A DNA stretch of 63,400 nucleotides, the filler included, from Collodictyon triciliatum (lineage: Eukaryota), in the NCBI GenBank assembly GCA_043381765.1. It is 8 parts of 8 records of this genome, joined end to end, with 100 filler letters (N's around TTAATTAATTAA, not from the genome) between each part and the next. Parts side by side here need not be neighbours in the genome. Positions count along the whole stretch, not along the records: positions 42,771 to 49,235 come from JBHJMP010002215.1; 7 more parts are not named here. One strand, written 5' to 3'. The notes beneath the pieces are model-generated. The model was not told the DNA's origin. It searched no databases and saw only the letters and a list, made by a program, of their open reading frames with translations. Of this stretch, positions 1 to 63,400 are shown in pieces. The position numbers were made by a program, and so were the translations under genes. Every line of letters starts with the position of its first letter. Position 1 is the stretch's first letter.

Positions 1-285
1 TTTTGTTTTTATTTTTTTGTTTTTATTTTTTTGTTTTTATTTTTTGTTTTTTTGTTTTTTTGTTTTTATTTTTGTTGTTGTTGTTTTTGATATTGCTGTT
101 AATAATGCTATATTGAGTAATGTTTCCTATTGAATTAATGACTATCTTATCATTTGTTTCTGATTTTATCACCGCGCTAGCCAGGTCGGTTATGTCCGAC
201 TGGGCGCATGAGGAGGGGGAAGAGAGAAAAAAAAGCTGCTCTTTCTTATATGTCTTAAGTATCCTTGCGAGCGCGTTTCAAGTAT

Positions 286-315
286 TTTTTTTTTTTCCTT
301 TATTCGATTCAAAGT
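286..315 (-). mobile_element. Ultra-short poly(A) retroposon insertion, copy 1 (ACTTTGAATCGAATAAAGG + A11)
   Basis: Flanked by a perfect 16-bp direct repeat AGCGCGTTTCAAGTAT at 270-285 and 316-331. Sequence is identical to the 3' end of the longer copy at 41563-41801. Confidence 0.85.
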
Positions 316-1658
316 AGCGCGTTTCAAGTATAATTATATCGTGCGAGAAGCTTCAGCGGCGCACACATGAGTTTGTACATAACACAGAAAGACTAATACT
401 TGGAGAAGAGCACGGAAGCCAAGTCGCATCGCCGGGATCTGCAAGCGATACAGGTTGATATTAGCGGATGAGATGATGTGACGCGGGTGTGACACAAGGA
501 CGACACCTAGAGTTTGCGTATCTATATCTGGATTTCATAATATATTTCATATAATAAGTTAAGATTAAATTTTTTAACGATACAATATATTTTAATTGTA
601 AACATATATATGTGTAATATGCATGTATTGGCGACCTGCGCAACGGAATCTATTTGTGGATTTCTATACATCCTGTCCTAATTTGGACTGGCTTTTAATC
701 GAAGGACTCTGTCATAGACTTTTCGCAACCCGGCTGATGATCACGCGTGAGAAATCGTGATTGATTATTCCCGCATACGATTGAATCTGCTCCACGGAGA
801 GGCGAAAAAGTCCCTGCCCAACAAACGCTTCCTGCGCGATGAGGATCAAAGCAGGAAGAGAAGCCCAAAAGCAGCAAGCCCGCACTGGTGAAAGAAAAGG
901 CGATGCCCTTTGATCCGCTTTCGTGACCATTTCATTATTGCCCACCCGCCTCCTCCTCAGAGCAGACTCATAGAGCCAACAGCTTTCAGAGTCGCGTTCG
1001 GCAACCCATTCTTATGTGCAGAGAGCTTTTCTAGACCTTAGGGGGTAGGTCTGTGAGATCCATACTTTGAAAGGGAGAATATATGTACCAGAGTCTCTCT
1101 CTCTTTCTTTCTCATCCTGTCTCGTTTTTCTGACCAGTGATTCTGGTACACAAAGAGAGAATAACCCCACTTCTTTTTATCAGCCTTTTTTTTTTTTAAT
1201 TGCTTTTTGTCTTACTCTTCCTCTGGTCAACCTGTGAGTGATGAAAAGCCTTTTGAAACGACTTTGAGTACACATTTTTCCTTGCTATAGAAGGCTTTTC
1301 ACCTAAATACGCCTCAATTTCCTCCAAATGAAAACTCGGACGCATTGTCCAGTCAATGGTTCAATCGCATGACTTTCTGTTCTAACAAAATGTTTGAAAT
1401 GAAGGGGAAGGTAGGACTCGTTTCTGACCAGAATCGCTCAATTAAATCCTCTAATTGTAAGGAGCCGGCACCTTTATCGACAACATACACGCCAGGTCCC
1501 GTTCTGTTGCTACCTAATCGGTCGGCAATATACTTTGTGTATTTCCTTGTATATTTTGTCTCGCGCTTTTCGGACTCTTGAAGATGCCCTTTTAATCAAG
1601 ATTCATCATTAGGCAATTTGATCCTAAGAGAAGATAATTGATATTACTGAGACTAAAA

Positions 1659-2878
1659 ATGGGTAAAGATAAGCTGTCATCACAAATTCAACCTGCTGAT
1701 CATTTATTCTGCAATATTGTCTTATTAATTTTCGGAATGGTTGTAGGTGGAGCAACATCGATTTTTTCAAAGAAGAAAGATAAAGATCGGGTGGAAAATG
1801 TCTGCATATAAGCACTAACCATCACATCAATCGCTCATTCTTTTTTCGAATTCACAGTAAATTATTGAAGCTTCATTAAGTATCACTTCATATTCCCATT
1901 AGCAAAAGAAACCGTCTGTCGAAAATATCCGTGAAGATGGACCCTCATCACCTTCAAAGGTTGTGGAACCCGAAAAGCCAAAATCAAAGGTATTATTTAT
2001 CATGTATATATTCCTACATAATAAATCAGTCGAATGAATAAATTGGTTGGGTACCAATATACTCATATAAGTAATGTTTGTGTCGAAAAGCTAAACTCGC
2101 AATCTGTTTTTTTTTTTTTTCATGGAAAAATAGGCAGCAGAACCTACAAAGAGACTATCATCATTTTTTTCTGAGAAGCAGACCCAGCTAATTTTTAGTA
2201 ATAATATATAAATAATACAAGTGAAAAATATGGAAATAATTCAATTTAGTAATTGATCGTCCTTTTTTTTATTATTATTATCCAGATACATCACTAAAAG
2301 TGTCGCCTAGCGATTTGGAGGTTGAGGAAAACGGCCAAAGCAAGGCCAAAATCATTCCCATGACTGAGGAAAACCTCAAGAAACTGGATGACTGGAACCA
2401 TGCCCACGCAGAAGACATAGAGCTATATCGTTGGAAACGGTGCATGACTCTGGATTATCTCCCAGAGAATCAGGAAGAGCTGAATTCTTTTTACTATCGG
2501 AGAGTTGAACACGAACATGCTCTCAGGAAAAGAACCCAATCAGACTTTGCACTTGTTGATGCCAGCCGCAGAGTTTCTACAATAGCGAACCAAAGCATCG
2601 CAAACCTTAATGACGTCAATCCGCCACCAGGAGGCATTCTACATGGAAAGAGTATGTGTGTCATAGCACTGGCAAATGCATACTACATTCTCTTAATGTG
2701 CCATATGTGTGTCTTTTTTTAAAAAAATTAAAAAAAAGGAAAGCAATCTTTATTTTCTTCATCATTGCCCTATTTATTTATTTTTAAATCCATCACAGCT
2801 GTCCCAAACTTGGCCACAATCGAAGACCCTGAAGGTGCTGAAAACGAAGACACTCCTGAAATGCACATCCACAGCTAA
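1659..2878 (+). CDS. Multi-exon hypothetical protein, probably N-myristoylated (MGGATSIFSKKKDK...)
   Basis: GT-AG exon chain with consistent phases: ATGG|1663-1746 intron|GTGGAGCA...; exons near 1902-1989, 2134-2197, 2286-2651 (ORF 2300..2722) and 2799-2878 ending ...MHIHS TAA. No recognisable domain. Confidence 0.6.
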
Positions 2879-3059
2879 TCAAATGATTTACTTTCTGTGC
2901 ATAGCTTGGTTCATTTATGACTATCGCATTGCCTTTTTTTTCTCGCGCACATGATTCGTTCTTTTGGTATAAGATATTATATCTGGAAAAGAGTTGGACG
3001 TGAGACGTGGGACATGCACTTTGTGAAATGTGTGAACCACTCTTTCTTCCTCTCTTTTT

Positions 3060-3131
<72 letters not shown>

Positions 3132-3764
3132 CTTCTCATTATATTTTTCAAACGTCCTTTTACGGTTGATTTCGTCTCTCTCAAGGCTGATACCAGTTGT
3201 AAAATGCGTTGGAATTACCTTCAATCTCAACGAATCGAGCACAAATCGAAAAAAAATGTGCCACAGAAAATTAATCATATTTTGATATGAAAATGGATCT
3301 CGATGACAGAATCGTGCATACTTTCTATGCTGCCGAATACTACATCAAGTAACTCATACAAGGCAAAGTGAAAATTTTCAACCCAAAGAAAATTGCTGTG
3401 TGTTTTCACCCTCTGTTTTATCGGTGTTTCATTTGCTTATCTCCAGCATTCATATCTAACTCTCGGCTAATCCCAAATTCTTGCTATATCTTGCTGTTGT
3501 AATACAATTACTCCATGAATTCAAACAAACGCTCATCGAAGACAATTCTTTTATTTTCTTTTCTTCGCTTCAAACCTTCCTCGCCAACATTCTCCGTTTT
3601 CTTTGTGTTGAAATAAACCCCGGACATTATTATCTCGTGGTTGAAAAAAACACCCAAACAAGAGAAAAAAAAAAGAAAGAAGTTCTTTCAGACGAGCATA
3701 CATTGTTCGCTTTCTTTTCTTTTCTCTTTTTTTAGTTTGTTTTGGTTCGTATGGGTCGATAATA

Positions 3765-3829
3765 TTGTTTGTTTGTTTGTTTGTTTGTTTGTTTGTTTGT
3801 TTGTTTGTTTGTTTGTTTGTTTGTTTTTG
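3765..3829 (+). repeat. (TTTG)n microsatellite
   Basis: Directly visible. Confidence 0.95.
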
Positions 3830-3907
3830 TAATATATTTCTTCATTGGGTGCCTGAATAAAAACATCGTTCCATTTCTTTATCATGTCTGATGCGATTCG
3901 GTGGTAA

Positions 3908-5634
3908 TCAGTTTGGCATGATGGGGTTGTAACGAGTGTCGATATGCCACAGATACTTTGCTAGATTTGTAATCCTCTCATAATCTGAGAATCCATAAAA
4001 CTGATGAACCTATGGGATAAACAAAAGAAAAAAGAAACAAGCAAAAGAAGTAAAAACAATTAAATGAGTTTTCCCGTTTTGTGTACATAATCCCAAGAGA
4101 TAGTACTGATACACATCAATAGCATACATCAAGCCAAGAGATACCAGACTTTTGAGTGACAAAGATTGATATTAATACACATATCATTCGCGGGAACGTC
4201 CATATATATGAACAGGCTCTGAGTTCCGTGAGTTACCTGCCGGTCAGCAGTATAGAACATAATCACGTCGGCCTGCTTCACAACAGCCTCATGAGCATTC
4301 GGTTCAATGGCCATCACGGTAGGTGGCGCACCCGAACTGCCCTCCTAGACCAGCACACAAAACAAAATAATAGCGAAACAACAAAACAAGAATGAATGAA
4401 AGAAATTTAATGTGCCCTGTAGAGATTAGTATATTTAATGGGTGTATTGATGGAACTATCACCCAAACCTTCATAATTCCTTTGCATATTCCTGTAATGG
4501 TTTTCCATGGAACAGTTACCTGATGCAGACAAATTGCTAGTTTGTTGGTTGCAGCATTATTCATAGACATATATGTGTATCAAGACGGTGGTATGATGTA
4601 CCATGATAATCTGCGGATGGATAGCTTCCGAGTAGAAACATAGCCGACGCGCGGTGAGATAAAGAAAACCAATGAGCGGTCCGGTTACTGTGAATGCTTT
4701 GCAAGGTATCTCTACGCGATACAAAGAAAAGGAGACAGAAAGACAGTTGAGTGTCAAAAAAAAACTTTTTTGTACTTAAGTGGGGTAATATATAAGAAAC
4801 GAATCGTTTAGATTGCGCATTTGGAGAACAAACATCTTTTTAATATCATCATATCAGACAAGGTGGTATTACCGAGGAACAGAGGCTCATCGGGTGGATT
4901 TTTGAAAAGGGTATTGAACTGTGTATTGTCCAGCTTCTCGGTCACCTTCTTGTTCATGTTGGTTAAGTTCCGGCTCATGTCCAGGCGAGCGTGTTGAACA
5001 CCACGACCGATAGCAGAAAACAGCGAGTTTGCTGGAGATATATGAAAGAAAAAAAAAAGTCATTTGGCTTGAATGTGGAACATTTTACTTAATGGCCACA
5101 TAATAAAATATAATATTCAGTGACTTTGAGATAATTCCTTTTTTTTTTTTCTCTTTTTTTTTTTGCGTGGCATTGTAAAAATACAAACGCCTTTACCTTG
5201 CCGCGAAAGGGAGTCCACAGAGAGACTACCTTGGTCCGAGTAGCTCTGCATTTGAATATTAGCCAACTCAAAAGGCAATGCAAATAGTGGGCCGACAAGA
5301 AAAGTGCAAGAGTAGGGCACACATCCCAAGCGCAGCGGTAATGGGGAAGGAACCAACCCCGAGAGAAAAGCATATTTGACCAGGCGCCCAGAAAAAAAGA
5401 GCAGATCAGTATTAACAAAACACGTGAGGAAGAATAAATCGAGCTGATAAGAACCAAACAAATAAAAGATGATGATTCTGAAGAAAAGAAAAACAGGGGA
5501 AGGATGGACAAAAGACAACGAACCGGGGAGGCAACGTGCTGGGCTGGCGGCGCGCTTGGCTGAGTCTGGGGAGGCGGAGCCGTTGGGTTTGCGTATTGCG
5601 GCGGCGGCTGAACGGGCGGGTATTGATGCGACAT
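3908..5634 (-). CDS. GRAM-domain protein, GEM-like, with a Pro/Gln-rich N-terminus
   Basis: Spliced translation: MSHQYPPVQPPPQY...|SYSDQ|ANSLFSAIG...FNTLFKNPPDEPLFL|EIPCKAFTVTGPLIGFLYLTARRLCFYSE|VTVPWKTI...|...VIMFYTADRQ|VHQFYGFSDYERIT...MPN*. This matches the GEM/GRAM pattern C...GP..G.LY....R..F.S and the F.GF..Y motif. Confidence 0.8.
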
Positions 5635-6863
5635 TGGTGCTCTTTGTTTTCTGCTTGGATTGCGGCTGACTCTGGTTATAGTTTGCAAGGGAGAAAGTAC
5701 GCTGGCTCAGGCTTTTGTGGAGGCGGAAAACATTGAAGCGCTGTTCGACAAAGCCAAGACTGCAGCCAGCCATGATGCTTTTGATAGGTTATCACAGAAG
5801 CGTGCTTCTTTGTGTTATTTCTGAATATGGAATTTAACTTTATTTTATACAATCTATTTATTAAGTTTTTCAAAATATTTTATTTATTAATAAAATAGCA
5901 TATGTTATATATGATAACAATAAATAAGAATTAGACACTCAAGGGGCGTGCGCTGCACAGTACGAAATTCATTGCATCGCATCTACGACCCACACAAAGC
6001 GAAGAGGAGAAAAACACGCCCAACCCAAAACAACCAAAGTCCAGAATTTTTCCATCGAAAAAATACAAATTGTGATTTGTTCAATCTTCGAAAACAATCG
6101 AAAACAATCGAAATCAAAGCGAAATCAAGACTAAGCAGAAGGAAAGAAAAAAAAAACGAAATTAACAAAAAAAAAGAGAAAAAAAAAGCAAGCAAGCGAA
6201 TTGATCCAAAGGCAAAACAAAACCAAAATTGAAATTTGAATTGAGACAAAACTGCCAAACAGCCAAAGACGAGAGAGAAGGCCGATCATTCTTTATACAA
6301 ATTCACAAGCAAGACGCGGCCTATTGAGCCTCGCGCTCCCTCCAAAACCCACTATTTCAACCAGCCACACTCGCATTCCCACTGTCCCTGTGCTATTCTC
6401 CCCACCAAAAAAAACAAAAAACTTTGCCACCCCCGCCTGAGTTTCCTTTGCCCGCCTCGCTGCTTCGCCCTCGCTCCGCTTTTCGCTTCTTTCTCTCCCA
6501 CACACACGCTTCAGTCCGCACAACTTTTTTCCAGAAAAAAGAAAATTCAATGATACCAATCAGTACCCATATTTGGACATTAAGAGAATGTTTGAATCCG
6601 GATTATTGGAGCCCGTCTTAAGAAAACAACACCTGCCGAATGTGTAAATTTTGTTTTGTTTTGTTTTCGAGGGAGTAACCTGGTCGGTAGCTTTTTGGTG
6701 TGCGGCTTCTCCTGCATTTATCTGCCTCGATGAAGGATTGCATACAGACAAATATGCACCAGTATTCTGGCAAAGAAAATAAACAATACCAATATGGTGC
6801 CAGGATGGTATTAGTATTATTATAATACTAAATGTATCCAATTATACTCTATCACACAGAGTC

Positions 6864-8053
6864 ATGGCTGGACTGAGCTTTCGCCCGAGGCCGATCGAGC
6901 CCTTGATTCCGATACCAATTCGGATAGGATTGGATGACGAAGACGAAGATGCTTGCGCCATCACACGAACGGTCCCTCGATTGGCCACTGGAATGGAAGA
7001 AGAAGAAGAAAATGTGACTTATTGATATATACACATAAATATTCAAGCTCAACAACGCACAAAAGTAAATCATAACAATGCTGAAAAATTGATAGCACTA
7101 TGAATTCTTTATCTCAGGAAGCACACATCCGCCACGCGATTCGCAGGCCCACTGCAGCAAACTCGATTCCAACACCAAGAGTGACCATCGTGGATGGATA
7201 CGATACTGCTCCTATAACACAGCCATTCGACCGCACAGGGTCGTACATATGTTGTCAGGGCTATACCCGTTCTCGAGGTATTGTTTATATGATGGCTTTG
7301 ATCATCTTTCCAAAATTTCAGTAGAAATACCTGTTTGCATACTATGGCCGGGAAAAGAAAAACAAACAAAATCTTTGAATTCCTCGGCCTTGGGTGATAA
7401 GTTTATCTCCTCTGAAAAATAAGTCGTTTGTATTACCCCTGGAGGGAGAGCTCAACACTAAGATGAAATAGAAGGGGCCAATTTTTTTTATGAATCTCGT
7501 GCAATTATAATCAAACTGACCTACATCAAAACACCATAATATCCTAGTATGGACAACGTATGAGGATGACGGCATATCTCTAGTCGAATACGATGCAGAT
7601 TCGGAGGATGAGGTGTGGTTGTCTGCATTTAACCATCCAAAAAACTTGCTGACAAGAGAAAAATTTGAATTTGTTGTCGATCGACTCGAGAAAGAAAATG
7701 AACGTTATTGCCAAGTAGGTGCCCATATATATTTTTTTTATGAATTCGTTATCGCAACTACTCATTTAGTCAAATAAGAGCTCTCTATCTTAAGCATGTT
7801 ATGAGTACTCTTCTCTTACTCTCAATTTATATATCGGTATAGATATACGAAAGCTCAGAGATAATGCCCTGTCCAAAATTAGAGCGACAATATAGTATCA
7901 AAATGAATATTCTACAGTCTGTGTACAACCATTGGGCACAAAGAAGAAAAAATCAAGGACATCAATTCCTCCGTCGGCTGGAGGTTTACTTTTACATCAT
8001 ACATATGATTTAATACAAAAGTAACGACATGAATGCTGAAATTCAAAAATGTT

Positions 8054-8110
<57 letters not shown>

Positions 8111-10443
8111 TTAAATCATGTCTAGAAACCAACAGACCCAAACGACCCGTGTCCTTACAAAGCATTCCGACCGCCAGTGGACGAGAAACAGAAGAAAAAG
8201 GCATGAAGTTATTGATTGTACCAAAGAAGAAAATAAGAAAAAAAAAGGATCATTTCTGATTAATTTGCTCATGCGGTTACTCATGACCATTGGCACCCCC
8301 TGTGATTGCCACAAGCCATTCTATATCTATGCCATAGCCTCATGGAAGTAGTATTTTATCCTCACAGGGGCGAAGAAATGACAAAGGAACATACACGAAA
8401 ATGCTAAATCTTAGACAAGAATTTGAAAGGGCCAGAACATTATTTGAACTTATGGTGAAAAGAGAAAAGATGAAACGAGATTTAGTACTAATGACAAGTC
8501 AAGTATTCCAGCAACAAAGTGCACACTACGCAAAGGTTAACTCTTATTTTTATTCTTAAGTCAGACTTATTGTCGAGGCCCCCTCCATGATGTGTCACTA
8601 TATTTCAAATAAATCTACTATGGTCACTACATTTGAATTTTCTCATTTGATAAGCACTCGTTGGTGTCGCTCTATTAGCCATTTTTTTTTATTCACTTGT
8701 AGCTGATAAAAAATCGATGGAAGTTATAAACTGGCTTGATAATGTCTCATTTTTAACATATGCTATCATTTTTCTAATTTTTATTCAGACACCCCGTCAC
8801 AAAGGAGAAAAGAAGTCAGGACAACATGGCTCTCATTCAAAAGAGTAACTCTTTCTTTACCAAATTATTTTTCCAAATAATATTATACATCGCCTTGGTG
8901 GGCTGCTGTCACTAACTTATGAAAAAACAACAACAATAACGCACAGAAGTAAGCAACAGACCGCCGAGTTAAACTCCTCTGGATTAACAGAGGACACAGA
9001 AGAGTTCGTTTCTAAAAAATCGTCACTGGCACCCACTATAGTTAAAACTACTAGCGGACCACCAGCTTCGATTGAAATACCTCAGTATGTTGCAGTTTTA
9101 TTTACGACTGGATTTCATTCATATCATCATTCCTTTGATGAACGAACAAAAACCCCAGTTAACTTAGATGAATATTTTAAACTGTCTTTATTTTAGAAAT
9201 AAGTAGACATGTAATATATGCACTGTAATTATCTTACTATCTCTCATTACGTAGAAATCCTCCAAGGGTACCTAAGGAACCCATGAAGACAAACCTGTTT
9301 GATTTTGTGAAATTTCGATCAGAATTTTACCCCCTTCATCCTTCACCACAGGTTTGTAATAGAGGAAGAGAGATTCCGAAATTCACATATTCAGTAATAT
9401 GATTATTTGTACTATAGAAAACGGAGGCAGCCAAGGTTGGCAGTATCACAAAAAATCGCTGTGCACTTCTTTTTCGAAGACCCCCTGGAGGGGGCCGTCC
9501 GTTTTACGGTCGCTTTAGGAGGGGCCGTGGCGGGAGGGTATTTATAGATAGGATACGCTATGTTGAAGATGAAGTAGATGCAGAGTCTAAAGATAATCTG
9601 TGCAGAGAGAAAGAAGGTACAGCAGATGTTGTCTTCCAAGAAGGTGAAATTGAGGCTGCCAAAAAAGACTGCAAAACACTTGGTACCAGCACCGAAGAGT
9701 GCCGTAGAATCGTCCAATTTGTAGAGCCATCATTCTCTTTGCGACCTGAGGAGTTATCATTTCAAAGTATTTTAAGGGAGATAGATGAGCCGTTCTTCTG
9801 CGACGATAATATGCTGTTCGGATTTGTGTCACAATCAGAAGGTTCTTCATCAGCCAAGCAATTATCTGCAGAGGAAAATGGGAGCAGACCAAGTCGTCAA
9901 AGGTTGAGTACGATGGATTTGACAAATGGTGATTTGGATGAAATAGACTTAACTTCGCCTCAGATACCACGGTCAAGAAACGTTCACGAAGATTCACACA
10001 CAAATCTTAATACGAACTCGCAACATGGCCACACACAGTTTCACAACCATGAAACCAAAGCAATTCAAAGTCCATCCTTTTTGAGTACCAGAGATAAATT
10101 TATAGAGAAATATAAATCCGATTTACTCCAAAATACACTACCTGTTGCAATGGATTTAGACTCAGACGGAAAACAAGCTCAAAATCTGCTAAACGACGAG
10201 AGCGAAAACATGTATAATTACGCTGAATCAGACCAATCGAAACATAATGGATTTAATAGCCCAGTTCGAATGAGAATGGATGTGAGCGGTGACCCAGGTT
10301 CGGAATCTATAGCACGTAAAGTACTCTTCCCACAACCATCAAAGGAAAGCCCAAGCCCACCCGACTCAATTGTGCCGAATGGTCATACTCCCAATGAAAA
10401 GTGCCTGAACCACGACTCCGTTTCATGCGGTATACAGGCATAG
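6864..10443 (+). CDS. EPC: Enhancer of polycomb-like protein (NuA4/TIP60 subunit Epl1/EPC)
   Basis: MAGLSFRPRPIEPLIPIPI...RTVPRLATGMEEEEEN|EAHIRHAI...IPTP; VEYDADSEDEVWL; FEFVVDRLEK; VYNHWAQRR; DPCPYKAFR...RRND...KMLNLRQEFERARTLFELMVKREKMKRD. These are EPcA hallmarks. Last exon is ORF 9739..10443. Confidence 0.92.
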
Positions 10444-11042
10444 CGGTGGCTACTCACGCTAGCGCTTCATTCTGTTTTCTTTATCCACTAACTGGACTCA
10501 GCTTCTTAAGAGTTTGCGGTGACGCTTACTATAATTATTATGGCGTTTGTAAAACAAAATCAGAAAAGAAACTATCTTGCGAGGCAACCCGTCTCATTTT
10601 TTTCTTCCCATCTGCTATTTCCATCACTTTTAACTGCCAAAGGCAAATCAGTATCTTTTTCGAACCAAAGGCAGAGATATAAATCATTTCTTTCATAATC
10701 GAGAGTAAGACAATGATGTTTTTTTTTCTTATCCAACTAGAATGAAAAAAAAAAAGGAATAAAATACGAATACCCTACTAAGATTTATGTATTCCGGACG
10801 AACCAATGCCTACTGATGATGAAGTGTCTGACCGCAGCCGCTTTCTTCTTTTTTTCTTTTCATTTGGACATTTGCGAGCAGTATGCTAAGTGGCCATCTG
10901 GATTGCACCAGACACTCGTATGTACGTATTTATTTGGGAGTTGAGACCTTATTGATTGCAACCCTAAATCCAGAAGGGTGCGATTGGTCATCCACCCATT
11001 TCTGCAGCAGCAAGTATACACGTGATCCAACCAATAATAGTA

Positions 11043-11067
11043 TTTTTTTCCACTTTATTCGATTCAA
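11043..11067 (-). mobile_element. Degenerate ultra-short retroposon insertion, copy 2
   Basis: TTTTTTTCCACTTTATTCGATTCAA matches the family consensus with a 2-nt insertion. Imperfect flanking repeat CAATAATAG (11032-11040) / CAATAACAG (11065-11073). Confidence 0.6.
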
Positions 11068-11217
11068 TAACAGCTGCATCTTTAAAATGAGTTAAACCCT
11101 GCCCCGCCAGTCTGCTTTGGCAAGGGTATGTTAATCCACACGACCAAATTGCAGCTGATTTGTTCCCAAGTGCCCCCTTTTATTGCAACATTTTTTGTTC
11201 AATTTTTTTTCTAATCT

Positions 11218-11513
11218 TTTATTGAGATATCATGCATCGACTTGAGATTGCACATGAGGATATAATAGGCCACTATGGACCCAGTTCCAACATCTTGGGT
11301 CATTGCAAAAAAACTGCTGCTGGTAAATATCACACTCCCTGCATATATATACCGCAGGAGCGCCACATTTGCAAGCTACCCATTCCATATGGCCATAAAG
11401 GTGGTTGGCTATCGAGAGTGGGATGTTATTATTTTATAGCTGAGGGAAAAGCTAGTATATAGTAGTATAAAACTTTCCTTTGTAAGGCATAGGAAAGGGG
11501 TTTTTGGGCAAAC

Positions 11514-11612
<99 letters not shown>

Positions 11613-12284
11613 CAACAATAAGCCAATTAGCTACCTTGAATTCTGGTTTGCCTCCGTTTATGCAAAAATGCAAGGCATATGAAGCAAACCAAAAGTAAAC
11701 CGCCAGCGGTTGATAATAGTCCAATAAGCTATAATAAAATTATTCAGCAGCTCGCCGTATGAACATCTTGCATAATTGAAAATGGAAAACCTGTTTTTGA
11801 TTTCGCATCCTTCTGGGGTGAGGTTTACTAATTTCCTCGCTTTGATAACCAACAGGCTTATCGTTATTCCTGGAGTGAGAGGGAATCATCCCCATATGAT
11901 TTGAATTTGATTCCTTGTATTTCTCAGTCAGTTTGCTCTTAAAGTAATAAATATGAAAGTAGTTTTCAGTAATTTACAATAGATGTTTATTCTCAAGAAC
12001 ATCTGAAACTCATTTAAAAGTGAATAAAACATACCCTCTCTGAGTGGAGACCTTGCTCAGAGTACCTTGACTGTGTAACGTTGAACATATATATTGTTTT
12101 AGACACTCGATAGGGGTTGGTCTCGTTATCTAAAATCACTTTAGGCTGAGAGCGAGTTTCAGATCGAGACTGAGATTGAGATTGGGATTGGGATTGAGAT
12201 TGAGATTGGGATGGAGACTGGGATTGGGATTGGGACTGAGACTGGGATTGGGATTGGGATTGGGATTGGGATTGGGATTGGGAT
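11218..12284 (-). CDS. 5'-truncated single-pass membrane protein with an (SQ)n stalk
   Basis: The (GGGATT)n-like array reads on the minus strand as TCC/TCT-CAA/CAG = SQSQSQ with almost only synonymous variation, continuing SRSETRSQPKVILDNETNPY. A downstream exon (~11635-11728) encodes LIGLLSTAGGLLLVCFICLAFLHKRRQTR (TM helix plus basic stop-transfer). The 3' end is uncertain. Confidence 0.5.
11514..11609 (+). repeat. (AAT)n microsatellite. Similar arrays at 28254-28356, 58372-58470 and 61524-61633.
   Basis: Directly visible. All lie in inferred introns. Confidence 0.95.
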
Positions 12285-12328
12285 NNNNNNNNNNNNNNNN
12301 NNNNNNNNNNNNNNNNNNNNNNNNNNNN

Positions 12329-12340
12329 TTAATTAATTAA
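12329..12340. other. Artificial six-frame-stop assembly spacer (N44-TTAATTAATTAA-N44). Others at 24683, 37012, 42715, 49280, 55136, 61696.
   Basis: Identical palindromic 12-mer embedded in N runs seven times. Confidence 0.97.
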
Positions 12341-12990
12341 NNNNNNNNNNNNNNNNNNNNNNNNNNNNNNNNNNNNNNNNNNNNTTTTTCTTTTTCTTTT
12401 TCTTTTTCTTTTCTTTTTCTTTTTCTTTTTCTTTTTTCTTTTTTTTTTCATGAATCTTGGGCGGCTGGCGTGGAGCAGATCACGAGCGTGGGCGCGCGAG
12501 AGTGATCTATATCCTGATTTGAGGAAAGCCGATCTTGCTTCGACAAAAGCGGGTGCGCCATAGGGATATAGACGAAAACAACAGCGTGTGAATAAATCCC
12601 ATGTAATGGAAGAAGTGCACCATATTTGCACTATAATATAGTTATTATATTATTAATGTATGTATTTAGTGGCCATAAACAATATTTAGAATGTTTTATT
12701 TACTTAAATTATATTTTCCATATATGTAAACCATATAGAGCCCATTTCTATGAATCTTTCCAAGACAACGGTTTCATAACTGCCGGTGTAATTCCTTTTC
12801 TGGACAGATGTTTCCGTTTGCTTTTCTTGCCCGTGCAAAGATAAACCACAATCAGTCACAAACAACCCAACCACACACACACACATCAAAGAACAACATG
12901 CGACAACTGTTTCTTTTCCTTTAACACCCACAAACACTCACTAGAATAAATACTTTCATTTTTTTTTAAAACACAAGAAAGAGGAACCCG

Positions 12991-15900
12991 ATGGCAGGAG
13001 AGGGCATCTCCACGCAGGAGACACCGGATGCAGCCACAATCGAGCCGATCAGCGAGTCGAAGCGCCGACTGGCCGACCTGCGCATCCTTCTCTGTGTGCT
13101 GGAGAGCGAGACAGCGGCGGAGAGAGAACAAGAGCAAGAACAAGAACAAGAACAAGAACAAGAACAAGAACAAGAACAAGAGCAAGAGCAAGAGCAAGAG
13201 CAACAGAAACAGAGGCGGGGGAGAAGGAGGAGGGAACTGACGCAGACACAGACGTGGCCATGGGAGATGAGGCGACAGCCGCCCCTGCCGCCGTCCCTGC
13301 CGCCGCCCCTGCCCGCCCCCGTGTGGGTGTCTCTGGCGCGGGTGCGGGTGCTGTCGCTGGGCGGGTGCGGGCTGGAGGCGGTGCCGCGCGGGGTGGGGCT
13401 GCTGCAGGAGCTGCGTGTGCTGGGGCTGCAGGACAACCGGCTGCCGGGCGTGGGCTGCGAGGTGTGGACGCTGACGCGCCTGCGCATTCTGCGCCTGGAC
13501 CGCAACCGCCTCAGCGCCCTGCCGGCCGACGCAATGGCCCGCCTCGCAACCCTCCACACCCTGAGCGTCTGCGCAAACGCCCTCACGGCCCTGCCCCCGC
13601 CCCCGCCCTGCCTCGCAACCCTCCTGGCCGCTGACAACCGCCTCGCCGCCCTGCCGCCCCTCGCCGCACACCCCGCCCTGCTGCACGTTGCCGCCCCGGG
13701 CAACCGCCTCCGCATCGCCTTCGCCTCTGCCACATCGGGAACAGCATCCGCATCCGCAGCCACATCGGGAACAGCATCGGCTTCGCCCTCGGTCACGTCC
13801 CTCGCCCTCGCCCGCAACGGCCTTTGCTCCCTGCGCCTGCCCGACCCGCTGCCTCTCGCCCTCCTCGATCTGCGTCTCGATGCGAACCGCCTCGCCTCTC
13901 TGCCCGCCTCTCTCGCCCGCCTCGCCTCCATCCGCACGCTTCTGCTCCATGCAAACAGATTCTCTGCTCTTCCGTCTCCGCTCTCGGCGCTCACTCGTCT
14001 CTGCTGTCTTTCTCTGCACTCTAACCCCGTTTGCGCCCATTCTACATCTACATCTACATCTACATCTACATCTACATCTACATCTACATCTACATCTACA
14101 TCTACATCTACATCTGTATATATATGATTCGTCAAAACATGTATCAATTCATTTGTGTGTGTGTGTGTGTGTGTGCTGCGCCCTTGTCGTGATTCCTCTT
14201 CGGCCGTGTGTAGATGACGCAGCTCCCCCTGTGGCTGACTCGCCTGGTTGCTCTGAGAGACTTGGCCATTGCGTCCATGGGAACTGTCGAGATTCGGTCT
14301 GCCCCGCGGGGGATTTCTCTCCTGCCCTGTTGGGTGGAGCACAATGACCAGATAGACTATATTCGTGCTTTGCAACTCTATCAATCGGTACTGCCCTTAT
14401 GCCAAAAAACAAAAAAACAAAAAAACAAAAAAAAGTGAAAAAAAAGGTCACCTCTGCATCATTTTTTTTTGATTGTATCTACTTCTCTATCATTTTCATC
14501 TTTTCGATGGAAAATACTGAGAATAATGGAAAATGATTTTATATATATGCAGGATTCTGAATCTCTCCCGGTCGCTCACGACGTTGAACAGGATTTAATG
14601 GAACGTCATCAAATTGAATTGAAAAAAATTCAAGAAATGGAATATTTGGAAAATTACCTGTGGGATTCAGAGGGACGCTCGCTTTATTACCCGTCTCATG
14701 ATGGATTGCAAGTATCAACATGTACAAAATTAGCCCTTACAAATCAAAATATATCGGCCTTCCCGTTTGGAATCACCCAGATTACACCCTTGAGGAACCT
14801 TTGTTTGGATAATAACTCGCTATCCATCATACCTGACCACATATCTCGATTACTCAATCTCGAAGAGCTGCACCTTGGCACGAACAAGTTAAGCAGTTTG
14901 CCATCTGGGTTCTCCGGACTCAACAAACTCAAGACATTGTCTCTCGAAAAAAACTTATTTTCCTCTTTACCTCTAGAGATATCAACTATGACACAAATAT
15001 CATTTCTAAACATACACAGCAATCCAGTACGTTTCCCCCCTATTCCAATATATTGTTATGTCCATGTCATCCTTCTTTTTTTCTTCCCCTCACTTTCACT
15101 AGAAGAATTATGCTTATACTCTTTGATTAATTTTTTTTTATTTCGTTTTGCTGTTGAATTTGTTTTGAAAGCAAAAGAAAAACTCACTCAACTTCAAACT
15201 AGATTGGTCACATCCCTTACTGGATGATGCTATTTTCGTTCATGAATATTCTTTGCATCCAAAGCGAAGAAGGTAAAGTCTCTGTTAAAAGAGCGCCCCG
15301 CGGAATTCGTCGTCTTCCATGTTGGACATGTGACGTTTCTCTCTATCCTTCATCCTCTACAATAGCAGTCGCACTGAAACAACTGGAGTTGTACGAATAT
15401 GTAAATCTTAATCAACAATCAACCAAGCAATTTTTAATCGAGTGGCGCATGTGTCTTTGTTTTTTCTTCTCTGTCTGTCCCATTTGTATTTCATTTTTTA
15501 AGGCCCTTTTTTTTTCTTTTCTTTTTTTTTTTTGTAATAGATTCCAGAGGAATATGACATAACTAGAGAAGTATGCTCGTCTCCAACCAACGTACTCACT
15601 ATCGACGAAACAGGAAGCATTCAGGAAATCAGAGAGTTGATGAGAAAAGTGAGAGATTTGGAGGCCTTTAAAATAAAATCAATTCAAGAGTCAGAAAGAG
15701 ACACAAAAAAGGACTCTTCCACTGACGAGGCAGACGTGCTTCGGATAGAGGTGGAGGAGCTCAGAAAGGACTTGGAAGAGGCTCAAGAAAAGTGCCGAAA
15801 GATGGAAGAATCCAAGAAAATGGCGGATGCTGCAAAGGCCAGAGAGTTGGCGACCCTTCGAAATGAATTAGAAGCTACAAAACAACAAACCAAGGAAACA

Positions 15901-17371
15901 CAAAAATTAAAAAATGATTGGGAAAACATCCTATTCAAGTTGAAGCGAAAGGAAGACACAGAAAAGAAATCAAAACTGCAAGAATCATCCCCTGGTAGCC
16001 CAAATAGACCCGTTCAGAAGCAAGCGTCCTTTGCTGTTGACAGCCCACCTGTATCACCAGGTATTTCTTTACATAGATATATCTTTTATATTTTATCTTT
16101 TTTTTTTTTGAGATAAGCTGATTCACTTTAACACCAAAAAAAAATTCTTCTTTTTCTTTTTTTATATGAAACAAAACTATATGAACAGTATGAAGAAAAG
16201 AAGAACGACGAACCTTTATCACTTACCGTTGTCAATCTTTATAAAAAAATAATATCCATATTTCGATTTGGTAATTGCGTTTTTATGAATGGTTGCAGGA
16301 GACTCGTTCAATGACCCGGTCGTTGGCGAATATGAAGATGTGATGATGGTAGATTTCAAGAAATTAGATAAACTTGGGGAGGGCTCGTTTGGTGTTACTT
16401 ACAAAGCACGACTTAGAAATGGAATTGTGGCGGTCAAGTGTTTAAGAAAAGACGTGAATTCAAATGGGAGTGGCTATGAAGAGGTAACAAAGGAGGTGAA
16501 GGCATTTATCAATCTCAGACATCCCAATGTAATCAGTTACTATGCCCTTGGGTGCAAGAGCCAAAAAGTACTATACTTGATGGAATTTGCCGATGGAAAA
16601 AGTATCTGGGAGCTGATAAAAAACTCCTCGAATCTATCATTTGACAAAATCATCAGCTATTCCATTCACATTAACGCCGGACTAGCATTTCTTCATAACA
16701 ATTCTCCGCCCATTGAGCACAGAAACCTAAAGCCCGAAAACATTCTGCTTTGTGGAGGTGTGGCCAAACTGTCCAATTTCGGAGCCCTTGCCGCCCGAGA
16801 GATAGTTATCAGTGACTCGATGCACTCCAACTATCATCATTATGCATCTCCAGAGTATTTCGATAAAGTCTACGGAACTGCGGGAGACATGTACTCTCTC
16901 GGACTGGTTGTTTGGGCTATGCTTGTTGGGAAGCGCCCGTACGAAGGCATGAGTCTCCCACAGATACTGAGCGCGAAAAAGTCCAAACAGAAGCTTGAAA
17001 TCCCTCCTGCAAGTCCGGCAAAGATAGCCAATGTGATTGGCGACTGCCTGGCCCTGGAGAGCTCGCAGCGCCCAACTAGCACACAACTTATTCCACGACT
17101 CAATGGCATTCGGCTAGACCGCGGCCCATCTGTGATGGACGTCTTTGGCAAACCTAAATCCGTCAAGGAGATGAACAACGGCGAGCTCATCCAGTACTTG
17201 GAGAGCAAACACATCTTTAAAAAGTTTGTCCAGATTGTCAAGGAGAATGGAACCACTGGCGACGATTTTCTTCAGCTGGACGAGACAACGCTTTACGCCG
17301 AGCCATACAAGCTGATTAAACTGCAGGCCCGCATCATCCAGGAATTGATAAAGGACGCAAGACTCACTTAA
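12991..17371 (+). CDS. LRR-LRR-coiled-coil-(pseudo)kinase-SAM protein (TKL-like fold)
   Basis: Exons 12991-14028, 14214-14387, ~14552-15026, 15203-15400, 15541-16060, 16299-17371 with compatible phases. Contains LxxLxLxxNxL repeats; kinase motifs GEGSFG, VAVK, HRNLKPEN, NFG, SPE, DMYSLG; and a C-terminal SAM-like segment (ELIQYL...KENGTTGDDFLQLDETTL). Confidence 0.8.
14041..14115 (+). repeat. (TCTACA)n intronic microsatellite
   Basis: Directly visible, downstream of the inferred donor at 14029. Confidence 0.9.
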
Positions 17372-17655
17372 AACGAAGTGCAAAAGCTACATTCTGGCCG
17401 GGAATATCGCACTCCCTCACCTGCCTTACTTTCTCCTTCCTTTCTTTATCTTTAAGCTTTATTTACCTAGCCGGCAAAGGATATGATTACCCTTGTGCTC
17501 CATCCCCTATTCACTGTTCCAGTTTCCACCCAGACCTGCGTCTGGGCAAAAAAAAAAAAAAAAAAAAAACTAACATCACACACGCACAAAAGGAAAAAGG
17601 CAGCCAGAAAACAAAAAACACGCCGTACTGAGTGCGATATCCAGCAAAGAAAAGA

Positions 17656-18666
17656 ATGCCGCTGTTCGGCTCGAAACCCGACCCACGAGTGAGCGAACTC
17701 GAGCAACAAGCGGAGCAGCTTCGCAAGCGGGCGGACGACGCACAGAAGGAATCACAAACACAGCGGCGACAACTGGAACAGCAAGTGGAGCAGCTGCAGG
17801 CCACTCTGCGCGAGCGAGACAAGACCATCCGGGAGCAAAGCGAGCAGCTGCGGCACGCCGAAGAGGCACAGGCCGCCCTGGAAAAGAAGCTGGGCGAGTC
17901 GACCGTGTCCTTCGAGGCGCAACTGCAGAGCAAGCAAAGCGCTCTGGACTTGCTTCACACGCAAGTGAGCGAAACACACGAGACGCTGCAGGCCAGAGAC
18001 AACGCGCTGCGGGAATCAAGCAAAGGGCGGGACAATGCCGAGATGCAACTTGTGCGGTTGGAAACCGAGGCCAAGAGTCTGACAACGCAGCTGCGCGAAT
18101 GGCAAGAGCGGACCGAAGAGCGCGAGAAAACCCTGCGGGAGGCGCAGGCAGCATCAGCAGCGTTTGAGCAGACCATAGTGCAGATGAAGCAGGCACACGC
18201 TGAGGCCATTGATGGATTGCAGAAGCAGATACAGCTGGCTCGGGATGAGCGTGAGCGCGCTCTGCAAGAAGCCGAGGCCTTTCGCGCAAAGTTTCAGCAG
18301 ACAGAGCAGCAGCGCCTCAGCGACCATGACCATGCCATGCGCAAGTCATTTGAGGGGCTGCGACTCCGTGCAGAGGTTGAGCAGCTGCATCGTGAACTGG
18401 CCGAGCTGCTTGGGCGGCCGCCTTTGCCAAAGTCGCCTCTTCACAGGAGCGGTCTGGACTCTGCTGCGGCTGTGAATGATGCTGCTGGGGTGGACGGAAG
18501 GCAATCGGCAGAAGGTGCTGCTTTGCCGCGTGTTCGGTCGGATGAATCGGTCCATATCCAGGCAACGCTGCAGCATGATGAAAAGGCCGACAAGCACGGG
18601 ATGCAGCGGTTCAAGATTCCAGTCCCGACTGGAACAGTGCATCTCAGCATCTTTGGCGGGTCGTGA
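17656..18666 (+). CDS. Single-exon coiled-coil protein of unknown function (MPLFGSKPDPR...)
   Basis: Long GC-rich ORF with E/Q/L/A/R heptad composition over ~250 aa. Confidence 0.8.
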   Translation: MPLFGSKPDPRVSELEQQAEQLRKRADDAQKESQTQRRQLEQQVEQLQATLRERDKTIREQSEQLRHAEEAQAALEKKLGESTVSFEAQLQSKQSALDLLHTQVSETHETLQARDNALRESSKGRDNAEMQLVRLETEAKSLTTQLREWQERTEEREKTLREAQAASAAFEQTIVQMKQAHAEAIDGLQKQIQLARDERERALQEAEAFRAKFQQTEQQRLSDHDHAMRKSFEGLRLRAEVEQLHRELAELLGRPPLPKSPLHRSGLDSAAAVNDAAGVDGRQSAEGAALPRVRSDESVHIQATLQHDEKADKHGMQRFKIPVPTGTVHLSIFGGS

Positions 18667-19237
18667 TGCGGGGTGGTGATGTGTTTTGTGCACTCTATAA
18701 AGATAGTGGGCGTGTAACGCTCAGATGTCTTTCTGCTCTGCCCAGGCGAGATTAGTCTGATGCGTGTTTCTGCTTTTTTTTTTAAAACAAAACAAAACAA
18801 AACAAAACAAAACAAAACAAAACAAAACAAAACAAAACAAAGCAAAGCAAAGCAAAACAAANNNNNNNNNNNNNNNNNNNNNNNNNNNNNNNNNNNNNNN
18901 NACAATCAAACAATCAAACAATCAAACAATCAAACAATCAAACAATCAAACAATCAAACAATCAAACANNNNNNNNNNNNNNNNNNNNNNNNNNNNNNNN
19001 NNNNNNNNNNNNNNNNNNNNNNNNNNNNNNNNNNNNNNNNNNNNNNNNNNNNNNNNNNNNNNNNNNNNNNNNNNNNNNNNNNNNNNNNNNNNNNNNNNNN
19101 NNNNNNNNNNNNNNNNNNNGGCCACACTAATGCGCTTTGCCCGCCGTGGAAAGAAAGTGGGGAGTTGTTGTGGTAAAAAAAAAAAAAAAAAAAAGAAGAA
19201 AAGGATAATGGATTGTTTGGTTGGTGATGCATGCGAA

Positions 19238-22200
19238 CTATTGTGGTGCAGTAAGCAAAAAGAGATGTGTTTGACCATTCATCCCATTTGTATATTTTCT
19301 CATCGCTCTTTTCTTTCTTTCAAGCATTACTTGTAAATCGATGATATCAATGCGTGAGTCGTGATAGACTGTGAGTGTATTTTCGTGCATGTAGAATCGC
19401 TCTGCTTTGATAAATAGGCTGCTTGTGTCTGTCCCTTTCTGGTTTTTTTTTTTTTAAAAAAAAAAGAAATATATTTTATCTGTCATCAATAACGTAATTA
19501 CAAAAATGAGGAAGTATATGCCAAGGAGCGCATCTACAAATCCATTCAATGAAAGTAATTAAAAAGATTGGGTATAAGAACGCTGGTGGGAAAGACAGAC
19601 CCGAATTTCGGTAACAACTAGCCGATCTGCAAGCTGTGCAATAATGACAGATTTGTATACAAGAAACGAAAGAACTGCAGAATCATACTTTAAGGCACGC
19701 AAGATTTCTCCAGTCTATGTCACGCGCTTGGATTAGTCAAAACATAGGCATTTCGACAAAAAGATATGAAGATTAGAAAGGAATGAAGAAAAAAAAGAAA
19801 AAAGAAGAGAAACCTGGAACTTAAAAATAGAAATCATGCCACGTTCAGCGACATATCCAAGGTCCTCTGCAATAAACAAGTCTTTCGGTGTTCGTACGTG
19901 GCATTCATATACACGAGCGATTTCTTTCGTCTGGAAAGTCATAGTTTCAAAGTATTGAGGTAAGAAGCAAGGATATAGATTGTTAAATAAAATAAGACAC
20001 TATTTTTTTGTTCAAAAATAAAAAAAAATCTTATTTATGCCTATTCGCTACAAATGAAAAGCATGTAGATAAAAGTGCTACGTCGATATTGTAGTGGATA
20101 AACGACTGCCCTGACGTGGTGATGAGCATACTGTTATCGTCCACAGAAAAGTCAACCACAGAACTCCCAATTTCAGCTAAAAAGACAGGAAGGGCCTGAA
20201 AAAAAAAATATGAGTTATACAATGCAAAAAAAAAGTATATAGATATTCCCATTCCAGTCATCCTAAAATAAAATAAAATAAAATAAAATAAAATAAAATA
20301 AAATAAAATAAAATAAAATAAAATTAAAGTAACGGACATGCACATTCATCTCTTCATCTCGAAAATTTTGCTCTCGATTTAAAATATATATATATATTAT
20401 TTGGAAATTGGTTACATTTCGATGCAAATCGTATCCTCGTACGGTCCCATCTAAGGATGAGGTATAGAGAACGTGCCTGTGGTACTTTGCACACGTTATG
20501 CCCTCTTTATGAGCTACAAACTCCCAATTTACGCTCAAGTTCTACGAATGACGAGATAAAATCACATTAGGATTCGATTTCACGAGAGTTAAGATAACAA
20601 AAGTATCGAAGAAAGAAGTAGAATGGATAATAGGTAAAATGGTCCGCAAAGAGCATAATTGAATTGATAAACATATTACATAAGAAAAGAATTTAGACTC
20701 AACTTACCCATAAGTTCCATGATTTGATTTTCCCATCTGCATACGCTGCAATCACAGAATCACCCAATGGATAGATAATGAGGGCACTTGGTCCATGTCC
20801 AGGATACTTATTCATGGTACCGCTCTAATGATATATCTTAGGTTTTTAATTGCTAATATGAAACGATTTACAAACATTATATCATCTAAAATAGGGGAAA
20901 GTTATGTTTCCATCGCCAGCCTCATAGTATAAAAACTTTCGAGAACGAAAAATGTACTTCATAACCCCATCGAATTACAGAGCCATCCGAGCACCCGCCA
21001 TACACATATCCTTTGATATTGGTGACGAAGGATATCGTCTGCAAATATATAACTGGGGTTTAATTGTAGTCTTCCAATAGGAGAGGACTAAAGTAAAATA
21101 AAAAAAGGAATATGAAACAGAACTGATATATAACAACTATAGCAGGCAGAAATTCAAGGTATTTCGAAAACTGTATAAATCGTGTACTAGACCTTACATT
21201 TTCAATTTTTATGGAGTGAAGTGTATTTTGGACCTGAATTTCGTCATTGGTAAACGAAGAAGCAAAAATAAATGGATTTGAAAAATATACAGGATTTGAA
21301 AAATGAGGACATAAGAATCGAATATTTTAAATGACATGCTATGATCGAATAAAGGAAAAAAATGACATGCTATGAAATGAGGAGCAAAAGTATCGGTCTA
21401 AGTGTTTAAAGAATAACCTTCCAGCTCAAACTGAGGACATCGGACTTGACTTCATCAGCCATGCTTTCGGCTGAAAGGTCAGCAGCAGAGAGGTAGGTCA
21501 TGTTATAGCACGTCCTGTTTGTTGTTTATTTGTTATGAAGACAGAGAGGAATGTTTTCATGGGCGATGAATTTGGATGGGATATATGCATCATAAATGAA
21601 CGCTTTACAGTATAGTTCTAGTGGTATAATGATAAACAAAAAAGTAAAATAAACCTCCCGCGAAGTGATTGATCTGTTGCTGATGACCAATCAGATTTAT
21701 CAACCAACGCATCATCAATCTCTTCACTATCAATTGTTTTGAACATAATATCGATGAAGAAATCCTCATCAAATCTATAATACGAAGTAATATAGTAATA
21801 TACATCGTTAGCATGCATGACAGAGGGTATACATTAACGTGGACAGCAGTCTCATATTCAAATTAAATATAGAAAAGACGTCATGCCTTCGGTCCTTTTG
21901 AGCATCATCCAATTCAGATTTTGGAAATCGGTGCATTGGCGCTTCGACAGGGAGAAATCCTGTATGAATCTGGAATCGAAACATGTATGTACCCTTTCCT
22001 TTTGATGCGTGATAAAATCGGGCGTATATGTCTCCTCTGACAATCTTGTTTATCTCAAAAATGATGTGGCTTTCCGTGGGTGGAATCAGCCTTTGATCAC
22101 AGAATCGGAAAACATGCACAATCGGTAAGAATATTCGACGATGAGAAATAAATCAGCAATAAATCAGCAATAAATTTTGTTATTGCCACTCGAATAATAC

Positions 22201-23718
22201 ATGTTTAATCACATACGGCAGCTCGAGCAAATCTTGTTCACGTGGAGCCGATGAGTAAATTAGTTCATCAGAAAGGTACAATTCAAGAAAAGGTCGACAG
22301 CCGTTGGTCTGAATAAAGAAATCATCACATAAATCAATGGATATTAGAACATTATCAAGGGAACATGATGGCATGCAACTTTTGAATCCAAATAATCATA
22401 ATCATAATCATAATCATAATCATAATCATAATCATAATCATAATCATAATCATAATAATCATAATAATAATCATAATAATAATAAAAATGATAATAATGA
22501 TAATGCCAACCGAATGAAAGTGCGGCACGCCATTCATTATAATTTTCCTCATCAGAAACGGATTTGGATTGGGTATGACACCACGGCAAACAGAGTGCAT
22601 GTAGTTCACATAACTAATGAATTATTCGTTACTTGTGCTATTGTCTTCGTTATGAATGAACCTTCAAAATCGCCGAGATTTTTAAGACTTTTAAAGTGAA
22701 AAAAATGGGACAGCCATCATAAACTGCTTGATATCCACCCACCGAACTTGCGATGGAACAGTTACACCGATGCAGTGCATCGATCTCTGTCTCCCAAAGT
22801 GGTCCAAAGCCTCGTCAGCATCGATGAAAAGTCCGGAATACATCATGTATGACGCAATTGTTGTTCCTGTCCGCCCTTTCCCCGCCATGCAATGCACCAC
22901 TGCGACATTTCTTGGGTCCGAGAGAAGATGCGAATGCATAGATTTGCATATGGCCAGAAGCAAAGGAAACGATGGAGAATGATGGTCCGGAAAGCCAAAG
23001 TCGATGACCTGCCAACATTTCTCTATTCGTCAAAACGCCTTCAAATGTATGCAGCATATGTTCACAAGATTGTGTGCTATCTATTTCATCCAAAGTCTTA
23101 TTTGATGGAGTATGAGCTGAATACAAGAGGAAACTCTTGAAGACGTTACTTGGTTGTTGAACTTTGCATAATCGTATGAGCGTTCGCTAAGGTTGAAAAT
23201 CATGAAGTGCTCTCCATGCTTGTCTAACAAAAGCGAGGCAACATCATCGATGGGGTTTCGGTAAATGCTTTCGACACCGTCCGCAGGAAATCCCATCGCT
23301 ATTTAATATTTGTTAACATACTTATGCACGAAGTTGTGGGTGATTTTTTTTAATATACACCTGAATACTCAAATTTATGTAGATAAAACATTTGATGTTT
23401 TTAGAACGCTAGTAAGAAACAAAACAAAACAAAACAAAACAAAACAAAACAAAACAAAACAAAACAAAACAAAACAAAACAAAACAAAACAAAACAAAAC
23501 AAAACAAAACAAAAAAGGCGATGGTATGTAACAAAAATATGTGCGGTAATAAAGATGAGAAGCTGATTGTTACATTTTTTGAGAAGAAAAGTGTATATCG
23601 AAATCTAACCAATGATTCGATCGGTGATATACGTTAAGTCGAGATCGTAGCCGTCGAAAGTGTACCGCCGCTTGTCGATGGAGACTTGGCGACGCACGAG
23701 CTTAGCGATCATCGACAT
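19238..23718 (-). CDS. PTEN: PTEN-like phosphoinositide phosphatase (PTP + C2) with C-terminal WD40-like repeats
   Basis: [42 protein letters not shown]...YRNPIDDV...[37 protein letters not shown]2 ([10 protein letters not shown]...[10 protein letters not shown]...ELDDAQKD). Phase-compatible exons follow with [24 protein letters not shown] and AHKEGITC...[12 protein letters not shown]. The 3' end is approximate. Confidence 0.85.
21345..21359 (+). mobile_element. Ultra-short retroposon insertion, copy 3 (TCGAATAAAGG + A4), in a PTEN intron
   Basis: Perfect 16-bp direct repeat AAATGACATGCTATGA at 21329-21344 and 21360-21375. Confidence 0.8.
23417..23514 (+). repeat. (AAAAC)n microsatellite. 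A similar array lies at 18784-18861.
   Basis: Directly visible. Confidence 0.95.
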
Positions 23719-25283
23719 TTTTTCGGGTTCTTTTGTTTAGGTTGAACTTCTCTTTCTGTTGTAGATAACTGCATTTATAAACAACCGAAAAAAATGTAAA
23801 AAGAGCATACATTCGAGTGGGTAAAGGGAAAGGGGCGTGTGAAAGAGACAACTCTACATTTTGATGCTTCAAGGATCGCTCAGAATCAGACAAACGAGAA
23901 GTAATTAAGGTATTATGGAGAATAATTCATCCGGCCATCAATAGCTTCTTGTCAATTCCAGTCTTCTTGGAGGTGCAAGGAATAGATACTGACAGAACCC
24001 GACACTTTTGTTTCTTTTTTCTTTTTCTTCGTTCCTGTTCTGTGGGTTTTGAGTTTGATTGCGCATCGCATCGTTGAAGGGTGAGCCTGCGATCAAAATC
24101 AGGGGCGAGTGACGAAGAAATCGCATCCACATTTGTTTATTATAATCGGAATTTATAGATATAATCTTACAATTCACTGCAAAAGTTGAATATAACACTT
24201 ATGAACCACAATTATTACAATAAATATATAAGATGTATACATTATGAATTATACGTACAACGAAAGGGCTCCACGAGGCAGACACCCTTATATTGGAATC
24301 TCTCCACCAAATTGAGGCGCGTATTCCGCCAGTCCAGGTTATTTTGTCTGTTTTTTTGAGATAAAAAGCATATCTTGTTCAAAAATGCCCACAAACCTAT
24401 GTGACTTGTAAACTCCGACAAACAAAGCTGTGTTTTTTCACATCTATTTTTTTGAACTTAACGTCCTTGGGTGAAACCATATCTCAGTTGATCGCAGTTC
24501 CATAGCACACACAGCCACACAGCCAAAAACAAAAAACAAAAAACAAAAAACATAAAACATAAAACATAAAACATAAAACATAAAACATAAAACATAAAAC
24601 ATAAAACATAAAACATAAAACATAAAACATAAAACATANNNNNNNNNNNNNNNNNNNNNNNNNNNNNNNNNNNNNNNNNNNNTTAATTAATTAANNNNNN
24701 NNNNNNNNNNNNNNNNNNNNNNNNNNNNNNNNNNNNNNCAGCAAACTGATACACGCTCAATCGACCATACAGCTGACCAAACCTTTAATCGCCAAGAAAC
24801 CCAAAGAATGACTTTCATTTGCTTTCTTTCTCGGCTGCATAAAAATAAAACACATTACGAGTGGAAGCAAATAGATATCATGTGAGATTGGACTTGCATC
24901 TCGCTCTTTCCCTCTTCTGAGTAAATGTGGGGTTGGTGTTGAGTCTGGAATAAAAGCGAGGATTTTGAGTGTGTAAGTGTACGAATTGTGTCGTATCAGC
25001 AAACAAAGATGTGGAGCATCGCGGCTTGTTTTGAATCAGATTGAAACCACCCGACATTCTGAGTGCTGCAGAGGAACAAAGATAAAATAAAATAAAAACA
25101 AAAAAAATAAATATAAATAAATTAAAAAACTCAAAAGTGTCGCGTTTATTGTGTCAGTTGTTTTCTTTTCATTTCTCTTTGTGTTCTTTCAGGCATCAGT
25201 CACCACCACCCAGCTGCATTCCCTAAGAGTTGCAATAGCAGCTATTCTGAATGAGGAACGGCGCACCTATCAGAAAAGCGCCT

Positions 25284-31309
<6,026 letters not shown>

Positions 31310-31339
31310 ATTCCCTGCAAGGAAATCAACTTGAAAAAA

Positions 31340-31388
<49 letters not shown>

Positions 31389-32110
31389 CAAAAAAGAAGA
31401 CGAATAAGAGACTCAGAGCGCAAAGCAGCCTGGCCAGAAGCTGCGAACAAAGAGGCGATACAAACGAAGCTTCCACCCGCGCTTCTGCTTCCTTCTCCTC
31501 CTCCGATTCCTGTGTTTTGGCCTTCTCCTTCATTGGGCACCGAACACTTCCGTGGAACAGCGCTTCGATCGCCAGCAAGAGACTCTGATCACCCAAATCT
31601 GGCGGAGAAAGTTTGTGTAAAGACTATTCCAGGAATGTCGCACATTATTCTTTTCAAAGAAATTCACACAAAAAAGGGCAAATGTCCGTCTGCACTCGCA
31701 CAGAACTGGAACCAAGTTCAAGGGTGCAGACGAAGGCCAACCAAACGAAACCAAACCAAAGATGCAGGATTCAAGATTTCGTTCTTGTCTGCTGCGGCGG
31801 CTCTGGGAGACACATGACGGGCGTAAGGAGATTCAAGAGAGTTGCAGACGGCCACCGCTCTGCCTGGGAAGCAGCGGATGGTTACAATGGCGAGGTTATT
31901 TTCTTTATGGTTGTTGTTTTTTTCTCTCGGGTTTGGGGTGGGGAATAAATGAGGACAAGATGCAGCGCACTTCCACAAGGGAAGGCGAGAGACGCGCAGC
32001 CTTTCACGGGGGATTCGAGGCCCGACCAGCGCCTCACCTTGGTGGCTATCTTCTCGGCTGTTTTAGTTTTAGTTATTTTTTTTTTTTGGGAGTCTGCTTC
32101 TCTCGTCTCG

Positions 32111-32707
32111 TCAGTTTTCAAGATGGAAGATGTCGCCCTGCTGGGTCTGTTCGGACGTGCTCATGTCGTCATTGTCATTGTCATTGTCATTGTCATTGTC
32201 ATTGTCATTGTCATTGTCATTGTCATTGTGTTCGTCATCGCCCGGCCGGGACTCGGCGGCAGCCTTTGCACGAGGCGGATGTTCACGGGCCTTTGCATGC
32301 GACTGCGATTCATCGAGGCGGACCTGTGCGGCCGGGGGCGAAGCGGCATCGCCGTCTGCGGCAGACTCCTCCGCGACAATCCGCTCGTCTGGGTCGTCTG
32401 CGTCTTCTGCGTCGTCATCGTGTGCGGCAGACTCGCGCCGGTGGCCGGAAATCAGGCGGACCACGTCTGCGGCCGGGGCGCCGTTGGGCGTGTTGTGCGG
32501 CGCACTCAGCGGCGACCGTGCGTACGGCGAATTGCGCAGCTGCAGCAGCTCTGCCCGCGAATACACGTGGCGGGTGCCGCCCGGGGTGACTGCGTACAGC
32601 GTGCCGCCCAGCGAGGCCGAGACGTTTGCCGGCAGCGGCTCCTGCGTCTGCGGATCGCGGCCCTGCAGCCGGGTCGAGATGGCTGCGCTCGGCGTTGCTT
32701 GGCTCAT
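32111..32707 (-). CDS. EIF4EBP: eIF4E-binding protein (4E-BP family)
   Basis: SLGGTLYAVTPGGTRHVYSRAELLQLRNSPYARSP parallels 4E-BP [35 protein letters not shown], including the YxxxxLphi motif. The C-terminal FHLEN* resembles the TOS motif FEMDI. Confidence 0.88.
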   Translation of the reverse strand: MSQATPSAAISTRLQGRDPQTQEPLPANVSASLGGTLYAVTPGGTRHVYSRAELLQLRNSPYARSPLSAPHNTPNGAPAADVVRLISGHRRESAAHDDDAEDADDPDERIVAEESAADGDAASPPAAQVRLDESQSHAKAREHPPRAKAAAESRPGDDEHNDNDNDNDNDNDNDNDNDNDDMSTSEQTQQGDIFHLEN

Positions 32708-33264
32708 CGGCTCTGCGTGTCGCTTCTGGGTGAGTGGCTGGCGTGGCTCTTGCTTTGCGTGGCTTTGCAGGCGCTTTTCCTTTTCGCTTTTCGTTTTCTT
32801 TTTTCTTATTTGTCTGATCAATGGGTTGTATTCCCTTTTTGATTCTTCGTCTTGCTTCAGGAGAGAGAGCTTCCTTCTTTTCTTTCTTTTCTTTCCTTTC
32901 TTTCTCTTTCTTTTTTCTGTGATGCTGCCTGCTTGGAGCGCGATCCGGTGTGATCAGCAGGATTTCAAAGGCGGCGTGAGATTAATCAGATCTGGATTGT
33001 TGATCGGATGCGTGCGAAAGGAAACACCGTTTCAAAACGCGTTTTTTCGCTGGAATTACTCGATGTGGAATGGCTGCTTCTGCTGTGTATGTTTTAATGT
33101 GCTTTGTGTGCGCGAAGAGGGAAGAAGCGGCTGGCGAGGGAAAAAAAGGCAAGGAAACGAAAGGAATGGCCGTAAGGGAATGACAGCTTCCAAGAGACAG
33201 CGGATGCGAGAGGGAAAAAAAACAGAGAGGGGGGAGAGAGGGAGGAAGGGAGAGGGAGGTTGGA

Positions 33265-34749
33265 TTACATGGGTGACTCGGCAAACATCCCAAACTGCCG
33301 CGACGGGATTGGGTTTTGTGTGTGCGAAAGCGGGGCAGACGAGGCGTTGGTCGTGCCTTTTGGTGCCTCTGCGCCTCCATCTGTAAAGTCGATGGCCTCG
33401 CTCTCATCCGAGTAATAGGCCGCGGGGAAGGCATTTCCAGGCCGCAAGTTCTGGCGAAGACCCTCCTGGATTTCGTACTCGTGGACGCCGACGGTGAAGT
33501 TGACATGTCTATGGGAAAGGTGTTACACGCAGCACGCAACACAAATATACCACTCGCAAATCTACCCAGATACACACTCATCATTTCGTCGTTGTTTTCT
33601 CTAGTTTCTAGAAATCATGGCCGAATACTTTACCTGGACTCGTCGGCCAAGATTGGGGCTTTTGAAGACGGTGGCCTCTGGCTGGGCACAAGCTTCGTTT
33701 TCAATGCCCCTTTCTTTGGCTCCTTCTTCAAAAGGTCTGAAATCGGTTGCGGAAAGCTGATAAGTGGGTACACATACTCGCCGTCATCCCAAACCCCCTC
33801 GAATTCGTCCATCTCCTCTGCAAAGTTATCGTAATCGAAAGAAGCATCCTGGTCGTGTGAAAAAAGACAGAAAAAAATGAAGGTAATCATTTTTAATATT
33901 TTACTTTGGAGGAAAAAAATATAATAAAAAACAATATATTCAAAGAAATATTACGCTGGTGATTTCAATTTCTTCCGACTCGTCGCTCCCCCAGGATAGC
34001 GTCGATGAATGTTGCATGGACCCTGTTTCGATAAACAAAGTAAGACTCTTTAATTCGATGTCTTTTGATGACGTGGGTTAATTATCCTGAAATCGTCCAA
34101 TCCCCTGGGGTGGTTCAAAAAAAAGCAAGAAAAGCAAGAAAAGCAAGAAAAGCAAGAAAAGCAAGAAAAGCAAGAAAAGCAAGAAAAGCAAGAAAAGCAA
34201 GAAAAGCAAGAAAAGCAAAAACAGAAACAAAAGAACATGTCTTTAATCATCCACAGCCATTATTTTACAAAGAGTATATAAAAAAAGTGCTACCGTTTGC
34301 CTGAGTCGGGGGTATTTGCCAAGATGCGTCGAGCTGCTCCTCCAATTCAACACGGCGCCGCAAATCTTCAATGTCAGCCATGAAAGAGTCGCTTGCACCA
34401 TCGAGTCCAAATTCTTCTTCGAATGAGAAATCAGCATTTGTTGCTGGGATAAATAACGAGGGTTTAAGACTGAATGTTAGGCATTCCAAAATAAATATTG
34501 AATTCATAAAATATTTTTAATATATAGATGAAATTTGAATCCAAATCTGGTACCACAAGTGAGGGTATTGTTGTATATATAAATTTGATAACCATATTAA
34601 TTATAATGAACCTCTCTCCGGATCAAATCCAGTAAGGTCTTCTTTCTGAAGCCTCTCCACAATGCGGTTTGTGGCCTCTTGTGCAGACGATGCGCGATGA
34701 GACTCCTCCTGCAGTCTTGATATTTGGGCGATGAATATTATTTTTTTTA

Positions 34750-34784
<35 letters not shown>

Positions 34785-36389
34785 CATCAACACTTGCACT
34801 ATCAAATCTTCACATTGATGAATATCAAAATCGACTATGCATATTATCATTAATCCCGGCACTTTTGTGAATCCAAATATTTCTTTATATAGTGTGTCAT
34901 ATGATGCGGTATGGCGACTGTAATTAATATTTTTGATCCATTATGAAAAGAACCGAACTTTTGTTTCAAGACAGCGATTTCATCCTGCAGTTTCTGCCTT
35001 GATTCCTCTAATAGTTTCTTGATTCTCGAATTATCGTGGATAGATGTCCCTTGCTTAGAGTTGCCCGCGTCAGGTTGTGAGGCTGAACTAGGCTCTGAGG
35101 TGCTAGCGTCTGAAAGGGATTTCCCATTTGCAGCTGCATTTATCGCATGTGGCTGTAGTCTAGCAAGAAAATTGGCGATGGAGGGCATTTCAGGTTTGGG
35201 CGATTCTGAATGTCCTTCTGAGGCGGGTAGTTTTGAGCCTGGTGATGTGCCTGTCCCGTTTCTGGAGGGTGGCGCGCCAGACCTTATGTGGTCCCATATT
35301 TTCCGCAGTTCGTGATACAACTGCCCTTGAAGCCAGTCGACCTCGTGCTTTAGTCTAAGACAAGCAAACGAGATTAACAATATGTCTTTTCACAGAAAAT
35401 GAGTTCCAACAACACTATTGGGTTAGAAAAATTTTTGACAAACTTTTGCACAATATCCTCAGCCTCTCGCGCTCGTTTGCTTTCGTCTTCTATTCGCCCT
35501 TTCAGCTGAGTGAATTCATCCATCATCCTGCAAATATGTGGGAAAAAATTATGATTCATTTAGAAATAGAGTATTATGATTCAAACTGAAGAATTTTTTT
35601 TTTTTTTTTTACAGCGCGAAAGAGAAAAAATTCTGTTTCTGTTTCTGTTTCTTTCTGCTTCTTTTTCGTTTCTCAATTTCATCGTGAAAAAAATGCGTAT
35701 GAAGAAGGCAGAAAGAGACAAAGAACAAATGGTCGCTCGAGAAACCTTTCTTTGTGCTGTTCAAGTTCCACTTTGAATTGACTCTGAATAATCTTGAGAT
35801 CATCCACAGTTCTGGCCTCTTTAGAAATCTACACGACGGATTCCAAGCAATACAAGATTACTTGATATGATAAACTTGAATGTCTTCAACACAGAATCTT
35901 GATGAGTATGAGTTTGGAAAATCCACACAAGTCGTTCCAGACATGCAACTATGTCCATTTGCATCACCTTTGCACCCCACCACTCAAGCTCTTCCTTGAT
36001 CATCTTGCGGCTGTGCGAAATGTCTTGCTGAAGCTCCTTGCGCAGGCTTTCCACTGGCGGGTGAGAGGCCTTTACGCCTGGCAACGCCTCATCGACCAGT
36101 GACCTGATTGCAGCATCGCACAGTATTATACCAAACAACTCCGCATTCTTTAATCTGGTCGCTAAACGAGACTTGAAACAAACCCCACAGGTGCGCTGCT
36201 GCCATCCGCACGGTGGCCATAATCATCGCTCTGCAGGGCTTTGTTCAGCTGCTCAATCAACTCCTCTGCACCGCCAACCACCCGGTTCTCTGCGACGGAG
36301 TGTTCTGTCGAATCGTCACTCTCTTCTGCAGGCGGTCGAGCTTGTGAGGATGCCGCAAAAGGGATGAGCACAGTTAGTGATGAGTGCAT
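33265..36389 (-). CDS. Multi-exon coiled-coil/acidic protein, candidate PP1-interacting protein
   Basis: Chain of phase-compatible exons (ORFs 36162, 35821, 35374, 34850, 34265, 33630, 33265). C-terminal KGALK...RHVNFTVGVHEY. Start codon uncertain. Confidence 0.6.
34121..34218 (+). repeat. (AAAAGCAAG)n 9-bp tandem repeat
   Basis: Directly visible, intronic. Confidence 0.95.
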
Positions 36390-36894
36390 AGCTTTTCTTG
36401 TGGTGATTCAGACAATATCAGCCCTTCTGATTGTTTCTTCTTTCTTCTTTGTTTTTGAAGTAGCCGAGAAGGTTGAAATAAAAAAAATAGCAAGAGCGGG
36501 CTACTTTGATGTGGATCGCTTCCTGTGTTCGTGGGCAGGCTTGGTGGCGGTCTTATCCCGACAACGCGGACAGAGGAGGCCGATAAGATCGACGCTGATG
36601 TTTGATGTTGGCCCTGTGCAGACGAAGCGAAAGGCGGTTGGCGGGCGGGAGAGGCAAAGTTCTGTGCAGAGTTGAATCCGCTGAAGCCTCCGGTTGGAAC
36701 GTGCGGGCCGCTGAGTTGGGTCGGTGTTGAGGAGCGATTCATCCTGCAAACGGACTGTTTTCTTGGGCTATTAATACCACTCTTGTTCTTTTTTGTTTTT
36801 TTGTTTTTTGCTTTCCTTGTTTTTGTTTTTTTGTTTTTTGCTTTCCTTGTTTTTGTTTTTTTGTTTTTTTGTTTTTTGTTTTTTTTTGTTTTTT

Positions 36895-36967
<73 letters not shown>

Positions 36968-37099
36968 NNNNNNNNNNNNNNNNNNNNNNNNNNNNNNNNN
37001 NNNNNNNNNNNTTAATTAATTAANNNNNNNNNNNNNNNNNNNNNNNNNNNNNNNNNNNNNNNNNNNNTTTTTTCTTTGTTTTTTTTTCTTTGTTTTTTT

Positions 37100-38012
37100 C
37101 CTAACTAAAAAGAACAAGCAGAAGATCCAACAAATGAGCCCTCGGATCATATTAAAAATCAGGTCTTTTTGTCATTTTTATACATCCAACTCGATATATC
37201 CAACCTTATGGTCTACTTAATTTTTAAAAATTTTGTAGAATGAAAACAACTATGAATGTAAGACACCGCTCACGTTCGATCGACCTTTATCGGTTACTCT
37301 GTCAGATATCCAAAAAATATTCCGGTAATTTCTTGTTTTTATTTTGGTTATGGCTATGGTTTTAACACCCATTCATGTCATCACTCAGCCATATTTGTAA
37401 ATATCTCTTAAATCAAAGGAAGGAAGATACTGTAACAAAAGCCTCTCATATCTGTGTTGGAGATTTTTGGTCTGCGGTTAGTTGAATCATTTAAATGGTC
37501 AGAGAAAGTACACCTATCTGTACAGATTTTCACTGGTGATATTGAACCAAATTGTGAAAAGTGTAGCCAAGATTCTTGACAAAGACAACTTCTCCAAAGC
37601 TATTACTATTCATGTGTTTCTGTATTTATTTAATAATCTCAGGGACCATCCTACATTTGCCGTGCACCAGATTTGGTCCTTAAAATTCTCACTGTCCTTC
37701 GCTGCCTCCGTTATGTGCGTTTTGTTTCATCAGAAACATTCTATTGATATGCCTGTGCCATCCCAAATGTATATTTGATTAAGGATATTATAATACCATG
37801 CAACTAGGAGTGGAAATGTTCAAATCCCTATGAAATCTGGTGTCAAAAAGTTCAGCGTAAAGAAGGGACTTTTGCAATCAAAGTATGTATCAAGATTTTC
37901 AAGACTTGCGACCGACATCTTTTGGTCAGTGCCCGAAGAATATCAGGCCCACACATGTATTTCATGGATGTGGTCTCAGAATTCCTTACTATCCTTTCGA
38001 ATTGACGGCTGA
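37100..38012 (+). CDS. Possible fragment of a multi-exon hypothetical gene
   Basis: Several AG...GT-bounded open segments (e.g. NENNYECKTPLTFDRPLSVTLSDIQKIF at ~37239-37324). Frames are not resolvable. Confidence 0.25.
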
Positions 38013-39280
38013 ACTACAGATATGTTGAATCTCTGAACTCTGAAATTTCTATGATTTATTTCCCCTTTTTTTTTTCTCAATTGTTTGCCTCTTTTTTTTT
38101 CTTTTTTAATTTTCCTTTCTGCGACTTCAAAAAGCAACGTGAACTATTGTTTGTATTGGGCAGTCGTAATTACGTAGATGTCGAGTAACTATTACTCGCT
38201 TTATGTAAGACCATGCAATATATGCGAAAAATATGTTAACGCGCAATTGAAATATGATACCAAAAGCATATGTTTAGTATGCAGCTGAATATAGACCAAA
38301 TGATAATAAAGAATGATAAATACCAACATAAGTTGGTGGGCTTTTCCTTCTTGTCGACCTTTTTGAGGATAAATGAAGATATGGTGTTGGTTGGTCGCCG
38401 AAACGAAAGTATTCCGCAAAGCATTATGTAAGGAGACAAAAGGGTGGAAATAATGAGAACATGGAGAGCATTACAGCCCCACCCATTATCAATGCAGCAG
38501 CCGCAGAAAAGAATGTTATGAGACTTGTATTATGAGCCAAAGAGCTAGGTCCGAGCAAATACCATACAGGAAATGACATGCAGAGTGAAACGAAGGGAGT
38601 CATTAATGATGGTTCATAGATTTACATTCAGTCTTGATTTTACCCGCAAGTTTCAACATCCACCATCCATCATACACCATCAAAACTCTATCAGCCGGTT
38701 AACCAGTCAACCAACATAGACGACAGCAACTTATTCCTGTATATCTTCGAATTGCTTTATTTACGTGACAGTTCGCCTTAGCGCTGTGCCTGGTCTCTAT
38801 CATTCGACCATACACCAATTCCTGTAAGCCTCAGCCTCCAAAGTTCGAAAGAAATAAAAGACAGATAAAAAAAAAAGTATCCCTTCACCGCATGTAAACA
38901 GATGTGGGCTTGATACATTTTCTCTTGGTAGTGGTACAAACAATTACTATTATTTTTTTATATATATGTGTTGGGACTGATGGACTGTTTCGAGTATCAA
39001 TCAGTGAGCCGAAAACGTCAAGAGAAGTGAACCCCACAAACTCCGCAAGAAAGGGACGCACCACCGCGGGGCTTCCTGGTGATATATCACGAAATGACAC
39101 TTTTCTTACCCCACACCACACAGGCGGGCTGTTGACCGAAAGAAAAACACAAATAATGATAATATTAATAAACACAAGAAGTCGGAGGAGAGCTTTCCAC
39201 AAACCTTTGCCATCGATCTGTGAAACACTCACCGAAACTCTCACTCTTAGGAACCAGGAAGCAGGAAGCAGCTCAGCACC

Positions 39281-41414
39281 ATGTCACAGAAGGGTGAGAA
39301 GATTGATGTCCTTGATACTAACTCAGCTGCGATCACCCCACCAAAGTCTCTTGCCTTGGACGACGCAAAGCTGACAAGCTATCTCCGTGAAACAAATATC
39401 ATCGCTGTTGGAGACTCGCTGCTCGTGAAAAAGTTTGGGTTTGGGTAAGTGGTAGGCAGATATTATCCCGGCGCTGTTTTGCCTTCAAACTGATAATATA
39501 TGTTCTCACAAACAGGCAGAGCAACCCGACATATCTCCTGGAGGTTAGGTATTACCTTTGCTCACGTATAATCAAGTCACCCGACCAAACTTTCTCTCAT
39601 TTTGATTTGAATCGTTTTAAAATAAAAGTGTGATAATTAAAGAGGGAGGGAGAGAGGAAAAAAGACAAAGAAATGTATGACCCTAACTCTGTTTGATTAT
39701 TAAACCATCATGACCTACATAAGCAACGGGGGAAAGCTTGTGCTTCGAAAGAAGCCACCAGGAAAACTTGTCGCCACTGCTCATGATGTTGAACGAGAGT
39801 TTCGATTGTTGAGCGGACTTTATGGAACCAAAGTTCCAGTTCCACGCCCGCTTCTCTTTTGCAAAGACGCTCAAATCCTCGGGACAGACTTTTATGTGAT
39901 GCAACACATGAGCGGACGAGTATTCACAGACCCCACCTTACCGCAGATTCCTGTTTCTCAGCGAATGGGGATTTATTACTCGTTGATACACACACTGGCC
40001 CATATCCACCAAGTGGACATTAAATCCAACCAGCAACTGGCTTCTTTGGGTCGAAACGGCGGTTTCTTTTCTCGTCAGATCGAACGAATGGTCAAAACAT
40101 CCAAAGCCAGCGAAGGCCCAAAAGTCGAGCCTCTTCCTCATTTAGAAGCCATCGCAAATTGGCTGCGCCTGAATATGCCCCCGGACGAAGTAACTTTGAT
40201 GCACGGTGATTATAAATTGGACAATGTCGTAAGTTTATTATCAGTATTGGTATTTTCTCTGAATTCATCATTTTTATAATAAAAATAGAAATGATGATAA
40301 TAATCACATTGTTCCCTCTTTTTTTCTTTTCTTTTTTTGCTCCGTTCTTGTTTTATGTTTTACTAAATGTATCGCATACCAGGGTAATATGAATATATAT
40401 TTAGTTGAATTATTTTTATTTAGATATTCCATCCGTCTGAAACTCAAGCGATTGCTGTCGTTGATTGGGAGCTATCCACCATCGGGTAAGTATGAAAGGG
40501 AATAATTATATACATAAAAAAAGGATGATTACGAGAATATGGTAGTCGCTGTATTAAAAAAAAATTATAAGGAAGGGAGGAGGAATACGTAGTTATCAAG
40601 AATGCGTTTTTTTCATTAGCCACCCGCTTGCTGACCTTGCCAATATGTGCGGAGCCTATTCTCTTCCCTATGATGAAAACAGTGTTTTCAAGGGGCTGTC
40701 TGTAAGTGAATGAATACGAGGGCTTTGGTTGTCAAACTATTATTGATCAAGATGGTGTGCTCAGAAAAATAGAAAGAAACTATGCAGGTCTCATTTTAAC
40801 CCCAGCTATTGAATTCTGATATAGGGATATAACTGTAGAGAAAATGGAATTCCAGATGAGAGTGAATGCCTGAAAGAGTACTGCCGAGTAACAGGGAGGC
40901 CTTACCCGATTTTTTCGTGGCCCTTTTGCAAAGTTTTCCATGCATTCAAGGTTTCTTTACATATGATATCATTTTGGATATGTGGAAGAAGAAAAAAAAG
41001 AAGCGAAGATATGGAATGATATGAAATGTTTTACGTAACGTGAGCACCAAATTCTTTCTTTTGCACTTTGCTAGAAAGTAATAATAAAAAAATATTGTGT
41101 AAATTGATGTAATATTAAGTAGGAAAGCAAAGCGTTTACACCTTTTGATAATGATTTTGTAATGCCACTTTCTTTTTTGTTGGATTTCAGCGAAGTTAAT
41201 CAAGCATGTATTGCATTTCGATGCATATTTCTTATCCTAAATACAATAGAATTCCGTGATTCTTCAGGGGATATCAGCTCGATTGGCAGCGGGAAATGCA
41301 TCGTCTGCGCAGGCTTCAACGTACGCGATGGCAGCCCCACTTTTAGCTCAATGGGCATGGGACCGGATTTTGTCTGTGACAGAGAGGGAATCGAGTCTCA
41401 AGAGCAAGCTATGA
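39281..41414 (+). CDS. Stand-alone aminoglycoside-phosphotransferase-fold kinase (ACAD10/ACAD11 N-terminal-like) with PTS1
   Basis: FGFGQSNPTYLL; VLRKKPPGKLVATAHDVEREFR; VPVPRP; GTDFYVM; HGDYKLDNV|IFHP...AVVDWELSTIG|HPLADLA; ILQGISARLAAGNASSA; ends ...SLKSKL TGA (41412-41414). Confidence 0.9.
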
Positions 41415-41562
41415 TTGGTGACTTTCGAATGCCCAACAGAATAGCTCGAAGAAGAAGAAACCCCCCCCCCCCCCCCCCCCCAATGAAAGCAACAAACCCG
41501 TCGCACAGTTCAAAAAAATAATTGCGTATTACCAGAATAATAGTGGTGGTCCTCGTGATAAT

Positions 41563-41801
41563 TTTTTTTTCCTTTATTCGATTCAAAGTGCAGCGAGGTT
41601 ATGCCATACAAAGGGGCGGGATGGGAGCGCGTGGGAGAGAGCAAACGCGAGTAGGAGAAGACACTACCGTGGAGAGGGTAGCACTGGAAAGAAATCAGTG
41701 ATAGCGAGTTGGTCAGACGGGCGGCCCGACTGGTTGATTGGTTGCGTGGGTAGCAGGGGTTGGATATGCTGTGGGAGATATCACGCGACACATCACCACA
41801 A
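41563..41801 (-). mobile_element. ~240-bp 5'-truncated non-LTR retrotransposon/SINE-like copy (longest member of the family)
   Basis: Ends ...CACTTTGAATCGAATAAAGG(A)8-9. Flanked by a 17-bp direct repeat with 2 mismatches (GTGGTCCTCGTGATAAT 41546-41562; GTGGCCGTCGTGATAAT 41802-41818). GC-richer than its flanks. Confidence 0.8.
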
Positions 41802-42620
41802 GTGGCCGTCGTGATAATGATTACTGCACTGAATATCTAGGACTAAAAAGGGAAAATAAAATGGATTATATGTGGAAATTAATATATTTTTTATTTTATA
41901 GGTAGTAGATCATGCTTTATTTTCCACTAACGCATGTATAATACAATAGAATTGTATATAAGAATGATGTGCAAAAGAATTACGAGAGAAATTCCTGGAT
42001 TTGGAATATCCTGACGCAAAGCCCTCACCAAAGCAATCATTCTAGGGCGAAATGAGGCAGGTTTTCCGACACGTTCACCAAATGAGGCGGAACATAAGTA
42101 GTCCTGATAAGGGATGGATGGTCAGAATTTGGTCGAAACAGGAGACAGTTTCACAGTTTCGACTATAAAAATACTTGCCGTGGCAAATCCTGTTCCTGGA
42201 GATTTCCATAGATTTTCTGCAGTCACAACGTGGCAAAAAACGGACGTGCTTGTCTGAATGGCAGGATGGCCATGCCGTTTTTTATTTTTATTTGTTTTCT
42301 TGGGTTCCTGCAGCCGGATTGCTGTGGAAAGAGAAACGAACCAGAATATGATGCACACCACACATTCTGCAACCAGAAAGTGAGGTTTGACTTCTCCGGG
42401 CAACGCCTTCTTGCTGTATTTCTGCTTTATTTTCCAAGTTACCCGGTCCAATGCGATGATTCATTGGTGCCGGTGGGAGTGTTGATCAGGAAATCAGCCA
42501 GCAACATCTATGAAGAGGTTGTTCGGGCCAACTTGTTGCGCGCTGAGAACAACAAAGAAACGAATCAAGCCACGAAACATCTGAAAAAAAAAGAAAAAAG
42601 ATAAAAAAAGATAAAAAAAG

Positions 42621-42670
<50 letters not shown>

Positions 42671-43284
42671 NNNNNNNNNNNNNNNNNNNNNNNNNNNNNN
42701 NNNNNNNNNNNNNNTTAATTAATTAANNNNNNNNNNNNNNNNNNNNNNNNNNNNNNNNNNNNNNNNNNNNAAAANNNNNNNNNNNNNNNNNNNNNNNNNN
42801 NNNNNNNNNNNNNNNNNNNNNNNNNNNNNNNNNNNNNNNNNNNNNNNNNNNNNNNNNNNNNNNNNNNNNNNNNNNNNNNNAAAGATGAAAAGATAAAAAA
42901 GATGAAAAGATAAAAAAGATGAAAAGATAAAAAAGATGAAAAGATAAAAAAGATGAAAAGATTAAAAAGATGAAAAGATAAAAAAAGATAAAAAAAGATA
43001 AAAAAGACAAAAAAGATGAAAAGATAAAAAAGATGAAAAAGATAAAAAAGATAAAAAAAAAGATAAAGAAGACAAAAAAAGATAAAAAAGATATAAAAAG
43101 ACAAAAAAATTGAAAAAGAAAAAAGAAAAATAGAAAACCAATTGCTGAGCCGGAAAGAGGGAAAGAACGACCACGACTCTAACCGCAGGATTGTAAACCC
43201 CAAAGCAGGGAGAAAAAAAAAAAGGAAGGAAGGAAAGAAAGAAAGAAAGGAAAAAACACACGGGAGAAGGGCGGCGAGAAGAGA

Positions 43285-44784
43285 ATGAAAGGGCTGGGCA
43301 AGGGCCGGACGGCATACGGGGAGGAGGCCGTGGAGCAGAAGCAGAGGAGGCTGGAGAGCAGCAGCCGGTTCGGGAGCTTTGTGGCGTGGGCGAACGGGGT
43401 GCTGGAGCGGAACGAGATCAAGTACCGGGTGGTGTCGCTGGTGGTGATGGCGGGGGTTGCGATTGCGCTTGCGATCTACAAGTACAACCTGTCTGTGGAG
43501 GACGAGCGGGAGGCTGCGCGGCTGTACTTTGGGTCGACGGTGCAGTCTGTGAGCAGCTCGCTGGACAACGAGCTCTCTGCGGCGGGGCTGTACCACCGGA
43601 TGCTGCTGAACCACGTGCTTGCGAACCAGCGGGTGCCGACGTTTGGGGAGTACGCGCGGTTCACGGACGCGGAGGTCTTCTGGAACATCACGCAGGTGCT
43701 GCGGGGCGAGGGCCTGGGGCTGCGGGTGACGCCGGAGACGCGGGGGGCGTTCGAGGCGCTGGGGCGGTCGGTGTACGGGGCCGGCTTCCGCGTGAGCGAG
43801 CGCAACGGCACGGGGGCGCTGGGGCCGGCGGCCAACCGGACGGAGCACATGTCGATCCTCTTCATCCAGCCGCTGGCCACCAACCGCGCAGCCGCCGGCT
43901 TCGACATCCTGAGCGAGCCGCGCAGGGCCGCCGCCATCCGCACGTCCCTGCGCACGGGCGCCATGGTCCCGTCCGACCGCGTCCAGCTGGTCCAGAGCAC
44001 GCGCCCCGAGTTCTCGAGCATCGTCATGGTCCCCTTCTACCGCCTGCCCGGCCGCATCCCGCCCCCGCCCCTGGATCCCGACCTGGGCGCCGACACGGGC
44101 GCCGACACGCTGGCCGCATATGCTGCCGCCCTGCGCGCCCGCGGCCTGCCCCTGACGCTGCCCCGCTACCTGGCCGCCCTCAACTCGGGCAACTACACGG
44201 CCCGCCCCCGGCCCGGCGCAGAGGTCCTGGGCGTGGTCAGCGCCGCGTGCGTCTACCAGGTCATCCTCGACAACGCCGTGCGCGGCATCGACCTCTTCAT
44301 GGTCGACGTGGTCCTCTACATGGCCGACGCACCCCCCGGCGCGCGCTACCTGGCCCACTGCTCCGGCCCCAGCGACTCGCCCGCCCACGCGCCCTACACC
44401 ATGGACCAGCTGCAGGCCTCCGCCCCGGGCGACCTCGCCGGCGACATTGTCGTCTCCCACGCCCTGCTCTTCGGCATCCGCCCCTACCGCCTCGACATCA
44501 TCGCCCGCACAGGCTACTTCACCGCAAAGACCACCGACGTCCCCGTCACCCTCTTTGTCGTCTCCCTCCTCGGCTCCGTCTTTGGCCAGGTCACCACCAT
44601 CGTTGCCGTCTGGTACATCTTCTACCAGCGCACCTTCCTGCGCTCCACCCCGGTGGTCCGCGTCCACGTCCGCCCCTGCGACGCAGACCCCCCGCCCCCC
44701 TCCGACAATCCAAGCAACCGGCCCCACGACTCCGCCGCCGGCGCAGCTGCTCCGGGGATGCCCATTGTCCGCGAGCTTGTCTGA
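43285..44784 (+). CDS. Two-TM CHASE-domain sensor protein without an output domain
   Basis: TM1 VVSLVVMAGVAIALAIY; CHASE-like core ILFIQPLATNRAAAGFDILSEPRRAAAIRTSLRTGAMVPSDRVQLVQ; TM2 VTLFVVSLLGSVFGQVTTIVAVWYIFY; ~50-aa Pro-rich tail. Confidence 0.8.
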   Translation: MKGLGKGRTAYGEEAVEQKQRRLESSSRFGSFVAWANGVLERNEIKYRVVSLVVMAGVAIALAIYKYNLSVEDEREAARLYFGSTVQSVSSSLDNELSAAGLYHRMLLNHVLANQRVPTFGEYARFTDAEVFWNITQVLRGEGLGLRVTPETRGAFEALGRSVYGAGFRVSERNGTGALGPAANRTEHMSILFIQPLATNRAAAGFDILSEPRRAAAIRTSLRTGAMVPSDRVQLVQSTRPEFSSIVMVPFYRLPGRIPPPPLDPDLGADTGADTLAAYAAALRARGLPLTLPRYLAALNSGNYTARPRPGAEVLGVVSAACVYQVILDNAVRGIDLFMVDVVLYMADAPPGARYLAHCSGPSDSPAHAPYTMDQLQASAPGDLAGDIVVSHALLFGIRPYRLDIIARTGYFTAKTTDVPVTLFVVSLLGSVFGQVTTIVAVWYIFYQRTFLRSTPVVRVHVRPCDADPPPPSDNPSNRPHDSAAGAAAPGMPIVRELV

Positions 44785-45380
44785 CCGACCCCCTCTGCCA
44801 TTCGCCTATCTACCCGCTTGCATCTATACACCCGGCAGATTCCTTTTTTTTCCTTTTTTTTCCTTTTTTTCTTTTTTTTTCCTTTTTTTTTCCTTTTTTT
44901 TCCTTTTTTTCTTTTCTTCTTGCTTGCTGAAATGCATGCTCATCGCCATGTAACCCATACCACGCTATGTCCTTTTGTTATTGTTATTTTTCTTTCTCTT
45001 CTTCTTGCCTCTCCTTTATAACTCCCCACTCTGCATCTCCTCCACCCACATACACCCCATCCCACAGATCTTGAACAGAATGAGATAGGACTTTGTTTCG
45101 GTCACCCACCCTGCGCACATCTCATAAACCACAATTGCTGGAGCCTTTGGACTTGCTTTTATCTCCTCACAACTTCTAGCGATCTACCTTGATCCACCGC
45201 CACGTCTTTTTTATCTTCATTCTCCTTTTTGCGGATATTGCCGCGATTATTATTACACGTGCGTGTGTATTTACGCAAGAGCGCATACAAGCAAAGCAAG
45301 GAACACGAGATCCAAGCCGCCACCTGACCTCACCCCGCCCCACCGATCACCGTTCACAGTACACACACACACCCAAGCGG

Positions 45381-46977
45381 ATGGCCGAGGAGGAGCTGCT
45401 GAGCCCGCGCGGGTCGGGGCTGACGTATGGGCCTGGAGAGGGCGAGAAGCACCGACGCGAGTCGTTCTTTGGATTTGCACGACGCGGGACGATCGGGAGC
45501 AGCAACAGCAGCAGCAGCAGCAGCAGCAGCGGGCCGGGGCGACGAGCAACGGTGGCGCAGGGAGGAGGGGGCGGAGGAGGGAGCGGGAGTGGGTCGCTGT
45601 CGCAGCCGCTGATCCCCGTGGACCCCGAGTTCTACGTGGAGATGAATCTGCTGGCGGTGCAGCTGCAGGGCGTGGTCGGGGCGGCCGGGGAGCGGGCGCT
45701 GAGCGCAGGGGACGTGCTGGGGCGTGCGCTGGAGTGGCTGCGGCAGCTGCGGCCCCACTTCACGGACGCGCAGAGCCGGGCGGTTGCGCACACGGTGCTG
45801 CAGAACGCGGTGTTGCGGATGCCCCCCGAAATCCCGCGCCGCCGCATCGACGCGTACCTCGCGCTCTACGCCGTCTACGCACGCGCCCACGCGCCCCTCG
45901 CAGAGCTGCGCGCAGCCACGCCGGACTCGGCCTTCGAGACGCCCGCCGCCGCCGCCCTCGTCTTCCGCGAAATCGCCGCGCTGCTCCCCGCCCCGGACGC
46001 CCCCGACGCCATCCCCGCCATCCCCGCCAAGGAGCAGCTCCCCTTCCTCGCCTTCCTGCTCAGGCACCGCTACACGCCGCATGACGCCCTGGCCGAGCAG
46101 ACCCGCCTCCAACGCAAGGTCCAGGCACACCTCGCCACGCAGCCCCCGCTCTCCCCACACCTGCTCCTCCATCGCCAGGGCTATCTCTTCAAGCGGGGCC
46201 ACGTCGTCAAGAACTGGAAGCGCCGCTGGTTCGTCGTCAATGCTGAGGCGGTCCTCTACTACGAGACCCAGACAGCCTCAGACCCCAAGGGCTCCTTCCC
46301 TGCCGCAGATATCCTCGAGATTGTCCTGCCACGAGACGATGAGGTGCGCCCGACATTCCCTCTCTTTAATATACCCATAGCAGTATCTCTCTTCCTTCTC
46401 TTCTTTTTCTCCTTTTTCTTCTTCTTTTTTCTTCTTTTTCCTCTTTTTCCTCTTTTTCCTCTTTTCCCTCTTTTCCCTCTTTTCCCTCTTTTCCCTCTTT
46501 TTCTTCTTTTTCTTCTTTTATCTTTATATCATTTTGTCCATCTTCGTTTCAATGGGTTCACAATTCCCTTCGTACACGTATTTATTTTGGCTCGGTCGCG
46601 GGTAACTTCTCCTTACCCACCACAATCCGCGCCATGGTGAATGTGTGAACGTGCTTTCTCTTTTGTTTTTACAGTATCCTGTGATATTCATATTGTTTTA
46701 TTCCATTCTTGATGTGTCGGATGCTCTCATCTGGACTTCCTTCATCTATCGATTCTTTAGCTTTTATTCCTCTTCAAGAACATCCATACCTATCTTATCT
46801 TATTCTACTTGCCTTCATATCGCTCTCTAGTTTGGAAAGCCTTTCTGTATTCAGTTGGTCTTGTCAAACAAGACATTCTACGTCCTCCAGTGCCAGAGCT
46901 ATGCAGAACTTAAAAGCTGGATTGACACACTTTATCAAATATTGGCAAACATCCAATCATCCGGTGCAACCAATTAA
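45381..46977 (+). CDS. PH-domain protein
   Basis: Exon 1 to ~46343 (QGYLFKRGHVVKNWKRRWFVV...LYYE...PKGSF). Exon 2 from 46831 (FGKPFCIQLV...FYVLQCQSYAELKSWIDTL...TAA). Confidence 0.88.
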
Positions 46978-47308
46978 CTCAAACAAAATCGGTATATTCA
47001 CTCATATCTACCACACACCAAACACACACAAAAAGAAAGAAGAAAAAAGAAAAAGGTTCCAGTTGCTGTAACACCCTGCATCTTCTCTATATAAACCTTC
47101 TTTTTTTTTTCAGCACCAATTCGTACTCGTTTTTCGGACAAGAAAGGGCAAAAGAAAAATAAAAGAAAATCAGCAAAAAGATAGAAAAATAATAGTAAAA
47201 TAAAATAATGACATGGATAAGTAAAGAAAGAACATCTCATCATATGAGGCTTGAGGTGTCTGGTATCTTTCTGCGCGCATACCCAATTATCAGTGTGATT
47301 GCAGTGTA

Positions 47309-49020
47309 CTATTCCGATGGCAGAAACTGCTTGTTAAATATAGTTGCCATCGCGCGGAAAATCATGTCCCTAGCATTACCCCAAATCCTTCGCACAGAGA
47401 GAGGGAACCAAATCGTGGTGTAATGATTCGAGTCCCCATCCGCACAATGTCCACAGGCCCTGTCTACAAAAGCATCGAAACTAAGGTAAGGCTCGTCCTC
47501 CCCAAACCGCACTAATAAAACCCAAGAAGAGAAATAAAAACTAAAAAAGAAAAAGAAAGCCGCAAACTTGGGGCAATTACATCAAACCCACCGCTCCCGT
47601 GGCTCTGATCGAACCCGAAAAAGTTTGTCTTTCAATTCTCCCACGAAACTAAACCTTTGCCCGCTATCGCATCTCCAACAAAGCTGGCTGCAGCACTGAA
47701 CCCTCACCGCCTTTTGATCGAGGACGAGTCNNNNNNNNNNNNNNNNNNNNNNNNNNNNNNNNNNNNNNNNNNNNNNNNNNNNNNNNNNNNNNNNNNNNNN
47801 NNNNNNNNNNNNNNNNNNNNNNNNNNNNNNNNNNNNNNNNNNNNNNNNNNNNNNNNNNNNNNNNNNNNNNNNNNNNNNNNNNNNNNNNNNNNNNNNNNNN
47901 NNNNNNNNNNNNNNNNNNNNNNNNNNNNNNNNNNNNNNNNNNNNNNNNNNNNNNNNNNNNNNNNNNNNNNNNNNNNNNNNNNNNNNNNNNNNNNNNNNNN
48001 NNNNNNNNNNNNNNNNNNNNNNNNNNNNNNNNNNNNNNNNNNNNNNNNNNNNNNNNNNNNNNNNNNNNNNNNNNNNNNNNNNNNNNNNNNNNNNNNNNNN
48101 NNNNNNNNNNNNNNNNNNNNNNNNNNNNNNNNNNNNNNNNNNNNNNNNNNNNNNNNNNNNNNNNNNNNNNNNNNNNNNNNGCTTTTCCTCGCCATGGTGT
48201 CCATATCCTACTTCTGACTCACTAGAACCGGATTTCACGTCATCGCTTGGTTCATGAAATCCTTGACCATGAACTGAAGAATTCGATCCATGCACTCAAC
48301 CTGACGCTTCGCTCAAAGCAAGAAGAGGCTGTTTAAGCATGTTGAAGATAAAAGTCTATTGTTCCAGATTTTCAGAGTCCCATGAAAAAAAACTTTTCGT
48401 GCATACTGATATAAAGAGATGCAGATTGTCCTTTCTATTGTATTTGATTCTGACTGTATTGAAAGCTGGATAATACAAACAAGAAATCATATATGTATCC
48501 ATCTTCGGCGATGGTAGTTGGTCATTTGGAAATCGGATAAAGAAAAGAAAACAAGATATTTTTATTTGTTCCTGTGATAGTCGGTGTCACAAAGATGTGA
48601 ACGACGGGTGTTGTGCTTCTTGAGAGGCTTGCAAAGGGAGATTAGAGAATCCTCTGACTGGAACATGCAAACGTGGTGAAGGCCCAGGAACGCTTCGATG
48701 GTCTTTGGACATTACTTCCCACCGTCTCGAGGTTTGGCATTGGCAGAAAAAGAATGCGCCGTCTGTGCAATTCCATATGCTAGAAGCAGCGCACCCAGAG
48801 CACAGCCCCACGCATAGCCTGTAAGCTTAGCGTTTGCCTTGTAGTATCGGTTCACTGCGGTGGATGTCTGCTCTACAGTTTTTAATGATGATTCGTGCTT
48901 GGGCTCCATTTTCCTTTTCTCTGTCTACTTTTGATTCGAGCTCCTGTAATAAGCTTCCCTTGTCCTCGCGTGCGCTCGCTCTCGCTCTTCCTCTGTTTCC
49001 GGCCTGTTTCTCAAGCAAGA
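47309..49020 (-). CDS. Possible multi-exon hypothetical gene interrupted by an N gap
   Basis: Several open, acceptor-preceded segments (e.g. ORF 47309..47512). No domain recognised. Confidence 0.3.
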
Positions 49021-49488
49021 GTTATTTGGTGTTTGTGAGTCTTGAAAAAAACAAAAAAAAAACCTCCTAAAAACATAGAAATACAATAAAATAACGATGA
49101 CGAGGCAACTTGAACCTTCGGGGTTATCCGAAAAAATTGGAACGAACAATGGCGCAATAAACACAAAAAAACACAAAAAAACACAAAAAAACACAAAAAA
49201 ACACAAAAAAACACAAAAAAACACAAAAAAACAAANNNNNNNNNNNNNNNNNNNNNNNNNNNNNNNNNNNNNNNNNNNNTTAATTAATTAANNNNNNNNN
49301 NNNNNNNNNNNNNNNNNNNNNNNNNNNNNNNNNNNTTTGGTTTTTTTGGTTTTTTTTGGGATTTTTGGTTTTTATTACCTGAGTCCAAAAAAAAAAGTCG
49401 ATTGCGTTAAGAATTGTAATTTTGTTGGTGTAGCGGACTTTACAGAGGACAAATCAAGGTTAAAACATAATTAAATATACATAATACC

Positions 49489-50197
49489 TTGGGTAATTCA
49501 TGCGCTTCAAGTGAATGAACGCGTGGCTCCAATATCGGGGTGATGTAAAGAAAGAGTAAACGAGACCACCAAGGGGATTCTGTTTCAGGGGTGAATGCCT
49601 GGTCTATGCGGCTGTGGGAGTGCCTTTGTTGCAGCATTCCTATGGGTTATATCCCCCAAAAAAAGATTAAAAAAAAAACTAGGGTCTCGACTTGTTTGTG
49701 ACTTGCTGGTATCTTAATTGAATTTTGCTTGGGGTTTGGAGGGGTTTGTGGCCTGGGCTGCATGCAATGCGAAAATACAGGCCCGGGCAGCGCGACTGGT
49801 TCATTCCCAAATGCCGCACACGAAAGGGTGTGCGCTGATTTTCTGGCAAGCCAATTTTTGAGATCATCTGATCGAGCGGAGGCAAAAAATACAAAGTCAG
49901 AAATTCATTTGTGGTGTATTCAAATATGGAATTTATATCATGTAATATTTCTTGCAATATTGTCGCCCACAATAAAGATATCAGATGTTACACACATATT
50001 CTTTATGCATTTTTGTGCGGTAGAAAAGGTTCACGGCGACAAAGATAACAAGCTCCGACTCGAATCATTCAATGAAGCAGTACTTTGTGATGAAGTTCGT
50101 AATGACGGTTCTCTGCAGCCCATTTATAAAGTTGACTTTGGGCGATGCCGTTCTGTGGAATTCTGTGTGATTTGGCAGTTTGCTCGGGGTGGGACAT
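49489..50197 (-). CDS. 5' part of a probable ABCC/MRP-type ABC transporter, truncated by the scaffold end
   Basis: Exon TPETESPWWSRLLFLYITPILEPRVHSLEAHELPK resembles the ABCC lasso/L0 motif (P...A...S.L.F.W..PL......L...DL). Upstream exons are plausible and the start is uncertain. Confidence 0.5.
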
Positions 50198-50480
50198 TGT
50201 GGAGGATGCGTGGTTGTTGGGTCGGCAGCACCGATCTCTGAACGCACAAAACACTGCGGCTGCTTCGGTGTTGGGGTATAAAGAGCCAAACACTGTTGTT
50301 GTGCTACGATTGTTCTTCTCTCTGGAAAACACACAGTCTCCTGCAGACATCATCGGACGCGAAGATCATTCGGCGACGCGGAGGGTTCTGTGCTGAAGAA
50401 AGAATCGGCACTCGTCCCGCAACTTCCCAGTTATTTCTTCTTGACTAATCATCAAACAATCCACTTGAGGAAGACAGAGA

Positions 50481-53400
50481 ATGGCCACACCCGCTTCTTC
50501 CGCCCCGGAAAAGAAGTTTAACCCGTCCGACTACACAGTGGTTTGTTGCTGTGCACGACTTCTTTCCTTTTTTTTNNNNNNNNNNNNNNNNNNNNNNNNN
50601 NNNNNNNNNNNNNNNNNNNNNNNNNNNNNNNNNNNNNNNNNNNNNNNNNNNNNNNNNNNNNNNNNNNNNNNNNNNNNNNNNNNNNNNNNNNNNNNNNNNN
50701 NNNNNNNNNNNNNNNNNNNNNNNNNNNNNNNNNNNNNNNNNNNNNNNNNNNNNNNNNNNNNNNNNNNNNNNNNNNNNNNNNNNNNNNNNNNNNNNNNNTC
50801 TCTCTTTCTTGCGCACGGGCGCGCTTCTTCAAGAGCATAAGCCGTACTGAAAGAGGATGCCTCATTCTTCTACAGGGTCAAAGACTATGGTTCCCCGATC
50901 CTGCCCATGGATGGTTAAACGGCAGTGTCACTCGCGTAGAGCAGAGCTGTGTTTCTGTGCGTGCGACTGACAACCTTGTCTACCTCATTCAGTGAGCCAT
51001 TCAACACACCATCTTTTTTCTTTTTCTTCTTTCTATGAGTACTACACAACGGGCGATCAACTCTTGACTGTGATACTCCTGCTTTATTACGCTTGTCGAA
51101 AGTGAAGTCTAATGAGCTGATAATGTGCACAGACCAACACCCAAAGGCTTGGCGGTGCGCCTCGAAGAAGGACGAGTTAGTATTTGTATTCTCATATTTG
51201 TTCATAGGTGTGAGAAATCCTTTGTATGCACAGGCTTTCACTAATATTCTCTTTTAGAAAGTTTATAACCCTGAGACACACGAGCTGCTCTCCGAGTTTG
51301 TCTCTATTCACCTATCCAACAAAAGGGCTATACATTCGTATCCCAAATACCAAATATACATATTGTAAACAGCTATTATCTTGTCCTGTGAATACTCAAC
51401 ATTTTTATATTGGCAGCACGGCATCTGACCACTCTAATCCTGATAATCTGATCGACCTCGTGGACTTACATGAAGCGTCTATCCTAAAATGCGTGAAAGA
51501 ACGCTTCAGGAAGGATCAGATTTATGTAAGTTGTCTTTCGTTGCCCTTATTTCCATGATATCAGCATGTGAGCTATTTTCTTTTATCGTATACACAAAGC
51601 CACATTCAGTTCAGTGAGAAATGTGTGTTAACAACTCCTTTTTTTTTAAAAAAATAAAATAAATAAAAACTGTCTGGCTGCCTACCACTGAATTTGCCTT
51701 GATTCAAATTACTTAGACAAATGTTGGATCGGTAATACGAAATATCTTCTTTTTTTTCTTTCATAATCATCTCATAATACAAACCCCTGTCTGCCCTAAT
51801 ATCCACCGTACGAGAAAAACTCGTTTTGATTGTTATATTTGATTATTATTTTTTTGCATCCACCGATGACTTAATTAAATGATTAAATGTGAACTATTAG
51901 ATTCTTATCGCTGTAAACCCCTACAAGAAAATTGATGGAGTATACTCTGAAGAGAAACACAAAGAATATCGCAACTCCTTTGACAAAGGTCTTCCTCCAC
52001 ATGTGTTTAACGTAGCTGAAGGTGCATTCAGAAACATTCTCCCGAATGCCATGTCTGGTAAGCCCAGAGCCCTTACTACTGCTTCTTGTTTCTAGATATT
52101 CAAACAGGAAAATCTCAAAATTGTAGATATGAACTCTCATTGGTTGCATAGCAAAACTAAAGAATTTAATAAAAAAAATTTTTTTTGTTAACTAAGTTCA
52201 TTATCAATATTGATCTAGGTGATGTAAGCCAGGCAATCATAGTCAGGTTTAAATTGATTTAGTTTATCCCATGAAGGAAGCACGTGATTTAGTGTATACG
52301 GAGAACCGAGCACTATTACTAACTTAATACTATAAAGCGGCGAAAGCGGTGCCGGTAAGACAGAATCATGCAAATACATCCTCGCTCACATCGGAAAATC
52401 CTCTAGTGGAGGCAACGTACGTCTACCCCCGAACTTCCCATATTAGTGGAAATATATATGAGTCTGATTTCATTAAATGTAGATGAGCGAAATCACAAAC
52501 AGAGTACTGAAGTCAGGTTTACTTTTGGAAGCCTTTGGTAATGCAAAAACCTTGCTTAATGATAATTCAAGTCGTTTTGGAAAGGTAAATATTTGTACTC
52601 ATCAATACATTTAAAATTTTAGTTGAATGATGTAAACACCTCTATGTTGCATGAACTACTGCTTATCACTTTGCAATGATTTCACTCTCATTTAGTTCAT
52701 GAAAGTACGATTCAATGAAGCACGCGAGGTCGCGGGAGTAGAAATTAAAACATGTATAAAGCACCCCAATATCATTTTTGTGTACATACTCCGTTTGCTA
52801 TCCAACTTATTAATTAAAACTTCTATCGCATCAGTTGAAACGTAGTCACTAACACTAACATTTTCTTGTTTGCATTCTCTTCTTTCTTTCTGTTCTCTTT
52901 ATTGAATTCAACGTTTGTATTTATCTCCTATTTCCTTAGATCTCTTGGAAAAGGTTTGCTTTTCGCTGCCTTTTGTTCATATTATTAAGGGAAAAAAAGA
53001 AATACATTTCATATAAATTGAAGTTCTTAGTACCGAATCACGTGATAAATTATGTCCCCATTAATAGTCGCGTGTCACAAAAAGATGTCGTGGAGATCGG
53101 AGCTTCCATATATTCTATCAATTGTGTGAGGCACCGGAATCGTTGAGAGGTTTGTTTATCATGTTTTTTTTTTTTGTCCTAAATCTCAGAAGTCAATTAA
53201 TTAGATGCGCCTTATTTTTCAATGAACTAAACCAATTTCGTGGAATAGTCAAATATCATCTCAAATCAGCTGAATCATACCTCTATCTGACGAGCTCTGA
53301 AGTGCTAACTGTGGATGACCTCAGCGATGAATCTGCCTTCCAAACTACGATGGTATTCCATGAATTGCGTACTTTGATTAATTTGTTTATTTCATAATCA

Positions 53401-55002
53401 GCTCAGCCCATTTTCAAGTTGGTTATGGTTGCTCTTTGCGTCAGCCGTTGGTTTTTTTAAGACTGTAGTAGTCTGCAAACCTTAAGTAAGAATACATATC
53501 GTAATTGCTATTTACAATTCGACAGGACGCCATGAACTCAATGGGCATCCTGGAGTCTGAGCAGAATGACATTTGGAAAATCCTAGCCGCCATACTGCAC
53601 TTAGGAAATGTCCGGTTCACACAGAGCCAAGGTGGATTCGCTACTTTAGACCTGGGTATGTCATTCCTACAAAATGCACGACATATTAAGAATATGTCTG
53701 CATTAGAATATGTTTTTTTTTTTTTTTGCTTCCATAGGATGCAATAGTAATACATTATTATGTACTTTCGAAAAGGCGCTTCTGGTGCATCAACCCAGGA
53801 ACCAATCAGGTATTTCATGAATATATTTATGTGTGTCTCTTATCCAATTTTTTTATTGACAAATCATAATTTTTATGAATTTTAGATACGCTTCGACTCT
53901 GCTCGGAATAAAGGAAGATAAGCTCATATACTCTGTGAGAATTTGTGTTAATAGCTACTTCCAACACAGCAAAAGGATTATTTATTTATTATTATGATGA
54001 TTTATTGTTGCCTAATATCAGAAACGCATAATCCTATTAGATTCGTTATCAAGAAGATACACAATTATTAAATTAAAATGATCATATCTAGCTAACGTAT
54101 TCATACATCTTCGTGGAAGGGGAATATAAAAAGAAAAATCTGACAATGAATGAGGTTGAAACCTTTGGTCTATCTTCCCTTACAAAATTAACTGTACAAC
54201 TATTGCAAATATATCTGCTGCAAGTTCCCTTTAATTTTTTTTTTTTTTTAGTAGTAACGAAGGAATGCCCATGTTCACTGGTGTCTTTTCACTTTTCCTG
54301 TAATATGAAGAAAATGTTTGTCTGATTTCTCAATTTAAAAAGGGGTTTAATTGTCTCATAGGCACACGAGTCCAGAGATGCCATCTGCAAATTTCTATAC
54401 TCATCGGCCTTTGATTGGATTGTGCTCAAGATCAACAACAAACTTGTCCCATCCACTACGCGAATAATTCCAACATTCATCGGGCTGTTAGTTTCTCGAT
54501 TTTTTTTTTCCTTTATTCGATTCATCGGATTGTTAGTTTCTCGATAATTTTTCTCGTGCTTCATTTGGTGATTCGTTGGTATATAAGGAAAAAAATCTTA
54601 GAAAACTCACATTATCTTTTTGCTTCGTGAATTAAGGCTTGACATTTTTGGCTTCGAAACGTTTGAAGTATATATATAATTATATTTACACAAAGGCATT
54701 ATTGCTTTATAGTATTATAGTTTAACTTCTAAAGGGAAGAATAAAAGCGAATGTCACTAAAGCTTATTCATTTGCTATAGAATAATAGCCTGGAGCAGCT
54801 TTTCATCAATTACACAAACGAAATGATTCAGTCCGTTTTCAACAAGCATATTTTCATTGAAGTCAAACGAGAGTATGAGGAGGAAGATATCGAATGGATT
54901 GATGTGCGATTCTTTATGAAAAGAAAAACATAACACTGCAATCATAATTATGAAGACCCATTTATACCACCAATCAAATAACGCTGTTTATCTCACATGG
55001 TT

Positions 55003-55037
<35 letters not shown>

Positions 55038-58000
55038 CAAAGAAAAAAAAAAATTTTTTTATTTTTTTTGGTTTTTTTTTCTTTTTTTTTTNNNNNNNNN
55101 NNNNNNNNNNNNNNNNNNNNNNNNNNNNNNNNNNNTTAATTAATTAANNNNNNNNNNNNNNNNNNNNNNNNNNNNNNNNNNNNNNNNNNNNTAAAATAAA
55201 TAATTGAACATAAACAAAAAAACAAAATAACTATCAAAAAAAAAAAAAAATAAATCTTTTTTTTTTTTTTTTTTTAGGTTGAGTTCACAGACAACAAGAA
55301 AATCATTGAACTCATAGAGGTCATTTATCCGTTTATTTGCACCGGGCGTGCTATTGTTGCCTCTCAAAAATATTTTGATTAATCAGAGACGGTTTTGCTA
55401 ACAGCATTCTTCACCTACTCTATTTTCACTTGGATACTAAACCAATTTCCTCGTCTCATTCAACAGTCACCCAAAACTGGTATTTTTGCAGAGCTGGACA
55501 ACTCCATTATCCGCAAGCAATTGTCAAATGAGAAGGCCGATGCTGATTTTATGAACAAGGTTGATAAAATTTTCCTTGCAATCGCAATAATGATGTCAAT
55601 ATCATTATTTTTTTTCCTGGTCAGTATCATTAAACTCTTTTCGAGAAATTGAATCTCGATTAAATATAGTTAGGGAAGGTATACCAGAATTCGGATATCT
55701 TCAAGAGAATAAACGGAGAGCCCACCCAATTTTCCATACAGCATTTTGCTGGGAAAGTATGTTTTTGGATCAGCGAAGAATATATAATCTTGAGCTTCGA
55801 TTAGGGAATTGTCATTGATGTAATGAACGGTAATTCAGGTTACCTATGACAGTCGTGGATTTTCTGACAAAAATGCTGATACAGTTCAAAAAACCCTGCG
55901 CGAATGCATTCAGGTGATTTCCGATATTTTCCCCTATTACACATGTCAGTTTTCTTTGTGGAATGAAAAAAATTTTTCTTCCTTTATTCGATTCAAATTG
56001 TGGAATGGAAAATTAATTTTCTAATATCATCTCTATTCGGGGTGGAACATTCTCGTAAATATTGTGTTCATAATTCTATTTGGTGATTGTATCTAATATA
56101 TGTTCATCAACTGCAGTCAACCACAATGGACTTCCTCAAGAAAATCATTCCTCCCTCGTATGGTTTTCTTTGATTAATTTTAAGCATACCGTGGATTGTG
56201 TAATGTTTTGATAAAAACTATTATTATATGACAGGTGGTCCTCTGGTACGAATCTGACCTTCAAGGCAAAATACATCGAGAGAAAAATCTCTTAGATTTG
56301 TTTTATTTATGATCATGTCTCTAAGAATACATTTCTTCCCAAAAAAACAAATCGATAGAACAATCTAGAGTTTCTCAGTTGAGTGGAATCACCTTGTGTG
56401 CGTCATTCAAGGTTAACAGCATTTTCGTATTGATAATTCAAAAAAAATTATTATGTAAGATGCCTGATATTTAGAAGTTTTATTTTATATTACCAAACCT
56501 GCTCCCTTAAAATTCTTTTTTTTTTTTCACTATAGGAGCAACTTCTCACTTTAAAAGAAGATATAATGAAATGTCAAACCCACTTCGTGCGCTGTATCAA
56601 GCCGAATACTAAGAAATCATCGAACGGTACGAGCTTCCATTCAACAAAGTCACCTTTGCTGTGGCTGCCCTATATAATTAGGCTTCATGACAAGAAGTCT
56701 AAATATGTTAATGTTTTTTTTTTGTTTTCTTTTGTTTGGTGGTATCGATATCAAAGTTCAAGCTCCTAATATGTCATTAGATTTTCATGGTATGGAAGTA
56801 CTGAGGCAGCTGTTGTACAGTGGAGTCATCGAAGCAATAAAAATTATGCGTCAATTCTATTCTGTTCGTCTGTCTCACTTATACAATATTTTAAAGTAAG
56901 TTATGCATTTGCTTCCCCATATTAATCCATTTATCGAATGTCACATACTTATTTTCCTACACATAGATTTTTGGGCGAGCAATCCTACGATTGGAGATAC
57001 TGCCTCACAAAATATCTGAACTACAGGCTTCCCTTTTCCACGTATTTTTTATTTACTTTTTTTTCTCTACAGAATTTGTGCATGAATGTTGTGATCGCTC
57101 CATTCGAATTTTCCTATCAATTTTTGTTTTATCATTTTTCTTTGATATTAAAATTCATAATTCAGAGGGAGAACCGCTGCTGATATCCCAGAATCATCGT
57201 ACCGCCAAGTCATTGGGTTTGTAGGGTCCAAAGTCTCGAATGTTATTTTATTTATTTTTTTCGTTCTTACGCTATTGCCCTAATTTCTCTTTCATGGGTA
57301 TTGCTTTAAATAAATAATTCAAAATGTCTGTCAGTGATATCATGGCGGCACTGGGATTGAAGCACAAAGATGATTACCAAGTGGGGAAGACCAAATTGTT
57401 TCTCCGCGATGCTGCAGTTTGTATCATCTCATCTAAACTCACATATATTCTGGAGCAAATTTGTTTTTCAAGGTTTAAAATCCACGGAATAAATATGACC
57501 ATAGAAAATGAAAAGGAAATGGGGCTATTTTTCCTCAATCTTTTTTTTTTTTAAAAAAAAAACTGCCCATTTCTTTTTTCCATGTAACTACAGGCTCGAA
57601 GAATCCCAAATATTTTGAGAAGCTACCAAGGTCTGCATGGCGGGAAAATATCTGGACATCTGAGCTTATCCATGGGTCATCGGAAACAACTGTCAACACT
57701 TTCCCTCCAACGTGGTAAGGATATGGCAGTTGTTAAGGCAGCATGTCTTAATCATCGCATTACACAATACTGAAGGGTGATTCTGTGGTAGATTTTTAAG
57801 TTGAAATGCAATCTCTGTTCCTTCCATTTCAAATAAAAATAGGTGCTATCATGGCCACTTATAAAAGGAAAATGATGGCGCACCTGTCTCCAGATGAACT
57901 ACCTGCTGAGTAATATGACTTTAGTTTTAAAGGAATTATGCGGAAATTTTTTTATTTTAATAATATCAGTAATCGTGCAGTCGATAAGTAATTGCAAAAC

Positions 58001-58371
58001 GGATTTTTCTCAACCCAAAGAGCCGAACTTCACACCTCGCAAACCCAAGCTATCGATGAATCAAAACTAAATGGTGCTCGAAAAATTCTCAAAGGTTTGT
58101 GGAATCAATAACAGAAAATACTAGACATTTTAACCACAATCTCAACCTTGATATTATCCTACAAATAGCGTACAAAACTTACAAAATTAACAAGTGGTTG
58201 AAAATGGTAAGCATTTTATTTCATTATTGGAATAATAAAATATTCTCATCTCTAAACGATACCTCTCGGACTGCCAAATGACGTTAAAAAAATTTTTTTT
58301 TTCATATCAGCTCATCGAATTCTCAGTCACTACGAGAGTTGATCGTCTTGAATTTAGAAACATGAAAAGTA

Positions 58372-58470
<99 letters not shown>

Positions 58471-61419
58471 GAATTGTTTTACCATCTTCGAGTGAGTGGC
58501 TTTCTAACAATTCTGATTTTCTAGAAAAAATCGTGGAGCTTGAAGAACTTTCGGTGGAATTAAGAAAGCAAATTGGTGTTCTTGACAAAAGCAATGAAGA
58601 ATTTCGAGATGAGGCTAGAAACATGCGTGGCGAATTGTCTTCTGTACGAGACAAACTGGTATGCAATGACGTTGTTATTTACTATGTCACTAATTGCAGT
58701 GTGATGTATTAATAATATCTTAATACTATATTCTTTGTTAACCCGTAGGAGAAAGTTACCAATGAGAACGTTTTATTGAAAATGAAAATGTAACACGTCA
58801 GACATATTCCGATTAGGATACTATCATAGATTTACATATCAAACTTTACGAAAATGATAAAAGTATCTGATAATTATTTTTTTGTATGTGTTTTCAGCGA
58901 GACGACCGGAGCAAACACGGAGACTGCAATCAGCCAATATGAAAGAGTCATTCAGGAAAAGAATGTGGAGGTGACTATCTTTCTGGAAATACTTTGCATG
59001 GTGTATTCACTCTGTGCTGATTACGTTACATCCTATTAAATTCATGGTAACTTTAGGTTGAGCAATTGAAGAGTGAAATAGAAGAGCTTAGAAACGATAC
59101 TGATAGTTACATGGACCAAATTGGTAATTAAATTTTCACTTCTTTTTTTTATTGCCTATCCTTTCTTCTTTTTTTTTTTTACCGTCATTTATTTTAACTA
59201 ATTATAGTCATCATTTGCACGAAGGAATAGTTTACTAAAACAAGGAATTATGATGCTTTTTTTTTCAAAGTTTGACTACATATATGATTTTCCCTTCTAA
59301 ACCAATACTACGCAATACAGGGGCACTTCAGCGCGAACTGGGCAATTTAGTTAACGAAAATGACAGGCTTACTCTGCTATATCGTATTGTCCAATCAGCA
59401 AATTTATCATTCTCTGTATTTTATCACTTCATCCCTATTTTCTATTTTAAAATGGATTGGTGTAGGTGAGGCATCTGAAGATAAAGAAAATATCTACAAA
59501 GATTTCATGGTAAAATAAATATACAACTATGTGATATTATGTCTCTTATTAACATTTCTTGATGGCTAGGATTGTGGCAGGAAATTACTGGATTCTGATT
59601 CTTATATTTCTGGTGTGTTGTAAATTGTGATATTTTTCTTTAGATTTAAACTTGAGTAGCGCACTCAGTTTACTGATAATAAAATGTTTTCTATGATTTA
59701 GGATTGCTGGAAAAGAACAAGAGCCTAAGTGATACCATTGAAACATTGACCAAAAAGAACAGGAATCTTCAAGTTGAAGTTGGTCAGCTTCGAGTATCAG
59801 TTACCCAATTCGGGTCATCTGGTCATCAGCAGACAGAGATCTTATCGTCCATGTCCTCGTATTCATTCTCTCGCTTGATACACTTGTCCATTAATTTAGA
59901 AGTTGCATATAAAATCGTGCTATGTAATTGCAATACCCCCAAATGTGCCTTCCTCCTGTGACGCTTTATCTACATCTTGTCAAATATGCTCCAACTTTTA
60001 ATCCTGAAAATTTCTCTGATAAATATCACGCGTAGTTCAAATTTCGGTTCTGCATCATCATCATCTAGCGCTAGTGCTCTGGACTTCTTTCATTCGTAAG
60101 GAGTTTTTGTTTTTTTGTTTTTTGTTTTTTGCTTTATTATATTTCTTTTAAAAAAACGGGTGGAAGTTACGTGTTTCTAACAACATCTGTTTATGCATCC
60201 CTCTTTTTTGTGATACATTCACGTTCCATCTACTTACTGAATAAATGGCAAAACGTGCAGGTGTCGATCTACAGACGTTCACAAGTCGTCTCCAGTTCTC
60301 CAAAAACTTGTTCGCTCAGTAATTTATAGGTATAACTACATGCTCTTTCATCAATATTTGATGAATTTGTCGCATGATTATTATCCTTTGGAAGTCACTA
60401 AGATTTAGGTGAGGTTTTCAGAAAATGGTGAAATATCTTCACAAAAACAAACAAAATTTTAGGACTGGTGCCAAATGTTCTGGTTTCCTGTTTTTCAAGG
60501 AAAAGAGTCTTACTGGATGGAGATGGAGTAAGCTCAGCTTCGCTGAGCTATATGCTGATGGAATTTCAATTTGCCGAAGTGAATCAGACCGAACACCAGT
60601 GTGAGTTTATTCATTCATTCATCTCGGCTACATTAAATGAATGAGAAGCTAAAGAACAATCTTAGGGCCTACATAAGCCTGTATCCTGGAAATCTCAGTA
60701 TAGGGCTCGCTGGAAACCCTCAATTGCCCCCTGGCAGTGGGGGTCCCAATGTAATTTACCTAATTTTCGGAGTATTATTATTTTATTTTATTTTATTTTA
60801 TTTTATTTTATTTTATTTTATTTTATTTTATTTTGGTGAGTAGAAGAAATAATTTGTTGTGAGAATGACCTTGACTATATTTAACACACCTTTTGTATTG
60901 CAGTCAAGAATGAATGCATGGTGCTAATGAGACCACCGCACCGCCTTTACTCTTATTATTATTTTTATTCCTGTAGTGCGTCTTCACCATAGATAAGAAC
61001 AAAAGTCCCCATATGTTTGTCACTACCAAAAGCGATTATATGTCGGAGTGGGCCAGAAAAATCAATTTTAATATCGAACTAGCCAAGTATAATATAGTTT
61101 TTGAACTCCTATCTTATTGTTAGATGGTTTAATTTTGACTGCTTTAAATTTGAATCTTAGTAAGAGTGCTTGTTTTCTTTGATATTAACAGGTATGTGGA
61201 ACAATGTTTCTTGGAGAAGAAGGAGCCTGGTAATTTTGTTAAACTCTGCATGTTGCACTTAAATTTATTGAAAAACATCGGACTGAATTTATTCTTGCTT
61301 GCAAAATCGATTCAGATTCCCGCGTATTGAGACTCTTGGAAAGCGAGAAGAATACTTCTATCAGCTTGGCTGGCCATGGCATTACAAGCTACACTGTCAA
61401 ATTCTTGCAGCATATCAAA
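50481..61419 (+). CDS. Divergent unconventional myosin: SH3-like N-terminus, motor, degenerate IQ, coiled coil, PH, probable start of RI-like LRRs; 3'-truncated
   Basis: More than 40 exons. Motor motifs: [126 protein letters not shown]...MSEWARKI. Confidence 0.93.
54501..54524 (-). mobile_element. Ultra-short retroposon insertion, copy 4, next to a myosin splice donor
   Basis: T9-CCTTTATTCGATTCA. Exact 15-bp repeat TGTTAGTTTCTCGAT at 54486-54500 and 54531-54545, extendable to 26 bp with 2 mismatches. Confidence 0.85.
55975..55997 (-). mobile_element. Ultra-short retroposon insertion, copy 5, in a myosin intron
   Basis: TTTCTTCCTTTATTCGATTCAAA flanked by TTGTGGAATGAAAAAAATT (55956-55974) and TTGTGGAATGGAAAATT (55998-56014). 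Confidence 0.75.
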
Positions 61420-61523
61420 GTATGTACTTTTCAATCTTTCTCCAAACCTAAAAACTCCACAGCTCCGTGAACTCGAATTGAATACGCAACCTCGACGTGT
61501 TTTTACTGATTTTTTAATTGGTA

Positions 61524-61634
<111 letters not shown>

Positions 61635-61841
61635 TACCAAAAAAATTAGGANNNNNNNNNNNNNNNNNNNNNNNNNNNNNNNNNNNNNNNNNNNNTTAAT
61701 TAATTAANNNNNNNNNNNNNNNNNNNNNNNNNNNNNNNNNNNNNNNNNNNNTATTCTATTTTATTCTATTTTATTCTATTTTATTCTATTTTATTCTATT
61801 TTATTCTATTTTATTCTATTTTATTCTATTTTATTCTTTTA

Positions 61842-62069
61842 CGTCAGACTTAAGAAGGTGAGCTGCAACAAACCTCCTTCCCTCGAAGGGGTATACACCC
61901 ACATACTCTGGAGCCAATTATGCGAGCTTTCAGGCGCACTTGCTGACAGCATAGAAACCTGCGCCGAGCTGGAGTTCCCTCCGAACACAAACACCCGCGA
62001 CCCGTCTGAGCAACTCGCGTGATGTGTGCGCGGCTGAAAAACGTGTTCGAGCCACTCGCCGAGAAGAAC
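61842..62069 (-). CDS. Kelch-repeat protein exon (partial gene)
   Basis: W...FQPRTHHASCSDGSRVFVFGG...LQSMWVY matches the kelch pattern PR..H......++VFGG. Confidence 0.65.
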
Positions 62070-63204
62070 NNNNNNNNNNNNNNNNNNNNNNNNNNNNNNN
62101 NNNNNNNNNNNNNNNNNNNNNNNNNNNNNNNNNNNNNNNNNNNNNNNNNNNNNNNNNNNNNNNNNNNNNNNNNNNNNNNNNNNNNNNNNNNNNNNNNNNN
62201 NNNNNNNNNNNNNNNNNNNNNNNNNNNNNNNNNNNNNNNNNNNNNNNNNNNNNNNNNNNNNNNNNNNNNNNNNNNNNNNNNNNNNNNNNNNNNNNNNNNN
62301 NNNNNNNNNNNNNNNNNNNNNNNNNNNNNNNNNNNNNNNNNNNNNNNNNNNNNNNNNNNNNNNNNNNNNNNNNNNNNNNNNNNNNNNNNNNNNNNNNNNN
62401 NNNNNNNNNNNNNNNNNNNNNNNNNNNNNNNNNNNNNNNNNNNNNNNNNNNNNNNNNNNNNNNNNNNNNNNNNNNNNNNNNNNNNNNNNNNNNNNNNNNN
62501 NNNNNNNNNNNNNNNNNNNNNNNNNNNNNNNNNNNNNNNNNNNNNNNNNNNNNNNNNNNNNNNAAAAAAAAAGCCACATACTAGACTCTGGTGAATGAGA
62601 TGTCTGTATTACCAGAGTGAAGACCAACATGACTTGTCTGGCAAATAGTAATAGTTCTAATCTACAGGAAACAGATGCAGCCATCAGGATTCCTTTTTGT
62701 ACCCAGCCACGGAACGCAAGCACAGCTGCACCAAACGCGCTCCTCGATCGCAACGCATGCAGTTATTATTTCATTTTATATGCGTAAAATCATTTTATTC
62801 ACCCATATCGTACGGGAAAAAAAAAAGGAGAGCAGGTTACTTTTGTTGGTGCTGGGGTGTTTCGTTCTTTGCTGCCTTTTCAAGCGTGCTTATCTCTTGT
62901 CTAACTGAACTTGAATGCTAGACATATGCTTCCTATGGCTCGGCAGCCTTTTCCATGCCGCAAAGTCACCGCCACCCACAAACGATGCTGACTTCGTCCT
63001 CAAATGCAGTCCGGTCGCCTCGGAATAGTGTTGCCCTACCGCCACAATCATTTTCTCATGGGCATGCTTCTCTGTCGCAACATATGCAAGTAAGCCGAAT
63101 TCATCAACTTAGCTATTCTTCAGTTTTCACCTCAGCAAAAGCATTTTGCATTTGCGAATTCGATAGTCATAAAATGGATTGCAGCTCATGTTTGATTTTT
63201 GTGT

Positions 63205-63400
63205 TTTTATGTTTTTTATGTCTTTTTTTATGTCTTTTTTATGTCTTTTTTATGTCTTTTTTTATGTCTTTTTTTATGTCTTTTTTTATGTCTNNNNNNN
63301 NNNNNNNNNNNNNNNNNNNNNNNNNNNNNNNNNNNNNNNNNTTATGTCTTTTTTTATGTCTTTTTTTATGTCTTTTTTTATGTCTTTTTTTATGTCTTTT
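63205..63400 (+). repeat. (TTTTTTTATGTC)n tandem repeat
   Basis: Directly visible. Confidence 0.9.

Follow-up and report, generated by a model that had tools for sequence, protein, structure and literature searches.

A mirror-symmetric G-to-C switch at the silent sites of a CHASE-domain reading frame, and its possible origin at a recombination-initiation site

Why should a single reading frame give up one preferred silent base for its complement part way along its length? In the 63.4 kb of Collodictyon triciliatum DNA analysed here (the window, which consists of 8 contigs joined by linkers) the initial annotation described a CHASE-domain gene in which four-fold codons end in G up to about nt 43850 and in C thereafter, and attributed this to a localised, bidirectional strand-asymmetric process or to selection for fold-back of the transcript. 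The stretch 42881-47730 contains no N, with base 42881 lying directly after a gap, and the features of the locus are as follows.

42881..43120, + strand: A-rich microsatellite of the (GATGAAAAGATAAAAAA) type, the outer left flank of CHASE, purine fraction 0.80-0.88
43121..43284, + strand: A/G-rich leader 5' of the CHASE ATG, with (GGAA/GAAA)n at 43202-43256
43285..44784, + strand: CHASE-domain ORF of 499 aa, with a Pfam CHASE match and a colinear homologue, P0002
43285..43875, + strand: CHASE G arm, 87% G at four-fold G/C sites, with 20 GGG+ runs and 0 CCC+ runs
43852..43875, no strand: CHASE switch point, from the sigmoid midpoint (43852) to the best step (43875)
43876..44781, + strand: CHASE C arm, 77% C at four-fold G/C sites, with 37 CCC+ runs and 8 GGG+ runs
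44785..45230, + strand: C/T-rich right flank of CHASE, with (CCTTTTTT)n at 44840-44920, purine fraction 0.20-0.35

The ORF belongs to the CHASE family, with Pfam CHASE (PF03924) matching residues 138-254 (E=3.2e-20, 73.2 bits, cut-off 25), and PF03924 is present also in the closest relative. An independent transcriptome protein, P0002, aligns with it colinearly over 412 residues (residues 42-449, 46% identity). The reading frame is open throughout, third-position periodicity is equal in the two arms, and each of them has a position-3 GC of 0.93-0.94.

At the 301 four-fold sites of the ORF that carry G or C the best change point falls after codon 197 (nt 43875), where the fraction of G drops from 0.87 to 0.23 with a logLR of 61.3, which is sharper than any of 2000 shuffles (mean 2.6, maximum 10.3). 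A step describes the data better than a linear gradient (logLR 50.7), and a sigmoid fit is centred on nt 43852 and takes ~267 nt to pass from 10 to 90%, so the position first proposed for the switch is borne out. All of the four-fold families flip, from GCG 16/GCC 3 in the G arm to 3/29 in the C arm, from GGG 14/GGC 6 to 1/19, from GTG 16/GTC 1 to 4/25 and from CGG 14/CGC 2 to 2/22. The description of nearly all C after the switch is overstated for the C half, which retains CTG (17 vs 10 CTC), ACG (7 vs 10 ACC) and CCG (8 vs 23 CCC). The skew peaks a few hundred nt from the centre, with a G fraction at four-fold sites of 0.96 in codons 51-100 and of 0.00 in codons 401-450.

The bias also reaches sites that are not silent. 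C at codon position 2 rises from 0.21 in the G arm to 0.35 in the C arm, and between the same arms Glu falls from 8.6 to 1.3%, Asp rises from 1.5 to 6.6% and Pro from 2.0 to 10.6%. Relative to a Diphylleia homologue the residue G was gained 8 times in the left arm and 4 times in the right, and P once and 11 times respectively (Fisher p=0.009). Neighbouring bases matter as well: in the C arm the minor G is scarce where position -1 (4/77) or -2 (15/147) is also G, the minor C of the G arm is less frequent before a C at +1 (7/83 vs 29/156, p=0.04) and has no dependence on C at -1 or -2, and these context rules are mirrored between the arms.

The skew continues past the coding DNA into the non-coding flanks, and here the purine-rich upstream and pyrimidine-rich downstream sequence that had been reported is confirmed. 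Purine fractions in 200-nt windows are 0.88, 0.80 and 0.80 across 42801-43400 and 0.20 at 44801-45000, with three of the only four windows of at least 0.80 in the entire 63.4 kb lying at 42801-43400. GC skew is +0.27 to +0.51 across the 5' arm in 200-nt windows, the window from 43201 combining a purine fraction of 0.80 with a GC skew of +0.51, and the leader of the ORF has low-complexity complementarity to the T/C tract downstream. On either strand, read 5' to 3', the island opens with an A-rich repeat, followed by an A/G-rich stretch and a G-rich arm; beyond the switch a C-rich arm leads through C/T-rich sequence into a T-rich repeat. The ORF lies in a GC-rich island of ~1.5 kb whose composition is mirror-symmetric around nt ~43850-43875, which is the compositional self-complementarity about one point that had been claimed.

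The pattern recurs in other genes. Of the 8 ORFs submitted to change-point mapping of four-fold sites, which had been suggested as a check, 3 gave a step-like flip that 0 of 1000 shuffles reach, and each of these is a first exon of at least 70% GC. The features of the two further genes are:

12991..14127, + strand: GC-rich exon of an LRR gene, flip at codon 162 (nt 13476), G fraction from 0.82 to 0.29
45384..46349, + strand: GC-rich exon 1 of a PH-domain gene, flip at codon 145 (nt 45818), G fraction from 0.84 to 0.23, logLR 34.0
46350..46660, + strand: T/C-rich microsatellite tract 3' of PH exon 1, a putative intron, purine fraction 0.14 at 46401-46600
46831..46977, + strand: PH exon 2, 40% GC, third positions balanced

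The polarity is G to C in the CHASE, PH and LRR islands alike and the flips are found on two different contigs, three concordant polarities being by themselves statistically weak, with 3 clear cases in 63 kb. Each of the islands is 70-75% GC against a background of 38%, is purine-rich on the left (A, then G) and pyrimidine-rich on the right (C, then T), and flips at or near its GC maximum (200-nt windows). The LRR island is flanked 5' by a purine (GAACAA/GAGCAA)n repeat and 3' by a pyrimidine-leaning (TCTACA)n repeat, and in the PH gene the G arm begins sharply at the ATG. The skewed islands are ~1-1.5 kb in length and the skew fades within about 1 kb. As the PH profile is divided between exon 1 (profile positions 2-53) and 46831-46977 (positions 65-103), the tract at 46350..46660 is probably an intron, with exon 2 alone giving a PH match (E=1.2e-4, 22.9 bits) that is slightly below the 25.1-bit cut-off and covers a half-domain only.

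The later exons, among them the LRR and kinase exons that lie 3' of the LRR island, are AT-rich and have balanced third positions, and the skew process is therefore regional and not gene-wide. In the AT-rich ORFs (LRR, kinase, APH and PH exon 2) position-3 GC runs at 0.34-0.53. A general purine-to-pyrimidine gradient across ordinary AT-rich exons was considered and rejected, with no such gradient in the kinase exon (p=0.30 for G/C and for purine/pyrimidine) or the APH ORF (p=0.85 for G/C, 0.25 for purine/pyrimidine); the AT-rich LRR exon has a nominal G/C p=0.005 in the same direction at n=34 sites, with p=0.21 for purine/pyrimidine. Two other ORFs are GC-rich, of which the coiled-coil ORF at 17632-18663 has no clear flip (p=0.37) and the eIF4E-BP ORF at 32111-32821 (- strand) leans weakly in the same direction (p=0.11 for G/C, 0.025 for purine/pyrimidine). 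No motif common to the three switch points was seen on inspection by eye, and four-fold A/T counts, as a deamination signature, are inconsistent from gene to gene.

Protein sequence and tRNA preference are inadequate to explain the switch, as was first argued, because the skew enters non-coding flanks, is confined to islands and is absent from later exons. A localised, bidirectional, strand-asymmetric process acting on the DNA agrees with the shifts in non-coding flanks, codon positions 1 and 2 and amino acids, in islands only and in three genes. Of the particular causes listed alongside that proposal, a replication origin fits poorly, selection for fold-back is rejected, and a break or recombination hotspot with GC-biased repair fits best, because its polarity matches that of human break hotspots as given in the available text of PMC7615360.

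What calls for explanation is a recurrent, step-like change in composition that is restricted to islands, extends to non-coding and non-synonymous sites and is accompanied by no RNA-fold or palindrome signal, and as its cause we infer breaks or recombination. Tentatively, and at somewhat less than an even chance, we favour a mirror-symmetric substitution bias at the DNA level, centred in the island, the likeliest cause of which would be an evolutionarily stable recombination-initiation (double-strand-break) site. Breaks would recur at the island centre, 5'-to-3' resection would expose single-stranded DNA of the top strand to the left and of the bottom strand to the right, and GC-biased heteroduplex repair over about 0.5-0.9 kb per side would bring silent sites to about 93% GC and push the amino acids. 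The retained strand would lose C and gain G through strand-specific damage or repair (candidates are C>N together with A>G changes, or else mismatch correction specific for G.T), and the top strand would thereby come to be rich in G at the left and in C at the right. The footprint of the bias would build up on both sides of a fixed position within 5' exons, spreading outward from it.

A gBGC island should show a rise in silent-site GC over neighbouring exons of its own gene, which is seen (0.93-0.94 vs 0.34-0.53), and bias at non-synonymous and non-coding sites, which is seen in the amino-acid shifts of the arms and in the skew of the flanks. Asymmetry centred on a break should give mirrored composition with an excess of G on the forward strand at the left, as is found. 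In human break hotspots, in the text of PMC7615360 that is available, the single-stranded DNA to the left of a break is the forward strand, with C>N and A>N changes there and their mirror image on the right, a spectrum by which G would exceed C on the left and C exceed G on the right, as observed here, and mutation peaks off-centre at 700-800 bp. The available portions of two further sources model a TSS-associated gBGC peak within first exons (PMC13712754) and describe hotspots with poly-purine/poly-pyrimidine and poly-A tracts, and stable hotspots in taxa without PRDM9 (PMC5698624).

There are points against a break site. The human spectrum, in which the single-stranded strand loses A as well, does not predict outer flanks that are A-rich on the left and T-rich on the right, and these require either a polarity of purines and pyrimidines that was already present or some other cause. 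The onset of the PH G arm at the ATG suits a transcript- or coding-linked boundary at least equally well, and two further GC-rich islands are without a clear flip. In organisms that lack PRDM9 breaks usually occur in nucleosome-free promoters rather than mid-exon, and breaks sited instead in the A/T tracts of the flanks should, given the human polarity, produce a skew opposite to the one seen.

It is possible, if rather unlikely, that convergent transcription is responsible, with sense transcripts starting in the A-rich upstream flank, antisense transcripts in the downstream flank that is A-rich on the bottom strand, and the two zones meeting at the switch. The exposed non-template strand near the starts (e.g. 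in R-loops stabilised by purine-rich RNA) would lose C or be asymmetrically repaired, leaving each strand purine/G-rich over its own 5' ~0.5-0.9 kb. This would suit the likeness of the halves on their own strands, each with its A-rich repeat, A/G-rich stretch and G-rich arm, the start of the PH G arm at the ATG, the location of all three islands in 5' exons, and the company that G keeps with A, which is purine loading and favours RNA:DNA hybrids. The swing in silent G share from 0.87 to 0.23 nevertheless dwarfs known transcription skews, which elsewhere amount to a few percent, and the 93% silent-site GC found only in islands would be left unexplained. An antisense promoter would be needed within PH intron 1, and two decaying gradients would not obviously give a step-like junction. 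R-loops are linked to poly-A tracts and to AT/GC skew in the available text of PMC4911931 and PMC9254486.

Selection to keep the mRNA of GC-rich exons (or transiently single-stranded DNA) unstructured, with G and C separated by half so as to lower self-pairing, is decidedly unlikely as the cause. In 120-nt windows the native sequence is less stable than switch-destroying synonymous shuffles in 40/40 cases for each of the 3 genes (mean folding -41.9/-47.8, -40.1/-45.0 and -38.4/-43.8 kcal/mol), yet it equals switch-keeping shuffles (z=0.8, -0.2, 1.2), and there is therefore no folding effect beyond bulk composition. A skew of either sign would suffice for such selection and the flip is unnecessary to it, the skew is also in the non-coding flanks and amino acids, and the GC richness of the exons would itself be unexplained. 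The folding comparison with synonymous shuffles had been proposed with the opposite expectation, of selection for long-range G:C fold-back, and that idea is rejected. The MFE of the native CHASE transcript is -713.8, which is less stable than 15 switch-destroying shuffles (-740.1+-9.8) and indistinguishable from 15 switch-keeping ones (-724.7+-10.1).

Replication origins and termini are classically recognised by a step-like change of sign in GC skew, and the A/T-rich tracts are possible origins, but it is very improbable that the switch is a fixed origin or terminus. Across an origin the skew passes from C-rich to G-rich and does so replicon-wide, whereas here it passes from G to C and fades within about 1 kb. 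With the usual excess of G on the leading strand the island centre would be a terminus, with origins just ~2 kb apart (43875, 45818). G is coupled with A and not with T, and the magnitude far exceeds that of known eukaryotic replication skews. An artefact, such as an inverted chimera from amplification or assembly, is barely conceivable and largely refuted even in a window made of short gapped contigs, because the colinear homologue and the CHASE domain both traverse codon 197, the single frame keeps its periodicity, LRR matches traverse the LRR switch, the CHASE and PH arms have no reverse-complement similarity and the pattern occurs on separate contigs.

Three other candidates were tried and rejected. 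An ancient inverted duplication or residual palindromy in CHASE and PH would leave arm-to-arm similarity, and the left arm scored against the reverse complement of the right is not above shuffles in CHASE (87/100 reach the score) or PH (73/100); in the LRR gene the score is 40, above the highest shuffle (35), probably owing to the repeat units of the gene, and of 52 inverted-repeat pairs the 25 longest are confined to the low-complexity flanks. Methylation-escape CpG islands are not supported either, because CpG observed/expected is ~1.0 in islands (0.88-1.24 in five GC islands, CHASE 1.02, PH 1.01) against 0.89 in bulk, where depletion is not marked (bulk GpC is 1.14). G-quadruplexes are not the driver, with canonical motif starts numbering just 2 and 1 in the two CHASE arms.

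Relatives were sought in metagenomes with a protein query and a 3-row alignment query and none was found; a run search by sampled words listed 7 runs, the best two containing 0.49 and 0.30 of the words, with no RNA run among the matches listed. In open-access text, searched to a limited extent, no G3-to-C3 flip in the middle of an exon was found described for GC islands. It might be, although we hold it somewhat doubtful, that the G-to-C steps are fossils of fixed meiotic break sites in the first exons of a deep-branching eukaryote, with conversion intrinsically strand-asymmetric. If so, a single genome sequence would locate the points at which recombination starts with a precision of tens to a few hundred bases, the retained 3' strand would turn G-rich, making GC-biased conversion itself strand-asymmetric, and runaway biased conversion, not function, would have rewritten codons and amino acids of these proteins. 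The strand asymmetry of break sites, in sign and width, is normally faint and pooled over thousands of human hotspots; here it would be saturated in single genes, where the silent G share of G/C sites falls from about 85% to about 25% over tens to a few hundred bases and the amino acids follow. Should the pattern hold genome-wide, hotspot positions would be readable from sequence alone, and break-centred and transcription-centred models of GC-rich 5' exons would become directly testable. For annotators and studies of codon usage there is a caution, as one ORF may hold two opposite codon dialects with non-adaptive causes.

How does the locus compare with known systems? Replication GC-skew switches, which extend over 10^4-10^6 bp in bacterial chromosomes and human skew domains, share with it an abrupt change of sign in strand composition, and differ in that the scale here is ~1 kb, the polarity is that of a terminus and G is coupled to A, not T. 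GC-skewed, R-loop-forming CpG-island promoters, reportedly described by Ginno et al., are alike in having a G-rich non-template strand for about 0.5-1 kb past the gene start and a sign change at a GC-rich island. Their change is from C to G at the promoter (divergent), whereas here it is from G to C mid-exon (convergent), and an R-loop promoter reading of the C arm would demand antisense transcription. Bidirectional strand asymmetries at CpG islands are described in the available text of PMC2817419.

Systems with gBGC at the 5' ends of genes are alike in that the first exon is GC-rich and later exons are not, with non-synonymous and non-coding sites affected; the contrast is far sharper here, position-3 GC falling from 93-94% to 34-53% in the space of a few hundred bp. 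Promoter recombination hotspots are known in dogs and birds. Human ancestral TSS gBGC (PMC13712754) and the GC3 gradients of grasses (PMC4316631, PMC5460877) provide the comparison for GC-rich 5' ends, and the available text of these papers does not describe a mid-exon G-to-C flip. Human meiotic break hotspots, in the accessible part of PMC7615360, differ in being a mutation-rate signal at short-lived PRDM9 sites, as against nearly fixed silent sites in 5' exons, and in a spectrum that does not predict the A-rich and T-rich outer flanks present here. They are alike in having complementary mutation types on the two sides of a centre, a single strand that loses C and A, an effect that peaks several hundred bp off-centre within a span of 1-2 kb, and the same polarity.

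It is apparent that third positions switch abruptly from G to C within one open reading frame, as the initial annotation had claimed for the following gene:

43285-44784, + strand: CHASE ORF, 499 aa (Pfam CHASE 3.2e-20, residues 138-254)

The ORF has 301 four-fold sites occupied by G or C; the share of G among them is 0.87 up to codon 197 (nt 43875) and 0.23 beyond it, a change-point logLR of 61.3 where 2000 permutations gave no more than 10.3. In a sigmoid fit the midpoint lies at nt 43852 and the 10-90% transition takes ~267 nt, and a step model (61.3) is better than a linear gradient (50.7). Every four-fold family flips, to an unequal degree, with GCN, GTN, GGN and CGN nearly complete. The described flanks are also borne out, the purine fraction being 0.80-0.88 upstream and 0.20 downstream, but the statement that later codons end almost always in C was somewhat overstated, as CTG, ACG, CCG and TCG still stand at 23-63% in the C arm, right of the switch. 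An A/G microsatellite just 5' of the ATG (43202-43256) is 70-79% complementary to a (CCTTTTTT)n tract just 3' of the stop (44840-44926); as a poly-purine and a poly-pyrimidine tract, the two might pair in the transcript or form triplex DNA.

The surrounding DNA is eukaryotic and AT-rich, with a bulk GC of 38%, spacers of poly-A/T and microsatellites, and a handful of islands at 60-75% GC. The window consists of eight short contigs, with gaps inside them (other N runs of 40-631 nt), strung together by linkers, thus sequences on either side of a linker are not physically adjacent:

12285-12384, 24639-24738, 36968-37067, 42671-42770, 49236-49335, 55092-55191, 61652-61751: N44-TTAATTAATTAA-N44 linkers

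The contig carrying the CHASE ORF spans 42771-49235 and is free of N over 42881-47730.

The flip is not limited to this gene. The four-fold change-point test was applied to 8 ORFs with coding support (a Pfam match or clear periodicity), and in three, the CHASE ORF and the two below, the observed value was reached by none of 1000 shuffles:

45384-46349, + strand: PH exon 1, G fraction 0.84 to 0.23 at nt 45818, logLR 34.0
12991-14127, + strand: LRR exon, flip at nt 13476, G fraction 0.77 to 0.31 across the full ORF and 0.82 to 0.29 within 13231-13950

Clear + strand ORFs in islands of at least 70% GC are found in these three cases and no others, and the step again exceeds the gradient in PH exon 1 (34.0 vs 21.7) and the LRR exon (22.1 vs 14.1). 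All three flips are G-to-C; a pattern that equals its own reverse complement says nothing about gene orientation, and the informative point is that no C-to-G flip was found inside any island among the ORFs tested. An eIF4E-binding-protein homologue in a 70% GC island (32111-32821, - strand; PF05456, 2.9e-14) leans weakly in the same direction (0.64 to 0.34, p=0.11; purine/pyrimidine p=0.025); its top strand is T-rich on both flanks and near 32500 its highest-GC phase moves by one base, pointing to an intron or a frameshift. The test found no flip in a coiled-coil ORF (17632-18663, + strand, 60% GC; p=0.37), which is G3- and purine-rich all along up to a gap at 18862 and could be a half-island truncated by that gap or some other case, nor in the kinase ORF (p=0.30) or the APH control (39710-40279, + strand, PF01636 phosphotransferase match 8.3e-28, ordinary 45% GC sequence; p=0.85), and an AT-rich LRR exon gave a nominal p=0.005 from 34 sites only.

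The flip is a matter of regional DNA composition, not of codon usage across whole genes. A T/C-rich repeat tract divides the PH domain, with profile positions 2-53 in the GC-rich exon and 65-103 in 46831-46977, where GC is 40% and third positions are balanced. The LRR island is likewise followed on the same strand by AT-rich exons, both with balanced third positions:

12991-17371, + strand: LRR/kinase series, GC-rich LRR exon, AT-rich LRR exon 14469-15227 (LRR_8 1.1e-12), kinase exon 16289-17371 (Pkinase 2.1e-41)

Their adjacency suggests a single LRR-kinase gene interrupted by long AT-rich introns, and as the downstream exons of both series are unskewed, the islands are 5' exons of ~1-1.5 kb.

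The bias also reaches the protein. On passing from the G arm of CHASE into its C arm, C at position 2 rises from 0.21 to 0.35, Glu falls from 8.6 to 1.3%, Asp rises from 1.5 to 6.6%, Pro rises from 2.0 to 10.6% and Gly falls from 10.2 to 6.6%, with parallel shifts in the PH and LRR genes. In a protein database search with the CHASE ORF (8000 candidates scored, 2 at E<=0.001) the nearest protein came from the Diphylleia rotans transcriptome (46% identity); relative to it there are 8 gains of Gly and one of Pro in the left arm, against 4 of Gly and 11 of Pro in the right (Fisher p=0.009). As the homologue itself has little Gly/Pro contrast between arms, the bias looks lineage-specific. In the C arm leftover G seldom occurs where G precedes at -1 (4/77) or -2 (15/147), and in the G arm leftover C is less frequent where C follows at +1 (7/83 vs 29/156, p=0.04; at +2, 4/54 vs 32/185, p=0.085), and a C at -1 or -2 there makes no such difference. 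The neighbour rules are thus mirrored between arms, the left-arm signal being only suggestive, whereas a rule based on codons would be expected to depend on upstream bases in both arms. The flip is not a matter of translation or protein function. Low-complexity runs occur in the PH G arm at 45490-45590 (poly-Ser from (AGC)n, poly-Gly from GGA/GGG/GGC), and in the LRR exon (EQ)n is encoded at the purine end and (ST)n at the pyrimidine end; the kind of coding repeat that arises in an arm seems to be influenced by the strand bias.

The flips are therefore a real, strong and recurrent DNA-level, mirror-symmetric bias of GC-rich 5' exons. The islands combine a GC peak with strand composition mirrored about a sharp centre, skew that is greatest off-centre and a half-width of 0.5-0.9 kb, an anatomy that points to a process that would start at a fixed point and spread outward along both strands. 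An origin centred on breaks or recombination is the best supported mechanism, unproven and somewhat short of probable, as it leaves the A-rich and T-rich outer flanks unexplained and the PH G arm begins sharply at its ATG. This sharp onset keeps alive a model of convergent transcription or R-loops. Replication-associated skew is unlikely, since polarity, scale and the coupling of G with A all argue against it. Selection for transcript fold-back, also proposed in the initial annotation, is contradicted by folding: the switch adds no stability and no specific pairing, the whole CHASE ORF (MFE -713.8 kcal/mol) being weaker than 15 switch-destroying synonymous shuffles (-740.1+-9.8; 15 switch-keeping, -724.7+-10.1). 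In 120-nt windows native sequence is weaker than switch-destroying shuffles in 40/40 per gene and equal to switch-keeping ones, a by-product expected from any skew. Canonical G4 motifs are few, and of 52 inverted-repeat pairs the 25 longest show complementarity only between the low-complexity A/G and T/C flanks. A misjoin is largely excluded, as BLASTP aligns the ORF colinearly with its homologue P0002 across codon 197 (residues 42-449, 191/412 identical, E=9e-101), the CHASE and LRR domain matches span their own switches, both CHASE arms share one frame and periodicity, and arm-to-arm reverse complementarity does not exceed shuffles (CHASE 27 vs 31.0+-4.0; PH 27 vs 28.8+-3.3). Within 13231-13950 of the LRR gene the left arm matches the right-arm reverse complement at 40, above the maximum of 35 in 100 within-arm synonymous shuffles, possibly from palindromic CTGCAG-type LRR codon strings. 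Escape from methylation is not supported, since CpG observed/expected in bulk DNA, 0.89, is close to the ~1.0 of the CHASE and PH islands (0.88-1.24 over all five islands).

A limited search of the open-access literature found no description of a mid-exon G3-to-C3 flip in GC islands. For the break or recombination origin there are parallels in other systems. GC-biased gene conversion has been modelled to peak within first exons, in an excerpt of PMC13712754, and taxa without PRDM9 are described in part of PMC5698624 as having stable hotspots, with poly-purine or poly-A tracts at them. At human break hotspots, as excerpted from PMC7615360, it is the forward strand that lies single-stranded to the left of the break and carries C>N and A>N, a spectrum that predicts the polarity seen here. 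The right side of those hotspots mirrors the left, with peaks 700-800 bp off-centre, which in that excerpt is the same geometry as in the islands described here. By an inference separate from that paper, G.T-specific mismatch correction would likewise favour G on the invading strand and so might give the same polarity.
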